From: a virus
Length of the DNA stretch: 64,000 bases
Strand: one strand, 5' to 3'
IMG/VR virus record: IMGVR_UViG_3300032116_015700
Coordinates: 27,094-91,093 of that record
In this document: positions 1-64,000 of the stretch, piece after piece
Layout: each line of letters starts with the position of its first letter
Position numbering within the stretch: the stretch's first letter is position 1
Position numbers and translations under genes: made by a program
The notes under the pieces: generated by a model
Told to the model about the DNA's origin: nothing
Databases searched by the model: none
Seen by the model: only the letters and a program-made list of their open reading frames with translations

Positions 1-453
1 GACATCTATTCTCTTTTGTAATTGAGAATATTCTTCATCTGAAGCATTTATTTGTTCTTTTTTTAATTCTAAAATTCTTCCAGTTATAGTTGAAAATGCG
101 TTACTCTCATTTGTAGATTTTTGTAAAGTTGTTTGAACATCTTTACCCAATCTACCAAAAGATTTTTGAAAATCTTCTTGCGTATCATTATAATCTCCTT
201 GTCTTTTTAATGCTTTTTCCCAAACATCTGTATATTCTTTTGATTTCTTTTCGGAATCAGATATTACTTTTAATTCCTCTTTTAAATTCTTTATATGTTC
301 TTTATCCTGCTCATTTCTTTTTTTAAGACGCTTGATTTCATCTTGTCCTGCCAACGCCATACGTTTATTACGTTCTTCTATTCGTTGTTGGACTTCGTTC
401 TGTTCGTCTAACAGCTGCTTCTTTTTGGATTCATCGGATAAATTTTCTGCCAT
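1..453 (-). CDS. N-terminal part of a coiled-coil protein, probable tape measure protein (runs off the left edge)
   Basis: Not in the ORF track. Manual translation from ATG at 453 (MAENLSDESKKKQLLDEQNEVQQRIEERNKRM...) is open to base 1. K/E/Q-rich and helical; lies downstream of sheath, tube and chaperone. Confidence 0.6.
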   Translation of the reverse strand, partial: MAENLSDESKKKQLLDEQNEVQQRIEERNKRMALAGQDEIKRLKKRNEQDKEHIKNLKEELKVISDSEKKSKEYTDVWEKALKRQGDYNDTQEDFQKSFGRLGKDVQTTLQKSTNESNAFSTITGRILELKKEQINASDEEYSQLQKRIDV

Positions 454-462
454 ATTTTATAA

Positions 463-699
463 TTACTTACTTAAAAATCCAGCTTTTTTCAAGTAATCGT
501 AAATGTCTGGATTTTCTTTTTTTATACGATTTAATTGAACAATTGTATCTGAATTTATTTTTTCATAATCTTTCATTATTTTTTTCAATTCAGGATCATC
601 ATCAATCACCTTTTGAATTGGTTTAGGTGCAGGTTTTTTTCCTGTAATAAAATCCCAAAATTTTTGAAAATTTCCTTCTGATATTTTATATCTTTTCAT
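463..699 (-). CDS. Small hypothetical protein
   Basis: 78-aa ORF with its own copy of the recurrent upstream motif at 720-727. Confidence 0.6.
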   Translation of the reverse strand: MKRYKISEGNFQKFWDFITGKKPAPKPIQKVIDDDPELKKIMKDYEKINSDTIVQLNRIKKENPDIYDYLKKAGFLSK

Positions 700-719
700 A
701 ATGAGTATAATTTAACACT

Positions 720-727
720 TATAAATA
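720..727 (-). promoter_or_regulatory. Putative late-promoter motif (sense TATTTATA)
   Basis: Recurrent intergenic motif about 20 nt upstream of ATG 699. Confidence 0.55.
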
Positions 728-732
728 TCCTA

Positions 733-770
733 TAAAAGAAAAAAGTTAGGATTATCTTTTAATCCTAACT
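733..770 (-). terminator. Intrinsic terminator overlapping the stop of the 752-967 frame
   Basis: 11-bp stem agttaggatta/taatcctaact (744-770), followed by a U-rich run on the minus strand. Confidence 0.65.
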
Positions 771-967
771 CTTGAAGGTTGTTTTTGTGTTTGTGCGTTT
801 TTCACACTTTCATTCTCTTTTTTCTTTGCATCTGCTAACTTATTATAATAAAAGTTTCGTAGATACGTTGGCATATTATATATTTCCATTACCGTAAATC
901 CTTGTCCATAGTACACCATATCAAAGATTTGTGTATGGAGATTTATGCTATGATTACTCGGAAGGCC
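752..967 (-). CDS. gp51-like / GT-type extension of the tail assembly chaperone (internal ATG at 919; probably reached by frameshift)
   Basis: Not in the ORF track. Frame reads GLPSNHSINLHTQIFDMVYYGQGFTVMEIYNMPTYLRNFYYNKL...RIKR*, starting directly after a T7 run in the upstream gene. Confidence 0.7.
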   Translation of the reverse strand, partial: GLPSNHSINLHTQIFDMVYYGQGFTVMEIYNMPTYLRNFYYNKLADAKKKENESVKNAQTQKQPSRVRIKR

Positions 968-1709
968 AAAAAAAGTTTACGCCTAATGCAATAGGCGCCT
1001 CCTCCACCTCTCCATTTTCATGAGTATAAGTAAATTTCATATCCATATCCGGAGAAATTGCTTTAACATAATCTCTAAATGCTTTACTATCTCTAGCTAA
1101 CATATTATTAATATATTTAGTGATATGTCCAATATCAGAATTTCCGTCTACTGATTTTATCATATATCTCAAACGAGTGGTAATATCACTCTTTATATCT
1201 TTATTAAGTTTTTCTAATGCCGTAATATCCTTCTCTACAGCCTTTTCATCACCGTGTGTCAATAGTTTGAATATAAGTTTATTTTTACCAGCTGGTGTTA
1301 TAAACTCAAATTCGTTTTTACTATTATAAATTGAAGTATCAACATTTTTTGTTTTTATTTGGGAAAGGTCACATCTTGCTTTCAAAACTTCATTTTTTAC
1401 CGAAGAAAAAAAAGAAAAATCATAATCTGGACCATAACCCAACATACGCGTTGCTAATAATATTGCGTTTTTATCTCCTATTAGTATTTCATCAGGATTA
1501 ATATTATCAACTAAAATAGATTCAAATAATTTATCTAAAACTATACCCTTTCTAATTAGATTACCTGAAGCTAAAATATCTTCTTCTTTAGCTGTCATTA
1601 ATTTTATTGTAATTCTACCAGATGAAAGTGGATTATCTTTTGGATAAAGTTTACCTTCAGATGGTAAATCTAACACTTCCGTTGGAAAATCAAATTGTTT
1701 TTCTTGCAT
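954..1709 (-). CDS. T4 gp26-like baseplate hub / tail assembly chaperone
   Basis: LPSEGKLY, MTAKEEDIL, GDKNAILLATR and C-terminal NFFWP motifs; immediately downstream of the tail tube. Confidence 0.75.
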   Translation of the reverse strand: MQEKQFDFPTEVLDLPSEGKLYPKDNPLSSGRITIKLMTAKEEDILASGNLIRKGIVLDKLFESILVDNINPDEILIGDKNAILLATRMLGYGPDYDFSFFSSVKNEVLKARCDLSQIKTKNVDTSIYNSKNEFEFITPAGKNKLIFKLLTHGDEKAVEKDITALEKLNKDIKSDITTRLRYMIKSVDGNSDIGHITKYINNMLARDSKAFRDYVKAISPDMDMKFTYTHENGEVEEAPIALGVNFFWPSE

Positions 1710-1732
1710 AACGTTATATTTTGTTTTGTATA

Positions 1733-1740
1733 TATAAATA
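1733..1740 (-). promoter_or_regulatory. Putative late-promoter motif (sense TATTTATA)
   Basis: About 24 nt upstream of ATG 1709, just downstream of a terminator. Confidence 0.55.
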
Positions 1741-1764
1741 CATTATTCTAAAAAAATTAGAAAT

Positions 1765-1793
1765 AAAAAAGGGATACCTTTTGAGTATCCCTT
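1765..1793 (-). terminator. Intrinsic terminator after the tail tube gene
   Basis: gggatac/gtatccc stem with a flanking A6 (U tract on the minus strand). Confidence 0.7.
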
Positions 1794-1814
1794 ATTTTTA
1801 TCTTTTTTCTTAAA

Positions 1815-2312
1815 TTAAAATTCAAGAACTGCGTAATCGTAAGTAAGTGTTAAAGTGATATTAACTGGCTCATTTTCAGAGTTGTATGCTAAATCACCAA
1901 AGTTTGCCTGAGATATAAATGCTCCCTTTAACTTCCACTGCTCAATCTTATCACCAACAGGTCCTAACAAATAGAAATCAATATCTTTCTTATACATTTC
2001 TGCATATCCATCTCTACCGGTAATAGATTCATGTGATAAACGAACCCACTCCATTACCGCTTGTGCTCCAGATGGAACAATAGGGTCATAAAGAGTGATT
2101 TCCAAATCTTGCCATTCACCTTTACCTTTAAGCTTTCTATATACGTTGATATGGTCAAGCTTCACAGTTTGGAACTGAATTGTTGGTCTATTTGCTGCAC
2201 TCACTAAAAATGAAGGGATTGATAAATCGCTAAACTCCATAATGTAGCGATTCTTCATTTTAGGTTCGAAGTTCGTATAGAACATCTTATCAAAGGATAG
2301 TATATCTGCCAT
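1815..2312 (-). CDS. Tail tube protein (T4 gp19-like)
   Basis: EPKMKNRY, KGKGEWQDLEITLYDPI, W-x-LKGAF and TLTYDYA motifs; 165 aa directly after the sheath. Confidence 0.9.
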   Translation of the reverse strand: MADILSFDKMFYTNFEPKMKNRYIMEFSDLSIPSFLVSAANRPTIQFQTVKLDHINVYRKLKGKGEWQDLEITLYDPIVPSGAQAVMEWVRLSHESITGRDGYAEMYKKDIDFYLLGPVGDKIEQWKLKGAFISQANFGDLAYNSENEPVNITLTLTYDYAVLEF

Positions 2313-2366
2313 TTTTAATTACCTTTTATTTTATATTAATAAATATCTATTTTGTTTGTTTTCGTA

Positions 2367-4727
2367 TTATGCTGAGAAACTTGCTCCAGTTGGTAAGATG
2401 TTGAAATCAATTACTATGAATTCCGCAGTCTTAGCAGGTTGTAAGAAAATTTGTCCAGCCATAATATTTCTATCAATTACATCCGGTGTGTTATTGGTTT
2501 CATCCATAACTACTTTGAATGCGTACAAACCTTGTCTTTGTTGAATAGTTTCCAAGTAAGGATTTACAGTGTTTAAGAATCTTCCTCTAGTTTCAGAAGT
2601 GTTTTGTTCAAACACTAAATAACGAGATGTAGATGCGATAAACTTCTTAACTGCAATCAATAATCTTCTTACGTTGATTCTATCCAATGCAGATGCTTTA
2701 TCTTGCAAAGTTTTCTGTCCGAATGCTACAATACCTTGTCCAGGGAATGTTGCAATTGGGTTTACTTTGTTTTCATAAAGTGTATCTCTTTCAGCGTGTG
2801 TTAATCTATTCAATACACTCACAGCTCCTACGATACCACCTCTATTCAAACCAGCTGGTGCGAACCACTCAGCCGCTAATCTATCGTTACTTGCATAAAC
2901 TGCTGGTAACAATGTAGAAGGTGGAACAGTTGTAAGTTTGTTTGTGTTTGTATCAATTGTTTTTACCCAAGGGTAGTAAGTTGCTACATAGTTTGAATCA
3001 ACAGCATTTGCTTGCTCAGTTGCTTGAGTTATTGTATCCGCGTAATCGTTGAAATCAGCGATATAGAATGCATCTTGTCTAGCTTCAACCATATCAATCA
3101 CTTTAGTCACAATTGAAGGATGTAATTGTCTTACAATACCAGGAGTTGCTACTAAATTGATATCCCATTCGTCAGGATTTGATACGGCGTTAATTGCTTT
3201 TGTATATGCAACTGAACCAGATGAGGTTGATGTTGCACAATTAAATCCTTGTGTATTAGATGGTCCCCATACTGGATTGTTATTGTAATCGTTTACACCA
3301 GGTTTACCAATTCTCAATACAGGATTTGTACCATCAAAACCATCTTGGAAAGCCAAAACAAATTGTCTTTTCACCATATCAGTTGCTGCAGAACCAGTCA
3401 TTTGATAACTCAATCCTACACCACTAATATTACCATCAAATGCAAATGCGGTATTTGAACCCGTTTGTGCACCGATTGGAAGTGGTTTTAAATATTGTTT
3501 ATTATCCAAAGATACTCCACTAGTTTCATAATCAAAACCAGAGAAATATACTGGAGATGATGAAGTATTGCCAATTGAATTTGTTTGGAAAGTTACTTTT
3601 TGAACTTTTAATGCCTGTGCGTTATCAGTTGCCTTAATTGGATTTGTATAAGCTCCATGTCCAAATGGTGCTGCTGAAATTGGGAATGAACCCGCATCAG
3701 CTACAACCACTCTTACATATTGTGATTTATTGGAGTAATCACCATTTTCGGTAATTTTACCATTATTATCAATCGTCAACCATCTGTCACCAATTCTTCT
3801 TGCGATATAGTTTGGAGAAGCAGGGTCTAAATTTACTCCATTGTAAGTTTCCAATACACTCTTTCTCTTATCAGTATCACCATATCCTCTAATTGTTACA
3901 GTAAATGTAGAATAATCGGTTGAACCATCTTCACCTGCTGCTTTTACATTAGAAATACCAATTTTAAATTTAGTATTATAAAGTGTACCTTGTCCTAAAG
4001 TTACAAATTTAAAGAGGTCATATCTTTCACCACTAATCAATTGAGATTGTACATATGGAGTTTCTGCAGATTGTGCATCGTATGCAAAATCTTGTGTTGG
4101 AAGTGCAACTGCACTAACAACCGTACCACCCCATAAACCTGCTGCTGCATTTGAATAAGATGCAGATGCTAAATGTTCAAAGTATGTATATCCAAAAGCT
4201 TTTTTACTTCCTAATGGAGATTCACCAAATACGTCTGAAATATCATTTGTATCTCTTGGAAGAATAGATGCAGAAACCCAACCAAAATCAGAACCAGAAA
4301 GTAAGAACGAACCAGAGTATGCTGCTCTTGGGTCAGATATTAATTGTACTGCTTTTTCAACATCTTGATTACCTCTTTCAGTTGTATGTAATGTTGCAAT
4401 TAATTTTTCGCCAACTAATCCACCAGATGCAAAAATACCAATTGGAGCAGCTTCTTGGTAACCACCAACTCCACCTACTCTTACAATTGTTACAATGCCG
4501 GTTTCTCTTAAATAATTTTGTACTGCATATTCAGTATAATAAGTTCCATCAGGAGTTCCGAAGATTGCTTCAAACTCTGATTGTGTTCTTACGATAGTAG
4601 GAACGAAAACAGGTCCTTGTTTGAAAGGTCCTATGATTGCTGCTCCAATTTCGCCTATTCCTTGCGATAAGAAGGATAGGTCATTTTCTCTCGTAAATAC
4701 GCCTGGTGATACGATTCTTTCTGCCAT
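2367..4727 (-). CDS. Contractile tail sheath protein (T4 gp18-like)
   Basis: N-terminal SPGVFTRENDLS; C-terminal WFAPAGLNRG, KVNPIATFPGQG, GQKTLQ, LDRINVRRLL, PAKTAEFI. Confidence 0.95.
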   Translation of the reverse strand: MAERIVSPGVFTRENDLSFLSQGIGEIGAAIIGPFKQGPVFVPTIVRTQSEFEAIFGTPDGTYYTEYAVQNYLRETGIVTIVRVGGVGGYQEAAPIGIFASGGLVGEKLIATLHTTERGNQDVEKAVQLISDPRAAYSGSFLLSGSDFGWVSASILPRDTNDISDVFGESPLGSKKAFGYTYFEHLASASYSNAAAGLWGGTVVSAVALPTQDFAYDAQSAETPYVQSQLISGERYDLFKFVTLGQGTLYNTKFKIGISNVKAAGEDGSTDYSTFTVTIRGYGDTDKRKSVLETYNGVNLDPASPNYIARRIGDRWLTIDNNGKITENGDYSNKSQYVRVVVADAGSFPISAAPFGHGAYTNPIKATDNAQALKVQKVTFQTNSIGNTSSSPVYFSGFDYETSGVSLDNKQYLKPLPIGAQTGSNTAFAFDGNISGVGLSYQMTGSAATDMVKRQFVLAFQDGFDGTNPVLRIGKPGVNDYNNNPVWGPSNTQGFNCATSTSSGSVAYTKAINAVSNPDEWDINLVATPGIVRQLHPSIVTKVIDMVEARQDAFYIADFNDYADTITQATEQANAVDSNYVATYYPWVKTIDTNTNKLTTVPPSTLLPAVYASNDRLAAEWFAPAGLNRGGIVGAVSVLNRLTHAERDTLYENKVNPIATFPGQGIVAFGQKTLQDKASALDRINVRRLLIAVKKFIASTSRYLVFEQNTSETRGRFLNTVNPYLETIQQRQGLYAFKVVMDETNNTPDVIDRNIMAGQIFLQPAKTAEFIVIDFNILPTGASFSA

Positions 4728-4783
4728 TTTATTTCTCCAATTAGGTTTTTAATTGTAATTTGTATTCAATCCAAAAATACAGA

Positions 4784-4791
4784 TATAAATA
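4784..4791 (-). promoter_or_regulatory. Putative late-promoter motif (sense TATTTATA)
   Basis: Upstream of sheath ATG 4727, just downstream of a terminator-like hairpin. Confidence 0.5.
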
Positions 4792-4792
4792 T

Positions 4793-4830
4793 AAAGAAAA
4801 TATCCAAAACACAATATAATGCTTTGGATA
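4793..4830 (-). terminator. Possible intrinsic terminator
   Basis: tatccaaa...tttggata inverted repeat with an adjacent A-rich run. Confidence 0.4.
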
Positions 4831-4859
4831 CTATCTATATAAAAAGGTTTTTATTCAAA

Positions 4860-5249
4860 TTAGATTGGTACTGAACCAGAAATTGAACCAGAAGATGGTG
4901 ACCAAGGCAAATCAAATGTATCTACATTTTTGATTACACCTTTCTTATTATTGATATCTTTTTGAATTCTATCAGAAATATGGTCCCAATAACCTGTTTG
5001 TGTTGAACTACTTACGTGATGTTTTATCCATCCTAAAACTTGTTCTTCGGTAAGTTGTGAATATTCTGTAAAGTTATCTGGATCTACTGAATCTAATTTA
5101 AAAGGTGTTGCACCGATAAATGTTCCAGTAGTATTATCAGAATCATCAGTACCTACACATTCCCATCTAGTACCGATTATCACATCAGTAAGACCATTAC
5201 CACTTGTTTTTGAAAGAGCTTTTACAGCCCAAGTATAATTTATAGCCAT
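4860..5249 (-). CDS. Small tail-fibre-associated protein
   Basis: MAINYTW...FTEYSQLTEEQVLGWI...LPW pattern typical of small proteins following phage fibres. Confidence 0.55.
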   Translation of the reverse strand: MAINYTWAVKALSKTSGNGLTDVIIGTRWECVGTDDSDNTTGTFIGATPFKLDSVDPDNFTEYSQLTEEQVLGWIKHHVSSSTQTGYWDHISDRIQKDINNKKGVIKNVDTFDLPWSPSSGSISGSVPI

Positions 5250-5286
5250 TGTTTCCTATTTTTATAATAAATATTTGTTTTTAAAA

Positions 5287-5574
5287 TTAACCATTTTCTT
5301 GTCCCGTAACAACAAAGTTAAAATCACTACACATTCTTTCTGCTAAATAAAAATTACTACCACTCCATGCATTTAATACATTTTGTGGTACTTTCCATTC
5401 ACCAGTTGATACTGTTGTATCTGGTATTGCAACCGATTCTCTATTTGGGTCTCTATATCTCAATTCATATCTTAAAATACAATCATCATCATTTAAATCA
5501 TATCTTAAAATGTTTGTAAATACAGTATTAACTTTTTTACCAAATAAATTTTTTTCTTCAATAAAAGTTATCAT
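5287..5574 (-). CDS. Small hypothetical protein, probably fibre-associated
   Basis: 95-aa ORF in the cluster downstream of the 2872-aa fibre. Confidence 0.5.
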   Translation of the reverse strand: MITFIEEKNLFGKKVNTVFTNILRYDLNDDDCILRYELRYRDPNRESVAIPDTTVSTGEWKVPQNVLNAWSGSNFYLAERMCSDFNFVVTGQENG

Positions 5575-5589
5575 CTTCTTTTTAATTTT

Positions 5590-6015
5590 TTATACGTCCT
5601 GCAAAACAGTTGCTGATTGAATTACATTTCTTTCTATTAAATCCGCAGCTATTTTTTGTTTTAAAAGTGGATATGCTTTTGAAAATATATCACCACCTTC
5701 CAAAACACTAAAATCTGGAACTTTCTTTTCGTAAACTCTACCATCAATAACTTCTTGCTCAGTTCTATTCATAGGTAATGAGTGCCAATGTGGAATCGCA
5801 TCTACCTTTGCAAGAAATCTTTCTTGAATAGGTGCTCCCATACGATTAGAAATGTTTGTTTCTAATAATCTTGCAGTTTCTTCGTTTTTAAATACGTTCA
5901 CATACAATTCTAATGCACCTTTGTTTCTATCTACCACATATCGGTAGATTCTAACATAAGCTTCATCAGTTATACCTTGCGATGTTCCAATGTTTGCTGC
6001 TATTTTAATTGCCAT
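5590..6015 (-). CDS. Small hypothetical protein, probably fibre-associated
   Basis: 141-aa ORF with an AGGAG upstream and the promoter motif at 6036-6043. Confidence 0.55.
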   Translation of the reverse strand: MAIKIAANIGTSQGITDEAYVRIYRYVVDRNKGALELYVNVFKNEETARLLETNISNRMGAPIQERFLAKVDAIPHWHSLPMNRTEQEVIDGRVYEKKVPDFSVLEGGDIFSKAYPLLKQKIAADLIERNVIQSATVLQDV

Positions 6016-6051
6016 AGTTATTCTCCTTTAATATATATAAATATATAGTTG

Positions 6052-9000
6052 TTATCCCAAACCTAATTTTTCTTCTAACATTTTTACTTTAGCTTTCAAT
6101 TCTTCAATTTGAGCCTGTTGTTCTTTCATAGCGTTTACCAATAATGCCGGCATTGCTCTATCTCTTATTGCTAAATATCCAGCTTCATCTGCTCTTACTA
6201 ATAATGGTTCTATATCTTCAACCTCTTGCGCAATGAAACCAATATCATGTCTTAAACCGGTTGTTTCGTACTCATCAGTTCCCTCCTTCCAATCAAATTC
6301 AACACCTCTTAATTTAAGAACTTTTTCTAAAGCATTTTCGTAGAATTTAACATTATCTTTTAATCTTCTATCCGAAGGTGAACCATACGCAATAATGTTG
6401 TTTGATGCAATAATTACACCGTCATATCTTAAGTTAATATTTGCACCACCACCTCTATTACCAGAGAAGATTCTCAATCCATAAGATGCACGAAGTGATA
6501 AATATCCGTCATTTACGTCTGCCAAATCACCATCATCGGATACCCACATACCACCACCACCATAGTTATCAAAGTTTGCACGAACTACATATGGAGTACC
6601 AATAGTATCATCATTCAAATAGTATCTCTGCCATCTAGATGACCATCCACCCCATCTTACAACGTTATCGCCATCCAAACCTAAATTCAATGCGTAGTAA
6701 CCACCTTTGTGGAAACTCATAAATGCACCATTATTGCCGGTTGAGTACGGCTGACACATTGCCGAATCGGTTTGTGTTGCGTAGTATCCTCTATTATAAG
6801 TAAAGTAAACTCTTGAATAGTGGTTATAATCATAAGTTGGAATACAATATTCACCTCTATTATTTGAGTCAACCTGTGCTTTCCATCCACTATTGTTTGG
6901 CCAAGAGTTTCTGAACCACAATCTATCCACAGGTCCACCAACTAACTGCCATCCATATCCCGAATTATAACTCCAAGTATAGTGGTATGATTGAACACCC
7001 ACCCAGTGAGATGTACCAGGAGGTTGGTTAGCAGGGTTTGACCAAGTATCAATATCACCACTACCCCAATCCATTACCCAGTTGAAGTCAGTTGTACCCC
7101 AACCCATATTACCTGTCCAATAATAAACATCACCAGTGTAATCTTGTGGTCTTCTCCAGTTTGACCTACCGGTTAATGATATATTACCTTTACCTCTATT
7201 TTCTAATCCTAACCATTGAGAACGAGAGTTAGGGTCCATATAGTATCCGGTATCACCTCTATCATAGAAAATATATGCTCTCATATCGTTTGCCCATGTC
7301 ACACGATATAATTCCATATGAGCATTACCATATTCAATACGAATCTGCCAGTTACCAGATGAGTTCAACATACCAAAACCACTACCATCCCAATATCCAG
7401 CATATCCTCTTAAATCAGATTCGTAGTTATTGTACATTACAATACCACCATATCCATATCCACCACCAGCTGATTTCCAATATCCGTTATTTGAATACCA
7501 GTGCATTCCTCTGTTTTGGTTATATAAACCATGTCCAGAAGTATTGTTTCTAAACCATCCATTTACATAAACTTCTTGGAATGTAGGTCCTGCATCAGTT
7601 CTTACGTTTTGGTTGATGTAGTTACTCATCCAACCCATATATCTATTCCAATAGTTTCCATCTCTTGCAAACTGATGGGATTCTAAACCATCAGAACCAT
7701 ATCTCATAATGAAATAACCATTACCATAAATTTGGCCATACATATGTGATGAGTGCCATTGTAATTTATAGTGTTCACCAGTCCAACCACCAGGATCAGA
7801 ATGTAACATATATCCAGGTCTAATATAGAGATTATTAGTTGTGACCTGATTCATACTAGAACCACCATCTGGATTTATATAATATCCACTATTATTTGAA
7901 TCATAGAAAATAGTTGCGTAGAAATCACCACCACTTCCTAAATACATATTACCAACCCACCAGTTATACATTGCTACTCTGTATCCATTTAGATACATTT
8001 CATATACGTTATAATAGAAGTTTGAACGGTCAGTATAAATGTGAGCATGTGATGAGTTAGCCGGTCCAAATTCAATATATCCATAAGGAGTATTGTGTCT
8101 ATAACCCCAACTACCACCAGCTAAATAGTATCCACCATTTCCATAATCCATTGAAGATAAACGAGAACGTCCTGCTGGGTCAACAAAATATCCAGAGTTG
8201 TTTCTATCATACATTATTGGAGTTTGGATATTACCTGGTACGTGGAATTCACCACCATAAAAATATCCACTACCTTCAATATTACCAGTACCGGCCGCAG
8301 ATATATAATCGTTTACATTACCATATGTTGCTGTTGAATGGAATACGATTCTACCAGTTGCAGCAACTCTTAAACGGTCATGTATAGTTGAAGTATCAGG
8401 ATCATTTCCCTTAAATAAAAGTAATTCTGATTCATCACCGTTTCTCCAAATTCTTTCAATAAGAGCAGTGTGGTTATAAGAACCAGGATTATCACCTACA
8501 ACACCATAAAAATATATACCATTTGAAGATGATGAAATACCACTTAAATAGATACCGCTAAATCTAGAATCACCTGCTGGGTTGACGTAATATGTAGTAT
8601 CATTTGCATCATAGTAAATACCCGCTCTCATTTGGTCTCTTACCCAAAGATGTCCATCAGGATGGAATTGTGCTACACCTGTCCATCCAGAAGTTAAGAT
8701 ACTGAATGATTTTGATGAACTCATATGAATACCAAAACCTTCTCTACCCCAATACCCTCTTGATGTTGAGTGTTTAATCAAACCTTCATCCCAACTACCA
8801 GCTCTTAACCAATAAATGTAAGGCCATTGGTCAGAGTTTGATGTATCATATCCATATCCATTCACATAAAAGTATCCAGATGTTAATGAATATATATTTG
8901 AGTTTCCATTAGGGTCTACATAGTATCCAGTGTTATTATAATCGTAGAAAATTGGTGAACGCATCTGATTGTATGCGTAGAAAATACCACTACTAAATTC

Positions 9001-12000
9001 TCCCCAGTTATTATATGCACCACCACCAAAATAAATTACGTTACCATCATAATAGTTAAGGTACAATTGATACCCACTACCAGCATCCAAATGTAAGTTA
9101 CCATTTGTAGATGCTACCGAAGGAGTACCACTATCAACTAACCCTTGTCTACCATCAGTACCAACATAAAGATACGCTCCCCAAGTTGGATTTGGGCCAA
9201 ACAAAATACCACCACGCATTCTTCCTGCGGATTGGGAAGTTGAATTAGGGTCTATATAATAACCACTATCATTTGCATCATAGAATATAGTTCCATAAAC
9301 CGAACCACCAAAGTATGCAATAGGACTACCACTTTCTCTACCTATGTAAGCAAATTGGTTATTACCAGAGGTATTATCCATAAATCTTACATAAGAGTTG
9401 TTGTTATTATCATTTGAGTCAACCCTTAAAATAATATCATTAAATGAGTTTATACTTATTGAATCACTAAACGAACCATTTAAATCAGTAGATGCAATAC
9501 CATGATAATAATATAAATCATAACTAGCGTTCCAGTCAAATGAAATGTATGCCATTCTAGTTAGATACGCACTATATGTTCCGTAAGTTCCCCAAATTGA
9601 ATATTCAGAACCAACTCTAAACGAACCCTGTGCTCTTATATACGAATCAACATAAACATTTCTACCACCACTAGAACGAATCCAAGTACTATCTTGCATA
9701 TACCATCCGCCACCCCAACCAAATCTAAGCTCCTCATCTTTAAGGAAGGTTGATGTACCTCTACCAAATACAATTGCATCGTTATTACCTAACAATTGTA
9801 CTGAACCATTTATGAATAATCTATTATTAGTTATACTACCAACAGTTGCTGAGTTGTCTGATGCGGTGTATGAAAAATCCGATGTTGATATACCAACTCT
9901 TTCAGATGAATCAGAATATAGGACTAAGTTTCCACCATATCCAGTTCTGTTAAATTCAAATCCGTTTAAGTTCCATATTTGTCTTCCACCACTCGCATAT
10001 GTTCTCGTCTGCCAACTTCCTAATGAACCATTACTATGTCCAAAGTAAATAAAATTAGCACCGGTGATACCCATATCACCATTTACATTTATACCAGAAA
10101 CATCCCATGCTGCTCCTGAAGAACCAACAGCTAATTGTTGTAGTCTTGATTGTCCATCACCATCTATACGATATGCTGAGTTTGCTAAATCATAGAAAAT
10201 ATATGTTTGAAGATAGTTGTTGTATATACCCCAACCATCAACTCTTACGTTCAAATCACCACTGTCCGAACTCATGCGGAATTCTCCAGCAGCTCCATAC
10301 ATTCCTATTCCAGTATATCCCCAATCATTATATCCAAATCTTAATCTACCACCATATGAACTACCATTCCAATAAGGAATTGTTACTGATTGTTTAAATT
10401 CTTCATGAGTTGCCTCTCTAATTCTTGGTGCATAAAAATATGTTTTACTTCCGTTCACACCACCATAACAAGTACCAAATCTCATTTGTACTCTACGAGT
10501 TGATGAGTGCATTACACCATCTGCATTTGAGTTTGTATTATCAATTACATTTGATGATGTTGATGCGTATCTATCTACCCCTTCCGTATTTCCTTGAGGT
10601 GATGGAGTTCTCCAGCTTCTAAATTTATGAACTAATTTAACCCATGTACCACCAGTATTTAATGGTGATGTATGGAAATACGGATTTGAACTTATACCCG
10701 TACCATCAGTCCTTTGCTCATTCCATCCAACATAAAGGTTATCATTACCTGTACTTCTTACCCATACGATGAATTCATAATCTTTTTCAGCATTAACTTC
10801 TACCCATTCGGTAGTGTACCATTGATAACAACCTGAAGGGTTACCATTACCGGTAGAAACGTGCGCTTGAACAACTGTGCCATCAATGAATGTAATTGCT
10901 TCATATATACCACTACCATTTACACCAACATCCGTACTTCTTACGTTTAGTGTTGCACCACCTAAATTTTGTGGATATACAGTATTAAGTCTTGAAGAGC
11001 CTGCTGGGTCTAAATAATAGTATGTATCATTATAATCATAATAAATTGGTGAACGCATATCGGTTACACCATAAACTCTATTATAGAATATTTCACTACC
11101 ATTTAAGTAATATGTACTTTGATTATTAAGGAACATATTACCATTTACTTCCTTTCTAATATCCCAACTTGCCCAAGCTCCATTTAAAAATCCGTAGTTA
11201 GCACCAGTACCGTAAATTTGTACTTTATAACTACCACCACTATTTTGTAATAATAATCCTACATCAGAGTTATTATTCTGACTTCTGATTGCAATATTAG
11301 AACCATTGTTTGATGTATAATAATGTCCAGCAATTGTTGCGTTAGCAAATGTTGGTGAGTCAGTTGTTCTTACATCCTGATTCATATTTGCTGCATAAGG
11401 ATACGATGTTGTATCCATTATACGTTTCCACGCACCCCAAGATGTACTTGAACCATATCTCAACCACATATTACCATTATCCGTAAATCCTAATTCATTT
11501 GCTCCGCCGCCACTCCAATCAGTAGTTGAACCATATTTTCTAAAGTACATTACGCCATTGTAAGTACCACCATCATTTAATCCATTTGTAGAATTTTGTT
11601 TGAAATCAAATCTAACGCCCTGATTTGCGTTTTGTGTTTGTGGTGTACTAGCTGTTGCTCTTGTATCTTGTACATTTATAAATGTTGCAGTTGTTGCAGT
11701 TGTTGCATTTCCAGATAAACTACCAACAAAAGTATTTGCTGTTACTTGATTAAAAGTTACATTATCAGTAGTACGCAGATTTTGGTTCATTAAGTAAACC
11801 TCTGTAGCTCCTTGACCGGTATCAATAGTACCTGTAAGAACCACATTACCATTTACATATAAAGTATTATCCGCTGTCCATCTATCATTTGATTCATCCC
11901 AATAAAACGAAACAGTTGCTGAAGAACCTCTCCTTACTTCAATACCAGCATTTTCAGTTGGTGCACCTGAAGTAAAGTTTGAGTTTAACGTTATAATATT

Positions 12001-14670
12001 ATCAGCAAGATTTATTGTTTCGGTATTAATTGTAGTTGTTGTACCACTTACAGTTAAGTTACCAGTAATTGTTGCATTACCAGTCACTGTCAATAATGTA
12101 CCATCAAAAGTTAAATTACTTTCAACAGTACCATTTGGTGCACTTCCATTTAATGTGATTACACCATTATCAGTTGTACCAGTTAATGCTAATAAACCAG
12201 ATGAACCACCACTACCTGAAGTTCCTGCAGTTCCACCACTACCCGATGTACCCGATGTGCCACCACTACCAGAAGTACCAGATGTACCACCACTTCCTGC
12301 GGTGCCTCTTGTACCAGATGAACCACCACTACCTGCAGTTCCAGATGAACCACCGCTACCCGATGTGCCGGCAGTACCACCACTTCCTGCACTACCGGAT
12401 GTGCCTCCGCTACCAGCAGTACCAGATGAACCTCCACTACCTGCAGTTCCAGATGAACCACCGCTACCCGATGTACCAGAAGAACCTCCACTACCTGCAG
12501 TTCCAGCAGAACCAGATGTACCTCCACTACCAGATGAGCCAGCAGAGCCACTTGTTCCTGCTGAACCAGAACTTCCCGAAGAACCTGCTGAACCAGATGT
12601 ACCCGAAGTACCACTATCTCCTGTTCTTACAAAATCAAGAACCAATTGTGCGTTATTTGAAGGAAGTGTACCACTTACATAAGAAACAGGAATTTTAAAA
12701 TAGCCTGATGCGTTTGTTACCGCGCCATTAACTAAAAATATATTATTAACAGTACCACTATCTCTTGAAGATAATACTACATATCCTCTAGCTCCTAATG
12801 TTGTACTATCATCCCATGTATTAAGCCATGCTAATTGGTTATTGCCATTTTGGTCTAAAATATCAATATAGATAAATGTTACTGAACCGATTGTTGCATT
12901 ATTATACTGAACCTTACCATTACCAGGATCAGTATCAGTTATTATTGTACTAAAATCATACTTGATACCACCACTTTGTCCACTTGTACCACCACTACCA
13001 GCAGTTCCTGCTGAACCAGATGTACCAGATGTGCCGGCACTTCCAGAAGTACCTGTTGTACCAGATGAGCCGGTTGTACCTGAAGTGCCTCCACTTCCAG
13101 ATGTACCCGAACTACCACCAGAACCAGAACTACCACTTAAACCCGATGAACCTGCTGAGCCGGATGTACCCGCAGTGCCTCCACTACCAGATGTGCCAGA
13201 ACTACCAGATGTACCTGATGTACCTCCACTACCTGAAGAACCTGCACTACCACCTGCTCCTGTAATACCAGAAGAACCCGTTGAACCGGATGTGCCAGAA
13301 CTACCTGAACTGCCTGATGTTCCTGATGTTGATGAAGAACCCGAAGAACCGGATGTACCTGCACTACCACCTGCGCCTGAAATGCCAGATGTACCTCCAC
13401 TACCTGCTGTACCAGCACTACCTCCGGTACCAGATGAACCATTTGTACCAGAACTACCTGATGAGCCAGAAATACCGGATGAACCCGTTGTACCAGAAGA
13501 ACCTGTGCTTCCCGAAGAACCACCACTACCTGCAGTACCCGTTGTACCTGCCGAGCCGGTTGTACCAGATGAACCGGTTGTACCAGATGAACCCGAACTA
13601 CCAGAACTTCCTGATGAACCCGAACTACCTGAAGAACCAGAAGTTCCTCCGCTACCCGATGTACCACCGGAACCAGATGTGCCTCCTGAACCAGAAGTAC
13701 CACCGGAACCAGAAGTTCCTCCACTACCAGAAGTACCTGATGTACCTCCGGATCCAGAACTACCTGAACTACCACCACTACCAGATGTACCAGATGTACC
13801 ACCACTACCCGAAGTTCCTGAAGAACCCGAGCTACCAGATGTGCCACTTGTACCACCACTACCAGAACTACCTGAACTACCACCACTACCTGATGTACCA
13901 GAGCTGCCGCTTGAACCAGAAGAACCTGATGAGCCTCCACTACCTGATGTGCCAGAAGTACCAGATGTACCAGATGTTGCTGCTGCAAATCTTCTACCTA
14001 CTCTGCCTGTTGTTAAGTTTACAACTAAAACTTCATTCGTTGTATTATCAGTAGGTATTGTATCACCAGTAACTCCTATTGAGCCACTTACTGAAAGTGA
14101 ACCTGTAATTTCTTGTCTATCTGATGTTGCATCACCAAATTTATTTGAACCACTTGCATAGATAATTGATGATGATATGAATGTTGTATGTAATTCGGTT
14201 GTAGTAATTTTTCCACCAACTACTAAATTATTTGCAATTGTTGCATTACTACCAATTGTTGCACTTCCACTTACTATTAAAAAATTATCAATAGAAACAC
14301 CAGTGTTTACAATCAAACCTTTATTTGGTGAAATATTTGCAATTGCTGAACCAGACTTTAGTTGATTCAAATCCCCAATTGCAGATGCATTAATATTAAA
14401 TAATCCACCACCATCGCCTCTAAATAAAGAAGCCGATATTGATGATGAAATATTTAAAGAACCGGTAATTTGTACATTACCTAAAATTTGTATCGGAGAA
14501 TTAGATTGTGATACAATTAAATTTGTTTGTACACCAGAAGCACTAAAACTACCAACTATACTCACCGATGCAGATGAAAAGTCAGCAATTTTACTTCCAC
14601 TTACAAATAATCCAATTAAGGATGAACTTAATTGATTTAAACCATTAGGACTTTTACCTAAATACTCCAT
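6052..14670 (-). CDS. Long tail fibre with Gly-X-Y tracts and a C-terminal S74 intramolecular chaperone
   Basis: C-terminal SDRRLKDNV...GFIAQEV...coiled coil (S74 autochaperone); two GSS/GTS tracts; eight YD-x-N-x-x-YY-x-DP junction motifs. Confidence 0.85.
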   Translation of the reverse strand: MEYLGKSPNGLNQLSSSLIGLFVSGSKIADFSSASVSIVGSFSASGVQTNLIVSQSNSPIQILGNVQITGSLNISSSISASLFRGDGGGLFNINASAIGDLNQLKSGSAIANISPNKGLIVNTGVSIDNFLIVSGSATIGSNATIANNLVVGGKITTTELHTTFISSSIIYASGSNKFGDATSDRQEITGSLSVSGSIGVTGDTIPTDNTTNEVLVVNLTTGRVGRRFAAATSGTSGTSGTSGSGGSSGSSGSSGSSGTSGSGGSSGSSGSGGTSGTSGSSGSSGTSGSGGTSGTSGSGGSSGSSGSGGTSGTSGSGGTSGSGGTSGSGGTSGSGGTSGSGGTSGSSGSSGSSGSSGSSGSSGTTGSSGTTGSAGTTGTAGSGGSSGSTGSSGTTGSSGISGSSGSSGTNGSSGTGGSAGTAGSGGTSGISGAGGSAGTSGSSGSSSTSGTSGSSGSSGTSGSTGSSGITGAGGSAGSSGSGGTSGTSGSSGTSGSGGTAGTSGSAGSSGLSGSSGSGGSSGTSGSGGTSGTTGSSGTTGTSGSAGTSGTSGSAGTAGSGGTSGQSGGIKYDFSTIITDTDPGNGKVQYNNATIGSVTFIYIDILDQNGNNQLAWLNTWDDSTTLGARGYVVLSSRDSGTVNNIFLVNGAVTNASGYFKIPVSYVSGTLPSNNAQLVLDFVRTGDSGTSGTSGSAGSSGSSGSAGTSGSAGSSGSGGTSGSAGTAGSGGSSGTSGSGGSSGTAGSGGSSGTAGSGGTSGSAGSGGTAGTSGSGGSSGTAGSGGSSGTRGTAGSGGTSGTSGSGGTSGTSGSGGTAGTSGSGGSSGLLALTGTTDNGVITLNGSAPNGTVESNLTFDGTLLTVTGNATITGNLTVSGTTTTINTETINLADNIITLNSNFTSGAPTENAGIEVRRGSSATVSFYWDESNDRWTADNTLYVNGNVVLTGTIDTGQGATEVYLMNQNLRTTDNVTFNQVTANTFVGSLSGNATTATTATFINVQDTRATASTPQTQNANQGVRFDFKQNSTNGLNDGGTYNGVMYFRKYGSTTDWSGGGANELGFTDNGNMWLRYGSSTSWGAWKRIMDTTSYPYAANMNQDVRTTDSPTFANATIAGHYYTSNNGSNIAIRSQNNNSDVGLLLQNSGGSYKVQIYGTGANYGFLNGAWASWDIRKEVNGNMFLNNQSTYYLNGSEIFYNRVYGVTDMRSPIYYDYNDTYYYLDPAGSSRLNTVYPQNLGGATLNVRSTDVGVNGSGIYEAITFIDGTVVQAHVSTGNGNPSGCYQWYTTEWVEVNAEKDYEFIVWVRSTGNDNLYVGWNEQRTDGTGISSNPYFHTSPLNTGGTWVKLVHKFRSWRTPSPQGNTEGVDRYASTSSNVIDNTNSNADGVMHSSTRRVQMRFGTCYGGVNGSKTYFYAPRIREATHEEFKQSVTIPYWNGSSYGGRLRFGYNDWGYTGIGMYGAAGEFRMSSDSGDLNVRVDGWGIYNNYLQTYIFYDLANSAYRIDGDGQSRLQQLAVGSSGAAWDVSGINVNGDMGITGANFIYFGHSNGSLGSWQTRTYASGGRQIWNLNGFEFNRTGYGGNLVLYSDSSERVGISTSDFSYTASDNSATVGSITNNRLFINGSVQLLGNNDAIVFGRGTSTFLKDEELRFGWGGGWYMQDSTWIRSSGGRNVYVDSYIRAQGSFRVGSEYSIWGTYGTYSAYLTRMAYISFDWNASYDLYYYHGIASTDLNGSFSDSISINSFNDIILRVDSNDNNNNSYVRFMDNTSGNNQFAYIGRESGSPIAYFGGSVYGTIFYDANDSGYYIDPNSTSQSAGRMRGGILFGPNPTWGAYLYVGTDGRQGLVDSGTPSVASTNGNLHLDAGSGYQLYLNYYDGNVIYFGGGAYNNWGEFSSGIFYAYNQMRSPIFYDYNNTGYYVDPNGNSNIYSLTSGYFYVNGYGYDTSNSDQWPYIYWLRAGSWDEGLIKHSTSRGYWGREGFGIHMSSSKSFSILTSGWTGVAQFHPDGHLWVRDQMRAGIYYDANDTTYYVNPAGDSRFSGIYLSGISSSSNGIYFYGVVGDNPGSYNHTALIERIWRNGDESELLLFKGNDPDTSTIHDRLRVAATGRIVFHSTATYGNVNDYISAAGTGNIEGSGYFYGGEFHVPGNIQTPIMYDRNNSGYFVDPAGRSRLSSMDYGNGGYYLAGGSWGYRHNTPYGYIEFGPANSSHAHIYTDRSNFYYNVYEMYLNGYRVAMYNWWVGNMYLGSGGDFYATIFYDSNNSGYYINPDGGSSMNQVTTNNLYIRPGYMLHSDPGGWTGEHYKLQWHSSHMYGQIYGNGYFIMRYGSDGLESHQFARDGNYWNRYMGWMSNYINQNVRTDAGPTFQEVYVNGWFRNNTSGHGLYNQNRGMHWYSNNGYWKSAGGGYGYGGIVMYNNYESDLRGYAGYWDGSGFGMLNSSGNWQIRIEYGNAHMELYRVTWANDMRAYIFYDRGDTGYYMDPNSRSQWLGLENRGKGNISLTGRSNWRRPQDYTGDVYYWTGNMGWGTTDFNWVMDWGSGDIDTWSNPANQPPGTSHWVGVQSYHYTWSYNSGYGWQLVGGPVDRLWFRNSWPNNSGWKAQVDSNNRGEYCIPTYDYNHYSRVYFTYNRGYYATQTDSAMCQPYSTGNNGAFMSFHKGGYYALNLGLDGDNVVRWGGWSSRWQRYYLNDDTIGTPYVVRANFDNYGGGGMWVSDDGDLADVNDGYLSLRASYGLRIFSGNRGGGANINLRYDGVIIASNNIIAYGSPSDRRLKDNVKFYENALEKVLKLRGVEFDWKEGTDEYETTGLRHDIGFIAQEVEDIEPLLVRADEAGYLAIRDRAMPALLVNAMKEQQAQIEELKAKVKMLEEKLGLG
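12196..12624 (-). repeat. Gly-X-Y (GSS/GTS/GSG/GTA) tract 2 of the 2872-aa fibre, ~140 aa
   Basis: Gly at every third residue; synonymous codons vary. Confidence 0.9.
12968..13977 (-). repeat. Gly-X-Y tract 1 of the 2872-aa fibre, ~335 aa
   Basis: Gly at every third residue; X/Y almost only S, T, G, A. Confidence 0.9.
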
Positions 14671-14682
14671 TCATTACAACTT

Positions 14683-15015
14683 TTATGTTATCTCCAATAC
14701 CGAAACAATTACATCCGCTGAACTAGCTAATGATGATGTTACTGAAAGAAAATCTCCAGTCTCCAATACTAATTTTTGTTCACCACCAACTAATACGTTA
14801 GAACTACCAGGTAAAATTAATGAATCCTTTACTAAATACGCTGTTTTATTGGAAGAACTATCTCTTACCATCACACTAACAGAAATATTTTGAGAATTTA
14901 CATTTGCTACACCAACTCCAATTACGGTTGTTGATGTGTTTGCAGGTGTTGTATAAACTGTCACACCTGTTGTTCCAATTGAACCTGTAATACTATTTTT
15001 AAAAGCGTTTGCCAT
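14683..15015 (-). CDS. Small beta-sandwich fibre adaptor
   Basis: MANAFKN...VYTTPA...KLVLETGD...SVLEIT; lies between an AIAFAIALG-ending gene and an M-x-YLG-x-x-P-starting fibre; paralog of 27325-28257. Confidence 0.6.
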   Translation of the reverse strand: MANAFKNSITGSIGTTGVTVYTTPANTSTTVIGVGVANVNSQNISVSVMVRDSSSNKTAYLVKDSLILPGSSNVLVGGEQKLVLETGDFLSVTSSLASSADVIVSVLEIT

Positions 15016-15026
15016 TTATTCTAATT

Positions 15027-15308
15027 TTATCCTAAAGCTATTGCAAATGCAATTGCTGAATCTAAAACATTTACTCCATCTACTAAATATCCTCCAGCAG
15101 TTAAATTCATAGAACCTGTCATTCTAATTGAACCACTAACTGATAAACTATTATTTACAACAAGATTATCAAATGATGCTTGTTGTACATCAATAGTACC
15201 TTTAAAAGAACCCGTCACCGAACCAGTAAACGAACCACTCAAATCCGCATATGCGTTATTTCTATCTTGAATGATTGAACCTGAAAATATGGGGCTGTGA
15301 ATTACCAT
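15027..15308 (-). CDS. Short fibre connector protein
   Basis: SGS/TGS-rich, ends AIAFAIALG; promoter motif at 15335-15342. Confidence 0.55.
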   Translation of the reverse strand: MVIHSPIFSGSIIQDRNNAYADLSGSFTGSVTGSFKGTIDVQQASFDNLVVNNSLSVSGSIRMTGSMNLTAGGYLVDGVNVLDSAIAFAIALG

Positions 15309-15356
15309 TTTACCTTAATTATTAAACTTATAGGTATAAATATAAAACAATCCCAA

Positions 15357-15800
15357 TTAAGGTTTTACCGGCCATACTATATTAAAAGGGGTTGTTTGTG
15401 TTGTCACATCTCTTAACTGTTGTCTATACGATTGCCAAATTGTTTTAGTTTCATTTGGAATATCAGCTAATTGTGTCCAATCACATTCTATTAATAATTC
15501 GTTTCTAATTTGTCTAATTTCTTCCCACTTAATTTCTATTCTATTATCTATCTCACTTTGCGAGGCGTTGGTTTGAACCCAATTTTGATAATAAACACCA
15601 TCTACTAATATTGGTGTTCCTTCGGTAATATTTTTTGTATAATCATTTGGTTTTGGGGTTTGTCTTACTTCAAATATATTATATTCATTCATTACCGATT
15701 CCGTCATCTCTGATGGGAAACTGATTCGCGGATTATCTTCTCTTAATTGTTTTAAAGAGTAAGGATATGTTGTTTCATTATTTACAATTCTTAAATACAT
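15357..15800 (-). CDS. Tail fibre assembly chaperone
   Basis: IRQIRNELLIECDWTQLAD...W-x-x-YRQQLRD...WPVKP signature. Confidence 0.8.
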   Translation of the reverse strand: MYLRIVNNETTYPYSLKQLREDNPRISFPSEMTESVMNEYNIFEVRQTPKPNDYTKNITEGTPILVDGVYYQNWVQTNASQSEIDNRIEIKWEEIRQIRNELLIECDWTQLADIPNETKTIWQSYRQQLRDVTTQTTPFNIVWPVKP

Positions 15801-15802
15801 AA

Positions 15803-16702
15803 TTACTTAAAGTTTAATGGAATTGAAGCAAAATTAGATAAACCTGTGCAGTTATTAAAACAATCAACTCCCGATGGTGTTGGTACTCTATTCCAAAGTT
15901 CTGGTGCTGTACCTGTTAAAGAATTTGTAGTTGTACTCATATTGTAACAACTATTAAAAATTGTTACAGAAGTATTAAAGGTAAATTGTAAAACGTTTGT
16001 TAATGATAAACAGTTTCTAAATGTACCCGAAAAGTTTGTTGCTAATGTGTTTTGGTCAAATAATGTTGATGGTACTGATGTTAAACCGGTACACGCAAAA
16101 AAGCAAGAAGAAAATATAGTTGCACTTGTATTTGCATCAAATAATCCCGAAGGCACTGTTGATAACGTTGGTATGGATGAAAACGTATCCGAAAATGTTG
16201 TTGCTAAAGGAGAGAATGCAAATATATCCGAAGGTATCGTTGTTATACGTGTGGCTCTCATAAAATTTGCAAATGAACGCATTTCATTTAAGCCATCGTA
16301 GCCACCAACTGCACTCATACTTGCACTTGAAGGTATAGATGTAATATTTACACATCCATAAAAATTTATAGTTCTAGAACCAACACTACCCCATTGAACA
16401 ATCGCTGTTATTAAATTTCTAATTGATGCCGAATTATTTACTGTAAAGCCAGGCATTAATCCGCTAATTGTAATTGTATATGTTCCAGCAGAAACATAAG
16501 TATGAATTCTTGCTACCGAAGAAGAAGAAGTTATTAAACCAGAATTAGAACCATCTCCCCAATCTATATTAAGATTTGGAGAAAGACCTCCAAAATCAGA
16601 TAATGGACAAGTAAAAACGGTGTTTGCCGCTGTTGTTGTTACTTGAAATTTAAAAGGAAACGTTTCTTCTCCCGTTGGTATTAATTTTCTTGCTATACTC
16701 AT
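15803..16702 (-). CDS. PKD-like plus BspA-type leucine-rich-repeat protein, putative adhesin
   Basis: IDWGDGS...HTYVSAGTYTITI, then repeats ITTIPSDIF, LSTVPSGLF, LTSVPSTLF with F-x-x-C-x-x-L. Confidence 0.65.
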   Translation of the reverse strand: MSIARKLIPTGEETFPFKFQVTTTAANTVFTCPLSDFGGLSPNLNIDWGDGSNSGLITSSSSVARIHTYVSAGTYTITISGLMPGFTVNNSASIRNLITAIVQWGSVGSRTINFYGCVNITSIPSSASMSAVGGYDGLNEMRSFANFMRATRITTIPSDIFAFSPLATTFSDTFSSIPTLSTVPSGLFDANTSATIFSSCFFACTGLTSVPSTLFDQNTLATNFSGTFRNCLSLTNVLQFTFNTSVTIFNSCYNMSTTTNSLTGTAPELWNRVPTPSGVDCFNNCTGLSNFASIPLNFK

Positions 16703-16713
16703 AACTCTAATTA

Positions 16714-19700
16714 TTAACTAATATTTTTTCCTACTACAAATCCGTAATATGTTGTACCACCATTAAATGTAAAGAATGTTAATACATCCGTACCGGCTGA
16801 TGTTAATACAGGTGCTGTACCACCTGGCCAATCAACACTTGCTGGCCATGTTATAGCAAATGCTCCCGCATTTACTGTTGTTAAAGTAAATCCAAACGCG
16901 TTTGAAGCAGGTGGATTACTAAATGCTATTGTTGCGGCTCCATTAAATTGTCTTCTAAAGTTATTACCGGTTGAAAGGTCAATTGTTACACTTCCACCAG
17001 TTCCTTGGTCTGCATAAGTTTCTCTAAATGTTGTTGCTGATATGAAAGTACTTGCAGCAATTGAAGTTGTTACTGTCACATTTCCGGTAATAGCCAATGT
17101 ACTACCATTGAATGTCATATTATCTTCAACTCTTACATTCGGAGGTGTTCCTTCTAATGTTAATACACCATTATCAAGCGTACCACTAAATGATGCGAAT
17201 CCAGAAGTACCATTTGTACCATTTACACCAGAACTACCGTTTGTCCCCGATGTTACTCCTAATGCTGAAGTACCAGACGTTCCACTTACACCAGCACTAC
17301 CCGATGTACCAGATGAAATTCCTGGTGTTGATGTGCCCGAAGAACCCGATGTTCCACTAAATCCATCAGTACCAGATGTACCAGAAGTAAAGCCTGGAGG
17401 AGTTGTTCCTGAAGTACCTGATGTACCTGCGTCTCCTTGCGAACCTTGTGCTCCAGATGTACCAGAAGTTCCACTACTTCCAAAGAATGTACCATTTAGA
17501 CCAGAACTACCAGAAGTGCCAGATGTACCATCGGTACCTGTACTACCAGAGCTTCCAGCTGAACCATTTGTTCCATTTACACCCGAAGTGCCATTTGAAC
17601 CAGAGCTTCCTGCAGTTCCACTACTTCCAAAGAATGTACCATTTAGACCAGAGGAACCCGAACTACCAGATGTTCCATCAGTACCACTTACTCCAGAACT
17701 ACCTGCGGTGCCAGTTGAGCCTGAACTACCCGATGTTCCACTACTTCCAAAGAATGTACCATTTAATCCACTGCTACCTGAACTACCTGAAGTACCAGAT
17801 GTTCCACCGGTTCCGTCCAATCCAGATGAACCTGCGGTACCTGTACTACCCGAACTTCCTGCGGTACCAGATGAACCAAAGAATGTACCATTTAATCCTG
17901 AACTACCAGAAGAACCTGATGAACCAGCTGAGCCAGTTGTACCTCCACTACCAGATGTACCCGATTCGCCTGAAGAACCAGAAGAACCCGATGAACCACT
18001 ACTACCAAAGAATGTACCATTTAGACCAGAACTACCTGAAGAACCCGAACTTCCACTTATACCCGATGTACCGTCTACGCCACTTGTCCCTCCGGTGCCC
18101 GATGTACCTGTGGTACCAGATGAACCAAAATAAGTTCCATCTAAACCAGATGTACCTCCACTACCCGAAGTGCCATCAGTACCAGAGAGCCCGCTAGAGC
18201 CTGAAGTTCCATCTAATCCAGATGAACCTGCAGTACCAGTGGTACCGTTTGTACCCGATGTACCCGAACTTCCAAAATATGTACCATCTAAACCAGATGT
18301 ACCTGCTGAGCCAGTTGTACCATCCGAGCCGCTACTACCAGAGCTTCCTCCACTACCAGATGAACCAGAACTACCCGAACTTCCCGATGTACCTGATGAA
18401 CCAAAGAACGTTCCATTCAAACCAGAAGAACCGGATGAGCCAGAACTACCAGATGTACCGGATGTGCCTCCACTTCCACTACTACCATCGGTACCAGATG
18501 AGCCGGATGTGCCACTACTTCCATCTATACCACTCGTACCATCAGAACCAGTTGTACCAGATGAGCCCGTTGTTCCTGAACTACCAGATGAACCTGCACT
18601 ACCCGATGAACCTGCTGAACCAGATGAGCCATCAGTACCGCTACTACCATCACTGCCAGAGGTGCCCGAAGTACCTTCAGAGCCGGTTGTACCAGAAGAC
18701 CCGGTTGTACCAGATGAACCTGATGTTGATGATGAACCCGATGAACCCGAACTACCTGAGCTTCCACTTGTACCATCAATTCCACTTGTGCCATCAGAGC
18801 CAGTTGTACCGGATGAACCCGTTGTGCCACTGCTACCTGCGGTGCCAGAACTTCCTCCCGAGCCGGAACTACCATCAGTACCCGAAGAACCTGCAGTTCC
18901 AGAGGAACCAGAACTACCCGATGAACCTGATGTACCCGAACTTCCTGAACTTCCTGATGAACCTGAGCTGCCCGCTGAACCGCTACTACCATCAGTACCA
19001 GATGAACCATCACTTCCGCTTGTACCAGAACTACCCGAACTTCCTGAACTTCCTGATGAACCAGATGTGCCAGATGTACCCGATGTACCGGATGTGCCAT
19101 CAACACCTGAAGAACCTGCAGTACCAGAGCTTCCAGATGTACCCGAAGAACCTGTTGTACCAGATGAACCCGTTGTGCCTGAGCTGCCACTAGTACCACT
19201 ACTACCAGATGTTCCTGAACTTCCAGAACTACCAGATGAACCTGATGAACCTGTGGTACCAGAACTTCCACTTGAGCCAGAACTACCCGAACTACCAGAT
19301 GTTCCCGATGTGCCATCTACTCCGCTTGTTCCTGAACTTCCTGAAGTACCTGCTGAACCCGTAGTACCAGATGAGCCGGAACTTCCTGAGGTGCCACTTG
19401 TACCGGATGTGCCCGATGTGCCTCCACTACCTGAAGTACCTGATGTGCCCGCTTCACCACTACTACCTGAAGTTCCCGAAGTACCAGATGTACCATCTGA
19501 ACCAGATGTTCCCGATGAGCCTCCACTACCAGAACTACCACTTGTGCCGCTTGTACCAGATGTACCACCCGTACCTGCAGTTGCAGATGAACCAGAACTT
19601 CCTGATGTACCAGAACTTCCTGAGGTGCCAGATGAGCCTCCGGTACCAGTTGTACCTGATGTGCCTGCAGTACCTCCTGAACCAGAAGTACCTCCACTAC

Positions 19701-22700
19701 CTGATGTTGCAGATGTACCAGAACTACCCGAACTTCCTGAGGTGCCAGATGTACCAGAACTTCCTGATGTGCCACTTGTACCAGAAGAACCAGATGTGCC
19801 TCCACTACCTGATGTTCCCGATGTACCATCTGAACCAGTTGTACCAGAACTTCCAGATGTACCAGAACTTCCTGAGGTGCCACTTGTGCCAGAAGAACCC
19901 GATGTGCCACTTGTGCCAGATGTGCCGGATGTGCCCGAACTTCCAGAACTACCAGATGTGCCGGAGCTTCCACTTGTACCTGCAGTGCCACTACTTCCAG
20001 ATGTACCAGAACTACCAGATGAACCTGTTGTACCAGAGCTTCCGCTTGTACCAGAGCTGCCGCTAGAACCTGATGAGCCGGAAGTACCAGATGAGCCGGA
20101 ACTTCCTGAACTTCCGCTAGAGCCAGAGCTTCCGGAAGTTCCAGCAGTACCAGATGAACCAGAACTACCAGAAGAACCTGATGAACCATCGGTACCAGAT
20201 GTGCCACTAGAACCCGAACTACCTGCAGAGCCAGTTGAGCCAGAAGTACCAGAAGTTCCCGATGAACCAGATGAACCATCAAAACCAGAAGTACCACCTG
20301 TACCAGAAGAACCTACCGCTGCTGCTACGTTTCTATATGCTAATCTTTTTGTTATTGGGTCCCAAATTACCACCTCATTTGAAGAACCAGATGGTAAACT
20401 TTGTAATGCTACACTACTACTAAAAAATACACTTCCACTTACACCTAAACTTCCACTAATTGTAAGTGATGCATTTATTGTTTGGTTTGTATTGATGTTT
20501 AAGAATGATGATGTATCGGATGATGGGGTATTTAATGCAAACATTGCATAAGATGCAGTTCTTGCAAAAGTTATACTATCCATTCCCAATGGACCATCAA
20601 CATCAGATGAAAGTACATAGGATGCTGTCAATGATGTTTGTGCTAATCCACCATTTATAGTTACTAATACACCATCCGAGCCAGATGCAATTACATCAAC
20701 ACCCGAACCACTAAAGTTAATTTTAGCAACTTGAGATTTTGTTAATGAACCGGTATGGAAAATAAATAAATCAGTTCCTCCACCTTGTCCAGCATTTAAT
20801 GCGTAAGATGCGGTTAATGCGTAAGATGAACTTACTGCACTAAATACCGCCATTGAAGATGTTTGGTTATTTCTTACATATTCATTTGCATTTGCTAATG
20901 ATGCAGATAAAGCCGAAAGTGATGCTGAATCAAATCCAGTTACCGCATCAGCAAATCCTGCTTTAACAGCGTATGATGCAGAAAGTACAGTACCAAACAC
21001 TCTATCACCAGGTATCGTACCATTAATCAATGAACCACCACTACCAATTACAACGTGTCCAGAGGTTAATCCAGCAAATATTAATTGAATAGTATCATCA
21101 TCAATTGATTTTACAGTACCAGGTATAATTTGGTCTTCCGAACCTGTTGCGTAAACTTGTACAACTGGATATCTAATACCCAAATTATGTACAATTGTTA
21201 AAGTACTTACATTATTAAAAGATACAGTTTCAGTTAATGAAGTTTCAGGTTGTGGTACAAAATATCCTCTCGCTTCGTCAAATCTTAAAATATCATATTC
21301 AGCAGATGCAGTTGGTCCTACTCCTTGGAAATTGTATGTACCCAAGAATGAACCACTAACTAATGGAGAAAATAAATAATGACTTGCCGTAATTTCATTT
21401 GCTCTCAATCTACCATCAACATAAGAATCACCCCAAACAAATGAAGATGTATTAACTACAAATCCTTTATCAGGTGAAATTGATGCCGTTGCTGAACCAC
21501 TCTTTAATATAAATGTTTCAAACGATAAGTTAGCAATATTGATATTTGTCAATCCACTACCATCACCAAAGAAAACAGAACCAGAGTTTGCTACAATGTT
21601 TCCACCTGTAACGAACAATGCACCGGTTACACTTAAGTTACCAGATACGAATGTTCTAGTTCCAATTTGCAATCCTTTATTTGGTGATATTACTGCTTCA
21701 ACTGAACCAGACTGAATTCTATCAATCTTTAAATCATCTAATGCTTCCGGTGGGATATTAAATAATCCACTACCATCTCCGTCATATCTTGCAGCAGTAA
21801 TTGGTACGTTTACATTTAATATATTTGGGTCAATAATAGCAACGCCTGAGCCAGAGTTAATTTTAAATAACTCCAAGTTTTCAATCGCATCAGGTGGGAT
21901 ATTAAATAATCCGCCACCATCACCAAAATATATTGATGCTGTAATTGCACCACTAACCGCCAATGAGGCTGTAATTTCTGCTTTAAATGAGCCAGATTGA
22001 GGTGAAGTTATGACTTGAAATCTATCACCACTTGCTACCGATGCGGTTGCACTACCACTAGCAATCAAAGGAGATGCTGCCGCAACTACGTTTGTTAATT
22101 GAGAACCATCTCCAACAAATGCAAACGCTGTAATACTACCACTAACATCTACAGAACCAGTAATTCTAGTTCCAATTTGTGAACCAGTTGCTCCGGTTGT
22201 TACAATAAATGTATCTCCACTTTGAACTGATGCTGTTGCCGAACCACTACCAATGAATGGTGCAGCTGCCGCTTGTACATTAGTAATATAAGAACCATCA
22301 CCAACAAGATATTGTGCTTTAACACTTCCACTTACATCAATAGAACCAGTGAATCTAGAACCATATTGTACATCCAAACCACTACCAGTTGCTGCAGTTG
22401 TAATAATAAATGTATCACCACTTTGAACGGATGCAGTTGCACTACCACTAGCAATTAATGGTGCTGCTGCCGCTTGTACATTTGTAATATATCTACCGTC
22501 ACCAAATAAGAATTCAGTTGCTCTTATACTTCCACTAACTTCAATAGAACCAGTGAATTGAGAACCAACTTGCGATTGTGTGAATGGAGTTATTACTCTA
22601 AATCCTTCATCAGGAGTAACCGATGCAGTTACTGAACCTGATTTGATTTCAGTACTAATAAGTGCATCTTCTGTTAATGCTGATTTTGGAATACGTCTTA

Positions 22701-25700
22701 AATAAGTACCTTCAGCGTATATGAATGAACTAGAATCAATAAATAATCCGCCACTTATATCTGATATAAATAAACTACCACTTACTGAAACAGAACCTGT
22801 AAATTGAGATGCAATAGATGCCGTAAACGAACCATCTTCACCAAATGATGATGTAAATGGAGTTAGTACAACGAATCCAAAATCAGGAGATACCGATGCT
22901 GTTACGGATCCAGATTTAATTTCAGCAGATATTAATGCATCTTCAGTAAGTGCTGAACGAGGTATGTTTCTTAAATATGCACCCTCTCCAAAGAAATTAG
23001 AAGATGATTCAAGCAATAATGCTCCAGAAGTTGCATTTATTATCATACTACCAGTAATCAATAAGCTACCGGTAAATTGTGAACCACTATCTACGGATTC
23101 TACTTTAAATCCATAATCAGGTGCTACTGAAGCGGTTACGCTTCCACTCGCTATACGGAATACTTCTTCTGATAATGCTGAACGAGGTATATCAAATAAT
23201 CCTCTACCACTACCACTATACATTGAAGCGGTTAATGTACCTTCTATTTTAGTTGCACCAATAAATTTAATTTCCGCAGGTATTACAATTGAATCTACAA
23301 TATTCATTGTACCTGCCATAGATGAATGCAATTGACAGTTATAATACAAAACATTTGGAGAACCAGATGGTGGAGTAAATGTTATTGTTCCATTATCAGT
23401 ACCATTGTTAGATACTCCACTATTATATTGATTTGCAGTACCTGTTGTTTGTGTTGTCTTAATTAAGAATGGGTGTCCACTTGCATTTATGTTAAAAGTA
23501 TGAGTGACACCTCTTACTAAAGTAAGTGTTGGATTTGAACCTTGTATTGAACCACTAAACACATACTCACCACTTCCATTATTAGTTACATTATAAACAG
23601 GAAATAAAGATGAAGTTAGTACTTCTCTTGCCGATGATGAAACTATAAAACTACCACTAATTGTGGAATATGTATTAACCTCAAATCCTCTATCAGGTGC
23701 TATTGATGCTGTTACACTTCCACTAAATATTTTTGTAGAATCAATTGCTAAATTGGCTAATGTAATATTTGTTAATTTAGAACCATCCCCAACAAAGAAA
23801 GAACCACTTTCTACATAAAGACTTCCACTTACTCTTACACTACCAGTAAAGAATGAACCACTTGCGGCAGATTTAACTACAAATCCAAAATTAGGTGAAA
23901 CTGATGCCGTTACTGAACCAGATTTGATTTCAGTTGATATCAATGCATCTTCACTTAATGCATTTCTTGGAATATTTCTTAAATAAGTACCTTCACCAAA
24001 ATATGCAGATGATGAATCTAAAATTAATGAGCCCGATGTTGTTGTTACTCTTAAACTTCCAGTTATAGCAACACTACCCGTTATTCTAGAACCCAAATCT
24101 GACGATTCAACGATAAATCCTCTATCAGGTAATGCAGAGGCAGTAACACTACCACTTGCAATTCTAAATAATTCTTGCGAAAGTGCTGAAAACGGAATAT
24201 CTGTCAATCCAGCACCACTACCACTAAATACCGATGCGGAAACTCCCATTCTAAATCTTGCACTGCCACTTACACTTAAACTACCACTAAATGCAGAACC
24301 ACTTGCTACTGAATTTACTACAAATCCAAAATTAGGTGCTACTGAAGCGGTAACGCTACCACTAAAGATTTTAGAAGTATCTAAATCAGATATTGCGGAA
24401 CGAGGTATATCAAATAAATTTCTACCGCTACCAGAATATGATGAACCGGATGATAAGAATACACCACCTCCACTTATGAATAAACTTCCACTAAATCTTG
24501 AACCACTTGTTATTGATTCTACTCTAAATCCAAAATTAGGTGCTACCGATGCGGTTACACTACCACTAGCAATTAACGAAATATCAAAAGATAAAGCAGA
24601 ACGTGGAATATCGTAAAGAAATCTACCACTACCACTAAATGAAGAACCCGTCTCCAAAAATACACCACCACCAGTAATAAACAACGAACCAGTGAATCTA
24701 GAACCAAATTCAGCAGATTCAACTTTAAAACCAACACTATCAGGATTTACTGATGCGGTTACACTACCACTTGAAATTCTGTTTGATACTTCCGATGGAA
24801 CATTTCTCAATCCACTACCATCTCCTACAAAAGAACCAGATACTAAAGAAGCACTGACTATAAAAGCTCTCAAACTACCACTTATATCAACAGAACCTGT
24901 AAATTGAGAACCATACGCTGAGCCCGTTCTATCGGTTTCAACTTTGAATCCAAAATCAGGTGTTGTTGATGCGGTAATTGAACCTGATGCTATTCTAAAT
25001 GCATCACCGGTAAATGCAGAACGTGGAATATTAAATAATCCACTACCATCTCCTTGAAAGAATGAACCACTAAAAGAGCCTGTAAATTCCCTTGCTCTTA
25101 CATAATCTCTTACATACAATCCACCACTTATAGCAGTATTGCCTTCAAATAAAATTCTATCTTGAAGATATAAGTTATCAACTATACTCATTGATGCACC
25201 CATCGCAGAGTGGAATTGACACTGATAAAATAAAGTATCAGGTGAACCCGAAGGAGGTGTGAAATATACTGAACCACTATCTTCACCGTTATTTACAACT
25301 CCAGTATTATATTGTGCTGCTGTACCAGTTGTGGCAGTTGTTTTTATAAAGAAAGGATGCCCGTTTGCATTTACTTCAAAGCGGTAAGTTACCCCTCTTA
25401 CTAAAGTCAATGCTGGGTTTTGTCCACTTGCTGCACCATCAAATACATATGCAGATGAACCAGCTGAAGTTACATAAAAATAATTTGGTATTGATGAGGT
25501 TGCTAGCGGTTCTGCTGAAGATGATACTACAAAACTACCACTAATTGTTGAACGAGTATTTACAGTAAATCCGTAATCTGGTGTAATTGATGCGGTATAT
25601 GAACCACTAAATATTTTTGATGTATCTAAATCAGATATTGCCGTTTTTGGAATATCAAAAAGGAATCTACCGCTACCAGAATAAGAACCAGAATATAATT

Positions 25701-27255
25701 CTACTCTACTACCACTTATTTTTAAACTACCGGTAAATTGAGAACCACTTGCTTCTGATATTACCTGAAATCCTTTATCCAAAGAAACTGATGCGGTCAC
25801 CGAACCAGTCTGAATTCTTGTTGCTGCTACAACTTCTTCTGCTAAAGCGGATAATGGAATATTAAATAATCCCTCACCACTACCAGAATAAAAAGAACCA
25901 TCTGCTAATTGAACAATACCACCGGTTACAAATAAAGAACCAGTAAATTTTGAACCACTAAAAGGTGATGTTACTACAAACCCCCTATCAGGAGAAACTG
26001 ATGCAGTTACGCTACCACTTTTAATTTCTACTGATATTAATGCATCTTCGGTAAGTGCATTTCTTGGAATATTTCTTAAATAAGTACCTTCACCAAAATA
26101 TGCAGATGATGAACCCAAAATAAGTGCACCGCTTGTAGCAGTAATAATCATACTTCCGGTAATAAACACACTACCTGTAATACGAGAACCACTATCTACT
26201 GAAATTACTTGAAATCCAAAATTTGGTGCTACTGAAGCAGTTACTGAACCGGATTTGATTTCGGTACTAATTAAAGCATCTTCAGTAAGTGCCGAACGAG
26301 GTATTTCTCTCAAATATTTACCTTCACCATAATATACTGAACCTGACCTTAATTGTATAGAGCCACTAAATGGATTTATAAATAAACTACCAGATATATC
26401 AACACTACCAGTAAATTCTGAACCACTCTCTATTGATTCTACTCTAAATCCAAATTCAGGTGTTACAGATGCGGTTATAGAACCTGTTGCCAATTTAGTA
26501 GCTTCAGGCAGATTTATTAAATTTCTACCATCACCAAAAAATGAACCAGTAAATGAACCGCTAAAAGAACCTGTCAATTCCGCAGAACCTGTGAAAGTAC
26601 CAAAAGCGCTTGCACTTCCTATAAATGAACCCGTAAGATTACCTGATATAGTTGAACCAGAAATCACATATGCATTTAATCTATCTCTTACTTCTACCGA
26701 ACCTGTAAATTGTTGTATATCAGTTTCCTCATCACCAAATACATTTGAACCTGATGAGTAAATTATTGAAGAAGAAATATAAGATACTAAAATCTGCTCA
26801 GCGTATATTGTATCATCTACATATAAATCACCTTGTATCCTAGTATTTGTATTGACTAATAAATCATTATTAATAAAAGAGGCAGTTGCCGAACCACTTG
26901 CTATAAAAGTTGCATCAGGTAGATTTCTTAATCCACTACCATCACCACTAAACGAACCGGAAAAAGAGCCGGAAAAAGAACCCGTAAAACTACCACTTAA
27001 TGATGTAGCACTACCAGTAAAAGAACCTGTAAATTGTCCAGTTACTCTATCTAAATCTAAACTCCTTACAAATCCTCTATTACCCTGGTCATCCGAAACT
27101 ACTATCGCAGGGGAGCCAGAAAGTGAAGCAGAAAAGTTTGGAACACCTAAATTTGGTTCAACTTGAGATAAATCTATAAATTGATACCTATCCGGTGTTA
27201 CATTTTTGGGTGAAACTACCCTTACCCTACCCGTTAAAAGATTACTTATTGCCAT
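16714..27255 (-). CDS. Giant Ser/Gly/Thr-rich fibre protein (3513 aa)
   Basis: About 22 SGSVTAS-type beta repeats, two cupredoxin-like domains, a ~1040-aa Gly-X-Y tract, and a C-terminal WPASVDWPGGTAP-type tip domain. Confidence 0.8.
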   Translation of the reverse strand: MAISNLLTGRVRVVSPKNVTPDRYQFIDLSQVEPNLGVPNFSASLSGSPAIVVSDDQGNRGFVRSLDLDRVTGQFTGSFTGSATSLSGSFTGSFSGSFSGSFSGDGSGLRNLPDATFIASGSATASFINNDLLVNTNTRIQGDLYVDDTIYAEQILVSYISSSIIYSSGSNVFGDEETDIQQFTGSVEVRDRLNAYVISGSTISGNLTGSFIGSASAFGTFTGSAELTGSFSGSFTGSFFGDGRNLINLPEATKLATGSITASVTPEFGFRVESIESGSEFTGSVDISGSLFINPFSGSIQLRSGSVYYGEGKYLREIPRSALTEDALISTEIKSGSVTASVAPNFGFQVISVDSGSRITGSVFITGSMIITATSGALILGSSSAYFGEGTYLRNIPRNALTEDALISVEIKSGSVTASVSPDRGFVVTSPFSGSKFTGSLFVTGGIVQLADGSFYSGSGEGLFNIPLSALAEEVVAATRIQTGSVTASVSLDKGFQVISEASGSQFTGSLKISGSRVELYSGSYSGSGRFLFDIPKTAISDLDTSKIFSGSYTASITPDYGFTVNTRSTISGSFVVSSSAEPLATSSIPNYFYVTSAGSSAYVFDGAASGQNPALTLVRGVTYRFEVNANGHPFFIKTTATTGTAAQYNTGVVNNGEDSGSVYFTPPSGSPDTLFYQCQFHSAMGASMSIVDNLYLQDRILFEGNTAISGGLYVRDYVRAREFTGSFSGSFFQGDGSGLFNIPRSAFTGDAFRIASGSITASTTPDFGFKVETDRTGSAYGSQFTGSVDISGSLRAFIVSASLVSGSFVGDGSGLRNVPSEVSNRISSGSVTASVNPDSVGFKVESAEFGSRFTGSLFITGGGVFLETGSSFSGSGRFLYDIPRSALSFDISLIASGSVTASVAPNFGFRVESITSGSRFSGSLFISGGGVFLSSGSSYSGSGRNLFDIPRSAISDLDTSKIFSGSVTASVAPNFGFVVNSVASGSAFSGSLSVSGSARFRMGVSASVFSGSGAGLTDIPFSALSQELFRIASGSVTASALPDRGFIVESSDLGSRITGSVAITGSLRVTTTSGSLILDSSSAYFGEGTYLRNIPRNALSEDALISTEIKSGSVTASVSPNFGFVVKSAASGSFFTGSVRVSGSLYVESGSFFVGDGSKLTNITLANLAIDSTKIFSGSVTASIAPDRGFEVNTYSTISGSFIVSSSAREVLTSSLFPVYNVTNNGSGEYVFSGSIQGSNPTLTLVRGVTHTFNINASGHPFLIKTTQTTGTANQYNSGVSNNGTDNGTITFTPPSGSPNVLYYNCQLHSSMAGTMNIVDSIVIPAEIKFIGATKIEGTLTASMYSGSGRGLFDIPRSALSEEVFRIASGSVTASVAPDYGFKVESVDSGSQFTGSLLITGSMIINATSGALLLESSSNFFGEGAYLRNIPRSALTEDALISAEIKSGSVTASVSPDFGFVVLTPFTSSFGEDGSFTASIASQFTGSVSVSGSLFISDISGGLFIDSSSFIYAEGTYLRRIPKSALTEDALISTEIKSGSVTASVTPDEGFRVITPFTQSQVGSQFTGSIEVSGSIRATEFLFGDGRYITNVQAAAAPLIASGSATASVQSGDTFIITTAATGSGLDVQYGSRFTGSIDVSGSVKAQYLVGDGSYITNVQAAAAPFIGSGSATASVQSGDTFIVTTGATGSQIGTRITGSVDVSGSITAFAFVGDGSQLTNVVAAASPLIASGSATASVASGDRFQVITSPQSGSFKAEITASLAVSGAITASIYFGDGGGLFNIPPDAIENLELFKINSGSGVAIIDPNILNVNVPITAARYDGDGSGLFNIPPEALDDLKIDRIQSGSVEAVISPNKGLQIGTRTFVSGNLSVTGALFVTGGNIVANSGSVFFGDGSGLTNINIANLSFETFILKSGSATASISPDKGFVVNTSSFVWGDSYVDGRLRANEITASHYLFSPLVSGSFLGTYNFQGVGPTASAEYDILRFDEARGYFVPQPETSLTETVSFNNVSTLTIVHNLGIRYPVVQVYATGSEDQIIPGTVKSIDDDTIQLIFAGLTSGHVVIGSGGSLINGTIPGDRVFGTVLSASYAVKAGFADAVTGFDSASLSALSASLANANEYVRNNQTSSMAVFSAVSSSYALTASYALNAGQGGGTDLFIFHTGSLTKSQVAKINFSGSGVDVIASGSDGVLVTINGGLAQTSLTASYVLSSDVDGPLGMDSITFARTASYAMFALNTPSSDTSSFLNINTNQTINASLTISGSLGVSGSVFFSSSVALQSLPSGSSNEVVIWDPITKRLAYRNVAAAVGSSGTGGTSGFDGSSGSSGTSGTSGSTGSAGSSGSSGTSGTDGSSGSSGSSGSSGTAGTSGSSGSSGSSGSSGSSGTSGSSGSSGSSGTSGSSGTTGSSGSSGTSGSSGTAGTSGSSGTSGSSGSSGTSGTSGTSGTSGSSGTSGTSGSSGTSGSSGTTGSDGTSGTSGSGGTSGSSGTSGTSGSSGTSGTSGSSGSSGTSATSGSGGTSGSGGTAGTSGTTGTGGSSGTSGSSGTSGSSGSSATAGTGGTSGTSGTSGSSGSGGSSGTSGSDGTSGTSGTSGSSGEAGTSGTSGSGGTSGTSGTSGTSGSSGSSGTTGSAGTSGSSGTSGVDGTSGTSGSSGSSGSSGSSGTTGSSGSSGSSGSSGTSGSSGTSGSSGTTGSSGTTGSSGTSGSSGTAGSSGVDGTSGTSGTSGTSGSSGSSGSSGSSGTSGSDGSSGTDGSSGSAGSSGSSGSSGSSGTSGSSGSSGSSGTAGSSGTDGSSGSGGSSGTAGSSGTTGSSGTTGSDGTSGIDGTSGSSGSSGSSGSSSTSGSSGTTGSSGTTGSEGTSGTSGSDGSSGTDGSSGSAGSSGSAGSSGSSGTTGSSGTTGSDGTSGIDGSSGTSGSSGTDGSSGSGGTSGTSGSSGSSGSSGLNGTFFGSSGTSGSSGSSGSSGSGGSSGSSGSDGTTGSAGTSGLDGTYFGSSGTSGTNGTTGTAGSSGLDGTSGSSGLSGTDGTSGSGGTSGLDGTYFGSSGTTGTSGTGGTSGVDGTSGISGSSGSSGSSGLNGTFFGSSGSSGSSGSSGESGTSGSGGTTGSAGSSGSSGSSGLNGTFFGSSGTAGSSGSTGTAGSSGLDGTGGTSGTSGSSGSSGLNGTFFGSSGTSGSSGSTGTAGSSGVSGTDGTSGSSGSSGLNGTFFGSSGTAGSSGSNGTSGVNGTNGSAGSSGSTGTDGTSGTSGSSGLNGTFFGSSGTSGTSGAQGSQGDAGTSGTSGTTPPGFTSGTSGTDGFSGTSGSSGTSTPGISSGTSGSAGVSGTSGTSALGVTSGTNGSSGVNGTNGTSGFASFSGTLDNGVLTLEGTPPNVRVEDNMTFNGSTLAITGNVTVTTSIAASTFISATTFRETYADQGTGGSVTIDLSTGNNFRRQFNGAATIAFSNPPASNAFGFTLTTVNAGAFAITWPASVDWPGGTAPVLTSAGTDVLTFFTFNGGTTYYGFVVGKNIS
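17200..20313 (-). repeat. ~1040-aa nearly proline-free Gly-X-Y tract
   Basis: (GSS/GTS/GTT/GSA/GTD)n with eight GL[N/D]GT[F/Y]F interruptions in the distal part. Confidence 0.9.
21400..26950 (-). repeat. ~22 degenerate 65-80 aa repeats (SGSVTASVxPxxGFxV...FTGS...GxGxxLxNIP)
   Basis: Counted by eye in the translation; boundaries approximate. Confidence 0.8.
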
Positions 27256-27274
27256 TCGTACTTACCAGCTTTGT

Positions 27275-27304
27275 TATAAATATCTAAAAAATCACCTATA
27301 AATA
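27275..27304 (-). promoter_or_regulatory. Two tandem putative late-promoter motifs
   Basis: Plus-strand TATAAATA at 27275-27282 and 27297-27304, upstream of ATG 27255. Confidence 0.55.
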
Positions 27305-27324
27305 TTAATAGATAATTTATATCG

Positions 27325-28257
27325 TTATTCATTTGCAGATTCAAGAAGTGAAAGAATTACTGATAAATCTGGCGAGCCAGAAACAATAAAGCCATATCCT
27401 TCCTCTAATACTAATTTACCTGCTACAACAGGTGAAAGTGAATCCGCTGCCGGAATTGTTACGTTTGTAACCAACTGAATAGGATTTTGTGCTATTAAAG
27501 TTGGATTTTCAATTGTGTTTATTACAGTATTTACTAATCCATTTATAACATAAGCAGAACTACTAAATTGTAAAGTTGTAGGACTAAAAGAATTAAAAGA
27601 TTGAGTTACTGTGTTTTGATACAATCTACTAACAAATTGAGATGCTGTTACTGATTGATTTTTTATTACTTGTTGACTTAAATAATTAAAATATTCTAAA
27701 GCGTCTAACGATGATGAATATTCCTCAGGAAAATTTGTTTTTATAATATTAATACCGTTTTTTGTAAAATATGATTTTGCAGCTTTATCAGTTCTAATTT
27801 TTAGATTATTATCTAAATCATAAGAAATTGCGTCTGCTAAATCTAAAGCGTAATTTTCAAATCTTGAAGAAGTAAATACAAAAGGAGTTTCAGAAAGATT
27901 ATTTTGAAATGATGAATATGCAGCCACTTCTTTTCTTAAAAATTGTCTATTAAGAGCCAGAAGTGCCGATGCACTATCAAAACTTCCACTAAAATTATCT
28001 AATGTTACAAACCCACCAACAGATGCGCTTATAAAAGAACTACCACTATAAACACCTTCAAAAGATGGTAATGGAATTTCTCTATTAGATGTTACTAATA
28101 TAGTTACAGGCTGTGTAACAAAACTATTGTTTGTAATTTGTGCAGAAAGAACAATTGATGAAACACCTACCGGCGTAACATAAACTTCATCCTGCTCACC
28201 AGTCAGAGATGTTACTACTGACTGAAATCGGTTTAACGGTACAAATACATTTGCCAT
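27325..28257 (-). CDS. Fibre adaptor with an inserted helical domain
   Basis: Both termini align with the 110-aa protein (VYVTP...KLVLEEG...SLLE); the middle resembles one repeat unit of the 4363-aa protein. Confidence 0.6.
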   Translation of the reverse strand: MANVFVPLNRFQSVVTSLTGEQDEVYVTPVGVSSIVLSAQITNNSFVTQPVTILVTSNREIPLPSFEGVYSGSSFISASVGGFVTLDNFSGSFDSASALLALNRQFLRKEVAAYSSFQNNLSETPFVFTSSRFENYALDLADAISYDLDNNLKIRTDKAAKSYFTKNGINIIKTNFPEEYSSSLDALEYFNYLSQQVIKNQSVTASQFVSRLYQNTVTQSFNSFSPTTLQFSSSAYVINGLVNTVINTIENPTLIAQNPIQLVTNVTIPAADSLSPVVAGKLVLEEGYGFIVSGSPDLSVILSLLESANE

Positions 28258-28274
28258 TTCTTTTTATTTTCCTT

Positions 28275-31200
28275 TTATATTTGAAGTGCCAATGAGAACG
28301 GAGTTACCAATGAGAATAGAGATTTACTAAACGTTCTACCCACAAGAGTACCAGTTGCCTGGTTAATACTTAAACCAGTACCGATTCTAAAGTCACCATC
28401 TTGGTTACCGGATGTGAAGAAGATTCTACCCCCACCCAATTCGGTAATTTCAAAAGCCGGATTTGCAACACCACTACCACCTTGGTTTGGAGGGAGTGCT
28501 TTAAATGTCACACCACTACCATTATAGGAGTAGTCAATACCAGTTGCCACAATTAGAGAACCAAATGATTCCAATGGTGCTCCAGCTGCGATAAACTCAG
28601 CTCTCGTTCTTAAATATCTATTTGTTTCAAGAGTCTCTAATTTTTGAGAAGAAATTACCGCTTGTGCACTTCCATATTGTCCTGTATAGTAAGAAGATGC
28701 TGCTGCAATTGCTCTTTCATTGCCACCATACAACAAATCAGTTGCACATGCATCAACAATCAATCCAGTATCTCTTGAACAACTAGCTTCATTATATACT
28801 AAATATGGGAATGCTCCATTTGTATATCCGATTGCTCTTTGTTTCAATTCATCTTTAGCCGCTACTAATCTTGCTGCTGCTTGTCTTCTCTTTGTAGAAG
28901 GTGCTAAATAAGTTAATTGAGTGTTTCTAACTAATTTTTCAGCTATACCTCTTGCAAAGTTAATACCATCTACAGTTTGTTTCTTTTGTCCAACTTCACC
29001 ATTATCAGTATATGATTCTGCGATTGCTACTGAAGGTATTCTATAATAATAAGAACCTGCCTCAATACTTCTTTCATTACCACCATATACCAAGTCAGTT
29101 CTGATAGCGTCTATAATAAATCCTAAATCACGAGAACAACTTACTTCGTTATATTTTAATGTACTCCAAGAAGAACTCAAGAAAGTAATTGTTTCTTTTT
29201 GAATTAATGGTTTATTGAATGTTAATAGTTGAGCCGTTCTCATTAATGAACCAGAAGCAACCCACACATCTACATAAGTTGGATTTGTTACTGATTTACT
29301 TGCCAATCTTCCCGCATATCTTACACCAGTAATTGTTGGGTCCAATTGGTTTTGTTCAGAAGGTACACCTGCGTTAGTTGCCCTTGATGGGAATAAATAA
29401 TAGTATGTTCCCGCTATTACACTTCTTTCTTGTCCACCATAAAGAAGGTCAGTTGTTGCTGCATCAATCAAATACTTAACATCTCTACTACAACTTGCTT
29501 CGTTATATTTAACACCACTCCAAGAAGATGAAACATATGCAATAGCTTCCGCCGCAATAAAGTTTTTGTTTTCTCTTAATAAGTAAACTGAAGAAGATAC
29601 TGCCAAAGATGCTGTATTAAACTCAACGTTTTGTATTACCTTTTGTGCTATTCTACTTGCGTAGTTTATACCATCATTGGTTTGTTTTAATTGCCCATCA
29701 CCATCTCCATCGCCCAATAAAGTTGCTTTAGATGGATATTTGAAATAGAATTCTCCACTCATCACAGTTCTTTCATTACCACCATACAATAGGTCAGTTG
29801 CTACACCATCAATAATATATCCAACATCTCGTCTACACTTAGCTTTATCATAATTAAAGTTAGCCCAACTTGATGTTAAGTAATGTAATGTTTCTTCTTG
29901 TATAAACTCTCTATTACTTCTTAACAATGCTACTGAAGCAGATACTACTTGCGATGCGGTAACAAATACTTTATTTTGAATAATGTTCTTAGCTATTCCA
30001 CCCGCGTAATCAATTGCATTTACAGTAGATTCTAATTGAGAACCAGTAGCCAATGAAGGATATAAGAAATAATACAATCCTGCTTTAGCACTTCTCTCAT
30101 TACCACCATAAAGAATATCAGTTGATACGGCATCTATTAGGTGTCCAACATCCCTTCTACATTTAGATTCGGTATATTGTAAACCAACCCAAGAAGAACT
30201 TACATAAGCAATAGTTTCTTCTTGTATGAATGCCTTATTTTGTTTCATTAACGCGTGAGATGCTGATGCGTAGATTGAAGCGGTAAAGAATTGAGTATTT
30301 ACAATTACTTTTTGTGCCAATTGCCCTGCATATCTCATAGCATCCAATGTTTCATCTAATTGAGAACCAGTTGCCGCTGATGGATATAAGTAATAATATA
30401 ATCCCGCAGTTCTTATTCTTTCATTACCACCATAATAAACATCGGTTGCAACAGCGTCTATAATGTGAGAAATATCTCTCTTACACTTATCTTCGTTATA
30501 TGTAAATGCTACATCAGAATTAGAACCAGTCACCCAAGATGAACTAATATACGCTATTGTTTCATTCTGAATAAATGGTTTATTTTGATTTAGCAATGTC
30601 CATGCAGTTGTTCTTTCAATTGAAGCTGTTTGGTACTCAATATTTTGAAGTACTTTTTGTGCTAATTTACTTGCGTAGAATAATCCATCCAATGTGTAGT
30701 TCAATTGAGAATCAGTTGCTTGTGATGCTGATTCAAAATAGAACTTACCATTTACAATTGATGCAGAATCTACACCAAACAACATATCTTCAGCTGCACC
30801 ACTAATAATCAATCCAACATCTCTCTTACATTTAGTTTCATCGTAAGATGCAGTACTCCAAGAAGAACTAATATACGCGATAGTTTCATTTTGAATGAAT
30901 CCTATGTTTTCTTTTAATAAGTTATATGCGTAATAAACATTAGATGCAGTTGATGGAGTTGTGTAAACTACAGGAGTTGGTAATGAAGCAGTTCCAATTG
31001 CCACAATATTTGTTACTATTGAAATTGATGCTGAAATTAAAGAAGCCTCATAAGTTGTTCCATAATTAGATGATGCAGTTATATACTGATTTGCATTTGT
31101 AAACTTAATACTTTCAGATGTATTTGAAATTAATGATGGAATTGAACCCGTACCAACTTCTACAATATTTGTTACTACTGCAAATGATGAACTTACTCTA

Positions 31201-34200
31201 TTCACTTCATATGCGGATGCTGAGTATGAAGCTGAGTATTGTGTTGTTCCAGTAACTTTAATATTATTCGCAGTATTCAATATAATTTGTGGTTCTGCTA
31301 TTAAGTTACTATTAATGATTTGCTCAGTTAATCTTCTAGCATAATCAATTGCAGTTGTTGTTTCAACTACCTGCTCTGATTCGGTTGCCAATGAAGGATA
31401 TAAGTAATAGAACTCTCCAGCTTTATTACTTCTTTCATTACCACCGTATAATAGGTCAGTTGCTACTGCATCTACAATATATCCAACATCTCTACGGCAT
31501 TTAGATTCAATATAATCCAACTCAGGCCATTTAGCGTTTACAAACGCTACGGTTTCTTCCTGAATGAAAGTTTTGTTATTTTTAATTAGATTATATGCGG
31601 TTTGGTTGTTAGCAGATGGTGATACAAATGTTGAACCACTCACAATATTCATCGCTAATCCCCTAGCATGTCTAACGCCGGTTAATGTTGGTTCTAATTG
31701 TTCATCAGTTGCTTCGGATGGGTAATCATAATAATATCTACCTGCAATAATACTTCTCTCATTACCACCATATAAAATATCGGTTGCAACCGCATCTATA
31801 ATGTAACCTAAATCTCTTTCACATTTAGATTGAGAATACACAAATCCTTGCCAAGATGAACTTAAATACGCAATAGATTCTGATACTATAAATTGTTTGT
31901 TTGTTCTTAATGATGCCCAAGAAGAAGAAACAAATGATGAAGAAAAATGTGTTAATACAGTATTTCTAACTACTTTTTCAGCCATTCCACCTGCAAACTT
32001 TAATGCAGTTACAGTCTGGTCTAATTGAGAACCAGTAGCTTGAGAAGGATAGTCAAAATAGAATCTTCCATTTACGAAAGATGCGGAGTTTCCACCATAT
32101 AATAAATCAAATGCTGCACCACTTATAATTAACCCTACATCTCTACTACAACTTGCCTCATTATATACAAATGTTGACCAAGATGAACTCATAAATGCAA
32201 TTGTTTCATCTATAATCATTTGTTTATTATCTAATAATAAATTATACGCATTATTGATTTTTGCATTAGTATTTGGAGTAATAGCAGGTGCCTCATAAAC
32301 AACTGAACTCGTACCATCATTTAATAATGTATCAATTACTAAAGAGAATGATGAAGAAATAAGTTTAGCTTGTAATCTATCTGCACTACTTCCACTTATT
32401 ATTTGCGGTGTTGCTGTAACTTTAATACTTGCAGATGTATTTGGTATTAATGTTGGAATTACCGATGTTCCGGTATTTACTATATTCAATACAATACCAA
32501 ACAAGTTACCAATTCTATTTATTTCAGAACCACTACCCGTAATTGAAATTGCGGTTGCGGTTGTTGTTTTTATTGAAGAAGAAGTATTTGAAACCAATGT
32601 TGGTATAGAACCAGTTCCATTGTTTATAATATTAATTACGTTTCCAAATGAACTACTAATACTTGCAGTTTGGGTGTTATACGTTCCACTTCCTAAACTT
32701 TGTGTTATTGATGAAATATGCAATAAAGTTGGTGTACTTAATTGGAATCCATAATTGTAATTATTTGCCAAACTATCAGGCACAGACGCAGAACCCCAAT
32801 AAATAATATCTCTTATTAATCCAAATGATGCCGTTGTTATACCAACTTCAATTGAACTTGCTGATACAGATGAAGTAATTTGAGATTCATTTGATACTTT
32901 AATAGAAGAACTTGAGTTTGTTACAAGTGGTGGTACTACATTCAATCCACCTGCAATAATTTCAGTAACTAATGCAAATGATGAACTCACTTTATTAATT
33001 TCTACTGTTGTGGCAGATATTGATGATGTAATTGGAGTTATATGACTTACTCTAATATTTGCATTAGTATTTGAAACTAAAGTAGGTGAAGATAATTGTA
33101 AATTTTGAACTATCTTTTTAGAAAGTGATTTTGCATATTCAACACCCGCTACAGTTTCAACTACCTGGTCAACTTTAGTTGCTTTAGATGGATATCTATA
33201 ATAGTAATCACCAGCAATAATACTTCTCTGATTACCACCATACCAAAGGTCAGTTGCTACGTTATCAACGATATACCCAACATCCCTTCTACATTTTTCT
33301 CTATTATATCTCAAATATGGATAGAAAGCATCAATAAATTGAATAGTTTCGTTTTGTATAAATGTTCTATTATTTTTAAGAAGATTATACGAAGATGAAA
33401 CAAATTCAGTTGGTGAAGTCAATAATTGTGAAGATATTACTTTTTGTGAAATACCCGCTGCAAATTGAATACCATCAATAGTAGGTCCTTTTTGTGCATT
33501 CGTTGTTGGAGAAATTGATGAAGTATATACTGCTGCAGAAGGATATAAATAATAGTATTCACCTGCTTTAGAACTTCTTTCGTTACCACCATATAATAGG
33601 TCAGTTGCTACATTATCAATAATATACGCAACATCTCTACTACAACTTAATTCGTTAAATGTAAAACCACCAACATTAGTCCAAGATGAACTCAAAAATG
33701 CAATAGTTTCTTTTTGAATTAATTGTTTATTTTGTCTTAACAAATTCCATGCAGTAAGTTCTGAATTAGTAGGTTGTAATAATGTTATATTTTTTGCTAC
33801 CTTTTCAACTAAACCTTTAGCGTGTTTAATACCATCCAATGTTTGGTCTAATTGTCCTTCATCATTACCATCACCTTCTACTATTGCAAGAGATGGATAT
33901 AAATAATAGTATTCACCAGCTTCTCTACTTCTCTCATTTCCACCATAAAGTATATCAGTTGCCACAGCGTCAATTATGTAACCAACATCCCTTCTACATT
34001 TAATTTGGTCATATTGGAAAAAACTCCATGCAGAATTAAGGAATCCAATAGTTTCAGTTTGTACTAAATCTTTATTTTCTTTTACTAAATTATATGTAGT
34101 TTGAACTGAAAGTGAAGCTGTTACAAATACTCTATTATTAAGTATTTGCTCCACCATATGCTTAGCGTGCTTAATACCACTTAATGTTGGTCCTAATTGA

Positions 34201-37200
34201 GATGTTGTTGCTTGAGATGGGTATCTATAATAAAACTCCCCTGCCTCTATACTTCTTTCATTACCACCATAAACTAAATCAGTTGCAACTGCATCTAAAA
34301 TATAACCAACATCTCTTTTACATGTTTGTTCGTTATATGATGCAGTACTCCAACTTGCAGAAACATATGCGATAACTTCATCGGCAATAAATCCTTTATT
34401 ATTGTAAATCAACTCTCTTGCCTGCAATCTATTTTGAGATACTTTACTAAATGTATTACCTCTTAATAGTTTATCTGCCAAATCTCTTGCATATCCAATA
34501 CCAGTAACAGTTTCTTGTATTTGTGAGCCTGTTGCTTCTGATGGATAAAGGTAATAATAAACTCCTGCTTTAATTGTTCTTTCGTTGCCACCCCACTTAA
34601 CATCAGTTGCCACTGCGTCAATTATATAACCAACATCTCTCTTACAAGTATTTTGGTCATAAGAATGAGATGCCCAAGAAGAAGATAAATATGCAATTGT
34701 TTCTTCTTGAATAAATCTTTTGTTGTTTACTAAAATATCATGTGCAACTAATGATTGTGAATTTGGATATGATAATACCGTATTTACAATTAGTTTTTGT
34801 GCTAATCTACTTGCATAGAATACTCCATCTAAAGTTTGATTTAATTGTGAACCTTGTGCTTGAGATGGGTAATCGTAATAAAATTTACCGTTTACTACTG
34901 ATGCGGAGTTACTATTCCAAATAAGGTCTTCAGCTGCGCCACTAATAATTAATCCAACATCTCTACGGCATTTTTCTTCATCATAAGATGCAGTTGACCA
35001 AGATGAACTCAAATAAGCAATAACTTCATTTTGTATGAATGGTATATTTTGTTTTAATATTCCGTATGCTGCTAATACAGCCGATGAAGATACCGATGAA
35101 GTATATGATGATGTAGGTAAATTTGCTATAAATGAACCAGTACCATTTGATATAATATTTGTTACTATTGAAATAGATGCCGATATTGCATTTACTTCGG
35201 TTTGTGTTGCAGATGATGCAGAAATGTATTGTGGTGTTGATGTAACTTTAATATTATTTACAGTATTTAGAACAAGTGTTGGTAAAGAGCCTGTACCATT
35301 TTCTAATATATTAATTACTCTATTAAAACTAGAAGTTATATTATTAGCTAATGATTTAGATACTGCAACTGATGATGAATATTGAGTTTCATTTGTTATT
35401 CTCAACAATGCGTTTACATTCTTTACCAATGTTGGTAATGAGCCAGTTCCTTCTTTCACAATATCTAAAACAATATCAAAACTATTGTTTGAGCCAGTAA
35501 TAAATGTATTAGATATAGATGCGGTTGAAATAAATTGAGGATAGTTTGTATTTTTAATTAATCCACTTGCATTATTTACCAAATTTGGAATTGAACCAGT
35601 ACCATTTGCTATAATATCCAATACTATATTAAAACCAGTAGTTACTTTTGCAGAATCAGATGGAAGTGGTTGTACCGATGAACTAAATTGATTATTAGTT
35701 AAACGTATAACACCCTTTATTGAAGAAGATGTAATTGTTGGTATTGCAGAAATACCTTTATCTATAATATTAATTACATTTCCAAATGATTGAGATACAA
35801 TGTTTTTATCGGTTTGATTTACAATACTTGAAGTAATTGTTTGTACTTCACTAGTCTTTTTAATACCATTTTCAGTATTTGAAACTAAAGTTGGAAACGC
35901 AGAACTACCACTTTCAATAATTTTTGCTACATTATCAAAACTATCTTCTATTGCCTTACCACCAATCGCAACCAACTTTGCCAAATCTCTCGTAAATCTT
36001 ACTGCATCGGTTGTTTCGGTTACTTGTGCATCCGTTGCTTGTGATGGGTATAAGAAATAGAATCTTCCTGCAGTAATTGCTCTCTCATTTCCACCATATA
36101 CTAAATCAGTTAAAACATTATCAGTTATAAATCCAACATCTCTAAAGCATTTAGATTGTATATAATTTAATGTTGGATATGTATCGTTCACATACTCAAT
36201 AGTATTTTGTTGTAAGAATGTTCTATTATCTTTTACTAATTTTCTTGCGGCTAATACAGCTTCAGATGGATTAGTTAAACTAACATTCTTAATAATATTT
36301 TGTACTAATTGATTTGCGTAATAAACACCTGTTATAGTTGGGTCTAATTGCTGAGATACGGAAGGTTCTCCACCCACCGTTGCTGCAGATGGATATCTAT
36401 AATAAAAATCACCAGCAACAATACTTCTTTCATTTCCACCATATACCAAATCAGTTCTTACTGCATCTAAAATATATCCCACATCTCTTTTACACTTAGC
36501 CTCATTATAATAAACTCCACTCCAAGAAGATGAAACATATTCTACAACTTCTGCCGCAATAAGTTCTTTGTTTCTTCTTATTAACTCACTTGCGTTTATT
36601 GAATTAAGTGAAGCTTGTGTGAATGTTTCTCCAACAACAATCTTTTGTGCTAATCTACTTGCGTAGTTGATAGCATCAGTTGTTTGAATTAATTGTGAAC
36701 CAGTTGCTGCCGATGGATATGTAAAATAGTAATCCGCTGCTATTCTAGTTCTTTCATTACCGCCATAGATAATATCAGTTCTGATTGCATCTAAAATATA
36801 TCCAATATCCCTTCTACAAGTTGTTTCATTGTAATCAAAACTTCCCCAAGATGAACTCATATATGCTATGGTTTCATCTGCTATAAAATCTTTGTTATTC
36901 AATATCAAGAATGAAGCACTTGCTCTACTTCCAGTAAATTGTTGTAATTCTATATTTTGAATTAATTTTTGTGCTAATCTACTTGCGTAGTTAATACCAT
37001 CTAAAGTTTGTGCCAATTGAGAACCAGTAGCCTGCGATGGATATTCATAATAGAATTGTCCATTTACTACTGATGATGAATTTACGTTAAAAATTAAATC
37101 TTCAGCGGCACCACTTATAATTAATCCAACATCTCTACGGCATTTAGCTTCATCATACTCAAATGTACTCCAAGAAGAACTTAAATATGCTATTGTTTCG

Positions 37201-40200
37201 TCTTGTATGAAATCAATATTTTGTTTAATTATTTCATAAGCAGCTCTTGCATTAGATGATGATAATGGAGCCGTATATGGTTGCTTACCAAATACACCTG
37301 CACTCTCACCTCTTTCAATAATTTTAGTTACAATTGAAATTGAAGATGAAATAAATGCAACATCTTCCAAGCTTCCACTATAAGATGAAGAAACGTATTG
37401 TTCAGTTGCACTTACTTTAATATTTTGAGATAAAGAAGAAGTTAATACAGGTATTACCGATTTACCACTTACTAATACATCGGTAATAAGTTTCATTGAT
37501 GAACTAATACTTTGTGATTCTGCAGTTGTTGCTGGTATTGCCAAAGTTTCTAACGATGTAGCAGTTACTTTAATGTTTGCCGCTACACTTGATGTATAAA
37601 GTGGAATTGAACCAGTACCATTTGTAATTATTGTACCTATCAATGATATAGATGCGGACAATGAACTACTTAACGCACCACTTGCGGCATTTGAACCACT
37701 ATATTGTGCTAATGAAGTTACTTTTATCGCATTTGCCTGTGAGTATGTGATTGCTGGTTCAGCTGCAATACCACCTGCAATAATTGTATTTACAATATCA
37801 TATCCACTTCCAATTTTATTAACTTCGGATGGAGATACAAATGATGATGTAACCTGTGAACCAGATGTTACATTAAGAGGATTATCTTTACCCCAATTTA
37901 AACCCGTATTTTGTGCCAATATTGAAGGTACAGCGGATATACCTCTTTTAATAATTCCTTCAATAATTGCAAAAGAACTACTAATAGAATTTTGTTGAGT
38001 TTGCGTACCACTATTTGATGATGTTACATTTGTATTATTTGTAACTTTAAAATTTCTCTCATCATTATTTACAATTCTTGGTGTATCTAAAATAATATTA
38101 CTTACAATATAATCAGTAATAATTTTTGCGTATTTAATTGCACCAATTGTTTCTCTTCTTTGAGTTGTTGTAGCAATAGATGGGTATTCATAATAATATT
38201 TACCTGCTATTACACTTCTCTCATTTCCACCATACAACAAGTCAGTTGAAACATTATCTAATATGTATCCAACATCACGTCTACACTTTTCTTGGTTATA
38301 TGATAATTGTGGAAAAGCAACATTTACAAATTCAATTACTTCATTTTGTATTAAACTCTTATTACTTCTTATTAAAGAGTATGCAGCTTGTGAAGATGTA
38401 GTTGGTAAACTAAATGTTTTTCCTGCAACTAAATTATTTACTAAACCTGCTGCAAAGCGAATACCATCTAAAGTTTGTCCCAATTGTCCATTACCATCAC
38501 CATCTCCCTCAACAATCGCTAATGAAGGATATAAATAATAAAATTCACCCGCTTCAATACTTCTTTCATTACCTCCATATAGAGTATCAGTTGCTACAGC
38601 ATCTAGAATATAACCAACATCTCGTTTACACTTTGCTTCATTATAATAAAAATTAGACCAAGAAGAAGATAAAAATGCAATAGTTTCATTTTGTATAAAT
38701 GATTTATTGTTATTGATTACTTGCCATGCAGTTTTTCTTTTTTGTGTATATGCATCTAAATCAATATCCCTAAATGTTTTATTTTTGATAAGTTCAATTG
38801 CTAATCTAGCTGCGTATTTTACTGCTGTTTTGGTTGGGTCTTTTTGTGATGTAATTGCACTAGATGGATATTCGTAATAGAATCTACCTGCAGTAATACT
38901 TTTATCATTACCACCCAATAATAGGTCTTGCGCAACAGCATCAATCAAGAAACCAACATCTCTACGGCAGGTTGCCTCATTGTAATAGAATCCATCTACA
39001 CCACTCCAAGAAGATGAAATATACTGTATTACTTCTTCTTGAATAAATGCTTTACTTCCGGTAAGAATTTCAAATGCGTTAATTATATCAGTGTCTTCAC
39101 TAGCCACACTTCCACTTATAGTTGCTGGATATGTTAGTGTATTTGCAATTAATTCTCTTGGAGTTTCTGAATTATTTATTATAAAGAATCTACCACTTAA
39201 TGTATTATTAATTTGTGATGTATAATATAATGTATTTGGTGCATCATATGGTACAGTGAACGTAATATTACCAACACTATCACCATTATTTATTACGCCT
39301 TTATTATAATCAAAAGTGTTTGCAATAGTTTCAACTGGTTGTGTTCTTATAAAGAATGGATAATCAATTCCACCTTGTCCTTCCGATGCACTTACATAAA
39401 ATTTATAAGTTTCACCTCTAAATAAAGTTATTGTAGGATTATTACCAACACCATCCCAATTATAAGATGAACTGTTTACATTTGTAATTGTATAATTTCT
39501 TCTATGGTTATTTGGAATTGGTAAAATATTACTACCAGTACCATTTGATAATATGTTATAAATTATACTAAAACTTGCACTTACTTTATTAATTGTTTCT
39601 ACTGAAGATGAGATACCACTTTGAACTGGTTCTAATCCACCAATATAAAAACTTGCACTTAATGAAGAAGTTAATTTTGGTACAACACTTAATCCATTTT
39701 TTATAATATCTATTACGGTTTCAAAAGATGAACTTATACTAGCGGTTACATCATTTGGTAATGCCGGAGAAGCAGGTGATGGTATTATTGATGTTCTTCT
39801 AATACTTGCCGATGTTGATGATTTAAAATCATAGGAACCAGTACCATTTGAAAAAATACCTAATAATACACCAAACGAAGAGCTAATTTGATTTAAATCT
39901 CCTTGAGATGCAGATAGTGGAGTAGCCGAACCAGAATAAGAGCCTGTAATTTGTGTTGCTCCTAAAATATTATAAGGTGATTCTGAACTAAATCCTTTAT
40001 TTGAACTTCTTGCTAATAACGTAGGATAATTTGAAGTACCACTATCTACTATTTCACTTACTAATTTAAAATCCGCTGAAATTTCATCCGCAGCGGTTGA
40101 AGATAATTCTACTCCAGATGAAGTAGTGTATTGTGGAAATTGAGAAGGAGATGATAAACGGATACCTTCCGCTGTATTTAATGTTGTTACTTCAGGCAAT

Positions 40201-41366
40201 GCATCTAACCCTCTATTCAATACATCAACAACTACACTCCAACTTGCTCTTACTCTATCTCTAGCATCAATATTTCCACCACTACCACTAATAAAACGAG
40301 AACCACTAGCATACATACCATACAAACCAAACGAAATGTTTGAGTTGTTTAGGGTAGCATGTCCACCATTGTTTACTCTAATTGCATAATATGAGAAGTT
40401 ATTAAAGAAAGATACGAGCTGAATGAATCCTCTACCATTTACCAAACAACCAACTCCGTTTGGAGAAATTTGTGTATAGGCATCTAATACCATTGAAGCG
40501 AGTGGTGAATCAGGATTGATTACATCACCATTAACATACAATCCACCACCGCCAGGAGGAATTTCTTCATAAAGCTCCGTAAATGAATTCTCTTGGTTAG
40601 AAATTTGTGAACAGTTCTGAACGTATGGTGAAGTTGTGATAAATGCACCAGGTTGGAACGCTACAGCAAATCCTTTTTCAGGATTTATTTGGTCAGGAAA
40701 TAATCTCAATCCTCCCATAGTAACCTCTGCGATATAACAACCAGAGTTTACATAGAATAAGTCTTCAGTAGGGTTTTTAGCGTTGATTTTTGTAATACGC
40801 AAACCTGCACCCCAAATAGTTGTATTTTTAGGAAGTATAACAGGGTTATCTTCCAAATATGTACCAGCCTGAACTTTAATTACATATCCATTTTGAATAG
40901 AACCCGTATCAAAACCATAACGTCCATCGTATCCAGGTGCTGCTAATGATGCAGCTCTTTTAATTGTACGAAGTGGAAATTGAATAGTTCTACCATCATT
41001 TGTATCATCACCATCGGTAGAAGAAACATATAGTGTAGGTACGTTAGCACCAAAATCTTTTGCCAAAATACCAGAATATCTTTGTGTATCTTCTGCTAAT
41101 ATTGTGTTTGATGATGTAATTGATAAAACAGTATTAGGTGCTCCCGTTTTTAGAACACCATCAATTATCAACGAACCAGTTAAAAATACTGAACCTGTAA
41201 TCTCATTTTTTGAACCGGTATCGTTTCCCATAAAGAAACTTTTTGATACAAAAAGTGAGCCAGAAATAATCGCATCATTTCCTAAAAACAAGTTTTCCGC
41301 AACCGTTAAAGACCCGGTTATATTTTGTTGTTCTTCAATTTGTTTACGAGGTATCAGTCTAGCCAT
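28275..41366 (-). CDS. Giant virion appendage protein (4363 aa): split pectin-lyase-like beta-helix with 23 nested helical domains
   Basis: LYVSSTDGDDTNDG...LRTIKRA, VQAGTYLED and SPYVQNCS at the N-terminus; 23 C-x-RD-x-G-x-I-x-D...GGN repeats; C-terminal GGGRIFFTSGNQDGDFRIG. Confidence 0.8.
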   Translation of the reverse strand: MARLIPRKQIEEQQNITGSLTVAENLFLGNDAIISGSLFVSKSFFMGNDTGSKNEITGSVFLTGSLIIDGVLKTGAPNTVLSITSSNTILAEDTQRYSGILAKDFGANVPTLYVSSTDGDDTNDGRTIQFPLRTIKRAASLAAPGYDGRYGFDTGSIQNGYVIKVQAGTYLEDNPVILPKNTTIWGAGLRITKINAKNPTEDLFYVNSGCYIAEVTMGGLRLFPDQINPEKGFAVAFQPGAFITTSPYVQNCSQISNQENSFTELYEEIPPGGGGLYVNGDVINPDSPLASMVLDAYTQISPNGVGCLVNGRGFIQLVSFFNNFSYYAIRVNNGGHATLNNSNISFGLYGMYASGSRFISGSGGNIDARDRVRASWSVVVDVLNRGLDALPEVTTLNTAEGIRLSSPSQFPQYTTSSGVELSSTAADEISADFKLVSEIVDSGTSNYPTLLARSSNKGFSSESPYNILGATQITGSYSGSATPLSASQGDLNQISSSFGVLLGIFSNGTGSYDFKSSTSASIRRTSIIPSPASPALPNDVTASISSSFETVIDIIKNGLSVVPKLTSSLSASFYIGGLEPVQSGISSSVETINKVSASFSIIYNILSNGTGSNILPIPNNHRRNYTITNVNSSSYNWDGVGNNPTITLFRGETYKFYVSASEGQGGIDYPFFIRTQPVETIANTFDYNKGVINNGDSVGNITFTVPYDAPNTLYYTSQINNTLSGRFFIINNSETPRELIANTLTYPATISGSVASEDTDIINAFEILTGSKAFIQEEVIQYISSSWSGVDGFYYNEATCRRDVGFLIDAVAQDLLLGGNDKSITAGRFYYEYPSSAITSQKDPTKTAVKYAARLAIELIKNKTFRDIDLDAYTQKRKTAWQVINNNKSFIQNETIAFLSSSWSNFYYNEAKCKRDVGYILDAVATDTLYGGNERSIEAGEFYYLYPSLAIVEGDGDGNGQLGQTLDGIRFAAGLVNNLVAGKTFSLPTTSSQAAYSLIRSNKSLIQNEVIEFVNVAFPQLSYNQEKCRRDVGYILDNVSTDLLYGGNERSVIAGKYYYEYPSIATTTQRRETIGAIKYAKIITDYIVSNIILDTPRIVNNDERNFKVTNNTNVTSSNSGTQTQQNSISSSFAIIEGIIKRGISAVPSILAQNTGLNWGKDNPLNVTSGSQVTSSFVSPSEVNKIGSGYDIVNTIIAGGIAAEPAITYSQANAIKVTSLAQYSGSNAASGALSSSLSASISLIGTIITNGTGSIPLYTSSVAANIKVTATSLETLAIPATTAESQSISSSMKLITDVLVSGKSVIPVLTSSLSQNIKVSATEQYVSSSYSGSLEDVAFISSSISIVTKIIERGESAGVFGKQPYTAPLSSSNARAAYEIIKQNIDFIQDETIAYLSSSWSTFEYDEAKCRRDVGLIISGAAEDLIFNVNSSSVVNGQFYYEYPSQATGSQLAQTLDGINYASRLAQKLIQNIELQQFTGSRASASFLILNNKDFIADETIAYMSSSWGSFDYNETTCRRDIGYILDAIRTDIIYGGNERTRIAADYYFTYPSAATGSQLIQTTDAINYASRLAQKIVVGETFTQASLNSINASELIRRNKELIAAEVVEYVSSSWSGVYYNEAKCKRDVGYILDAVRTDLVYGGNERSIVAGDFYYRYPSAATVGGEPSVSQQLDPTITGVYYANQLVQNIIKNVSLTNPSEAVLAARKLVKDNRTFLQQNTIEYVNDTYPTLNYIQSKCFRDVGFITDNVLTDLVYGGNERAITAGRFYFLYPSQATDAQVTETTDAVRFTRDLAKLVAIGGKAIEDSFDNVAKIIESGSSAFPTLVSNTENGIKKTSEVQTITSSIVNQTDKNIVSQSFGNVINIIDKGISAIPTITSSSIKGVIRLTNNQFSSSVQPLPSDSAKVTTGFNIVLDIIANGTGSIPNLVNNASGLIKNTNYPQFISTASISNTFITGSNNSFDIVLDIVKEGTGSLPTLVKNVNALLRITNETQYSSSVAVSKSLANNITSSFNRVINILENGTGSLPTLVLNTVNNIKVTSTPQYISASSATQTEVNAISASISIVTNIISNGTGSFIANLPTSSYTSSVSSSAVLAAYGILKQNIPFIQNEVIAYLSSSWSTASYDEEKCRRDVGLIISGAAEDLIWNSNSASVVNGKFYYDYPSQAQGSQLNQTLDGVFYASRLAQKLIVNTVLSYPNSQSLVAHDILVNNKRFIQEETIAYLSSSWASHSYDQNTCKRDVGYIIDAVATDVKWGGNERTIKAGVYYYLYPSEATGSQIQETVTGIGYARDLADKLLRGNTFSKVSQNRLQARELIYNNKGFIADEVIAYVSASWSTASYNEQTCKRDVGYILDAVATDLVYGGNERSIEAGEFYYRYPSQATTSQLGPTLSGIKHAKHMVEQILNNRVFVTASLSVQTTYNLVKENKDLVQTETIGFLNSAWSFFQYDQIKCRRDVGYIIDAVATDILYGGNERSREAGEYYYLYPSLAIVEGDGNDEGQLDQTLDGIKHAKGLVEKVAKNITLLQPTNSELTAWNLLRQNKQLIQKETIAFLSSSWTNVGGFTFNELSCSRDVAYIIDNVATDLLYGGNERSSKAGEYYYLYPSAAVYTSSISPTTNAQKGPTIDGIQFAAGISQKVISSQLLTSPTEFVSSSYNLLKNNRTFIQNETIQFIDAFYPYLRYNREKCRRDVGYIVDNVATDLWYGGNQRSIIAGDYYYRYPSKATKVDQVVETVAGVEYAKSLSKKIVQNLQLSSPTLVSNTNANIRVSHITPITSSISATTVEINKVSSSFALVTEIIAGGLNVVPPLVTNSSSSIKVSNESQITSSVSASSIEVGITTASFGLIRDIIYWGSASVPDSLANNYNYGFQLSTPTLLHISSITQSLGSGTYNTQTASISSSFGNVINIINNGTGSIPTLVSNTSSSIKTTTATAISITGSGSEINRIGNLFGIVLNIVNTGTSVIPTLIPNTSASIKVTATPQIISGSSADRLQAKLISSSFSLVIDTLLNDGTSSVVYEAPAITPNTNAKINNAYNLLLDNKQMIIDETIAFMSSSWSTFVYNEASCSRDVGLIISGAAFDLLYGGNSASFVNGRFYFDYPSQATGSQLDQTVTALKFAGGMAEKVVRNTVLTHFSSSFVSSSWASLRTNKQFIVSESIAYLSSSWQGFVYSQSKCERDLGYIIDAVATDILYGGNERSIIAGRYYYDYPSEATDEQLEPTLTGVRHARGLAMNIVSGSTFVSPSANNQTAYNLIKNNKTFIQEETVAFVNAKWPELDYIESKCRRDVGYIVDAVATDLLYGGNERSNKAGEFYYLYPSLATESEQVVETTTAIDYARRLTEQIINSNLIAEPQIILNTANNIKVTGTTQYSASYSASAYEVNRVSSSFAVVTNIVEVGTGSIPSLISNTSESIKFTNANQYITASSNYGTTYEASLISASISIVTNIVAIGTASLPTPVVYTTPSTASNVYYAYNLLKENIGFIQNETIAYISSSWSTASYDETKCKRDVGLIISGAAEDMLFGVDSASIVNGKFYFESASQATDSQLNYTLDGLFYASKLAQKVLQNIEYQTASIERTTAWTLLNQNKPFIQNETIAYISSSWVTGSNSDVAFTYNEDKCKRDISHIIDAVATDVYYGGNERIRTAGLYYYLYPSAATGSQLDETLDAMRYAGQLAQKVIVNTQFFTASIYASASHALMKQNKAFIQEETIAYVSSSWVGLQYTESKCRRDVGHLIDAVSTDILYGGNERSAKAGLYYFLYPSLATGSQLESTVNAIDYAGGIAKNIIQNKVFVTASQVVSASVALLRSNREFIQEETLHYLTSSWANFNYDKAKCRRDVGYIIDGVATDLLYGGNERTVMSGEFYFKYPSKATLLGDGDGDGQLKQTNDGINYASRIAQKVIQNVEFNTASLAVSSSVYLLRENKNFIAAEAIAYVSSSWSGVKYNEASCSRDVKYLIDAATTDLLYGGQERSVIAGTYYYLFPSRATNAGVPSEQNQLDPTITGVRYAGRLASKSVTNPTYVDVWVASGSLMRTAQLLTFNKPLIQKETITFLSSSWSTLKYNEVSCSRDLGFIIDAIRTDLVYGGNERSIEAGSYYYRIPSVAIAESYTDNGEVGQKKQTVDGINFARGIAEKLVRNTQLTYLAPSTKRRQAAARLVAAKDELKQRAIGYTNGAFPYLVYNEASCSRDTGLIVDACATDLLYGGNERAIAAASSYYTGQYGSAQAVISSQKLETLETNRYLRTRAEFIAAGAPLESFGSLIVATGIDYSYNGSGVTFKALPPNQGGSGVANPAFEITELGGGRIFFTSGNQDGDFRIGTGLSINQATGTLVGRTFSKSLFSLVTPFSLALQI
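28600..40270 (-). repeat. Interleaved blocks of A (~105-120 aa, CxRD) and B (~50 aa, ISSSFxIVxxIIxNG) repeats
   Basis: Order by manual count: B5-A3-B5-A4-B6-A6-B5-A3-B2-A7. Confidence 0.85.
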
Positions 41367-41749
41367 TATACAATTTCTACTATTTTCCCTTTTATTTCAA
41401 AATCTGCTGCCTTTACCTCTTTTGGTAATCTGGTAATATCCGCAACAAACGTAACAATTATATTATTACCAACAATCTCAATTCCATAACGATTTTGAGG
41501 TTGTTTTACACCATATAAATAGATATCAATGTAATCTTTTATATTATCAACTTCTAAAATATCAATTACAAATCTTTTATTAGTAAGTGTTAATTTAAAA
41601 TATATATCATTTTCTACTTCCATCAAATCTGGTACATAGTTAAAAGTAAACGTTTCTTTGTTTACCTGAAGTACAAATTCTCTAAAGCCTAATCTATCTC
41701 TTAGCCTTTGAGTGGTATCAATATTAATATTTGGAAGTTTTCTACTCAT
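41366..41749 (-). CDS. Small beta-rich structural protein, paralog of the gp15-like C-terminal domain
   Basis: IDIYLYGV...IIVTF...FEIKGKI. Confidence 0.55.
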   Translation of the reverse strand: MSRKLPNINIDTTQRLRDRLGFREFVLQVNKETFTFNYVPDLMEVENDIYFKLTLTNKRFVIDILEVDNIKDYIDIYLYGVKQPQNRYGIEIVGNNIIVTFVADITRLPKEVKAADFEIKGKIVEIV

Positions 41750-42104
41750 TATTATAAAGTTCTAAATCACCATTTATTTTAATTTCATCTGAATCTTCTA
41801 AAGCATAAATATTTCCAAACCTATCATATTCTGGAAAATTACTTCTTTTAAATTTTATGTAAAAATATTCATTTTTATTTTCGTATATATAGTCATTATA
41901 AGAAATATATAAACCATTTATAAAAACATCAAATCTAGCATCTGGTTTTCTCAACCCTTCCAATAAAGGAAATAAAGTTTTTACTCTAACTGATTTTACT
42001 TTATAAATCCAGTATAAAGGATGTTGCAAATCGTCAGGTACCAAAATAAATTCATTTGGTTCATTTACTTCTTTCATTATATTTTTAAGTTGTCTAATAT
42101 TCAT
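41742..42104 (-). CDS. Small beta-rich structural protein, paralog of the gp15-like C-terminal domain
   Basis: FDVFINGL...FYIKF...YALEDSDEIKINGDL. Confidence 0.55.
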   Translation of the reverse strand: MNIRQLKNIMKEVNEPNEFILVPDDLQHPLYWIYKVKSVRVKTLFPLLEGLRKPDARFDVFINGLYISYNDYIYENKNEYFYIKFKRSNFPEYDRFGNIYALEDSDEIKINGDLELYNNE

Positions 42105-42105
42105 A

Positions 42106-43200
42106 TTATGCTAATTGTTCAAATTTACCTGTGATTTCTATTTCATCGTTTGCATCTAATGCAAAAGATAAGCCTGTGAATACAAAAGTAATTTCATTTG
42201 TTGCGTTATTAAATGTATAAGAATAATTTGGTACAAACACACCACTATTGTTATAGTTACCTGGTGAAATAAAATCTCCATTAATATAAACTCTAAACCA
42301 ATTTTTTGTATCAAATACTCCAATTAGTTCATTTGGTAAAATGGGTTGTCTAACATTTGTTAATTTTATTGTATTACTATTTACAAAAACAGCAGTTTGT
42401 ACACTTTTTAAACCAATAAAATCAATTACTTGTGCATATTCATTGTATAAGGAATTGTTTGTAAATGCATCTCCTGTCAAATCGGTTTCAACGCTAAATT
42501 GTACTCTTTTTGGAGTCATTTGTTTTTTTACAGTAGGTTTTTCATTATATCTTTCTGGTATTAAATAAGCATTTACTACCATAGTAAAGGTTGTACGAAT
42601 AATTCTTTCAGAACCTTGCCCCACCTCTTGTTGATTTTCAAACCCATTAATTCTTGTGACAAATCTTCTACCATCTTCTTTGCCCCAATATCTATCAGTT
42701 GCGTATTGAAATGCTTCAACTATTTTATTCATATGTTCCGTAAAAGAAGTCCATATCATTACTTCATATGTGATTGTTACATAAGCTGGAACATGAACAC
42801 TATAACTTTCATATGCTGGTCCTGCATTATTTTGTAAAGTAAATCTTTCATATCTATTTTTTTGAGTATATTTTTTAACTGCAGGAATAGTGAGTTGTTC
42901 TCTAAAATGTTGTAAGTTTGTATTTCTATCAATAGAGTTTCTTTTAAACATTACTAAAGGTATTTGTATTCTACCTCTTTGGTCTCTTAAATATCCATCT
43001 TTTCTTGCGTTGTTCCATCTCTCTGCATTTCCATAAATTAAAGGTACTTTAAGTGTGTTACCATTTTCATCTAAATCAGGTATAATTACAGATGACATAT
43101 AATCGGCAATAGTAGAGTCAACATCAATTAGAGAAACTCCTTTGATATATTTTTTTTCTATTGGTAATTGTTTTGCTCTATTTTTTTCTTTATTATCCAT
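42106..43200 (-). CDS. Tail terminator / sheath stabiliser (T4 gp15-like) with a C-terminal extension
   Basis: KVPLIYGNAERW, IPLVMFKRNSI, ITYEVMIWT...MNKIVE; follows gp13- and gp14-like genes. Confidence 0.7.
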   Translation of the reverse strand: MDNKEKNRAKQLPIEKKYIKGVSLIDVDSTIADYMSSVIIPDLDENGNTLKVPLIYGNAERWNNARKDGYLRDQRGRIQIPLVMFKRNSIDRNTNLQHFREQLTIPAVKKYTQKNRYERFTLQNNAGPAYESYSVHVPAYVTITYEVMIWTSFTEHMNKIVEAFQYATDRYWGKEDGRRFVTRINGFENQQEVGQGSERIIRTTFTMVVNAYLIPERYNEKPTVKKQMTPKRVQFSVETDLTGDAFTNNSLYNEYAQVIDFIGLKSVQTAVFVNSNTIKLTNVRQPILPNELIGVFDTKNWFRVYINGDFISPGNYNNSGVFVPNYSYTFNNATNEITFVFTGLSFALDANDEIEITGKFEQLA

Positions 43201-43661
43201 TATATTGTTCTCATTTCAGTTTGTATTGCGCTTCTTCTAGTCATAAACGTAGAACAAACAATTGAAAATCTTTCATCTTCACCAACTCTACCACCAACTA
43301 ATTGGTCTTCTCTAACATTATCAATTTCAAAATACCCGTCATTATGGTAAATAATATCACCAATTTCAGGATAAAAATCTTTTTCTTTTAAAGTAAATCT
43401 ATTAAAGCGAAATTCAACATTTTGAGAAACATCAGAACCAAATCCTTCATAATTTGATGTAGTATCTTCTCTTTGAATTATAGCACTACATTCAACACCT
43501 TGATAAAATGTTTTATTCAAAGATTCTCCATATAAATTGGTTGTACTGTTTTCTATAATTAATTTATATAAAACTACAGTAGTTTCTACTACTGCATCAA
43601 CTAATTCTCTAGATATACCTTCAAAAAATTTTATATCTCTTGTTAGTGCAAAACGTGCCAT
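43200..43661 (-). CDS. Neck / head closure protein (T4 gp14-like)
   Basis: NLYGES, YEGFG and PEIGDIIY...YFEI motifs; position. Confidence 0.7.
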   Translation of the reverse strand: MARFALTRDIKFFEGISRELVDAVVETTVVLYKLIIENSTTNLYGESLNKTFYQGVECSAIIQREDTTSNYEGFGSDVSQNVEFRFNRFTLKEKDFYPEIGDIIYHNDGYFEIDNVREDQLVGGRVGEDERFSIVCSTFMTRRSAIQTEMRTI

Positions 43662-43665
43662 AATA

Positions 43666-44832
43666 TTAACCTATATAAATTGGAAGAGGAACTTTTCGTA
43701 ACATTTCTTGATGAGCCGTAGCTTCAGTATTTCTATTTTCAAATTGCTTTGTTCTCTCTAATTCTGCTAAAGTTTCTCTCAATTGTGTCATTAAGTTTTC
43801 TTTTTCCGTTGTTGCTTCTGCTCTCAACGCGGCTCCATCCAAACTAATTTCGGAACCAGGAATTGGAATTTGAGAATATTTTTCTCTCACAGCACCCAAT
43901 AGTTCTTTTACTAAAGCCAATGTATATTTTCTAATCCATTGTTTACCCACATCATTAATACCATTGTATTCCATAAAATCATATGGAATATCCGAATAAT
44001 CCGAAATAACATTTGATGTTATTGATGTTGAATTTTCAGTAAAATCATCTTTTACAAAATAATCAAAATATAATCTTCCGTATAAATTTACCTGTTGAGA
44101 GGTTGGTTTTGGAAATACTCTTATTTTACCATTTACAATATTGAAAGTAAATGCCGATTTTCTGAATTGGTCATTAAATTCAATTGCCTGAATTCTTAAC
44201 ATATCTTCAAATATTGGCATCAATATAAATTGTGCCGCTGGAGAATATGAACCAAATCCAAATTCGTCAATAAGGTTTAATGTACCCTGTCCACTTACTG
44301 AATATGGGTCAAAGAATCTATTGATTGCAGGTACTGGTTCGTGGAATACTTTTACAATTTCTATTCGTTTTCCACTTTCAGAAACAGCTGACCATAATGT
44401 ATCCAAATCATATTCTTGTTTACCAGGAACCAATTCAACATATCCTTTTTTGATATCGGTATTTCCACCAACACCAACTAATGTACCATATGCATCAGAA
44501 ATTGAAATAAGTGTTGGAAGGTTTGAACCTTGTACTAATTTACTTGTAAGTGAATTTGCTTTTGATTTACCACGTAATGTATCTAAATTATTACGAATAT
44601 TAAATTGATTTACCTGTGCGCCATATTCGGAAATTGATTCCTCAAAGCATGCATAGAAATTTTCATCTATTAATTCTATATTTTGGATAGGATATCCCAA
44701 TCTTCTAGCACACCAAAGTGCCACTTTTGGAGCATCTTCTTGGAATTCATAATCAGTATCATAAATTCCAAAAGGTGTCTGACCTGGGAAAAACGATGAA
44801 GAACCAGGATATACGAGTGTTTCTAATGCCAT
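43666..44832 (-). CDS. Neck / head-tail adaptor (T4 gp13-like)
   Basis: RRLGYPIQNIEL, WIRKYTLALVKELLG-x-VREKY, IPG-x-EISLDG, C-terminal P-x-x-IYIG. Confidence 0.8.
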   Translation of the reverse strand: MALETLVYPGSSSFFPGQTPFGIYDTDYEFQEDAPKVALWCARRLGYPIQNIELIDENFYACFEESISEYGAQVNQFNIRNNLDTLRGKSKANSLTSKLVQGSNLPTLISISDAYGTLVGVGGNTDIKKGYVELVPGKQEYDLDTLWSAVSESGKRIEIVKVFHEPVPAINRFFDPYSVSGQGTLNLIDEFGFGSYSPAAQFILMPIFEDMLRIQAIEFNDQFRKSAFTFNIVNGKIRVFPKPTSQQVNLYGRLYFDYFVKDDFTENSTSITSNVISDYSDIPYDFMEYNGINDVGKQWIRKYTLALVKELLGAVREKYSQIPIPGSEISLDGAALRAEATTEKENLMTQLRETLAELERTKQFENRNTEATAHQEMLRKVPLPIYIG

Positions 44833-44857
44833 TATAAGTACTTATTTTAACGTTACC

Positions 44858-44865
44858 TATAAATA
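44858..44865 (-). promoter_or_regulatory. Putative late-promoter motif (sense TATTTATA)
   Basis: About 26 nt upstream of ATG 44832. Confidence 0.55.
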
Positions 44866-44894
44866 TTAGAAAAGGGAAGTTTAGTTATTTGGGA

Positions 44895-45200
44895 TTAATT
44901 ATCCAATTGTTTCCATTGTCCACCATCCCATCCATAGAAATGAGAATCGGTTGTATTAAAGTAAAGTGCTCCAGAGTTTGGTGAAGATGGAGCAGATACA
45001 TGGTTTGGTAAAATAATACTAGCGCTTACGTTTAAAGAACCACTTATTGTTTGATTACCAATAAATGTATTTGAACCAGTTGTTGCAAAAGATGCAGATT
45101 CAATTGAGAATCCAGACGTGCCAGATGTCCCACTTTTACCAGAAACTCCTGCAGTTGATATAGTTACCTGTGTAAGATTATTTGTTACTGTTACTGACAT
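44895..45200 (-). CDS. Mini fibre / head decoration protein
   Basis: Short GVSGKSGTSGTSG tract, TTGSNTFIGNQTISGSL, and PSSP-x-SGALYFNT...WDGGQW. Confidence 0.55.
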   Translation of the reverse strand: MSVTVTNNLTQVTISTAGVSGKSGTSGTSGFSIESASFATTGSNTFIGNQTISGSLNVSASIILPNHVSAPSSPNSGALYFNTTDSHFYGWDGGQWKQLDN

Positions 45201-45201
45201 A

Positions 45202-45582
45202 TTATCTAGTTACGTTTTTAGATAGTTTTACTTTTCCTTCTAATAATCTTGTAACTTCATTTCCTTTACACATTTCCAAATCATAATAAGCTTCACCAAA
45301 ATTTAGTACTGATGAAGATACAGCGGATATATAAATTGCTAATGAACCACTAGCCAAAGGTGTAATACCATTTGAACCACTTAAATTAATACCAGTACCA
45401 TCTGCTTTAAGTGAAGATGATAATGAAAGAAATACATCAGAAGATTCCACACCTGGTCTAATTTGCATTCTACTATGATAACCAGTTAGGTCTATTGCAG
45501 AACCACTTACATCCGTCCAATTTATTTGAATATTTGTAGTTGCTCCTTGCTCAATTACAAAAGAATATTTACCAGCTGCCAT
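45202..45582 (-). CDS. Ig-like virion adaptor (BppU-N/LtfC-like)
   Basis: IEQGAT...IDLTGY-x-x-RMQIR...YYDLE...RLLEGKV...VTR; promoter motif at 45603-45610. Confidence 0.6.
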   Translation of the reverse strand: MAAGKYSFVIEQGATTNIQINWTDVSGSAIDLTGYHSRMQIRPGVESSDVFLSLSSSLKADGTGINLSGSNGITPLASGSLAIYISAVSSSVLNFGEAYYDLEMCKGNEVTRLLEGKVKLSKNVTR

Positions 45583-45636
45583 ATATTTAAAGAGTTTACC
45601 ATTATAAATATAAAATTTAAAGAAACGGATAAAAAT

Positions 45637-45667
45637 AAAAAAGGGAGTGATTTCTCACCCCCTTTTT
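45637..45667 (-). terminator. Intrinsic terminator after the major capsid gene
   Basis: GC-rich stem gggagtga/tcaccccc flanked by A and T runs. Confidence 0.75.
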
Positions 45668-45698
45668 ATTATTGAACTATTACGTTAGATTCCAATTA

Positions 45699-47390
45699 TT
45701 AGATTCTAGATAAATCTTTAACCAAAATCTTACCATAGAATTCAGGACGAACCATCTTCTTAGCGTAACGAGTCATAACTCCACGTCTTGGTGTGAAGTT
45801 CTGAGGGTCATACACTAATGGAGTCATAATCAATGGTACATATGGAGCGTAAACAGCACCTGTTTCCAAGAAGTTATTACCTCTGAAACCTAACAAGATT
45901 TCGTTAGAAGTCATATAAGGATTCTTATAAACAGTGTATCTGTTACTCATAGAACCTACTGCAGTTACACCAGCTGCGAATTGTAAAGCGTCTTTATCAG
46001 CGTTTACAGTGAAGCCAGGAATTGATTCCAAAATAGTACATACATCTGGAGATGCAACCAAGAAGTTAGCACCACCACGTAAAGTCAACTGATGAATCTT
46101 GTTAGATACTTTGTTGATTTTTACGCCTAATGTTTGATACCAAGAATTCTTTGTATAGTATGTATTTGCGCCAGAAGGTACTGAAGAACCCCATGCAGCT
46201 TGACCAGTTGCACCGTTGTTCAAGTATTCTTCACCAATTGTTGCTGACCAGTAATCAACAGTCAATGCGTTGCTCTTTAACATATCTAAAATTTCCAAAT
46301 CAATCTCTAAAGAGATATAATCTGATAACATAGAAGTTAATTCAGCTTCTGCATCAATTGAGTGGTAAGCGTTTAAGTCTTGCGCTAATTCAGGAGTCCA
46401 TACTGCTTTCAACTTACGAGTCTTAGCAACGATAGCCTCACTTCTTAATTCAAGATCAATTTCTGGAATATCTAAAGCAGTGATAGTTGTACCGTTTGCA
46501 GATTCATCTTCAAAATCACCTCTTACAGCTGCAGTTGGTTGTTGATGGTATTTTACAATTACATTATCGTTACCTGTAGTTGCTGCACCAGCAGAAGCAG
46601 ATACGAAGAAAATATAATTAGTACCACTTACATATGCAAACTGACCAAAGTTAGTGATTTCACCAGCTGCTGGTTTGTGATAAGGGTTAGAAGCTTCTGA
46701 ACCAGAAACTACGAATGCAGAAATACCATTTGCATCAGGTCTAGTGAAAGATGCTGCTGGTACAGTCAATTTAACGATTTGACCTGCTGCACAAGATGCA
46801 GAAAGCGCACCGTCAAATCCGATTTCAGACCAAGAAGCTGAAACGATACCAGTTGTGTGAGCGATTGTCACTGCTGAAGTTTCAGTATCATTGATTGAGA
46901 AACCATAACGGCCATTACCATAAAGACCGTTTACAGCTGCATCAGTTCTACCGAAATCGGCATCGTTTGCAGCAGAACCACCATTACCACCGAACAATGA
47001 TTTACCATTGAAACCAGGTTGTCCAGCTTGTGATGTTCCGTATTTAAAATCCAAGAAGAATACAAGACCAGAAGGTAAGTTCATTGGTTGTACACTTACG
47101 AACTCTTTCGCAGCGATTTCACCAAAAATTCTTCTTACCAATGGTAATGCAACTCCTGACCACTCTTCACTTCCACCAGAAGCGTTTCCAGTACCAGTTT
47201 GAGTAGCTTCATCAAGCAATTGTTTTGCTTGGTTTTCTAACAACACTGCCATAGAGTGTTGCTCTCTTTCTTTTAAACCTTCAAGAAGACCAGTTTTTTC
47301 CCACTTGCTTTTCAATTGACGTGTTTCAGCCAACATTACTTGTTGTGGGTTTCTGCCTTCCATAAGTTTACTTAAATCAAAATTTGCCAT
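45699..47390 (-). CDS. Major capsid protein (T4 gp23-like)
   Basis: VSVQPMNLPSGLVF, AKTRKLKAVWTPELAQDLNAYH, YAPYVPL, FTPRRGVMTRYA. Confidence 0.95.
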   Translation of the reverse strand: MANFDLSKLMEGRNPQQVMLAETRQLKSKWEKTGLLEGLKEREQHSMAVLLENQAKQLLDEATQTGTGNASGGSEEWSGVALPLVRRIFGEIAAKEFVSVQPMNLPSGLVFFLDFKYGTSQAGQPGFNGKSLFGGNGGSAANDADFGRTDAAVNGLYGNGRYGFSINDTETSAVTIAHTTGIVSASWSEIGFDGALSASCAAGQIVKLTVPAASFTRPDANGISAFVVSGSEASNPYHKPAAGEITNFGQFAYVSGTNYIFFVSASAGAATTGNDNVIVKYHQQPTAAVRGDFEDESANGTTITALDIPEIDLELRSEAIVAKTRKLKAVWTPELAQDLNAYHSIDAEAELTSMLSDYISLEIDLEILDMLKSNALTVDYWSATIGEEYLNNGATGQAAWGSSVPSGANTYYTKNSWYQTLGVKINKVSNKIHQLTLRGGANFLVASPDVCTILESIPGFTVNADKDALQFAAGVTAVGSMSNRYTVYKNPYMTSNEILLGFRGNNFLETGAVYAPYVPLIMTPLVYDPQNFTPRRGVMTRYAKKMVRPEFYGKILVKDLSRI

Positions 47391-47414
47391 TTTTTATTAT
47401 TTTTTATGGATTGT

Positions 47415-48533
47415 TTATTTTACGATACCAGCTAATTGCTTAAAGCGGTTAGCTAATTCGTTTGAGCTTTCAGCGATGATTTCTTTCTTTGGAGCTGTTG
47501 TAGCTTGTGGCTTAGAAGCAAACCCTTCGGTCATTGTCTTCTTAGCTGCTACTTTTCTTTCAGTACCAGTGAACTTCATGCTTTCTGCTAAAGTTGCGTA
47601 AACCAATTTAACTTCTCTTACAGAAGTTGTTCTGTCTAAATTCTCAACTACTTTTACTTTTTGTTCGTTAGTTAAGTTGTAAGAACGGAACAATTTGTTT
47701 GCGAAAAGTAATTTTGCATTTAACAAATTTACTTCGTTGATAGTTGATTTCAAAGATTTGATTGCTGCATAAGCTTCTTTAAGTTCCTCAGCCATTTTCT
47801 CTTTTTCTTCGTCATGCTTTGGTTCTTCAGCTTCTTCAACTTTTTCTTCTTCGTCATCACCGTATCCCATTTCACGTAAGATTTCATCTAAATCGATTTC
47901 CTCATCATCGTGAGCTGGTTCTTCAGTTGGAACTTCTTCAGCTTCAACTGCAGGTTCAGCAGCTACTGGTTCTTCAACCGGTGCTTCTTCACCTTCTACT
48001 GCTGGTTCTTCAGCTGGAACTTCTTCCTCGCCTTCTCCTGCAATTTGTGCTTCTAATTCTTTAATGATAGCTTCTAAATCTAACTCATCTTCGTCAGACT
48101 CTTCTTCTTCACCACCGAAATCATCAGCATCTTCTTCACCTTCTACTGCAAACTCTGAAGATTCTTCTACTTTTTCTTCTTCATCGTCAGCTTCGTTTAG
48201 GTCTTTAACTTTATCGTAGTCTTCTACCTCTGAACCTACTTCGCCAGATTGTTTAGAAATACCACTTAAGTCAGTGTCAGCATCGTTAGCTTTTGCTGCT
48301 GGTTGTTTGTTATCACCACCACCAATTTCACTTGATACATCGTTATTCTCTTCAACTTTATCTTCAACTTCTTCTTCTTCTTCATTCATTTCTGCCTGAA
48401 GTTTTTTTGAAAGTATAGATTGTAATCTTGGAGTAAACGCTTCTTCAAGAGCGATTTTAGCGTTAGCAATAGCAGTTTCACGCACAGCTTTAGCATCAGC
48501 GATTGCTTCTTTCAAAAGTTTTGAACTTGCCAT
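47415..48533 (-). CDS. Prohead scaffold/core protein (gp22-like); likely start at 48533 (MASSKLLKEA)
   Basis: Highly acidic centre, coiled-coil C-terminus ending RFKQLAGI; directly upstream of the capsid gene. Confidence 0.75.
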   Translation of the reverse strand: MASSKLLKEAIADAKAVRETAIANAKIALEEAFTPRLQSILSKKLQAEMNEEEEEVEDKVEENNDVSSEIGGGDNKQPAAKANDADTDLSGISKQSGEVGSEVEDYDKVKDLNEADDEEEKVEESSEFAVEGEEDADDFGGEEEESDEDELDLEAIIKELEAQIAGEGEEEVPAEEPAVEGEEAPVEEPVAAEPAVEAEEVPTEEPAHDDEEIDLDEILREMGYGDDEEEKVEEAEEPKHDEEKEKMAEELKEAYAAIKSLKSTINEVNLLNAKLLFANKLFRSYNLTNEQKVKVVENLDRTTSVREVKLVYATLAESMKFTGTERKVAAKKTMTEGFASKPQATTAPKKEIIAESSNELANRFKQLAGIVK

Positions 48534-48643
48534 TTTTTCCTTATTATTAGGATTTCTTAAGCTATTGTAATGTGAGCTTAAATAGAATTGTTTGATTGGC
48601 TTTTTGGTCACTTCTCATAAAACGAGAGTATTCATTTACCAAT

Positions 48644-48667
48644 AAAAAACGCATATAGAAATGCGTT
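48644..48667 (-). terminator. Small hairpin in the scaffold leader
   Basis: aacgcat/atgcgtt stem with an adjacent A run; lies downstream of the motif variant at 48676-48683. Confidence 0.3.
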
Positions 48668-48722
48668 ATTGTATCAATAAATATACAATAATTAACAAAA
48701 ACGTAATTTTCTAAAGAAATTT

Positions 48723-50042
48723 TTAGAAAAGATAAATGTATGATGGGTATTTATCGTCTTTTAATTTTTGACGAATTCTTTCATCTGAACATCCAAAGTG
48801 TTCTCCGGCCTCTTTAAGAGAATAAAATTGTAAACCTTCACATTCAATAATTGGAAGTTGAATATCTATTTTTGAACGATGTTGAAGTTCAATCATTTCA
48901 TCATAACTTATATCGTTACGATTTACTTTTACCCAATGACGATATGTTGGATTATTTGATTCAAAGTAATTTCTAGCTTCAGATTCTTCAATTCCCAATT
49001 TTTCTGCAACCTGTTTTGGATTCTCAAAAGGAACTCCACTAATTTCGTATTTAATTGTTGGATTAGTTTCTTCACCAATTACTTGCCAATCTTTATATTT
49101 TGATTTTGTACTTCGGCATCTTCTCTCTACTTCAGATGCAACTAAATTATTTGGGTCAATAGATATTGCAGCTTCTCTAAAACTTCTATATGATACACCA
49201 TCAACAATGCACATAAAGTTATCACCATTATTAATAACTTCGGTTGCTACATCCGGATTACCCTTTACGAATACTAATATGTTTTGATGAACCGATGCTA
49301 TTTTACGATTTCTTTCAAAATATGTATCAACCACTCTGGATGCCTGATGTTGTGAATTGAACAAAACCATATCATTATAGAAGTGCAATCCTGCTTCTTC
49401 ACACGCTCTAATTGTTTTCCAAACTAATCCTTTATACTTCCCAATCTTATAATTTCCAGTTACCGATTGTTCTCTCACTTCGGATACAACTACTGCAAAG
49501 AACCGATTATCTTTTAATTTTCTTGCAGCTTTGTTAAGAATTGAATAATACTTTTTATCAAACGAATCTTCATCCATATTTGAAAGGTCAGCCGGGTCAT
49601 CGGTATATTTCTCTAAATCATAGTAAGGTGGACAAGTAAAAACAAAGTCCTGAGTTTTATCCTGTATAGAATCAATTACCCACTCACTATCACCTTGTAT
49701 CCAATTTGGTTTTTGAGATTGTTTTTTATTTGCTTCTATTTGTTCATCGGAAAGGTCAATACCATTGTAGATAAATCCCATTTCAGTTGCAACAATACCT
49801 CTTACACTACCACCCGCAAATGGGTCTAATACTCTACCTTCTTTTGGACAGAACCACTCATACATCTTTTCACAAAGTGTTGCATCAAATATAGAAACGG
49901 TATTATCTTCCCAAAAACGGGCTCTGGATTCGGTATTCTCTCTACCTAATTCTGATTGAATATTATAGGTGTTAATCCACCATCTTTTACGTTCTTGCCA
50001 CTCTTTAGAACGAGTGTCTAAAATAGAGAAAGGTTTAATCAT
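48723..50042 (-). CDS. Amino (N4C/N6A)-type DNA methyltransferase with C-terminal NUMOD1-like repeats; likely start at 50042
   Basis: VLDPFAGGSVRG (SAM binding), FTCPPYYDLE (catalytic), three G-x-x-[Y/F]-x-S-x-x-EA-type HTH repeats. Confidence 0.8.
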   Translation of the reverse strand: MIKPFSILDTRSKEWQERKRWWINTYNIQSELGRENTESRARFWEDNTVSIFDATLCEKMYEWFCPKEGRVLDPFAGGSVRGIVATEMGFIYNGIDLSDEQIEANKKQSQKPNWIQGDSEWVIDSIQDKTQDFVFTCPPYYDLEKYTDDPADLSNMDEDSFDKKYYSILNKAARKLKDNRFFAVVVSEVREQSVTGNYKIGKYKGLVWKTIRACEEAGLHFYNDMVLFNSQHQASRVVDTYFERNRKIASVHQNILVFVKGNPDVATEVINNGDNFMCIVDGVSYRSFREAAISIDPNNLVASEVERRCRSTKSKYKDWQVIGEETNPTIKYEISGVPFENPKQVAEKLGIEESEARNYFESNNPTYRHWVKVNRNDISYDEMIELQHRSKIDIQLPIIECEGLQFYSLKEAGEHFGCSDERIRQKLKDDKYPSYIYLF

Positions 50043-50046
50043 AACA

Positions 50047-50078
50047 CAAATATACAAAAAAAGTTTGGTAATTCCAAA
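50047..50078 (-). promoter_or_regulatory. Bacteroidota sigmaA-type promoter TTTG-N20-TATATTTG
   Basis: Plus strand CAAATATA at 50047-50054 and CAAA at 50075-50078; ends 4 nt before ATG 50042. Confidence 0.6.
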
Positions 50079-50083
50079 CTTTT
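50056..50083 (-). terminator. Intrinsic terminator overlapping the host-type promoter
   Basis: aaaagtttgg/ccaaactttt stem with a U run on the minus strand. Confidence 0.6.
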
Positions 50084-50094
50084 CTTTATATTTT

Positions 50095-50958
50095 TTAATC
50101 TATATTATTAGATAACTCAACATCTTTGTATAAATTGTTGAGATATTTTTCTTCAATATCCGCTAAATTTCTTCTTCTCATAGCCAATTCTTCCGTACCC
50201 TTTTTAAGTAACGGCATCATAGCTTCTTTTTTCTTTGGGTCTTTTTCTGCAAAATATTTAGCCGCTAATGATTTTTGTTTTTCTTCTAATTCTCTAACTT
50301 TCTTTTGTACAGCTGCATATTTTACATACATTTTTGGAACTCCACCGTATAACCCCGCTTCTTTAACTACTCCTTCTGGAACACAATTTGGAACTTGCTT
50401 TCCACCTTTATTCTTCATACCAACTTGCTTGTACCCTTTCCAACAAGGACCTGCTTCATTTACTGATTCGTATTTACTCTTATTTTTAGACCAATTGATA
50501 GTTGATATAGTAGCAGCGATATTAGCTTTAAGGTTTTCTTTTTCTTTAGGATGTTTAGCTTTTGTTAATAGGTACTGCAAATTCTTAACACTTTTTTCCA
50601 TATCTCTAATTATGTCCGCTTCCCTATCCTCATTTACTTGCTCATTTGAATCACCATATTCGTGGTAGTTAGAAGCCGCTTGAGAAATATAGTTTTCTGA
50701 ATTAGTAATATGGTCTTGAATCCAAGCAGGTATCTGCTTTTCTTCTTCACCCATTTTTTGTTTTAATTCGGTTGCAGATTTAATAATAGAATCTAACTGA
50801 TTTTGAGCCATAGAAACTTCGTGGTCTTCAGAACCTTCTGCTTCATTTACAGGTTTAAATGCAGTTGCGTATGGATTAGAATAAACTTTACCATATTCAA
50901 ATTTCTTACCACCCATAGTGAAAGAACCCTTACCAGCTAAATCAGTCAAACGAATCAT
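50095..50958 (-). CDS. Mosaic probable internal head protein
   Basis: Modules EDHEVSMA...PAWIQ and PCWKGYKQVG...VPNCVP separated by VNE/VKE sites. Confidence 0.55.
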   Translation of the reverse strand: MIRLTDLAGKGSFTMGGKKFEYGKVYSNPYATAFKPVNEAEGSEDHEVSMAQNQLDSIIKSATELKQKMGEEEKQIPAWIQDHITNSENYISQAASNYHEYGDSNEQVNEDREADIIRDMEKSVKNLQYLLTKAKHPKEKENLKANIAATISTINWSKNKSKYESVNEAGPCWKGYKQVGMKNKGGKQVPNCVPEGVVKEAGLYGGVPKMYVKYAAVQKKVRELEEKQKSLAAKYFAEKDPKKKEAMMPLLKKGTEELAMRRRNLADIEEKYLNNLYKDVELSNNID

Positions 50959-50960
50959 TC

Positions 50961-51521
50961 TTATTTCTTTTTCATTGCAAGTCTTTCTCTCATTACATCA
51001 GTTGGGATGTCAGAGATTTCATAGTAACGATTTAGGATGTGACCCATATCTTCATATAGAGCATGTAATCTTTCATCCATTGCTTTTGCTTCTACAGCGA
51101 ACTTATCAAATTGCTTACCTAACTTATCCAACTCACTCATATTTCTTTTTACAGTCTGAGCATCAAACCAATCGTTAGCTTCCCTTAATGATAATTCTTT
51201 TGCAGCTTCAGTAATAGCACCTAATGTTTCGGCAATTTCAGTCATATCTGAATTACGTTTCATTTGGTCTTGGAAAGTGTTGTAAGTTGAAATGATTTCT
51301 AAAAAATGTTTTTTAACTTCTAGAGATAATTTTCTATCAGGTTGTTGTAAATTCTCTTTTATAGAAAATTTACCATCAACAATTTTTACTTCACTTAATG
51401 CCGTTTTACGAATATCGTTATATGCTTTAGGAACTTTTGTACCATAAGATTGATTTTCTTTTTTAATTGAAAATCTATTATTATGCACATAATCGTATAT
51501 ATCAAATGTTTTTTTGCTCAT
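50961..51521 (-). CDS. Hypothetical helical head-region protein
   Basis: 186-aa ORF tightly packed after the protease gene. Confidence 0.6.
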   Translation of the reverse strand: MSKKTFDIYDYVHNNRFSIKKENQSYGTKVPKAYNDIRKTALSEVKIVDGKFSIKENLQQPDRKLSLEVKKHFLEIISTYNTFQDQMKRNSDMTEIAETLGAITEAAKELSLREANDWFDAQTVKRNMSELDKLGKQFDKFAVEAKAMDERLHALYEDMGHILNRYYEISDIPTDVMRERLAMKKK

Positions 51522-51522
51522 C

Positions 51523-52116
51523 TTATACTATTTCAGTTATTATTTCTCTCATTAAATCCTGTGCTTTGCAGTAATCACCACACGCATCAGTACCAATTTG
51601 TTTTAGTGGATTTACGGACTCATTCATTGGGACCATAAATGCACCATGTGTAGATGGGTTAGAAACAAAATCCCAACCAATCAATTCAAAATCTTCTGCA
51701 ACTTCTACTTTATTTGCACCCAAAGGTCTAGTTGAACCCATTCCTCTAGATGATATACCCAATAGGATGCCCGCTTTTAATAATTCTTTTAAAATATTAC
51801 CAGATGGTGTTCCTAAAATTTCTACTGTTCCACAAAGGTCATCGCCTTCCCACCAAATTTCTTTAATATTGTGCGATACATTTTTTAAGTTAATTACAGT
51901 AGAATCTGGATGGTCTAATTCACCCAATGCTCTACGTTCTTTAATAAATTGAAGATATTTTTTAGCTTCTCTTTCTAATATTGGTTTTGGATATACTCTA
52001 CCATTTTGGTTTTCTGCTCCAGCTCTTTGTAGAACACCTTTAACCAATACTCTCCCACCCTCATCTTCTTTGAGTTTACCTTCAAATAATTGTGTTTCTA
52101 TTAAGAGTGATTTCAT
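51523..52116 (-). CDS. Prohead maturation protease (T4 gp21-like)
   Basis: NQNGRVYP, ALGELDHP, GISSRGMGS, DFVSNPS. Confidence 0.95.
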   Translation of the reverse strand: MKSLLIETQLFEGKLKEDEGGRVLVKGVLQRAGAENQNGRVYPKPILEREAKKYLQFIKERRALGELDHPDSTVINLKNVSHNIKEIWWEGDDLCGTVEILGTPSGNILKELLKAGILLGISSRGMGSTRPLGANKVEVAEDFELIGWDFVSNPSTHGAFMVPMNESVNPLKQIGTDACGDYCKAQDLMREIITEIV

Positions 52117-52117
52117 A

Positions 52118-52795
52118 TTATTTTACTTTTAAACTTTCCATTTTAGCTCTTATCTTATTAGTAATCATTCCTAGTTGAGATTTATCAACTCCCAAACTAT
52201 CAACTACTTGAGCAATTAATTGAAGTTTTTGTACACTATTTAATTTAGCATCTTTAATTTTTTCAATTGCCAATTTTAATCTTTGATTAACTGATGCGGG
52301 GATTATTGCTTTTGGTAATTCGGTTGCTACATCTTCATTGGTTTTTTTACTAGCTCTTAAATCGGCTAAATCATCACCTTCAATATCACCATCTTTATCC
52401 ACATCTAATTTGTGTTGGTTACCCGTTAGGTCTTCGTTCTTTTCACCTTTATGATTCCATGCAGAATCTATCTTATTAAAAAAGTCTTTCTTCTCATCAT
52501 CACTCATTTGTGATATTGATTTTCCAGCTTTTTCTAATGCTTTTTTAAAGAATTGTTGATATTCGGCTTCTTCAACCATTACTTCTTTTACTAATTCTTT
52601 TAATCTTTCTTTTGATATAGTTTCCTTATGCATAGGTAATCCTTTGTGTTTTGTAGATGCGAAATCTTTGGCATCTTTTTTTGTCATTGAATCTGCGGCT
52701 TTTTCAACTTCTTTAGATGGTGCATCCATGTCTCCTTTCTGTACTGCATGGACCATACCCATAAATCTTTGCTGTGCTTTTGATACTGCCGGCAT
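52118..52795 (-). CDS. Mosaic probable internal head protein (DUF3008-like N-terminus, EF-hand-like motif)
   Basis: MPAVSKAQQRFMGMV...FASTKHKGLP; LDVDKDGDIEGDDL. Confidence 0.55.
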   Translation of the reverse strand: MPAVSKAQQRFMGMVHAVQKGDMDAPSKEVEKAADSMTKKDAKDFASTKHKGLPMHKETISKERLKELVKEVMVEEAEYQQFFKKALEKAGKSISQMSDDEKKDFFNKIDSAWNHKGEKNEDLTGNQHKLDVDKDGDIEGDDLADLRASKKTNEDVATELPKAIIPASVNQRLKLAIEKIKDAKLNSVQKLQLIAQVVDSLGVDKSQLGMITNKIRAKMESLKVK

Positions 52796-52799
52796 ATTA

Positions 52800-53354
52800 T
52801 TATAATTTTCTTAATTTTTCAGTTATTCCCATTAACCTTTCTCTGATTTTATATAGAGATGCGTTTGTTCTTTTCCAGTAATCTTCTTTTTTAAGTCCAT
52901 TTTCAGTCTTAATTTTAGAATACCAATTTACAAACTTTTCTATTTCAGAAAGTTGTTTATGTATATTTGAAACACCTCTACCAACTTTTGCTTTTGGTGA
53001 AGACATTTCTCTTTTTAATTCTAACCATCTATTTTCTGCTACAATCATCCCACTAATATCTGCTATTTCTGTATCATTAATATCTTTTGTAGAAGTTGGT
53101 TTTATAGGCAATCCTTCCTTTCTACTCGCAGGCACATCTCCTAAAGCGTAATCTTTTTCGGCTTCACTTACAATAGTACCACCCGTTACACTAGCTAATC
53201 TTTTGTTCTTTTTCTTTTCTGAACCAGGTTTTGTAAATGCAGCTGGAGTATTATAACCCGCTACATCTCCGGTTACTGTCATTTCATCCAAAGTTTTTTG
53301 AATGTTTCTCTCTCTAATGTACTTACGAATAGCTTCTTTTAATCTTGCTTCCAT
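52800..53354 (-). CDS. Hypothetical head-region protein
   Basis: 184-aa ORF with LKE/LDE/VSE/VAE motifs and GYNTPAAF. Confidence 0.55.
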   Translation of the reverse strand: MEARLKEAIRKYIRERNIQKTLDEMTVTGDVAGYNTPAAFTKPGSEKKKNKRLASVTGGTIVSEAEKDYALGDVPASRKEGLPIKPTSTKDINDTEIADISGMIVAENRWLELKREMSSPKAKVGRGVSNIHKQLSEIEKFVNWYSKIKTENGLKKEDYWKRTNASLYKIRERLMGITEKLRKL

Positions 53355-54223
53355 TATTTTACTTTAGATTTAAGTTCCTTAATTAGCTCATAAGAAAGCA
53401 TAATAGATGAAACTTGAGAATCAGATACAGTCTTTCCTATTTTCATTTTTTCTAAAACGGAAATAGTTTCTGATAATTTAATTTGTGTAACTTTATCGGT
53501 TAATTTTGATTTAATACCATTTAATTCAGAAATTATTTTTGGTAATTCAATACCAACATAATCTTTAAATTTTGTTGTATTAGTAATGTTATTTATATAC
53601 TCTTTCAACAAGTTCTTTTGAGAATTATTAAGATTTGTATATTTTTTGTTGAAAGTTTCTACTAGAATCTTATAGGTAAGTAAACGTAAATCTTTGTCTT
53701 GTTGTTTATAGGATTCAATCAACTTTTTATCTTCAGCTGGTTGAATTTGTTGAGCTGGCTTAGAAGTTATATTTTCAATTAGGGTAATTTTAGAATTAAA
53801 GATATCTTTAATATCATATCCTTCCGCTCTTTTAGATTCAAATACTTTATAAATTGATGCTAGTACTTTGTAGTTAGATATAGGCGACGATAGAAATTGT
53901 TCTATTTCAAATTTTGCTGAAATTTCTTTTATAAGGTTAAATTTTTCTTTAGAAAGTATTGATTGATTTAATTTTGAATGTGCATCACACACAGTCTCTA
54001 CTAATCTATCTGCTTTTGTTTCTGAATTATACTTTTCTTTTAATAGTATATCATATAGACGTAATTCTTTGTTTAACTCCGTATTTGGAGCAAAGAATTC
54101 TGCCACGATTTTCTTTGCGTTTTCAGATTTATCTCCATTAAGAATTTCAAGAGTTATCTGTCTTACTAGAAGCTCAAATAACACTCCAGTATTCTTAAAC
54201 TTGGAATGTTTAATTTTTTTCAT
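53354..54223 (-). CDS. Hypothetical helical protein downstream of the portal
   Basis: 289 aa, KHSKFKNTGVLFELL start; promoter motif at 54264-54271. Confidence 0.6.
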   Translation of the reverse strand: MKKIKHSKFKNTGVLFELLVRQITLEILNGDKSENAKKIVAEFFAPNTELNKELRLYDILLKEKYNSETKADRLVETVCDAHSKLNQSILSKEKFNLIKEISAKFEIEQFLSSPISNYKVLASIYKVFESKRAEGYDIKDIFNSKITLIENITSKPAQQIQPAEDKKLIESYKQQDKDLRLLTYKILVETFNKKYTNLNNSQKNLLKEYINNITNTTKFKDYVGIELPKIISELNGIKSKLTDKVTQIKLSETISVLEKMKIGKTVSDSQVSSIMLSYELIKELKSKVK

Positions 54224-54289
54224 TTACTTACCCTATATTTATTCTACCCTATAAACTAACACATATAAATATAAACAAATTTTTCTTTA

Positions 54290-56065
54290 TTAAATTTTAG
54301 TTTCATCTAATAAGTTTTTTTCATCAAGCATATCCGATTTTTCATTTAAAACCTTCTTTTTTGATGAAATTCCATTTATATATTCTCGTGCAAGTTTTTT
54401 TGCGTTTATGTTTAATGTTCTATCCTCTCTTTTTCTCTCCTTATGGTTTTCATCATCACCTAATGGGTCTCTACCATACGGATGTTTATCTTTACCATAA
54501 GTGTTTCCTTCTCTTGGTCTTCCTACCCCCCTACTTAATTCAATTTCAGTTTTTAATTTACTGATTTCTTCTTCCACATTTTGTTGTTGTGGTGGGTTTG
54601 CTGGGTCTTGTCCTTGTTGTTCAATTGAATTCTGTCTAAAGCGGTCTTTTAGGTCTAATATTACTTTAGCTCTCTCAATATCTATCTCATCTTGGGATAA
54701 TCCAAATACATTATGATAAGCCCAATCCGATGATAACATATTAAGTGCTTTAACATCGGATGCCAATCTTACTTTTTCGGACCACAAATTAACCTTTTCT
54801 TGCTCATAGATTGTAGAAGCATTTGTCAAACTCAATTCAAAGTTTGTCATTTCAGAATCCTCAATACCATTTGCTGCTAAGTGAACTACTGCAATTTTTG
54901 CCAATTCACTAACAACTGTACGTTGAATTCTTTCAATAGTTCTTGCAAAACGAACATCTTCTGCTGCCAACGTAGCTTTACCATTTACGTTTTCATCATA
55001 AGATAGATAAGCTTTTGGAACTCTTAAAGCTGCAAATAATTTGTTTTTAAGGTAATCAATATCTTCAATTGCTGCATAATCTAAACCAGCTAAGTTATCA
55101 ATAGTTGTACCACTATCACTACCACGAACTGGTAGGAAGAAATCTTCAGTAAGATTTTGGATATTGTATTTTAAGTTGTAATCACCAGTATTTTTATCAA
55201 CAAATGGAGTTTTCTTCATTTTATTGATAATCTTCTGCATATAGTTATCCACTTCTTGCGGTGGAATGTTACCAATATCTATTTTGAATACTCTCTTTTC
55301 AGGTGCTCTCATAATACGATGGATTAACATCGCATCTTCCATAAGAGATAATTGTTTCCAAATTCTTCTTGCACCCTCAATCATTGACTTACCATAAGGA
55401 AGGAAGTTAGTATCTGATAACATTCGGAAGTGAGCCATTTCGTACTGCTCATATTCCTTCTTACCAAATCGGTCTAATTCAATTTTATACTTAACGTAAT
55501 CAGGATTGTTAGGGTCAGTACCCTCTAATCTTTCTACGTTATAAGTTGAGTGTGGTGCTACGTTAATGATACCTTTACCAGGCATAATTTCTAATGCCAC
55601 AAATGCATCACCATATTTTACCAAGTTTCTAATCCAAGGCCATAAGTTAAACTCCACATTCATTATATCGTAGAATAAGTTGTGAAGCATTTCTCTTACA
55701 TTCTCATTCGTTGATTTAATTTGAAGAACATCACCATATTCGTTCTTCGTTGTGGATTCATCTGCATATATGTCTAATGCCGAACCAATGATTGGGTCCA
55801 TATCCATAGCATCATAATCTCTAAAAAGTTCTCTACGAACTTGATGATACGCCATTGATTGTGCACCCTGATGTGTTTCATAAAAAGACCTTTGTAATTT
55901 TGTGTATCTATCTCGTAAATTTACAAAATTTGTACTAGATTGTCTATCTTCAACATCAATTACTCTACGTTTACCATCTTTATCAACGGTTACGATTGCA
56001 TTAGTTGAAAATAGTTTTTTAAGTCTCCCAAAGAAACTTCTATCGTCTTGGAATTGTTCTGCCAT
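54290..56065 (-). CDS. Portal protein (T4 gp20-like)
   Basis: LMEDAMLIHRIMRAPEKRVFKIDIGN, EDFFLPVRG, LFAALRVPK, EDVRFARTI. Confidence 0.95.
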   Translation of the reverse strand: MAEQFQDDRSFFGRLKKLFSTNAIVTVDKDGKRRVIDVEDRQSSTNFVNLRDRYTKLQRSFYETHQGAQSMAYHQVRRELFRDYDAMDMDPIIGSALDIYADESTTKNEYGDVLQIKSTNENVREMLHNLFYDIMNVEFNLWPWIRNLVKYGDAFVALEIMPGKGIINVAPHSTYNVERLEGTDPNNPDYVKYKIELDRFGKKEYEQYEMAHFRMLSDTNFLPYGKSMIEGARRIWKQLSLMEDAMLIHRIMRAPEKRVFKIDIGNIPPQEVDNYMQKIINKMKKTPFVDKNTGDYNLKYNIQNLTEDFFLPVRGSDSGTTIDNLAGLDYAAIEDIDYLKNKLFAALRVPKAYLSYDENVNGKATLAAEDVRFARTIERIQRTVVSELAKIAVVHLAANGIEDSEMTNFELSLTNASTIYEQEKVNLWSEKVRLASDVKALNMLSSDWAYHNVFGLSQDEIDIERAKVILDLKDRFRQNSIEQQGQDPANPPQQQNVEEEISKLKTEIELSRGVGRPREGNTYGKDKHPYGRDPLGDDENHKERKREDRTLNINAKKLAREYINGISSKKKVLNEKSDMLDEKNLLDETKI

Positions 56066-56073
56066 AATCTATT

Positions 56074-56511
56074 TTACCATTTTCTACAAGACCAATATCT
56101 TGCTTTTGTTCTTGGACCAGGATTATCACAATTGTGTCTTGCTCTAAAATTAGCCCTTCTACCAGGATTATTTTTCTTAATCTTTACACCTTTCTGACCG
56201 AAGTTTACTTTTATTACCTTACCAGTCTTTGGGTTTTTTACATATACCTTAAATTTCTTAACATCACCTGCCATTGGTTTGCCCAACTTTACTTCTCTTC
56301 CTTGATATTCAGCTTCATAAACACATCCACAATTAGCTTCTTCCAAAGAACTTTGATAAGATTTAAGATAGTTTATAAAATCATCCATATCTTCTTGCTC
56401 TACATCAAGCTCATCGTAATCATCAATTGGGTTATCAGCCGGAGTATCACCTTTTGAATACGCCTTATCTATGTATTCATCTTCTTTAAGTATTTGCGAT
56501 AATTTAATCAT
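56074..56511 (-). CDS. Basic protein with acidic leader, probable internal head protein; likely start at 56511
   Basis: MIKLSQILKE leader; EAEYQGREVKL...FRARHNC...ARYWSCRKW; motif variant at 56541-56548 supports the later start. Confidence 0.6.
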   Translation of the reverse strand: MIKLSQILKEDEYIDKAYSKGDTPADNPIDDYDELDVEQEDMDDFINYLKSYQSSLEEANCGCVYEAEYQGREVKLGKPMAGDVKKFKVYVKNPKTGKVIKVNFGQKGVKIKKNNPGRRANFRARHNCDNPGPRTKARYWSCRKW

Positions 56512-56574
56512 TTTATTCTCTTTTTGATTTTGACATATATCATAAATATCAATTATTACCAAAACACCTCATTT

Positions 56575-58176
56575 TTATAACCATTGCGATAAGTCTTCAA
56601 AATCATCTCCTATTCTCATTTTCCAAGGATTATCCATTCTATCAGTAGGACTATAAATTCCACTATATTGCTGATTAGAACTTATACCACCCAACGCTCT
56701 TTTTGTAAGGTCAATACCTTCCTGTCTTAAACGCAGCGCGGTATCCCTTACCCACAACCCAATACTGAATGCCATAGTAAGGTCATCGTTATATCCCTTC
56801 ATTGCTTCTGCTCTACCATTCATAAAAATAAAAGTGAATAATTCATCAATTAAACGATTAGAACGAATAGTAACCGATTTTTCTCTGAAATATTCATCTA
56901 ACTTTGATACGATTAATGGTCTTGTCTTTGAAGTGGTTGAAAATCCTGCTACCATACCTCTTTCATCAGCACGATATTTGTTTCTCATTTGATTTTCAAC
57001 ATCCACATACTTTAAATCCTTACTCATATAGAATAAGTTTTTATAATCTCTATCTATACATTGTTGGATACACGCCCAACCAATATTTGAATTTTCCACT
57101 ACTAAAAGAGCATCATTATATTCGGTTGCCAAATTAACTAAAAAGTTTCCAAAATCTTTTGTATCAATTTTACCTTTATATTCAGCAACCTGAGTTGCAT
57201 TCAATATATCTAAAACATGACACGCAGAATAATCTGCCCCATCACCTCTCGCAACGTCCGCTACAACCATATAAGAACCATTTGCGGCTGGATATTCCCA
57301 TCTCCAAAGGTTTCCATCAAATCCAGTCTTTTCAATTGGGTCTTTACAATAAGTTTCTTTATAGAACATTAATAGTTCAGGCTCAATAACAGTATCACCA
57401 GAAGAAACGAAGTCACAATCGCACTCTTGTGCTGCTTTCTTTTGTCCTAACAATTTTTCTTGCTCATCTCTCCAACTTTGGTCTCTTTCAGGATGCACTG
57501 TCCAATGTAAACGAATTGTATTGAAAGGATTAGTTCCTTCTTCTGCATCTAACCAAGTTTTGTGAAACCAGTTACCCACACCATTAGGAGTAGAAAGTGC
57601 AATACACGCACCACCTGTTGAAAGGGTAGATTGTGCTGATACCCATATTTCATCAATATCCTCAATGAACGCAGCCTCATCAAATATAAGTAAGGAAAGT
57701 GCTTCAGAACGTCCTGCATCAGGAGATGATGCAATTGCTTTGATTTGAGAACCATTATTTAATCTTAATGAAAGTTTGTTATCTTCCATTGAACCACCCT
57801 TTAACCAAGATGGAAGGAGGTCATGCATTACCCTTACTTTAGTTACCAAGTTTTTAGCAACCTCTTGTTTTGTTGCAATTACCAATATATTAAAATCGGA
57901 ATTAAACAACATATTCCACAAAGAAAATCCAGCACAAAGAGTTGAGATACCTGTTTGACGTGATTTAAGAACAATATTAAAACGATTATCTTTAAATCCT
58001 GTTAATGTTTTTTCCTGAAATGGAAAAAGGTGAAAAGGTATCTTACCTCTCACCGGGTGCTGAATCATACAATATTTTTTCATAAAGTGTATAGGGTCAG
58101 TTGCACACTTTTTGTATTCTTCTGCTATAATCTCTTTTAAAGATTTTTTTTGTGTTATTCCTAAATTCTGAGTCAT
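56575..58176 (-). CDS. terL: Terminase large subunit (T4 gp17-like)
   Basis: LKSRQTGIST (Walker A), LIFDEAAF (Walker B), STPNG, nuclease ADVARG-x-x-x-DYS and DDL. Confidence 0.95.
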   Translation of the reverse strand: MTQNLGITQKKSLKEIIAEEYKKCATDPIHFMKKYCMIQHPVRGKIPFHLFPFQEKTLTGFKDNRFNIVLKSRQTGISTLCAGFSLWNMLFNSDFNILVIATKQEVAKNLVTKVRVMHDLLPSWLKGGSMEDNKLSLRLNNGSQIKAIASSPDAGRSEALSLLIFDEAAFIEDIDEIWVSAQSTLSTGGACIALSTPNGVGNWFHKTWLDAEEGTNPFNTIRLHWTVHPERDQSWRDEQEKLLGQKKAAQECDCDFVSSGDTVIEPELLMFYKETYCKDPIEKTGFDGNLWRWEYPAANGSYMVVADVARGDGADYSACHVLDILNATQVAEYKGKIDTKDFGNFLVNLATEYNDALLVVENSNIGWACIQQCIDRDYKNLFYMSKDLKYVDVENQMRNKYRADERGMVAGFSTTSKTRPLIVSKLDEYFREKSVTIRSNRLIDELFTFIFMNGRAEAMKGYNDDLTMAFSIGLWVRDTALRLRQEGIDLTKRALGGISSNQQYSGIYSPTDRMDNPWKMRIGDDFEDLSQWL

Positions 58177-58868
58177 TAATCAGTTGGTGGTTTTACTAAA
58201 TCGTAATTTTTATCTTTTAGTTTTTCCCATGCTTCATTTCTTTTTTGATAAGCTATTTTTAATTCTTCTTCAAAAGTATTAATATCCGCCTTAATCTCAT
58301 TTCTCATTTCATCAGCATCTCTTTCCATTTTCCACTTTTCAATTTTACCGTCTTCATTTACAATTTCATATTCTTGTTTTACATCTTTAAGAGCTTGTTT
58401 AAATTGAGCTATTACTTCTTTACCATATGAAATCATATTTTGAAAGGTTCTAAAATCAGTATATTCCTTCCACAATGAATCTTGCTTAATTTGTAGTTCT
58501 TTTTTAGCTAAACATTTTGCACAATAACCGGTTTTACTAATTAATTTTTTATCTGCATTACTAATTTTTATAGTATTGCAATCACTAGCCGAACACGTAT
58601 TTAATTTAGATAAATAATCTCTAACTTCGGACATTGTATCCGATAATTCATTAATTCTTACTTTTCCAAACTCTTTTTGTTCCCAAATTTTACCATCGGA
58701 ATCGGTCCATTTCTCTCCTATTTCTTTTTTACGATTTTTTTCTGCTGATTTTTCCGCATCAGTAAAGGATATTTGTGTATTTTTTTCATACTCTCCTCCA
58801 GTTAAAACCATATTTGCCAACTTTCTACGCGTTGGATGCATGTATTTTTTTTGAAATTCCTTTGACAT
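58176..58868 (-). CDS. Hypothetical protein with a possible zinc site, coupled to terL
   Basis: CSASDC and GYCAKC; stop overlaps the terL start. Confidence 0.55.
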   Translation of the reverse strand: MSKEFQKKYMHPTRRKLANMVLTGGEYEKNTQISFTDAEKSAEKNRKKEIGEKWTDSDGKIWEQKEFGKVRINELSDTMSEVRDYLSKLNTCSASDCNTIKISNADKKLISKTGYCAKCLAKKELQIKQDSLWKEYTDFRTFQNMISYGKEVIAQFKQALKDVKQEYEIVNEDGKIEKWKMERDADEMRNEIKADINTFEEELKIAYQKRNEAWEKLKDKNYDLVKPPTD

Positions 58869-58919
58869 ATTATTTATGATTATTCTAATAATAAGTATAT
58901 CAAAATAAAAAAATTAAAA

Positions 58920-61736
58920 TTAACGAGAATATTTAAAAATACCTAATATTTGATTGAGAGGTGCAAATGCACCTGTAAGTTTGTATGTATTTCCCCCATA
59001 AACGAATACAATACCTTCGTTTGGTACAATTTTATCAAATCCACCTAAAGCGTTTAAACGGCTTAGTTCTATTTTTAGCTTTTCAATTTTCTTTGGGTCA
59101 CCACTTGCTTTTATTTGTTTAATAGCGTTTCCTAATTCTTTTCTCAATTGTTTAGTTGCATCTGATGGATTTGCTGTTAATACCGATTCCATAAATGATA
59201 ATACATCCGCTCCCACTCCTAAAAATATTTCTTCAAATTTCATAAGATTATCTTTCATAATCTTTTGTTGGTCTTGTTTTTCTATTTTATCAGCCCAAGC
59301 TCTTATTTTATCATCCTGTATTTGATTTATACGCATTGATTTATCACCAAACGCCCATCTCTTAACCAATCCTATTTTTGAACCAATATCTAACTTTTTT
59401 GCATTCTTTTCTACAAAATTAGTCCACCAAGCTTGATGGTAATCCGCAACTCCATCGGAATCTGCTAATCCAAACTCTTTTTGAAGTCTATTAATCATTG
59501 ATATGTATTTACCTTGTAGTTTAGAAAGTTCTTGTGATTTAGGTAAAGATTGCATTGGAGGTCCTTGAATTGTATATGTATCCTGAACATCTTTATTAAC
59601 CTGCTTAATCATTCCAGCTAATATTTTTGCAGCTTCCTGATTCTCACCAATTACCTCACCTTCTTTATCATATTCAAAAGTACCATGAAACACTAACAGC
59701 GGTTGACCATATGGAATTACATTAGAGTTTTGAGGATATATTACTTCTAAATTCATAAAACATTTACCATCCTTAAAAATCTTCTTTCTTTGTGGTTCGG
59801 ATAATGCAGCTATTGCTTTTGAAAGGTCATTCATTGCAAATGTATAAGCATCGGTTAAAGCACCTCTACCAGCAAATTGTTTTGCAACTTGACCAATAGT
59901 CATAGCACCTTCACCCTGATTTTTTGTATGTGATTTGTTTCTTGCCGCAACTAATCTACCATTTACCCAACTAATTGCCAACGCCTGTCCATCGGTTTTT
60001 TCTCTTGCCAAATCCAAATCACCATTTAATGCTCTTACTACAATTTGTTTAAGGTCACCAAATGTAAGATTCATCTGAATATCAAACGGGTGATTCATAT
60101 GACCATATGCTCCACCTTCTAAAAGTAAACCCTCACTTAATGGGGTTTCAATTTTGGAAAGTTTACTATAATAATTTGGGTCTTCGTACAAATGGTCTAA
60201 TGCAATTTCTTTAGCAACTTCTATATCAGTTGTATGTTCTCTTTCAACAGCATATCCTTTTATAAATTCGTTCTTTAAAGTTTGTGGACTTATCTTATGA
60301 TGTTTAGCTATATCTGATAATGTCATACCTTTTGCCAATCCACCAGGTATTTTATCTTCTTTTACTTTAGTATATTCTTCGCTACCATCTTTATCCAATT
60401 TAGATTTTAATTTCTTAACATCTTTTGGATTCGGTGCACCATTGATATATCCACCAGGTAAACTTAAACCAACTCCCGCTCCTCCTGGTAATCCCATCTC
60501 ACCCATAATCTCATCAACTATTTGATTGATTTCATCCTCTGATATTAATCCCTCTTTTACAACCTTTATATTTGCTTTACCATCCATTTCGGCCTGTTTT
60601 CTTTGTTCTTTTTCTTTTGTGGTCAATGCTTCTTCCCAACCCAAATCTTTTACTGCTTTTAAGGCATCACCTAACCAGTTTGTGTACGCACGTTTTGCTG
60701 TAAATTTCCCAATAGAATCGGTATTTTTAGGTTCTTGCATAATTGGAAAATTAGTAACCTGATTTCTCGGGTCCATCTCTTTATAGTTTACTAATTCTTT
60801 TTCTTTTTTTAATTCGTCAGGTCTATCAACCACATCATATCCAATTTTTTTACCTCTTGTTTTAGCCTGATTGTGGTATTGTTTCCAAGATGATGCAAAA
60901 GGACCTGTACCATCGTCTGTTTCTATTCTTTCTACGCCGTTTGCAAATTGAACCGAAATTTCTTTTAGTTGCTCTTTTTTAGGAATTCTAAATGTTACTG
61001 CTTTTTTACCATTAATTGTTGGCATTCCATATTCATCTTTACTTATAGATTTAACAACTACTTTTTTGTTTTTAAACCTACCCATAAGAATCGTATCACC
61101 AACTTTAACGTTAAGTTTAATTTCTTCGTTTATATATTCTTTCAGAGATTTTAGTTTCAGAGTAATCATTTTGAATATCTGCTCATCAAACTTTGGGTAT
61201 GCTTTTAAGAACCCTTTCTTTCTATCTGCAACGCTTCCTGCACTTAACCAATAACGAACATCAGTACCACTAATTGGATTTGATTGAGCTGGTGCAATAT
61301 AAACATATCCTCTATCTAAATAACCAGTATCTACTTTACCCTTATATGGTTTAAAATATTTACCACTTAAACGTGATGAATCCTTTTCACCCACCGCAGT
61401 CACAAAGGCTGTGGTATCTGAATCAAATTTGTTTAATATTTCTTCTGGAGCGTATGGGTTTTTTATACTTACTATTTTGTTTGATGGAATACCAAACATT
61501 TTTTGCATTATAGCCTTTTTCTCTCTAAACCCAAAAGGAGATTTTTTTGAATCGGTAACATCAGAAGTTCCAATGTACACGCTATCTTTTCCGAACTTCT
61601 TAACTAAATGTTCGTATGTGGCAAAGTGCCCTTTGTGAAATGGTTGAAAGCGGCCTGAATAGACAACAACCACTTTGTCTATCTCAGCCGCTTCTCCCAA
61701 TATTGTTTCTACTAAAAATTTTGCTAATCCCTTCAT
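58920..61736 (-). CDS. Multidomain protein: HxGH nucleotidyltransferase, small helical module, KxDG ligase-like domain
   Basis: YSGRFQPFHKGH and ISGTDVR; EHT...AKEIALDHL-x-EDPNYY; EKTDGQ...NLEVI...EGIVF...YKLTG; promoter motif at 61752-61759. Confidence 0.7.
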   Translation of the reverse strand: MKGLAKFLVETILGEAAEIDKVVVVYSGRFQPFHKGHFATYEHLVKKFGKDSVYIGTSDVTDSKKSPFGFREKKAIMQKMFGIPSNKIVSIKNPYAPEEILNKFDSDTTAFVTAVGEKDSSRLSGKYFKPYKGKVDTGYLDRGYVYIAPAQSNPISGTDVRYWLSAGSVADRKKGFLKAYPKFDEQIFKMITLKLKSLKEYINEEIKLNVKVGDTILMGRFKNKKVVVKSISKDEYGMPTINGKKAVTFRIPKKEQLKEISVQFANGVERIETDDGTGPFASSWKQYHNQAKTRGKKIGYDVVDRPDELKKEKELVNYKEMDPRNQVTNFPIMQEPKNTDSIGKFTAKRAYTNWLGDALKAVKDLGWEEALTTKEKEQRKQAEMDGKANIKVVKEGLISEDEINQIVDEIMGEMGLPGGAGVGLSLPGGYINGAPNPKDVKKLKSKLDKDGSEEYTKVKEDKIPGGLAKGMTLSDIAKHHKISPQTLKNEFIKGYAVEREHTTDIEVAKEIALDHLYEDPNYYSKLSKIETPLSEGLLLEGGAYGHMNHPFDIQMNLTFGDLKQIVVRALNGDLDLAREKTDGQALAISWVNGRLVAARNKSHTKNQGEGAMTIGQVAKQFAGRGALTDAYTFAMNDLSKAIAALSEPQRKKIFKDGKCFMNLEVIYPQNSNVIPYGQPLLVFHGTFEYDKEGEVIGENQEAAKILAGMIKQVNKDVQDTYTIQGPPMQSLPKSQELSKLQGKYISMINRLQKEFGLADSDGVADYHQAWWTNFVEKNAKKLDIGSKIGLVKRWAFGDKSMRINQIQDDKIRAWADKIEKQDQQKIMKDNLMKFEEIFLGVGADVLSFMESVLTANPSDATKQLRKELGNAIKQIKASGDPKKIEKLKIELSRLNALGGFDKIVPNEGIVFVYGGNTYKLTGAFAPLNQILGIFKYSR

Positions 61737-61766
61737 ATAGTTACTATACTATATAAATATTTGGGA

Positions 61767-62186
61767 TTACTCTTTTACAACTTTCAATCCACTAGAACCA
61801 TCTGGCATAGTTTGTTGAGATTGTTGAGATTGTTGTCTTTGCATCTCAGCCAATTGTTTTCTAGTTGGTGCGCCAGGTTGGTACTGAATAGTTCCATCTT
61901 GAATATTGATTCTACCTTGTGGATATTTTTCATCCAATCCATCAATAATTTCTCTTAATTGAGAATTTAGTGCTTTAAATTCATCTTCACCCTTTTCTAA
62001 AAAGTCATCCATTCTGATGATTTCTTCATTGATTTCTTTCTTACGAATGTGAATTTGTCCAAACTCTACAATCAAACTTTGAATTTTTTGATTATAATCG
62101 TTAATAGAATTTAGAATATCTGCATCTATTTTTGCAGTTTCTATCGTAATTTGTTGTTGTTGTGGTACATTATCTAAACCTGCCAT
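61767..62186 (-). CDS. Hypothetical coiled-coil protein
   Basis: 139 aa, helical, KYPQGRINIQDG. Confidence 0.55.
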   Translation of the reverse strand: MAGLDNVPQQQQITIETAKIDADILNSINDYNQKIQSLIVEFGQIHIRKKEINEEIIRMDDFLEKGEDEFKALNSQLREIIDGLDEKYPQGRINIQDGTIQYQPGAPTRKQLAEMQRQQSQQSQQTMPDGSSGLKVVKE

Positions 62187-62229
62187 AAATTATTGTTTTA
62201 TTATTTGTATATATAACTATATTGTTTTT

Positions 62230-62976
62230 TTATTTTTCAAACACCGAAACTCCCCTTTTTTTCACAACTTCTCCCGCACAATAGTTTCCCCATTTTATAG
62301 ATTCTTCTACATCATTAGAACTTAAATACTTTGCAACAAATCCTGCTACAAATGTATCACCCGCACCACTTACATCGGCATTATCTATTTTTTTAGTTTT
62401 AATTAGATTCCCCTTATACGATGCTCCTTTACCATCCAACGTTATAATTATTTTTTCGTCTAACCATTCATTTTCTACAATTATATCGTGATTATTTTGT
62501 GCCTCAAATCTATTTAATTTTATATATGATATATTTCTACACCAATCACCCAATGTTTTTTTGGTATCAAGTATGATTAAATGATGTAATTTAGAAATTT
62601 CAAATATATCATTTTCGGTTAGAAACCCTTTACAATAATCCGAAATAACAACCGCATCAAATTCTGATAAAGGTGGTAGTTCGCTAATATTGATTCTTTT
62701 TACTAAATCATTTTCATCTACCCTTAAATAAAGCTCATTTGTATCTTTATTTATATATCTGGTTTTAATAATATTTCCTTCACCACAAAAAGTTTTTACT
62801 TTTATATCCATTGATTTCAGATTTGCAGCAGTGTTAGCAGCCATACCCAAATTTACAACCGTTTCAATCGGATTAAAAATAGGACCGTTTCCTTCGGGTG
62901 ATTTTCTAGTTGATGTCCCATATATGAAAACATCATTGCATTTCTCACCAATTACTAAAACTTTATATTTTGACAT
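62230..62976 (-). CDS. rfaE1: Heptose-7-phosphate kinase (HldE kinase half, PfkB family)
   Basis: RKSPEG-x-x-PI, GMAANTAANL, VVISDYCKG, DVSGAGDTFVAG, VVKKRGVS. Confidence 0.85.
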   Translation of the reverse strand: MSKYKVLVIGEKCNDVFIYGTSTRKSPEGNGPIFNPIETVVNLGMAANTAANLKSMDIKVKTFCGEGNIIKTRYINKDTNELYLRVDENDLVKRINISELPPLSEFDAVVISDYCKGFLTENDIFEISKLHHLIILDTKKTLGDWCRNISYIKLNRFEAQNNHDIIVENEWLDEKIIITLDGKGASYKGNLIKTKKIDNADVSGAGDTFVAGFVAKYLSSNDVEESIKWGNYCAGEVVKKRGVSVFEK

Positions 62977-63355
62977 CTCCTAATATTTTTGATGTACTTA
63001 TATTATTTATTTTTTGAAAAAATTCTATTTTGGGAACATATTCCACGCCAATTATTTGATGATATTGATAATCATCACCTATTACCATAACATCTGGCTC
63101 CCATTCACGTATTCTATTAATAAGTTCGTCATCCGTACCAAAAGATACAACAGAATCAACAAAACGAATAGATGAGATAAAATCCATCCTATCAGAAAGG
63201 GTATTAAAAGGTCTTTCCCTACCTTTTTTATCCCTAACTCTTTTATCTTCGTCCAATCCAACCCTAACTGAACCAAACTTTGAAGCGTGTTCAAGCAAAC
63301 GAATATGACCAATATGTACAATATCAAATGTACCATTTACCCAAACTTTTTTCAT
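62963..63355 (-). CDS. rfaE2: Heptose-1-phosphate adenylyltransferase (HldE transferase half)
   Basis: NGTFDIVHIGH, KGRERPFN, VDSVVSF, PDVMVIGDDY, STSKI; overlaps the kinase gene. Confidence 0.85.
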   Translation of the reverse strand: MKKVWVNGTFDIVHIGHIRLLEHASKFGSVRVGLDEDKRVRDKKGRERPFNTLSDRMDFISSIRFVDSVVSFGTDDELINRIREWEPDVMVIGDDYQYHQIIGVEYVPKIEFFQKINNISTSKILGDVKI

Positions 63356-64000
63356 TATAAAAACTTTTCCAATTCTTTAATAACCATTTCGGATGTTATT
63401 GATTTAGTACATTCAAATTGTCTTTCAGTACCTTTGTGGTCTGGACACCAATTCCAATCGCCTGGATCAAGTCTTAAACGATTAAAACACCCCTCACATT
63501 TTCCTTGCGGTGCTCCTATACGAATACAATCTTCCATCTCTGCCCACTTATAAGAAAATCCACTTATTAATACAGTTGGTACATCCAATGCCCAGCTTAA
63601 CCAACTTAATCCACTACCTATTCCAATAAATGCCTTTGATTTCAACATTTCATCCATAACTAATTCAATTGGACCATTTGGATGCCTAACTATACCGGAA
63701 GGTAATTGATTTCCCATATAGTTCTCACCTTCTTTTGAAAGTAGTTTTACAATGTAACCTCTATTATTTAACCAGTCTACAATATCCTGCCATCCTGTTG
63801 GGTTATTCCAAAATTTTGATTGTGCAGTTCCATGTATTCCAATACAAACCTGCTTTAAACCTGATTCTTTGTGGGGATTTCTATCTTTTAATCTTGGTTT
63901 TATTTCTCTAAAGTTTAAACCCAATATATCCGAACACATTTTTTGCATCGTTTGTTGTTTCGGGTCAATTGGATTTTTATAAACGTTTATTGAACTATCT
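63355..64000 (-). CDS. TibC/AAH (BAHT)-family protein O-heptosyltransferase, C-terminal part (5' end outside the window)
   Basis: Frame is open to the edge. VCIGIHGTAQSKFWNNPTGW, FIGIGSGLSWLSWA-x-x-x-PTVLISGFS, and the four-Cys motif CEGC...WCP...QFECT match TibC/AAH as I recall them. Confidence 0.85.
   Translation of the reverse strand, partial: DSSINVYKNPIDPKQQTMQKMCSDILGLNFREIKPRLKDRNPHKESGLKQVCIGIHGTAQSKFWNNPTGWQDIVDWLNNRGYIVKLLSKEGENYMGNQLPSGIVRHPNGPIELVMDEMLKSKAFIGIGSGLSWLSWALDVPTVLISGFSYKWAEMEDCIRIGAPQGKCEGCFNRLRLDPGDWNWCPDHKGTERQFECTKSITSEMVIKELEKFL

Follow-up and report, generated by a model that had tools for sequence, protein, structure and literature searches.

What kind of structure is built by a phage tail-fibre protein in which glycine recurs at every third position for about a thousand residues, with the intervening positions filled mostly by serine and threonine? 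This question is raised by a 64,000-nucleotide stretch of DNA (the window) from an uncultured T4-like phage, where a giant fibre gene lies in a myovirus tail module together with genes for the sheath, baseplate and a fibre-assembly chaperone. The gene and its C-terminal parts are as follows:

16714..27255, minus strand: giant tail-fibre protein gene (P0001), 3513 aa, intact open reading frame
20314..20379, minus strand: entry motif, aa 2293-2314, NEVVIWDPITKRLAYRNVAAAV, directly N-terminal of the tract (direct reading)
18406..20313, minus strand: tract section A, aa 2315-2950, 209 triplets
17401..18405, minus strand: tract section B, aa 2951-3285, eight one-residue insertions
17194..17400, minus strand: tract section C, aa 3286-3354, three 6-residue register-preserving breaks
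16717..17193, minus strand: C-terminal tip domain, 159 aa, beta-sandwich core (from homologues, AF2 and structure comparison)

The protein opens with about 2300 aa of Ser-rich beta repeats carrying two cupredoxin-like inserts, continues into the Gly-X-Y tract and ends in the tip domain; its orthologues on IMG/VR contigs are 3271-3498 aa long. The tract of ~1040 residues described in the first-pass annotation is real, and comprises aa 2315-3354 (window 17194-20313, minus strand; 1040 residues), with the end at 20313 as first given and the start at 17194 instead of 17200. Counting runs of five or more, it contains 335 triplets, and it scores 335 bits against Pfam Collagen (PF01391; cut-off 27.2). 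The longest unbroken run is 94 triplets, compared with a mean longest run of 6 and a maximum of 12 when the tract's own residues were permuted 1000 times. The early description of X and Y as mostly Ser or Thr, with almost no proline, was accurate, since the 1040 residues comprise S 393, G 353, T 174, A 28, D 27, F 18, N 13, L 12 and P 3, with no Lys or Arg. The three prolines are confined to the C-terminal end, where they are part of the 6-residue breaks or next to them, and the 335 triplets contain no Pro, Lys or Arg, leaving them devoid of the known intrinsic helix stabilisers, proline and Lys/Arg-acid pairs. Position X is occupied by Ser (161) or Thr (146) and position Y by Ser (225), Asp (26), Ala (23), Thr (22), Gly (15) or Asn (13).

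The three sections are interrupted in different ways. Section A has only three breaks, all Gly-to-Ala/Ser substitutions that preserve the register (ATS, ATA, STS). In section B, the motif G-L-[DN]-G-T-[FY]-F-G-S-S-G recurs every 13-16 triplets, and the Gly register moves +1 at each insertion, while the section C breaks (PPGFTS, TPGISS, ALGVTS) are 5-6 triplets apart. At the DNA level, Tandem Repeats Finder detected only weak arrays, 54-94% identical and with a period divisible by 9; glycine is encoded by GGT (201), GGA (85), GGC (63) and GGG (4), and all six serine codons are in use.

Comparison with orthologues shows that this arrangement is maintained by selection. The alignment of P0001 with one orthologue (L003) covers 1019 tract codons, of which 498 carry a synonymous difference, and among the 346 Gly codons there are 197 synonymous changes and 6 losses of Gly. 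The synonymous sites of the tract are saturated among orthologues and the Gly positions are under purifying selection, in line with the selection on the protein first read from the scrambled codons. Sections A, B and C and their breaks follow one another in the same order throughout 26 distinct orthologues, a sample of about 27,600 tract residues, and 25 of the 26 have a tract of 1048 +/- 48 aa. The same sample contains 58 register-preserving replacements of Gly, 49 by Ala and 9 by Ser, the two smallest residues, and none by Asp, Val, Arg or Cys, which are likewise one nucleotide change away from GGN. Nearly all of its 267 one-residue insertions read GT[FLYM]FG, 54 of its 58 one-residue deletions read G[LAVI]G, and the section B insertion motif is invariant in an alignment of 23 orthologues. 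Restriction of Gly replacements to Ala and Ser, conserved length and ordered breaks fit better with axial packing as in a collagen triple helix than with a loose linker. Across orthologues, X is Thr (54%) or Ser (36%), and Y is Ser in 72% and Thr in just 5%, making inexact the analogy first drawn with Riftia cuticle collagen, in which the stabilising glycosylated Thr is at Y.

The domains that accompany the tract also accompany ordinary collagen. The tip domain, a widespread C-terminal module of aquatic-phage fibre proteins with 283 homologues, some of which carry a tail-fibre annotation in phages of Roseobacter, Synechococcus and Microcystis, is found C-terminal to Pro-rich GPT collagen in P0065 and P0107. 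The cupredoxin-like domain lies between Pro-rich Gly-X-Y tracts in P-SSM2 orf028 (57% identity), and within the Ser/Thr tract itself in one clade (L056). These common partners suggest that the Ser/Thr tract is structurally equivalent to Pro-rich collagen tracts. Neighbouring genes include a second giant fibre with tracts of the same type, and a much shorter tract occurs elsewhere in the window:

15803..16702, minus strand: 299-aa protein, directly downstream of the fibre gene
15357..15800, minus strand: tail-fibre assembly chaperone, 147 aa (PHROGs)
6052..14670, minus strand: second giant fibre, 2872 aa, with Gly-Ser/Thr/Gly tracts like those of P0001 and Peptidase_S74
13333-13971, 12964-13323 and 12190-12621, minus strand: triplet runs of the 2872-aa fibre
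6196-6375: Peptidase_S74 intramolecular chaperone, C-terminal in the 2872-aa fibre
45105..45149, minus strand: mini tract of five triplets, GVSGKSGTSGTSGFS, in a 101-aa head/neck-module protein

The runs in the 2872-aa fibre, which follow a motif resembling the P0001 entry motif (NEVLVVNLTTGRVGRRFAAA), contain 71, 40 and 48 triplets (aa 234-446, 450-569 and 684-827). Since the first two are parted only by one Gly-to-Ser substitution, they form two tracts, in agreement with the first-pass annotation, which had also noted the mini tract. The chaperone has matches in several PHROGs families for tail-fibre assembly, the best at E 1e-17, and the 299-aa protein, which matches the C-terminus of phrog_9915 (a 1813-position profile) and has no Pfam match, may be a fibre accessory. 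The tip domain core was modelled by AF2 with pLDDT above 90 and resembles spike domains of phages Pa223, Solidus, KP1 and CBA120 (Z 6-7.8). A sibling fibre ending in Peptidase_S74, an assembly chaperone downstream and a tip like phage spike and baseplate domains together point to a trimeric context for the fibre.

The explanation that we consider best, and hold with a little more confidence than doubt, is that the tract forms a homotrimeric, probably O-heptosylated, collagen-like shaft. Because the triplets lack intrinsic stabilisers, stability and stiffness would come from O-heptosylation of exposed serines. Candidate genes for this modification are located at the right end of the window:

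63355..63999, minus strand: TibC/Aah-type protein O-heptosyltransferase (BAHT), C-terminal 214 aa (TIGR04414; orthologue L083:868-2016)
62963..63355, minus strand: HldE domain-II-like heptose-1-phosphate adenylyltransferase, 130 aa (TIGR02199, Pfam CTP_transf_like)
62230..62976, minus strand: HldE domain-I-like heptose-7-phosphate kinase (PfkB family), 248 aa (TIGR02198, Pfam PfkB)

The BAHT gene, previously a weak "GT9" open reading frame, is truncated by the contig end and shares an operon with the other two. Its fragment scores 164.9 bits against TIGR04414 (cut-off 200) and is 70% identical to its full-length orthologue, which scores 285.6 bits and matches the TibC structure 4RAP with E 3.4e-55 and WaaC at just E 0.55. 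Thr226, Lys230, Trp305 and the four iron-finger cysteines are visible in the fragment, and the orthologue keeps Asp110, Thr226, Lys230, Trp305, Phe368 and Cys339/342/358/370. By these sequence criteria, the phage transferase is a genuine TibC/Aah-family protein O-heptosyltransferase. The adenylyltransferase and kinase find their best NCBIfam matches in TIGR02199 (97.6 bits, under the cut-off of 181.5) and TIGR02198 (95.3 bits, under the cut-off of 345). Several observations count against heptosylation: TibC Arg286 is Val and Pro300, which concerns donor stereoselectivity, is Gly in the phage enzyme; GmhA (SIS_2) had no match in the window's contig or the two relatives searched; and the transferase gene lies 36-47 kb from the fibre gene here, not adjacent to it. 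The N-terminal 2300 aa of the fibre, with their Ser-rich beta repeats, are a possible true acceptor instead, since known BAHT substrates are beta-helix strand-loop-strand motifs.

Enzyme and tract also occur together elsewhere. Among 50,697 phage records, the enzyme was found in 4 and tract-like DNA in 3, all within those 4. Both 100%-complete IMG/VR genomes of the enzyme-carrying set scanned (G010 and G012) have hundreds of Ser/Thr-triplet matches each, a 96%-complete genome (G001) has two giant frames with many matches to the Collagen family as well as the enzyme, and P-SSM2, which has Pro-rich collagen and no enzyme, gave no Ser/Thr-triplet matches in the same scan as G010 and G012. The co-occurring phage lineages may be related, in which case they represent few independent events; against linkage, the huge phage LR756504 encodes an enzyme of 33% identity and no such tract was found in it. 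In bacteria, the two closest homologues of the enzyme (47-48% identity) adjoin lipoproteins of ~100 aa whose mature part is mostly 18-19 G-[ST]-[SA] triplets, and no Ser/Thr Gly-X-Y run lies within 10 kb of any of 51 other bacterial enzyme loci, of which 50 share no more than 36% identity. A literature search found no paper on the enzyme-fibre pairing.

Other observations bear on the helix itself. Serine and threonine reportedly have low triple-helix propensity in host-guest peptides, which counts against it. The peptide (Gly-Pro-Thr)10 is triple-helical only if galactosylated, and the same study treats Gly at Y as an interruption (PMC11923368); Gly occupies Y in 3-4% of triplets, and far more in the 2872-aa fibre, again counting against a helix. 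In an AF2 monomer model of the last 560 aa of the fibre, the tract has pLDDT 30-45, a result that fits disorder and an oligomer-dependent fold equally.

The rival that survives best, still live but in our judgement unlikely, is a mucin-like tether of heavily O-glycosylated, extended bottle-brush chains without a triple helix, resembling the flexible glycosylated tether suggested at first. Gly at every third residue would then serve as the acceptor motif G-[ST]-S of the transferase subfamily, not as axial packing; the lipoproteins beside the bacterial enzymes, with their short G-[ST]-[SA] tails, suggest that the enzyme recognises the triplet itself, and the absence of intrinsic stabilisers and the unstructured monomer model agree with this. 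However, conserved aromatic insertions and register-preserving breaks are unexpected for a sequon array or loose brush, as are the exclusive use of Ala and Ser in 58 of 58 replacements, a length constant to within 5% and the ability of Pro-rich collagen to stand in for the tract beside the same domains.

An unglycosylated helix is improbable. Trimeric end domains, hydration of Ser/Thr hydroxyls and aromatic knots would suffice at cool environmental temperatures, and the heptosyltransferase would serve another substrate, such as the fibre's beta-repeat part, a capsid decoration or a host protein. The separation of the two genes in this genome, the beta-helical nature of known BAHT substrates, matched by the beta repeats, and the non-conserved Arg286 favour it, but enzyme co-occurrence is specific to Ser/Thr-triplet DNA, the bacterial neighbour proteins hold little beyond triplets, and the composition seems selected for hydroxyl density and not helix propensity.

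A polyglycine-II bundle, in which the chain folds back into antiparallel PPII helices to give a much shorter, thicker body, was another early proposal, now weakened to the point of being very improbable. Snow-flea antifreeze protein and the phage S16 gp38 tip likewise have Gly at every third residue and small side chains suited to packing, and a ~40-residue period in the C-terminal third of the tract could mark fold-backs. However, those folds are compact domains of 10-13-residue PPII segments joined by turns, whereas the tract has unbroken runs to 94 triplets, the section A runs of 67-193 triplets, the longest of them in orthologues, show no turn signal at any period, a pair of aromatic residues would be unusual in a turn, the monomer prediction lacks a compact fold, and the tract's partners are those of ordinary collagen. 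We give scarcely any credence to an unmodified, disordered spacer arising from replication slippage, as low complexity, low AF2 confidence and weak tandem arrays might suggest, because Gly is retained despite saturated synonymous sites, its replacements are limited to Ala and Ser, tract length and the order of the breaks hold across 26 orthologues, and X and Y are strongly asymmetric.

A heptosylated collagen-like shaft has partial precedents. Collagen-like tail fibres of phages and prophages (PF01391; P-SSM2 orf023/orf028, E. coli O157 prophage EPclA) likewise place Gly-X-Y in trimeric fibres, with X and Y described earlier as "often proline, serine or threonine" (Sullivan et al., 2005). Those collagens are Pro-rich (GPT, GPP, GPA) and span tens to about 150 triplets, in contrast to the P0001 tract, with no Pro or basic residue in 335 triplets, a conserved length of ~1050 residues and ordered aromatic breaks. 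Streptococcal Scl2 and other Pro-poor bacterial collagens form a triple helix without hydroxyproline, nucleated by a neighbouring trimerisation domain, but Scl2 relies on charged residues and KGE/KGD-type salt bridges, whereas the tract has no Lys or Arg and about 3% acidic residues. In Bacillus exosporium BclA, Riftia cuticle collagen and (Gly-Pro-Thr(Gal))10, stability is attributed to O-glycosylated hydroxy-amino acids and not to hydroxyproline, and in BclA the helix is followed by a C-terminal globular trimer, as the tract is by its tip. These have Pro at X, Thr at Y and rhamnose/anthrose or galactose, compared with Thr at X, Ser at Y, no Pro and heptose as the candidate sugar here. The bacterial autotransporter heptosyltransferases of the E. 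coli pairs TibC-TibA and Aah-AIDA-I (TIGR04414; PDB 4RAP, 4RB4) belong to a family that acts in the cytoplasm, hyperglycosylating the serines of a repetitive protein resembling a fibre. The phage enzyme is part of this family by sequence, since it retains the Cys4 iron finger, the catalytic Asp and three of the four residues that bind the sugar; it differs in being virus-encoded with split HldE-like genes, in lacking Arg286 and Pro300, and in its candidate substrate, phage fibre triplets and not an autotransporter beta-helix.

The favoured reading, a heptosylation-stabilised helix as first conjectured, draws on the enzyme family, the HldE-like genes, co-occurrence, the pattern of Gly replacement and the conserved tract length; the trimer, the helix, the sugar, its acceptor sites and the role of the breaks are what we infer. 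The giant tail fibre would be a homotrimer with the tract as its distal shaft, where three chains wind into a collagen-type triple helix of about 300 nm (1040 residues at about 0.29 nm each), Gly forming the axis while Thr/Ser occupy X and Ser occupies Y. The phage HldE-like kinase and adenylyltransferase would make ADP-heptose from host heptose phosphates, and the phage TibC/Aah-type enzyme would transfer the sugar. The helix may zip from the tip, and the conserved insertions of one residue at aromatic sites (GT[FYLM]-F-G), together with the Pro-Pro/Ala-Pro breaks close to the tip domain, could act as registration marks that prevent slippage of three near-identical low-complexity chains meanwhile. 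The phage probably makes a sugar-coated, roughly 300-nm collagen-like rod, by a route as yet undescribed for any collagen.

The window takes in the right-hand end (64 kb) of a viral contig of 91 kb from IMG/VR, with an estimated completeness of ~52%, and belongs to a distant T4-like myovirus with tail sheath, gp15-like, baseplate, gp23-like capsid, gp20-like portal and T4-type terminase genes. Its nearest capsid-protein relatives are an uncultured 484-kb phage (55%), Microcystis phage Mel-JY01 (53%) and Flavobacterium phage immuto (51%), and a megablast search of phage records with 20 kb of the window returned zero matches. About one third of the contig encodes three giant proteins of 2872, 3513 and 4363 residues. 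The Gly-X-Y tract studied here lies in the 3513-residue protein, a tail fibre, and the following features were located in and around the fibre genes:

16714..27255, minus strand: 3513-aa fibre gene, a single intact ORF
C-terminal, directly after the tract: globular tip domain of 159 aa
25177-25509 and about 23290-23604, minus strand: two cupredoxin-like domains of the 3513-aa fibre (His...Cys-x2-His-x2/3-Met; Pfam At5g54830-like, 27 bits)
15803-16702, minus strand: 299-aa protein, 3' of the fibre gene, matching phrog_9915 only in the C-terminal 180 of 1813 profile positions
6196-6375, minus strand: Peptidase_S74 intramolecular chaperone, at the C-terminus of the 2872-aa fibre (55 bits)

A tail-fibre assembly chaperone is also encoded downstream of the fibre gene, and the second half of the 299-aa protein carries a Leu/Phe/Thr-rich repeated pattern. 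At the fibre's N-terminus (27150-27255, minus strand), the motif GRV...DRY...EPNLG resembles the N-terminus of the P-SSM2 tail-fibre orf023, and may be a baseplate-attachment module common to both fibres. The 4363-aa protein (28275-41366, minus strand) has no Gly-X-Y run of at least 5 triplets. Elsewhere, the head module includes a 444-aa N6/N4 DNA methylase (48723-50057, minus strand) with a weakly sigma-70 region-4-like C-terminus.

The first-pass annotation placed a tract of ~1040 residues, with Gly at every third position, at 17200-20313, and this was borne out at 17194-20313 (aa 2315-3354), where Gly accounts for 34% of residues, Ser for 38% and Thr for 17%. Counting runs of at least 5, the tract holds 335 Gly-X-Y triplets in runs of 67, 94, 35 and 13-16, and the longest (94) compares with a mean of 6 and a maximum of 12 in residue shuffles. 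Gly recurs at every third residue across at least 6 contiguous triplets, which is the definition of a collagen repeat applied here, and the Pfam Collagen profile (PF01391/IPR008160) scores 335 bits against a gathering threshold of 27.2 (E 2.5e-102). Ser (161) and Thr (146) occupy the X position, and Y is mainly Ser (225), followed by Asp (26), Ala (23), Thr (22), Gly (15) and Asn (13). No Pro, Lys or Arg occurs inside the triplets; Lys and Arg are absent from the whole tract, and its three Pro are all in or beside the terminal 6-residue breaks. Collagens are ordinarily stabilised by hydroxyproline or proline, by salt bridges, or, in Riftia and BclA, by glycosylated Thr next to Pro. Imino acids at X or Y and Lys/Arg-Glu/Asp pairs were both lacking in the window tract, which, as encoded, has neither Pro/hydroxyproline nor salt-bridge stabilisers. 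Codons are scrambled, and tandem-repeat arrays are weak (54-94% identity). The near absence of Pro, the Ser/Thr-based X and Y positions and the codon scrambling described from the first reading all held in the composition and codon counts. Based on its interruptions, the tract was divided into three sections:

aa 2315-2950, section A: 209 triplets, the sole breaks being three Gly-to-Ala/Ser substitutions
aa 2951-3285, section B: eight one-residue insertions, motif G-L-[DN]-G-T-[FY]-F-G-S-S-G, 13-16 triplets apart, each shifting the register by +1
aa 3286-3354, section C: three 6-residue breaks that keep the register (PPGFTS, TPGISS and ALGVTS), 5-6 triplets apart

The additional tracts reported earlier in the 2872-aa fibre and, as a mini tract, in a 101-aa protein were also found, the former as similar runs of 71, 40 and 48 triplets, in which Gly at Y (GSG) is far commoner than in the main tract, and the latter limited to 5 triplets. 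A short motif, NEVV...AAAV, stands just ahead of the main tract and has a similar counterpart before the tract of the 2872-aa fibre. The strand opposite the main tract (17042-20551, plus) contains long ORFs of 363, 264, 793, 323 and 231 aa; these are by-products of triplet composition, and could be miscalled as genes, as apparently happened in Mel-JY01.

With the tip domain as the search handle, 64 IMG/VR loci with orthologous giant fibres were collected, 26 of them distinct and long enough for analysis. The tip domain itself had 283 database matches, which in Roseobacter, Synechococcus and Microcystis phages are labelled tail fibre, and by these matches it is a common tip module of aquatic-phage fibres. 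Four database proteins (P0002-P0005), those most similar to the N-terminal 2314 aa of the fibre, were rejected as evidence on the tract; they stop short of any Gly-X-Y tract, apparently because their contigs end there, and are therefore uninformative about it. All 26 orthologues carry a Pro-free Ser/Thr tract of 305-424 triplets, the residues of these tracts overall being 0.31% Pro, 0.22% Lys and 0.04% Arg, and the order of sections A, B and C is kept. In 25 of the 26 the tract measures 1048 +/- 48 aa; the remaining one, at 1438 aa, includes a 108-aa cupredoxin-like domain inserted within the tract. Of the 8753 orthologue triplets, 54% have Thr and 36% Ser at X; at Y, 72% have Ser, 7% Asp and 5% Thr. 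By comparison, BclA and Riftia cuticle collagen have Pro at X and Thr at Y (GPT), and the suggested analogy to Riftia, which relied on glycosylated Thr at Y, is inexact for tracts in which Ser dominates that position.

Across 1019 tract codons aligned with those of one orthologue (L003), 351 were identical, 498 differed synonymously and 170 non-synonymously, and the 346 Gly codons showed 197 synonymous changes and 6 losses of Gly, a retention that low-complexity alignment can flatter. A census of breaks in the 26 orthologues is alignment-free, and hence does not share that weakness; some of its events are shared by descent, which makes the counts non-independent. The 58 Gly replacements that kept the register were all to Ala (49) or Ser (9), and none was to Asp, Val, Arg or Cys, though these are also one nucleotide from GGN. 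One-residue insertions (n=267) were GTFFG (164), GTLFG (40), GTYFG (39) or GTMFG (20), with four exceptions, and 54 of the 58 one-residue deletions were G[LAVI]G. The Gly position therefore tolerates only the smallest residues, the mark of a steric constraint. In osteogenesis-imperfecta model peptides, Ala and Ser are the residues that disrupt least when replacing an axial Gly. By these sequence comparisons, selection acts strongly on both the Gly periodicity and the length of the tract across a large clade of uncultured phages.

The domains that accompany the tract are also found with ordinary collagen. In two proteins (P0065 and P0107) the same tip domain is preceded by classical Pro-rich GPT collagen, and the cupredoxin-like domains, which many cyanophage fibre proteins share, are 57% identical to the domain of P-SSM2 orf028 that sits between Pro-rich Gly-X-Y tracts (PMC1079782). 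In the clade of one orthologue (L056), a cupredoxin-like copy is located within the Gly-X-Y tract. These shared partners suggest that the Ser/Thr tract is structurally equivalent to ordinary collagen tracts. Peptidase_S74 chaperones are a hallmark of trimeric fibres, and the presence of one in the 2872-aa fibre therefore implies that this sibling is trimeric and self-processing. The core of the tip-domain model has pLDDT >90, and its best matches by VIA-align were beta-sandwich domains of phage spike and baseplate proteins, with Z of 6-7.8, well above the next rows and middling in absolute terms; a Foldseek search of the tip domain against the PDB gave no match at E <= 0.001.

At the contig end, the ORF at 63355-63999 (minus strand) is truncated, and its Pfam Glyco_transf_9 (GT9) match is sub-threshold (18-19 bits). 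On the Pfam match alone this transferase would have been dismissed; PDB and NCBIfam searches identified it. On TIGR04414, the NCBIfam equivalog of TibC/Aah-type protein O-heptosyltransferases (BAHT), the window fragment scores 164.9 bits against a cut-off of 200, the copy being truncated by the contig end, and a full-length orthologue 70% identical to it (L083:868-2016) scores 285.6, compared with 29.7 bits on TIGR02193. Against the PDB, the orthologue matched the TibC structures 4RAP/4RB4 at E 3.4e-55 and WaaC at E 0.55, and by these scores the enzyme is closer to TibC than to LPS heptosyltransferases. When the functional residues of TibC (PMC4358343) were mapped, all four cysteines of the Cys4 iron finger (Cys339, 342, 358 and 370) were present in both the window fragment and the orthologue. 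Asp110, the catalytic base (orthologue only), the sugar-binding residues Thr226, Lys230 and Trp305, and Phe368 were conserved; Arg286, also sugar-binding, aligned with Val, with a Lys adjacent, and Pro300 was replaced by Gly. Its predicted activity is transfer of heptose from ADP-heptose to protein Ser. Directly downstream are a 130-aa protein with its best match to rfaE domain II and a 248-aa protein with its best match to rfaE domain I, both below the equivalog cut-off, and the same transferase/HldE-like trio is present in a relative. No autotransporter beta-helix adjoins the transferase, which has the HldE-like genes and the terminase module as its neighbours; in this genome the HldE-like genes support heptose as the candidate sugar. 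A 938-aa protein (58920-61736, minus strand), encoded between the heptose genes and the terminase, has an N-terminal nucleotidyltransferase domain (weak NMN-adenylyltransferase-like matches) and DUF5661. GmhA (SIS_2) was not found in the window's contig, in a 96%-complete relative (G001) or in Mel-JY01, and the heptose phosphate substrate would therefore have to come from the host.

The enzyme occurs in 182 IMG/VR contigs and in only 4 of 50,697 phage records, namely Mel-JY01 and three huge uncultured phages, and a blastn search of phage records with 1.9 kb of tract DNA found 3 records, all among these four. The pattern (GGN WSN WSN)x6 matched 134 and 754 times in the two 100%-complete genomes of the scanned enzyme-carrying set and 1812 times in LR756501; it had no match in P-SSM2, which has Pro-rich collagen and no enzyme, or in LR756504, whose enzyme is just 33% identical. 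In G001, the enzyme is accompanied by many Collagen-family matches in two giant frames. A transferase is missing from twenty fragmentary fibre contigs; they were rejected as counter-evidence, being uninformative because the whole 9-kb enzyme neighbourhood is missing in the three largest. Mel-JY01 has a long tract of GSS/GTS/GTR/GTD triplets, annotated on the wrong strand in its record:

L086 (Mel-JY01 locus) 1-2709, ~bases 344-3050 of PP395634.1, plus strand: Mel-JY01 tract, Gly-Ser/Thr plus GTR/GTD

On the opposite strand, PP395634.1 annotates a hypothetical protein (739-2298) whose translation is a Pro/Glu/Val-rich artefact, and the start of the record appears to cut the tract gene. The BAHT domain of Mel-JY01 is fused within a 1226-aa CDS annotated 'methyltransferase FkbM'. 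The two closest bacterial homologues, 47-48% identical to the phage enzyme and from betaproteobacterial MAGs, directly adjoin genes for ~100-aa lipoproteins, in which a short leader is followed by a mature part of 18-19 G-[ST]-[SA] triplets:

L178 11136-11450 and L179 11148-11453 (bacterial loci), minus strand: lipoprotein genes, lipobox LLVTAC, convergent with the BAHT gene and tens of bases away

None of the 51 remaining bacterial loci (50 at <=36% identity, one at 47%) had a Ser/Thr Gly-X-Y run within 10 kb. Because BAHT genes classically adjoin the genes of their substrates, the lipoprotein adjacency is the strongest pointer to the triplets as acceptor.

These lipoproteins are also consistent with a glycosylated, non-helical bottle-brush in which Gly is part of the sequon, a reading that does not account for the restriction of substitutions to Ala and Ser, the ordered breaks or the conserved length. 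It is possible, too, that the helix is unglycosylated and that the enzyme acts on the Ser-rich beta repeats. The polyglycine-II bundle raised in the first-pass annotation is unlikely, since turn-free runs of 67-193 triplets are at odds with the short PPII segments and turns of such bundles, and an AF2 monomer model covering the C-terminal 560 aa shows no compact fold, which is weak evidence by itself; for the tract (pLDDT 30-45) this model was uninformative. Nor is a disordered spacer compatible with the evidence of selection.

From the observed sequence pattern, selection, enzyme family membership and co-occurrence, we infer a collagen-type mechanism in all its steps. The beta-repeat shaft at the N-terminus and the tip at the C-terminus would hold three chains together, and these would wind into a collagen-type helix whose axis is occupied by Gly and whose X and Y hydroxyls are exposed. 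Heptosylation would fall on Ser at Y, where exposure is greatest, and sugar-mediated hydration and crowding would supply the stability given elsewhere by Pro or salt bridges, in parallel with (Gly-Pro-Thr)10, a peptide that needs galactosylation to become helical (PMC11923368). Because nearly homopolymeric chains are free to slip by any whole number of triplets, the aromatic insertions and the closely spaced breaks near the tip would fix the register as the helix zips from the tip. The most far-reaching reading, which we hold tentatively and at somewhat less than even confidence, is that a viral TibC-type enzyme, by dense O-heptosylation of Ser, stiffens a (Gly-Thr/Ser-Ser)n chain lacking both proline and charge into a glyco-collagen rod of defined length (~300 nm), with the aromatic one-residue insertions as registration marks, and that the same enzyme-substrate module operates in many aquatic phages and, on small lipoproteins, in some bacteria.

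Reports of phage-fibre Gly-X-Y tracts go back to 1998-2005. The present tract differs from these in the complete absence of Pro and basic residues from the window triplets, in its preference for Thr at X and for Ser at Y, in its conserved length of ~1050 residues with ordered aromatic breaks, and in its partnership with a BAHT and HldE-like genes that the virus itself encodes. No paper on a phage BAHT or on Mel-JY01 came up in literature searches, which were equally unproductive on virion O-glycosylation. As a cultured relative that carries the enzyme together with a tract of this type, Mel-JY01 makes the role of heptosylated Ser directly testable. If real, the rod would give biomaterials work a proline-free element of defined length that is both genetically encodable and sugar-tunable. 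If heptosylated Ser stabilises the helix, the folding code of collagens would be extended, and the phage would be glycosylating its own virion with an enzyme family described, in the literature searched, only for bacterial autotransporter adhesins.

Follow-up and report, generated by a model that had tools for sequence, protein, structure and literature searches.

Gene and genomic setting

The window analyzed here is a stretch of 64,000 nucleotides of viral DNA (positions 27,094 to 91,093 of IMG/VR record IMGVR_UViG_3300032116_015700). According to the ORF list and its translation, a single ORF of 4363 aa, P0001, occupies positions 28275-41366 on the minus strand, and all features described below lie on that strand. 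The whole gene matches PHROG 4527, named "short tail fiber" (E 4e-210), and PHROG 5342, named "tail fiber" (E 5.5e-193), and its product can be described as a giant virion or tail-fiber-like protein. Its neighbors belong to a structural module and include a tail sheath, collagen-like fiber giants, a head-tail adaptor and a gp23-like capsid protein. These PHROG names and the gene context suggest that P0001 is a virion appendage or fiber. The capsid protein of the same phage is closest to those of Microcystis phage Mel-JY01 and Flavobacterium "immuto" phages, not marine cyanomyoviruses. A Pfam search with the whole 4363-aa protein returned nothing usable, and megablast of the neighboring 16 kb matched no phage record.

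The N-terminal region (aa 1-365, positions 40272-41366) is conserved among homologs and, after the conserved N-terminus itself, probably contains a right-handed beta-helix domain, as indicated by a weak match to Pect-lyase_RHGA_epim (E 0.0013, under the cut-off). At the other end, a C-terminal domain of about 104 aa (28275-28589, stop codon included) was recognized by a C-terminal match to PHROG 3442 and is kept even in the diverged homolog L072.

Repeat units and their order

Between these terminal regions lie two kinds of repeat unit, A cores carrying a Cys-x-Arg-Asp (C-x-R-D) motif and B helix units. HMMs made from the units recovered 23 A cores (102-154 bits with the A HMM) and 23 B units, a 1:1 stoichiometry, and the regular expression C.RD found 23 sites. 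No further full A or B unit appeared in the HMM search of P0001 and the neighboring ORFs. The C, R and D of the motif are invariant in all 23 A units and in 78/78 diverse units. The weakest B unit is B1 (RASWSVVVDVLNRG), whose orthologs in two homologs (L012 and L037) are canonical B units. The units follow the order B5 A3 B5 A4 B6 A6 B5 A3 B2 A7, giving a running B-minus-A balance of 5, 2, 7, 3, 9, 3, 8, 5, 7, 0 that never falls below zero. Regular expression, HMM recount and balance calculation together confirm the numbers, order and balance claimed by the original prediction, for which equal HMM counts were the expected outcome.

When the units are paired like nested brackets, a trunk with side branches is predicted. 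B1-B5 (39474-40253), called by the B HMM, are divided by this parse between the trunk (B1/A23 and B2/A22) and branch 1 (B3/A3, B4/A2 and B5/A1), the A units of the latter being A1-A3 (38103-39095), which score 135-148 bits with the A HMM. HMM matches and the bracket parse assign B6 to the trunk, with A21 as predicted partner, and B7-B10 to branch 2 (B6-B10, 37302-37985), together with A4-A7 (35973-37259), among which motifs mark A4 as tip type and A7 as base type. The rising strand of branch 3 would be B11-B16 (35130-35951) and its returning strand A8-A13 (33108-35087), both located by HMM. B17-B21 (32253-32990) are divided, from AlphaFold2 (AF2) models and VIA aligned ranges, between the trunk (B17/A20 and B18/A19) and branch 4 (B19-B21), to which the AF2 hairpin model adds A14-A16 (31314-32270). 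The trunk tip is predicted to contain B22-B23 (30969-31196; orthology), and the returning strand of the trunk A17-A23 (28590-30947; HMM and orthology); both B22 and A18 are missing in the homologs with 22 A and 22 B units described below.

Sequence variants follow the same division. Within P0001, GLIISGAA is confined to A4, A8, A14 and A17, which had been predicted to be tips, and NVAFP, NDTYP, DAFYP, NAKWP and NGAFP are confined to A3, A7, A13, A16 and A23, respectively, the predicted bases. A linker of the pattern LA..N...[GN][FWY]....P was likewise located where it had been placed, after B2, B6 and B18. Across homologs this motif occurs in 18/18 predicted pre-branch B units, in 1/87 stem units and in 0/31 tip units, the lone stem match being the B18 ortholog in L009, whose lineage has lost the trunk tip. 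In addition, a helix-less B-type linker follows each base A unit. Linkers of these two kinds are sensible only with a continuous trunk.

A 137-aa domain, probably a beta sandwich, is inserted at the tip of branch 1 (aa 621-757, positions 39096-39506). It weakly matches CBM_4_9 (E 0.0011, under the cut-off) and a glycosidase beta domain (E 0.2); the cupredoxin-like character originally proposed for it drew no cupredoxin match in profile or sequence searches. The fiber has a putative role in host adhesion and may display binding modules at its branch tips.

In a random null of five B and five A blocks of size 1-8, equal totals together with a non-negative balance arose in 1.4% of trials, and permutation of the observed block sizes kept the balance non-negative in 24%. 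One protein alone is therefore merely suggestive, and the comparison of homologs carries the case.

Homolog architectures and matched indels

The homolog set comprised 72 IMG/VR loci. Once several weak B helices had been rescued by hand, five further complete bracket-ordered architectures proved balanced: 22 A and 22 B units (22/22) in L007/L051, 21/21 in L012, 15/15 in L005/L009, 13/13 in L037 and 12/12 in L069. Their running balance is never negative. A diverged, alternating A-B form, L072, has 15/15 units; an A unit folding without B, the result named beforehand as contrary to the prediction, was not seen, one B-like helix adjoining every A even here. Of the HMMs used to call B units in homologs, the first missed some of them and the long one took two helix-less linkers, each following a base A unit of L012 or L037, for B; these errors were corrected by eye. 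By automatic calls, ORFs cut at the 3' end have an excess of B with a minimum balance of 0 in nearly all cases, two reaching -1, where uncalled B helices are likely, and ORFs cut at the 5' end have an excess of A.

Orthology to the 22/22 homolog pairs A1-A17 with its units h1-h17 and A19-A23 with h18-h22, leaving A18 without an ortholog. Among the B units, B1-B21 fall on the diagonal and B23 corresponds to h22 at 81%, leaving B22 without an ortholog. The window extras over L007/L051 are exactly B22 and A18, nested partners around the retained tip B23-A17, and this non-contiguous indel is predicted by nested pairing only. Compared with the window, L005/L009 miss B11-B16 along with A8-A13, and B22 and B23 along with A17 and A18. 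Balanced architectures and orthology matrices thus bear out the expectation that A and B would be gained and lost in matched pairs. In conserved architectures, B-A column covariation would fit any fixed mis-pairing equally well and only indels discriminate; since the homolog architectures share descent, independent balanced indels number perhaps 6-8, not dozens.

Structure models of rods and junction

Pairings in the models were read indirectly, from first and last aligned residues, bridge positions, pLDDT and DSSP strings. The hairpin B19-B21 plus A14-A16 (aa 2883-3357) was modeled by AF2 from a 64-row alignment as a confident rod (pLDDT 87.8, pTM 0.86), with pLDDT near 90 in the B region, which supports the antiparallel rod prediction for this three-layer hairpin. 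VIA alignments of the hairpin to single-domain phycobiliproteins start about 8 residues past the helices of B19, B20 and B21 and end in A16, A15 and A14, respectively.

A larger AF2 model spans the junction of branch 4 with the trunk (aa 2775-3914, 1140 aa) and was computed from an 18-row alignment (pLDDT 81.6, pTM 0.61); at this pTM and alignment depth it does not define how the branch is angled to the trunk. For the blocks of B17 and B18, pLDDT is mostly 76-92. Aligned ranges, in model numbering, run from residue 42 to 1140 (post-B17 to A20) and from 86-89 to 1027-1028 (post-B18 to A19); shorter ones cover 690-804 (B23/A17), 171-471 (B20/A15) and 203-361 (B21/A14). The model joins B17 to A20, and B18 to A19, over the inserted branch, and the two longest ranges each describe one domain made from sequence-distant pieces with whole domains between them. 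The long-range pair B18/A19 had been singled out beforehand, and the model places B18 spatially within the A19 domain. Five B-side bridges correspond to five A-side bridges in nested order and size. A complex prediction of B1-B2 against A22-A23, run without controls, returned an ipSAE of 0.00 and weighs neither way.

Resemblance to phycobiliproteins

A wide VIA search with the two AF2 models placed only phycobiliproteins and bilin globins at ranks 1-8 (rmsd 2.6-3.4, with one row at 4.0; 98-117 aligned residues), at Z 8.3-10.0, where the caution line for helical folds is about 13 and a Z of about 10 could be generic. Z is 9.3-10.0 at the head of the ranking, where the top match was allophycocyanin 8or7_A (Z 10.0, rmsd 2.7, 106 aa), followed by photocobilin 8j2y_B (9.8), 8imk_G (9.8), phycoerythrin 5aqd_M (9.5) and the ApcE bilin domain 4xxi_A (9.4). 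Foldseek of the three-domain model against the PDB yielded transporter matches alone, none of them meaningful.

Searched against PDB sequences, the A profile found phycocyanin alpha chains only (best E 0.022), whose Cys84 coincides with the Cys of the profile, and C-x-R-D aligns to the bilin site Cys84-Arg86-Asp87 of phycocyanin alpha, on the equivalent of helix E. By hhalign the A profile matched 60 CpcA sequences with probability 87.8 (P 3.3e-6); the CpcB comparison was weak (P 0.034). Aligned to CpcA, the contiguous A-B units of L072 cover residues 35-163 and place B on helix H (probability 86, P 5e-7). The Phycobilisome HMM PF00502 touches P0001 at A10 only (34131-34448), with E 0.0046 and 12.9 bits against a cut-off of 22.2, so that significance was not reached, and it matches 1/78 of the diverse units (E 0.096). 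No equivalent of the N-terminal X-Y helices was found between units, the alignments beginning at CpcA residue 35-39. Homology of A to phycobiliproteins, judged from sequence, is marginal, and the domain looks like a phycobiliprotein in permuted form in which the pigment-attachment motif has been retained.

Proposed architecture and alternatives

We propose that the appendage repeats a single helical domain 23 times, each copy having about 150 residues and a phycobiliprotein-like (globin-type) fold. The A piece, a core of about 105 aa with the invariant Cys-x-Arg-Asp, would correspond to phycocyanin alpha helices A to G, and the B piece, about 50 aa long, to a single helix, the last helix H, placed ahead of the core and followed by an extended linker. 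B units would run outward in series, the chain would turn, and the returning A cores would each take up the B helix of their own level, so that B^n A^n gives an antiparallel rod of n domains in which two-residue bridges joining B-B and A-A linkers mark domain boundaries. Whole hairpins would be inserted in the rising B strand of other hairpins. The resulting trunk would have seven domains (B1/A23, B2/A22, B6/A21, B17/A20, B18/A19, B22/A18 and B23/A17), all pairs except B17/A20 and B18/A19 being probable, and it would bear side rods made up of 3, 4, 6 and 3 domains. At the base would lie the N-terminal beta-helix domain and the two ends of the chain; closure of the trunk within one chain would bring the C-terminal domain beside the N-terminal part. 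We consider it likely that P0001 is such a branched rod, a single chain of 23 nested split domains. Recursive domain-in-domain insertion, as first predicted, is supported by counts, homologs and AF2 models. Computation shows equal unit numbers, nested indels in matched pairs, the hairpin rod, and B17 and B18 pairing with A20 and A19; the antler shape itself and trunk closure within one chain we infer.

The rods could be real while trunk domains are assembled from different chains: the seven B units left unpaired in one chain would complement the seven C-terminal A units of another, and the product would be a domain-swapped dimer, a trimer or a head-to-tail polymer in place of a single-chain tree. 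Equal counts and nested order fit this arrangement equally well, phage fibers are usually oligomers, and B1, B2 and B6 sit 2800-3800 residues from their partner A cores. We nevertheless hold it unlikely: in the single-chain junction model, the A20 and A19 that receive B17 and B18 belong to their own chain, no coiled-coil or trimerization signal was seen, and closure in one chain unites the conserved N- and C-terminal domains in a natural attachment base. Pairing might instead be limited to contiguous hairpins, making five rods on a string and no tree, with the trunk B and A units unpaired or loosely packed and the equal totals a by-product of whole-hairpin duplication. Many indels, such as those of L005 relative to the window, are indeed contiguous balanced hairpins, duplication would keep totals equal without a trunk, and the pTM of the junction model is modest. 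The B22/A18 indel is non-contiguous, B17 and B18 have high pLDDT and align within the A20 and A19 domains, and both the dedicated pre-branch B linker and the helix-less linker after each base A argue against this reading, which we judge quite improbable.

That A and B are unrelated repeats forming separate segments of a linear fiber, in bracket order by chance, would draw on the non-negligible frequency, about 1.4% for one protein, of such an order under our crude null. This we regard as very improbable, given six more complete architectures with equal A and B counts, the five bracket-ordered ones among them never negative, indels in matched nested pairs, the packing of B helices onto A cores by AF2, and an adjacent B helix for every A in L072. 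The preferred reading of a single-chain branched rod would make P0001 a rare polypeptide that encodes a branched object through a bracket-like grammar, and its two-piece domain could offer a principle by which rigid rods and junctions are designed.

The invariant Cys of C-x-R-D raises the question of whether all 23 domains bind bilin, which would make the branched appendage pigmented and possibly light-absorbing; from the motif this is a tentative and rather doubtful idea. Adjacent heme oxygenase and bilin reductase genes occur in 4/5 near-complete related phage genomes holding a homolog, and one encodes CpeT; neither Fe_bilin_red nor CpeT was found in the window's own 91-kb record, which is only 52% complete, so that their absence there is uninformative. 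If bilin is bound, these genes of related phages would, at least in part, serve to attach it to a structural protein of the phage itself. The presence of bilin-synthesis genes in cyanophages is a long-standing puzzle, and a permuted phycobiliprotein-like domain makes it testable.

Comparison with known systems

Giant proteins of T4-like cyanomyoviruses (S-PM2, S-RSM4, ACG-2014h, S-H9-1 and S-WAM2; PHROG 4527/5342) are homologous A/B repeat proteins. A 1241-aa query matches them by tblastn at 24-37% identity, with coverage reaching 80%, and BFVD pieces of them match the P0001 model. Their database names ("tail fiber-like" or "virion structural") give no structural description, and we found no paper on split-domain order or phycobiliprotein likeness in these giants. 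The architecture proposed here would provide a structural reading for an entire class of unannotated giant virion proteins of cyanophage-like viruses.

In phycobiliproteins and bilin-binding globins (BBAGs, photoglobins; PF00502), CxRD is the chromophore motif (PMC10151467). P0001 domains share with them a predicted globin-type helical fold and C-x-R-D on the bilin-attachment site, and the FP(Y) motif of base-type A units resembles NKFPY of CpcA. Unlike phycobiliproteins, they stay below the PF00502 threshold, lack the N-terminal X-Y helices and show no sign of alpha/beta heterodimer assembly, would have their last helix permuted or supplied from far upstream, occur in 23 copies per chain, and are encoded in a phage structural module without phycobilisome context.

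The closest parallel in design is SI3 of the cyanobacterial RNA polymerase beta' subunit (RpoC2), where recursive insertion has nested eight domains to a depth of six levels, with nodes that bifurcate (PMC13114784). In SI3, and by our reading in P0001, one chain contains copies of a single fold in which each copy is interrupted by the next, so that the sequence reads as nested brackets, and one host domain may hold more than one insertion. The fold differs: SI3 is built from beta domains of the sandwich-barrel hybrid motif (SBHM), which is absent from P0001, both AF2 models being all-helical and phycobiliprotein-like. Because one half of the P0001 domain is a single helix, runs of halves would give long two-stranded rods, unlike in SI3. 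The setting is an enzyme lobe in SI3 and, by our reading, a virion appendage in P0001. In scale, SI3 has 8-12 domains and 6 levels, whereas P0001 has 23 domains and its running depth reaches 9, which, if the proposed tree is correct, would place it among the deepest and largest recursive domain insertions reported.

Order and number of units

The giant virion protein P0001 is encoded by a single ORF of 4363 aa on the minus strand (window 28275-41366), which encloses the region singled out in the original prediction. That prediction had read its A cores (~105 aa, with C-x-R-D) and B units (~50 aa, one helix and an extended linker) as halves of split domains, ordered like balanced brackets and thus predicting a branched tree made of one chain. 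The order was borne out. A regex search located 23 C.RD sites grouped 3, 4, 6, 3 and 7, a recount with HMMs made from the units gave 23 each of A cores (102-154 bits) and B units, and their order, B5 A3 B5 A4 B6 A6 B5 A3 B2 A7, never takes the B-minus-A balance below zero. The same HMMs found no further full A or B unit in P0001 or neighbouring ORFs. The listed sequence variants also held: GLIISGAA is restricted to A4, A8, A14 and A17, an N.AFP-type motif replaces SSSW solely in the final A of each block, and a special linker comes after B2, B6 and B18. Since equal totals with a non-negative balance arise in ~1.4% of trials for one protein under a crude null, one sequence by itself is no more than suggestive. 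The base units A3, A13 and A16 are each followed by a B-type linker, P.LV.NT...IKVT, that lacks the helix (P0001 aa 1094-1119, 2752-2784 and 3359-3382).

Homolog architectures and paired changes

Scanning IMG/VR with the A alignment yielded 72 loci, for which HMMs were iterated and gaps checked by eye. All complete bracket-type ORFs are balanced in A and B by unit HMMs and inspection. Besides the window (23/23), these are B5A3B5A4B6A6B5A3B1A6 in loci L007, L008, L051, L066 and L017 (22/22), B5A3B7A6B4A3B4A3B1A6 in L012 (21/21), B5A3B5A4B5A8 in L005, L009 and L010 (15/15), B5A3B7A6B1A4 in the L037 group (13/13), and B5A3B5A4B2A5 in L069 and L071 (12/12). By automatic calls, 5'-cut ORFs have an excess of A, and 3'-cut ORFs an excess of B with a minimum balance of 0 in nearly all; L050 and L022 reach -1, where B helices were likely left uncalled.

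Units were matched between the window and its relatives using identity matrices. Against L007 and L051, clear orthologs exist for A1-A17 and A19-A23 and for B1-B21 and B23, leaving only A18 and B22 without one. These two are not adjacent, lying on either side of the retained tip B23-A17, and are exact partners in the nested parse. L005 and L009 lack the entire branch 3 (B11-B16 with A8-A13) and the trunk tip (B22 and B23 with A17 and A18). Homologs thus change A and B in matched pairs, as anticipated.

The diverged L072 protein (IMG/VR 3300020172_000983, 3385 aa) shares a C-terminal domain with P0001 and reads (A B) x10, a ~500-aa beta-helix insert and (B A) x5, 15/15 in total, so that one chain displays both permutations of the domain. 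Because its units alternate, an A core adjoining its own B helix looks like the undivided form. In many relatives (e.g. L069 aa 1858-2293, L013, L041 and L070) inserts of ~438 aa, and also of ~190, 343 and 497 aa, separate consecutive B units; these are probably additional domains attached along the rising strand. The 3'-cut ORFs of L003/L002 run B5A3B5A4 B4A2B4A6 B5A3B2A4..., an order that would imply that branch 3 itself bears a side branch of two domains. Close to a contig end, L064 is a 471-aa stop-to-stop ORF with three A and zero B, and may have arisen through gene breakage or a frameshift.

Linker at predicted branch points

Across seven proteins, the linker LA..N...[GN][FWY]....P is present in 18/18 predicted pre-branch B units, 1/87 stem units and 0/31 tip units. 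The 18 are orthologs of three positions, hence not 18 independent cases; in independent form, the linker marks 3 of 18 non-tip B units, exactly those predicted, which is 1 in 816 by choice of positions. The lone stem exception is the L009 ortholog of B18. The L009 lineage is without the trunk tip, and because of this loss the branch would there have become trunk.

Predicted structures

We modelled the branch 4 hairpin (aa 2883-3357, B19-B21 with A14-A16) from 64 rows of equivalent hairpins, obtaining pTM 0.86 and pLDDT 87.8, with B helices and extended linkers near 90. Pairing was read indirectly, from aligned ranges in a search against 48,161 PDB chains. Where the match was a single-domain protein of ~160 aa, alignments span model residues 42-43 to 471, 91 to 364 and 140 to 255, beginning ~8 residues past the B19, B20 or B21 helix and finishing in A16, A15 or A14, respectively. 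From these start and end points, pairing in the model is antiparallel and nested: B19/A16, B20/A15 and B21/A14.

The junction model (aa 2775-3914, B17 B18 [B19-21 A14-16] B22 B23 A17-A20) used a MAFFT alignment in which the gaps of 22/22 homologs fell at B22 and A18. It reached pTM 0.61 and pLDDT 81.6, and the B17 and B18 blocks scored mostly 76-92 though their predicted partners are >850 residues distant. Single-domain alignments joined 42..1140 (post-B17 to A20), 690..804 (B23/A17), 171..471 (B20/A15), 203..361 (B21/A14) and 86-89..1027 (post-B18 to A19), the last recovering the long-range pair B18/A19 in the predicted structure. In three phycobiliprotein rows, running 587..1026-1029, the helix-less B-type linker after A16 would map to the A19 domain. 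There it seems to stand in for the usual linker, which is missing from B18 since that unit heads outward into the branch. The B side has five short bridges (48-49, 158, 207-208, 595-596, 646-647), which correspond in size and nested order to five bridges of the A side (1028-1029, 474, 365-366, 920-921, 805-806).

Fold and genomic context

Phycobiliproteins and bilin-binding globins were the best structural matches, with other globins ranking below: allophycocyanin 8or7_A (Z 10.0, rmsd 2.7, 106 aa), photocobilin 8j2y_B (Z 9.8), 8imk_G (Z 9.8), phycoerythrin 5aqd_M (Z 9.5) and the ApcE bilin domain 4xxi_A (Z 9.4). Searched against PDB sequences, a profile built from 78 diverse A units retrieved phycocyanin alpha chains and nothing else (best E 0.022), aligning KC.RDVGY with KCVRDVGYY around Cys84; CXRD is the chromophore motif of phycobiliproteins (PMC10151467). 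The Pfam Phycobilisome model matched A10 alone, below threshold. Using hhalign against 60 CpcA sequences from cyanobacterial loci gave P 3.3e-6 and probability 87.8, with a weak match to CpcB. Contiguous A-B units of L072 aligned globally with CpcA 35-163 (P 5e-7, probability 86), placing the B helix on C-terminal helix H. On our reading, A corresponds to helices A-G and B to helix H in permuted position, and the domain is likely homologous to phycobiliproteins. Of five near-complete genomes from related phages that contain a homolog, four carry a haem oxygenase gene next to a bilin reductase gene, and one encodes CpeT; none of these genes was found in the window's own half-complete record.

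The P0001 gene belongs to a structural module that also encodes a tail sheath, a head-tail adaptor, a gp23-like capsid protein and two collagen-like giants matching tail fibres (3513 aa, window 16714-27255; 2872 aa, window 6052-14670; both on the minus strand). The giants have GC-rich cores (0.47-0.51 vs ~0.33 around) and are devoid of A and B units. The closest matches of the capsid protein come from Microcystis phage Mel-JY01 (53%) and Flavobacterium 'immuto' phages (51%), and isolated phages with A/B homologs infect Synechococcus and Prochlorococcus; the host is likely a cyanobacterium. Just downstream, a 310-aa ORF (window 27325-28257, minus strand) without a PHROG match has one weak A-like unit (aa 86-198, iE 2.4e-5) lacking C-x-R-D, then a B-like helix, VINGLVNTVINTIENPTLIAQN (~aa 235-256). 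Judged by sequence, its product resembles one undivided domain in A-then-B order.

Comparison with known systems

The bracket order is thus confirmed by regex, unit HMMs and balance, and computation supports the interpretation as a nested, branched tree, whose trunk probably closes within one chain or, less likely, between chains. A literature search found no account of a split-domain A/B protein. Recursive domain insertion with bifurcations is described, to six levels, in SI3 of cyanobacterial RNA polymerase (PMC13114784), so the principle is not new. P0001 is new, and differs from SI3, in its fold, in its scale of 23 domains with a depth of up to 9, in its virion setting and in having a half that is one helix, turning nests into rods.

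What the first reader, a model, noticed from the sequence alone, without database searches (positions are those of the whole stretch)
62230..64000. Phage-encoded ADP-heptose plus protein O-heptosyltransferase cassette at the head of the virion gene block: candidate virion glycosylation system
Seen: three overlapping genes (GT-B transferase, HxGH adenylyltransferase, PfkB kinase) directly upstream of the morphogenesis genes. Established: the kinase and adenylyltransferase are the two HldE activities of ADP-heptose synthesis. The transferase motifs (AQSKFWNN-x-x-GW, SGLSWLSW...LISGFS, CxxC...WCP...FEC) are those of the Fe-binding BAHT family (TibC/AAH), which heptosylates serines of AIDA-I/TibA repeats rather than LPS. 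Inference: no autotransporter is present in the window, but over 10,000 aa of Ser-rich virion proteins are, so the phage may make its own donor sugar and coat its particle with heptose. A host lacking ADP-heptose would explain why the donor pathway is carried.
Basis: partly seen in the sequence, partly recalled or inferred. Interest (0 to 1): 0.93.

Follow-up and report, generated by a model that had tools for sequence, protein, structure and literature searches.

The report
Phage TibC-like fibre-glycosylation cassette
A large uncultured freshwater phage carries a true relative of TibC, the bacterial enzyme that attaches heptose sugars to adhesins, plus two heptose-activating enzymes; comparison with many phages and bacteria suggests it sugar-coats the phage's own proline-free, serine-rich collagen-like fibres, though no experiment has tested this.

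Summary
Three translationally coupled minus-strand genes lie at 62230-63999: a PfkB kinase, an HxGH nucleotidyltransferase and a TibC/Aah-type transferase. The contig end cuts the transferase gene. A full-length ortholog (90% identical) passes the TIGR04414 cutoff (276 vs 200 bits). Its model superposes on TibC at TM 0.85, against 0.45 for WaaC. It keeps the catalytic Asp, Thr/Lys/Trp and all four iron-finger Cys, but not the adenine-contacting Arg-286 or Pro-300. Orthologous loci show a GT1-methyltransferase-GT25 fusion just upstream. The donor genes are accessory: of 80 related loci, 38 have both, 14 only the nucleotidyltransferase and 28 neither. A relative rated 100% complete has no gmhA or gmhB, so the 'host lacks ADP-heptose' idea is not supported. 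The phage enzymes form a clade separate from the classical autotransporter-linked enzymes. Across 37 dereplicated viral lineages, 20 have a proline-free Gly-Ser/Thr-Ser/Thr collagen-register protein within 3 kb. Bacterial members of this clade sit next to secreted (GTS)n proteins. This phage has 1431 residues of such tracts in two giant fibres, which are the most likely acceptors. No glycan has been shown. This scan has flagged the same system on other DNA (102 notes, at least 78 genomes). I found no paper describing it.

The parts
63355..63999 (-). C-terminal 214 residues of a TibC/Aah-family (BAHT) protein O-glycosyltransferase. The gene is cut at its 5' end by the contig end; the full length in orthologs is about 382-385 aa.
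   Evidence: TIGR04414 165 bits over model positions 164-373. PDB TibC 4rap E 5e-35. Thr-226, Lys-230, Trp-305 and Cys-339/342/358/370 equivalents are kept. The ortholog L002:9488-10645 scores 276 bits against a cutoff of 200 and its model gives TM 0.85 to TibC.
62963..63355 (-). HldC-like nucleotidyltransferase (130 aa), the predicted heptose-1-phosphate adenylyltransferase. It is accessory within the phage clade.
   Evidence: TIGR02199 97.6 bits (cutoff 181.5) against TagD-type 62 bits. phrog_7878 119 bits. HIGH and ISTSKI motifs are in the translation. Present in 52 of 80 related loci and next to BAHT in other viral lineages.
62230..62976 (-). Compact PfkB-family sugar kinase (248 aa), the predicted HldA-like heptose-7-phosphate 1-kinase. 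It is accessory within the phage clade.
   Evidence: PF00294 62 bits and TIGR02198 95 bits (cutoff 345). The only PDB hit is HldA 4e84, E 9e-7. phrog_8133 226 bits. 35-42% identical to kinases in cyanophage heptose clusters that also hold phosphoheptose isomerase. Present in 38 of 80 related loci.
16714..27255 (-). 3513-aa giant fibre and candidate acceptor. It has 954 residues of proline-free Gly-X-Y tract (window 17401-20313) with 69-93% Ser/Thr at the X/Y positions.
   Evidence: Pfam Collagen 335 bits. Composition 22.7% Ser and 34% Ser+Thr. Tract table. The same tract type neighbours BAHT genes elsewhere.
6052..14670 (-). 2872-aa tail fibre with a C-terminal Peptidase_S74 chaperone domain, and candidate acceptor. 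It has 477 residues of proline-free Gly-Ser/Thr tract (window 12190-13971).
   Evidence: Pfam Collagen 91 bits and Peptidase_S74 55 bits. Tract table. The fibre next to BAHT in L279 has the same architecture.
61767..62186 (-). 139-aa coiled-coil-like protein of unknown function that always follows the cassette. Whether it belongs to the system is open.
   Evidence: Present directly after the cassette in 80 of 80 related loci. No Pfam, NCBIfam or PHROG match. Weakly similar to the 85-aa ORF on the other side of the cassette.

Best explanation
This is the 3' part of a phage protein-glycosylation cassette. Its key enzyme is a cytoplasmic TibC/Aah-family O-glycosyltransferase. During infection it most likely puts a heptose from an ADP-activated donor onto Ser/Thr of the phage's own proline-free Gly-Ser/Thr-Ser/Thr collagen-register tracts, which lie in the 3513-aa and 2872-aa fibres, before these are built into virions. 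In orthologous loci a GT1-methyltransferase-GT25 fusion sits directly upstream, beyond this contig's end; it would extend and methylate the glycan. The kinase and nucleotidyltransferase carry out the two HldE steps (heptose-7-P to heptose-1,7-bisP, and heptose-1-P to ADP-heptose). They act as an optional booster of donor supply that still needs the host's isomerase and phosphatase. Shown here: family membership, fold, conserved catalytic residues, gene order, variable presence of the donor genes, and the recurrent genomic pairing of this enzyme clade with Gly-Ser/Thr tract proteins. Inferred: the acceptor, the sugar, and the effect on the virion.
For: Enzyme identity. TIGR04414 gives 165 bits on the fragment and 276 bits on the full-length ortholog (cutoff 200), against 27-29 bits for WaaC-type models. 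The AF2 model (pLDDT 91) matches TibC at TM 0.85, E 8e-34, against WaaC at 0.45 and WaaF at 0.51. Asp-110, Thr-226, Lys-230, Trp-305 and the four iron-finger Cys are conserved (with residue roles from PMC4358343).

Module. The order GT fusion - BAHT - [NTase] - [kinase] - p139 - p938 - p230 - TerL is conserved in 80 loci. GT1 is fused to BAHT in Microcystis phage Mel-JY01, in a 735-kb huge phage and in most of the nearest cluster representatives. Those fusions also carry FkbM- or CmcI-type sugar methyltransferases, and one has a PLOD collagen-glycosyltransferase domain. The NTase and kinase sit next to BAHT in several other viral lineages.

Acceptor. Of 37 viral BAHT clusters (70% dereplication), 26 have a Ser/Thr-rich, Pro-poor Gly-X-Y tract of at least 12 triplets in the locus, 20 within 3 kb and 12 within 1.5 kb. 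Several such fibre genes start 26-64 bp after the BAHT stop on the same strand, and they are collagen or Peptidase_S74 fibres. In bacterial genomes, 11 of the 21 clusters closest to the phage enzyme have a (GTS)n secreted protein or lipoprotein within 1.2 kb, against 1 of 21 classical clusters (Fisher p = 0.0014). A tree splits the classical enzymes from this clade with 100% support: 1 of 21 against 37 of 58 with tracts, p = 1.6e-6 uncorrected. This phage has 1431 residues of exactly such tracts. No autotransporter target repeat is present.
Against: In this phage's own clade the tract-bearing fibres are not adjacent to the cassette. They lie 36-57 kb away, and only 1 of 80 loci has a tract within 10 kb. 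The acceptor assignment for this genome therefore rests on association seen in other lineages. The association statistics are not corrected for phylogeny, and there is no unbiased set of control viral loci. Loci that hold only the related methyltransferase also often have tracts (15 of 35, counted). One BAHT-positive huge phage has no collagen tracts, and one BAHT-negative relative has them. Arg-286, which contacts adenine N1 in TibC, is Val here, and Pro-300 is Gly. The kinase and NTase both score below their curated cutoffs, and the NTase's PDB hits do not single out HldC, so the sugar nucleotide is not certain. TibC recognises a beta-helix; whether this clade can act on a collagen-register chain is unknown. 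No glycan has been observed on any such phage.
Confidence: 0.55

Rival explanations
1. The cassette glycosylates a different phage protein, not the collagen-register tracts. Candidates are the 4363-aa repeat protein, the small Ser-rich proteins (126, 129, 299 and 310 aa), or the conserved 139-aa neighbour.
For: In this clade the cassette is not adjacent to the tract-bearing fibres. p139 follows the cassette in 80 of 80 loci. Several non-collagen virion proteins are also enriched in [ST][GAS]S tripeptides. Classical BAHTs recognise a strand-loop-strand structure, not a triple helix (PMC4358343).
Against: Across other lineages the recurrent neighbour is specifically the Gly-Ser/Thr tract protein. 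p139 is only 8.6% Ser+Thr.
Confidence: 0.15
2. The genes remodel the host rather than the virion. They would heptosylate a host surface protein or an envelope glycoconjugate during infection, for example to block superinfection. This is the role long proposed for the sugar-gene clusters of T4-like cyanophages.
For: Homologous kinase and NTase pairs sit in cyanophage sugar clusters with phosphoheptose isomerase, epimerases and capsular-polysaccharide genes, and with no BAHT. Bacterial members of the same BAHT clade sit next to exported lipoproteins, so exported host proteins with (GTS)n tracts could be targets.
Against: The cassette lies inside the structural and packaging gene block and is co-oriented with it. 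The phage encodes very large amounts of the tract that neighbours this enzyme clade elsewhere. The enzyme groups with protein-modifying TibC, not with LPS heptosyltransferases.
Confidence: 0.12
3. The enzyme is a TibC-fold protein glycosyltransferase, but the sugar is not ADP-heptose. The kinase and NTase would make a different nucleotide sugar, or another activated alcohol phosphate.
For: Arg-286 (adenine contact) is replaced by Val and Pro-300 (heptose C6 selectivity) by Gly. The kinase scores 95 bits against a 345-bit cutoff and the NTase 98 against 181. The NTase's top PDB hits are ethanolamine-phosphate and glycerol-3-phosphate cytidylyltransferases as well as an HldC-type protein. No gmhA or gmhB is present. 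Mel-JY01 has the transferase but no HldC-like gene.
Against: The best profile hits for both enzymes are the two HldE domains. The only PDB hit of the kinase is HldA. Homologs in cyanophages sit beside phosphoheptose isomerase. Trp-305, Thr-226, Lys-230 and Asp-110, which contact the heptose and beta-phosphate, are conserved. The pair recurs next to BAHT in independent lineages.
Confidence: 0.2
4. The transferase modifies phage DNA, as a glycosylated-base anti-restriction system.
For: Phage GT-B enzymes commonly glycosylate DNA, and this is the default reading in some surveys of large phages (PMC12619734).
Against: There is no similarity to DNA glycosyltransferases; the best structural matches after TibC are LPS heptosyltransferases. 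The iron finger that contacts the protein substrate in TibC is conserved. The gene lies in the structural block, and bacterial clade members pair with secreted proteins.
Confidence: 0.03

Closest known systems
TibC (ETEC) and Aah/AAH (AIDA-I system): bacterial autotransporter heptosyltransferases, BAHT family (TIGR04414; PDB 4RAP, 4RB4; PMC4358343)
   Same: Same family by curated HMM (276 bits in the full-length ortholog). Same fold: N-terminal beta-barrel, GT-B core, thumb and iron finger, at TM 0.85. The catalytic Asp, the beta-phosphate Thr/Lys, the heptose-contacting Trp and four Fe-binding Cys are conserved. It is a cytoplasmic enzyme encoded near a highly repetitive Ser-rich protein.
   Different: It is encoded by phages and forms a separate clade from the classical enzymes (100% support split). 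There is no autotransporter and no TIGR04415 target repeat. The recurrent neighbour is a proline-free Gly-Ser/Thr collagen-register protein. It is usually coupled or fused to GT1 and sugar methyltransferase domains. Arg-286 is Val and Pro-300 is Gly. Oligomeric state and sugar are untested.
HldE (bifunctional), or split HldA/HldC, of ADP-heptose biosynthesis
   Same: The kinase and NTase have these as their best profile matches, have intact PfkB and HxGH motifs, and are adjacent and translationally coupled.
   Different: Both score far below the curated cutoffs. The kinase is about 70 residues shorter than the HldE kinase domain. GmhA, GmhB and HldD are not encoded. The pair is dispensable within the phage clade.
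Heptose and sugar-gene clusters of T4-like cyanophages (P-SSM2, S-SM2, S-CAM1 and others)
   Same: They hold a homologous split kinase and NTase pair (35-42% and 37-40% identity) in large myoviruses.
   Different: The cyanophage clusters also hold phosphoheptose isomerase, epimerases and other sugar enzymes but no BAHT, and they lie outside the structural block.
Virion glycosylation in mycobacteriophages (Freeman et al. 2023, cited in PMC12619734) and chlorovirus PBCV-1 capsid glycosylation by multidomain virus-encoded GT-GT-methyltransferase enzymes (from my own knowledge)
   Same: Virus-encoded glycosyltransferases placed among structural genes. A multidomain GT plus methyltransferase enzyme is predicted to build a methylated glycan on virion proteins.
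   Different: The enzyme families differ (GT2/GT-A there, a GT9-related BAHT here). The acceptors differ (capsid and tail-tube C-termini or the capsid protein there, collagen-register fibre tracts here). Those systems have been shown experimentally; this one has not.
O-glycosylated collagen-like proteins such as Bacillus anthracis BclA, and the glycosylated-Thr cuticle collagen of Riftia (from my own knowledge)
   Same: Gly-X-Thr/Ser collagen-register repeats carry O-glycans. In Riftia, glycosylated Thr stabilises a triple helix that is poor in hydroxyproline.
   Different: The glycosyltransferases and sugars are unrelated, and none is viral. The stabilising role here is only a hypothesis.

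Membership tests
BAHT (TibC/Aah) protein O-heptosyltransferases | Score above the curated cutoff of the equivalog model TIGR04414 (200 bits) | tested here: met
   The window fragment scores 164.9 bits over model positions 164-373 only, because the gene is truncated. The full-length ortholog, 90% identical over the shared part, scores 276.3 bits. LPS heptosyltransferase I scores 27-29 bits.
BAHT (TibC/Aah) protein O-heptosyltransferases | TibC protomer fold: N-terminal beta-barrel, GT-B core, beta-hairpin thumb and iron-finger insertion | tested here: met
   AF2 model of the ortholog: pLDDT 91.3, pTM 0.87. Foldseek gives TibC 4rap TM 0.85, rmsd 2.6 A over 373 columns, E 8e-34, against WaaC TM 0.44-0.46 and WaaF 0.51.
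BAHT (TibC/Aah) protein O-heptosyltransferases | Catalytic base Asp-110 and donor-contact residues Thr-226, Lys-230 and Trp-305 | tested here: met
   Alignments to 4rap: the LGD Asp is seen in the ortholog (this part is missing from the window), and Thr, Lys and Trp are seen in the window fragment. Residue roles are from PMC4358343.
BAHT (TibC/Aah) protein O-heptosyltransferases | Arg-286 contacting adenine N1, the basis of ADP specificity | tested here: not met
   It aligns with Val in the window fragment and in the ortholog, and there is no Arg or Lys within three residues. The TibC paper calls the contact weak.
BAHT (TibC/Aah) protein O-heptosyltransferases | Four-Cys iron finger (Cys-339, 342, 358, 370) | tested here: met
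   All four align in the window fragment (CEGC...WCP...FEC) and are invariant or nearly so in alignments A1 and A2. Iron binding itself is not testable here.
BAHT (TibC/Aah) protein O-heptosyltransferases | Cognate autotransporter substrate with O-heptosylation target repeats (TIGR04415) encoded nearby | tested here: not met
   There is no TIGR04415 match in this contig, in the 274-kb relative rated 100% complete or in the 136-kb relative. The recurrent neighbours are Gly-Ser/Thr collagen-register proteins instead.
BAHT (TibC/Aah) protein O-heptosyltransferases | Transfer of heptose from ADP-heptose to Ser; dodecameric ring | not testable with these tools
   This needs enzyme assays and oligomer analysis.
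ADP-heptose pathway (GmhA, HldE or HldA/HldC, GmhB, HldD) | Kinase and adenylyltransferase above the curated cutoffs of TIGR02198 and TIGR02199 | tested here: inconclusive
   The scores are 95.3 bits against 345 and 97.6 bits against 181.5. These are the best-scoring models, and the motifs are intact (GAGD and NRFE; HIGH and ISTSKI). The kinase's only PDB hit is HldA, while the NTase's PDB hits are mixed.
ADP-heptose pathway (GmhA, HldE or HldA/HldC, GmhB, HldD) | Complete pathway encoded (isomerase GmhA, phosphatase GmhB, epimerase HldD) | tested here: not met
   There is no gmhA or gmhB in G000, G001 (100% complete) or G002. There is no hldD, only a generic epimerase-like ORF (86 bits) far from the cassette in G001.
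Phage virion glycosylation systems | Glycosyltransferase genes embedded in the structural gene block | tested here: met
   The cassette lies between the tail-fibre and chaperone genes (in orthologs) and the terminase, portal and head genes, all on one strand.
Phage virion glycosylation systems | Glycan shown on virion proteins | not testable with these tools
   This needs virion mass spectrometry or glycan staining.

The most novel reading that the evidence does not exclude
A whole clade of TibC-like enzymes, spread across environmental phages and some bacteria, has a substrate class never described for this family: proline-free Gly-Ser/Thr-Ser/Thr collagen-register chains. Dense O-heptosylation, extended and methylated by the fused GT1 and methyltransferase domains, would take the place of hydroxyproline in stabilising or stiffening these triple helices. 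It would also give phage fibres, some with hundreds of triplets, a sugar coat that alters adsorption, protease resistance or recognition.
Probability: 0.35. Interest if true: 0.85.

Novelty: new variant of a known kind. Interest (0 to 1): 0.74.

Why it matters
BAHT enzymes are known only as virulence-associated modifiers of enterobacterial and Burkholderia autotransporters. Finding a large sister clade in phages and environmental bacteria, paired with a different repetitive substrate, would widen the family's biology. It would also add a second, mechanistically distinct example of phage-encoded virion glycosylation after the mycobacteriophages. It offers an explanation for how proline-free collagen-like fibres, which are common in large aquatic phages, could be stabilised. 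The idea is directly testable, because a cultured phage (Microcystis phage Mel-JY01) carries the enzyme and E. coli supplies ADP-heptose for co-expression assays. The variable presence of the donor genes gives a natural experiment on how phages secure nucleotide-sugar supply.

Tried and rejected
1. 'Host lacks ADP-heptose, so the phage carries the pathway' is rejected as stated. gmhA, gmhB and hldD are absent from a complete relative. The donor genes are absent from 28 of 80 close relatives. In the order of a Flavobacteriales MAG, gmhA, the HldA-like and the HldC-like genes co-occur in the same ~25 of 61 genomes, and most others lack all three.

2. I looked for a canonical BAHT substrate with TIGR04415 and found none.

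3. LPS or DNA glycosyltransferase identity is rejected on HMM scores and fold.

4. A whole-genome test of BAHT against collagen repeats (BAHT-positive 4 of 5, BAHT-negative 1 of 6) gives only p = 0.067 and few independent lineages. I treat it as weak.

5. The context of a close bacterial homolog in the Methylomicrobium lacus chromosome is housekeeping genes. My 60% Ser/Thr filter did not retain a tract in L187 itself, although a sister locus in the same cluster (L186) has a short one. This is uninformative.

6. PHROGs has no family for the transferase, and p139, p85 and p230 match nothing.

7. The GT1-MT-GT25 fusion has no sequence match in the PDB.

8. Promoter and terminator scans of 61500-64000 found nothing above chance.

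10. I did not use complex prediction or read laying. Enzyme-substrate prediction on a low-complexity tract was judged uninformative.

11. One alignment call failed on a frame error, one script failed on a frame bug and one search failed on a handle error. All three were repeated correctly.

12. The careful maximum-likelihood tree did not finish, so the tree I cite is the quick search with SH-aLRT support.
Full report
WHAT IS THERE. All genes in the window lie on the minus strand. At 62230-63999 there are three coupled ORFs: a 248-aa PfkB kinase (62230-62976), a 130-aa HxGH nucleotidyltransferase (62963-63355, overlapping the kinase by 14 nt) and a transferase (63355-63999, overlapping the NTase by 1 nt). 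The transferase ORF runs off the window. The window end is also the end of a 91,093-bp IMG/VR viral contig that CheckV rates 52% complete. The transferase is therefore truncated by the assembly, and only its C-terminal 214 residues are visible.

THE TRANSFERASE IS A TibC/Aah-FAMILY ENZYME. The fragment scores 164.9 bits (E 2.5e-48) on the NCBIfam equivalog model TIGR04414, over model positions 164-373. It scores 27 bits on LPS heptosyltransferase I. Its only PDB sequence hits are the two TibC entries (E 5e-35). A scan of viral contigs found 260 related loci. In the closest, L002 (90% identical over the fragment), the full-length gene is 385 aa. It scores 276.3 bits, above the 200-bit cutoff, and 29 bits for the LPS enzyme. 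An AlphaFold2 model of that ortholog (22-sequence alignment, pLDDT 91.3, pTM 0.87) matches TibC 4RAP at TM 0.85, rmsd 2.6 A over 373 columns, E 8e-34. WaaC reaches TM 0.44-0.46 and WaaF 0.51.

The TibC structure paper (PMC4358343) gives the functional residues, which I checked in the alignments:
- Kept: the catalytic base Asp-110 (the LGD motif, seen in the ortholog), Thr-226 and Lys-230 (beta-phosphate), Trp-305 (heptose O4), and the four iron-finger Cys (339, 342, 358, 370).
- Changed: Arg-286, which hydrogen-bonds adenine N1, aligns with Val. Pro-300, which sets D,D- against L,D-heptose selectivity, aligns with Gly.

THE DONOR GENES. The kinase and the NTase are best matched by the two HldE domains (TIGR02198 95 bits; TIGR02199 98 bits). 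Both are far below the curated cutoffs of 345 and 181.5. The kinase's only PDB hit is the heptose-7-phosphate kinase HldA (E 9e-7). The NTase hits several cytidylyltransferase-fold enzymes about equally. PHROGs has families for both (phrog_8133; phrog_7878, named for HldE) but none for the transferase.

Homologous split pairs are already annotated in T4-like cyanophages such as P-SSM2, S-SM2 and S-CAM1. In S-SM2 they sit in a sugar cluster with phosphoheptose isomerase and epimerases. This supports a heptose pathway and also shows the pair is not new in phages.

The rest of the pathway is missing. I found no gmhA, gmhB or hldD in this contig, in a 274-kb relative rated 100% complete (G001) or in a 136-kb relative.

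THE CASSETTE IS LARGER, AND ITS DONOR PART IS OPTIONAL. In orthologous loci the gene directly upstream of the transferase, overlapping its start, encodes a 723-aa fusion of GT1, a TylF/CmcI-like methyltransferase and GT25. Upstream of that lie tail-fibre and fibre-chaperone genes, or in other relatives a radical-SAM/SPASM protein.

A tblastn synteny table over 80 loci shows a near-universal order: p85 - GT fusion - BAHT - [NTase] - [kinase] - p139 - p938 - p230 - TerL.
- BAHT and p139 are present in 80 of 80 loci, and the GT fusion in 78.
- The NTase is present in only 52 and the kinase in 38.
- So 38 loci have both donor genes, 14 have the NTase alone and 28 have neither.

In that survey, strong gmhA, HldA-like and HldC-like hits co-occur in the same ~25 genomes, and most others lack all three. 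The pair looks like an auxiliary booster of the two nucleotide-consuming steps that still depends on the host's GmhA and GmhB. The host is not known. The closest cultured phages by TerL (56-57% identity) infect Flavobacterium and Microcystis.

WHAT IS THE ACCEPTOR? No autotransporter target repeat (TIGR04415) exists in these phage genomes. The window's virion proteins differ sharply in composition:
- The 3513-aa protein is 22.7% Ser and 34% Ser+Thr.
- The [ST][GAS]S tripeptide occurs at 8 per 100 residues in that protein.
- The same tripeptide does not occur at all in the portal, terminase, head and tube-type proteins.

The 3513-aa and 2872-aa fibres contain 954 and 477 residues of uninterrupted Gly-X-Y register. 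The X/Y positions are 69-93% Ser/Thr with no proline (Pfam Collagen 335 and 91 bits). Notes by first readers on this same genome had pointed to these tracts, and I used them as a lead.

Three observations tie such tracts to the enzyme.

(i) Fusions. In Microcystis phage Mel-JY01 the BAHT domain ends a 1226-aa protein that begins with GT1 and is annotated 'methyltransferase FkbM'. In a 735-kb huge phage it is fused to GT1, and it lies next to a fibre-like protein full of GTS/GSS triplets. An exhaustive search of 1.84 billion cluster representatives gave 721 clusters at E <= 1e-30. Most of the nearest are 600-1850-aa fusions with GT1 and FkbM- or CmcI-type sugar methyltransferases, and one has a PLOD collagen-glycosyltransferase domain.

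(ii) Neighbourhood. I fetched viral loci for two such fusion proteins and scanned all loci in six frames for Gly-X-Y runs of at least 12 triplets with at least 60% Ser/Thr and at most 10% Pro. After dereplication at 70% BAHT identity there are 37 viral clusters. Of these, 26 have such a tract in the +-10-kb locus, 20 within 3 kb and 12 within 1.5 kb. Tracts reach 919 triplets. In several cases the fibre gene starts 26-64 bp after the BAHT stop on the same strand. The neighbours are Collagen-positive, and one also has the Peptidase_S74 fibre chaperone, as does the window's 2872-aa fibre. As a rough null, about 11.5% of the G001 genome lies within 3 kb of a tract. On that null, 20 of 37 has p about 3e-10.

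(iii) Bacteria and phylogeny. A scan of cellular genomes gave 42 clusters. Among the 21 closest to the phage enzyme (36-55% identity), 11 have a tract within 1.2 kb. These tracts lie in small proteins with signal peptides or lipoboxes followed by (GTS/GSS)n. Among the 21 classical clusters (Burkholderia, Pandoraea, Kosakonia, Selenomonadales and others) only 1 does (Fisher p = 0.0014). A quick maximum-likelihood tree separates the classical enzymes (21 rows, 1 with a tract) from a clade holding all viral and the environmental bacterial enzymes (58 rows, 37 with a tract). The split has 100% SH-aLRT support (p = 1.6e-6).

The GT1 domain accompanies BAHT in most viral loci. The NTase and kinase pair recurs next to BAHT in several lineages whose BAHT is only 41-59% identical to this one.

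CAVEATS.
- In this phage's own clade the cassette is not adjacent to the tract-bearing fibres. They lie 36-57 kb away, and only 1 of 80 own-clade loci has a tract within 10 kb. The acceptor assignment here is therefore by analogy with other lineages plus the presence of the tracts in the same genome.
- The statistics are not corrected for shared ancestry.
- The only viral control loci are one lineage (immuto-like TerL loci, 0 of 80). Loci holding only the related methyltransferase also often have tracts.
- A whole-genome contrast (BAHT-positive 4 of 5 with collagen repeats, BAHT-negative 1 of 6) is only suggestive (p = 0.067).
- The sugar is inferred.
- It is not known whether a TibC-type enzyme, which grips a beta-helix in TibA, can work on these chains.
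- No glycan has been seen.

COMPARISON AND NOVELTY. Searches of the paper library found no article that puts TibC-family enzymes in phages, or that links heptosyltransferases with collagen-like proteins. JGI's pipeline already auto-names these proteins 'autotransporter strand-loop-strand O-heptosyltransferase', so the bare annotation is public. Phage virion glycosylation is known from mycobacteriophages (cited in PMC12619734), and the heptose kinase and NTase pair is known from cyanophage annotations. What is new is a phage and environmental clade of BAHT with a different predicted substrate and a fused glycan-extension machinery: a new variant of a known kind. This scan has met the same system repeatedly on other DNA (102 notes in at least 78 genomes), and follow-up reports reached the same reading. 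I retrieved those after my own analysis, and they are not independent evidence.

VERDICT. My confidence is:
- about 0.9 that the transferase is a BAHT-family protein glycosyltransferase;
- about 0.55 that the collagen-register fibres are its acceptors;
- about 0.65 that the sugar is heptose from ADP-heptose.

The contribution specific to this window is the complete HldA- and HldC-like pair, together with the finding that it is an optional, host-dependent add-on rather than a self-sufficient pathway.

Noticed in passing
window 58920-61736 (-): A 938-aa protein with an N-terminal NMNAT-like nucleotidyltransferase domain and DUF5661 sits between the cassette and the terminase genes. It is conserved in 77 of 80 related loci. 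Its counterpart in Flavobacterium phage immuto is annotated as NadR-type NMN adenylyltransferase. Why a phage keeps it in the packaging region is unclear.
   Followed up: partly
window 61767-62186 (-); L002:7030-7287: The 139-aa protein after the cassette and the 85-aa ORF before it are weakly similar to each other (24-45% identity, with hits landing in each other's genes). Possible paralogs therefore flank the glycosylation cassette. Neither matches any family.
   Followed up: partly
L077:3492-6961 (also L065, L036, L028, L040): In some relatives a 665-aa radical-SAM/SPASM protein and a 482-aa unknown protein lie between the fibre gene and the GT fusion. This hints at a further protein-modification step in the same island. 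A related rSAM gene also lies near BAHT in L276, L340 and L363.
   Followed up: no
L207:9172-10604 (Arenicellales chromosome), L184, L194, L196: Bacterial relatives of the phage-type BAHT sit next to small lipoproteins or secreted proteins made of (GTS/GSS)n. Two tandem ones in L207 end in poly-Asp tails. These are an undescribed class of likely glycosylated surface proteins.
   Followed up: partly
P0222 (1827 aa cluster representative): A single polypeptide combines GT1, a PLOD-type collagen glycosyltransferase domain (154 bits), DUF6625 (158 bits), an FkbM methyltransferase and a BAHT domain. It is a five-domain glycan assembly enzyme.
   Followed up: partly
L088:4705-5727 (huge phage LR756504): A class-1 fructose-1,6-bisphosphatase gene (FBPase, 212 bits) lies about 3 kb from the stand-alone BAHT of a 636-kb phage that has no collagen repeats. 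Some enzymes of this family also act on sedoheptulose bisphosphate, so a link to heptose precursor supply is conceivable but untested.
   Followed up: no
L082:4750-8430 (Microcystis phage Mel-JY01, PP395634): The GenBank product name 'methyltransferase FkbM' hides a 1226-aa fusion that begins with GT1 and ends with a BAHT domain (47% identical to this phage's enzyme). It is the only cultured-phage carrier found.
   Followed up: yes
genomes G008-G070 (order of a Flavobacteriales MAG): gmhA, a stand-alone HldA-like kinase (286-334 bits, just under the cutoff) and a stand-alone HldC-like adenylyltransferase co-occur in the same ~25 of 61 sampled genomes, mostly small ones of 1.6-3.4 Mb. They are missing together from most others, so the split ADP-heptose pathway is patchy in this order.
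   Followed up: partly
window 28275-41366 (-): The largest protein (4363 aa) is Ser-rich (12%) but has no Gly-X-Y tract and holds 27 Cys. It is a different kind of repeat protein from the two collagen-register fibres, and I did not examine it further.
   Followed up: no
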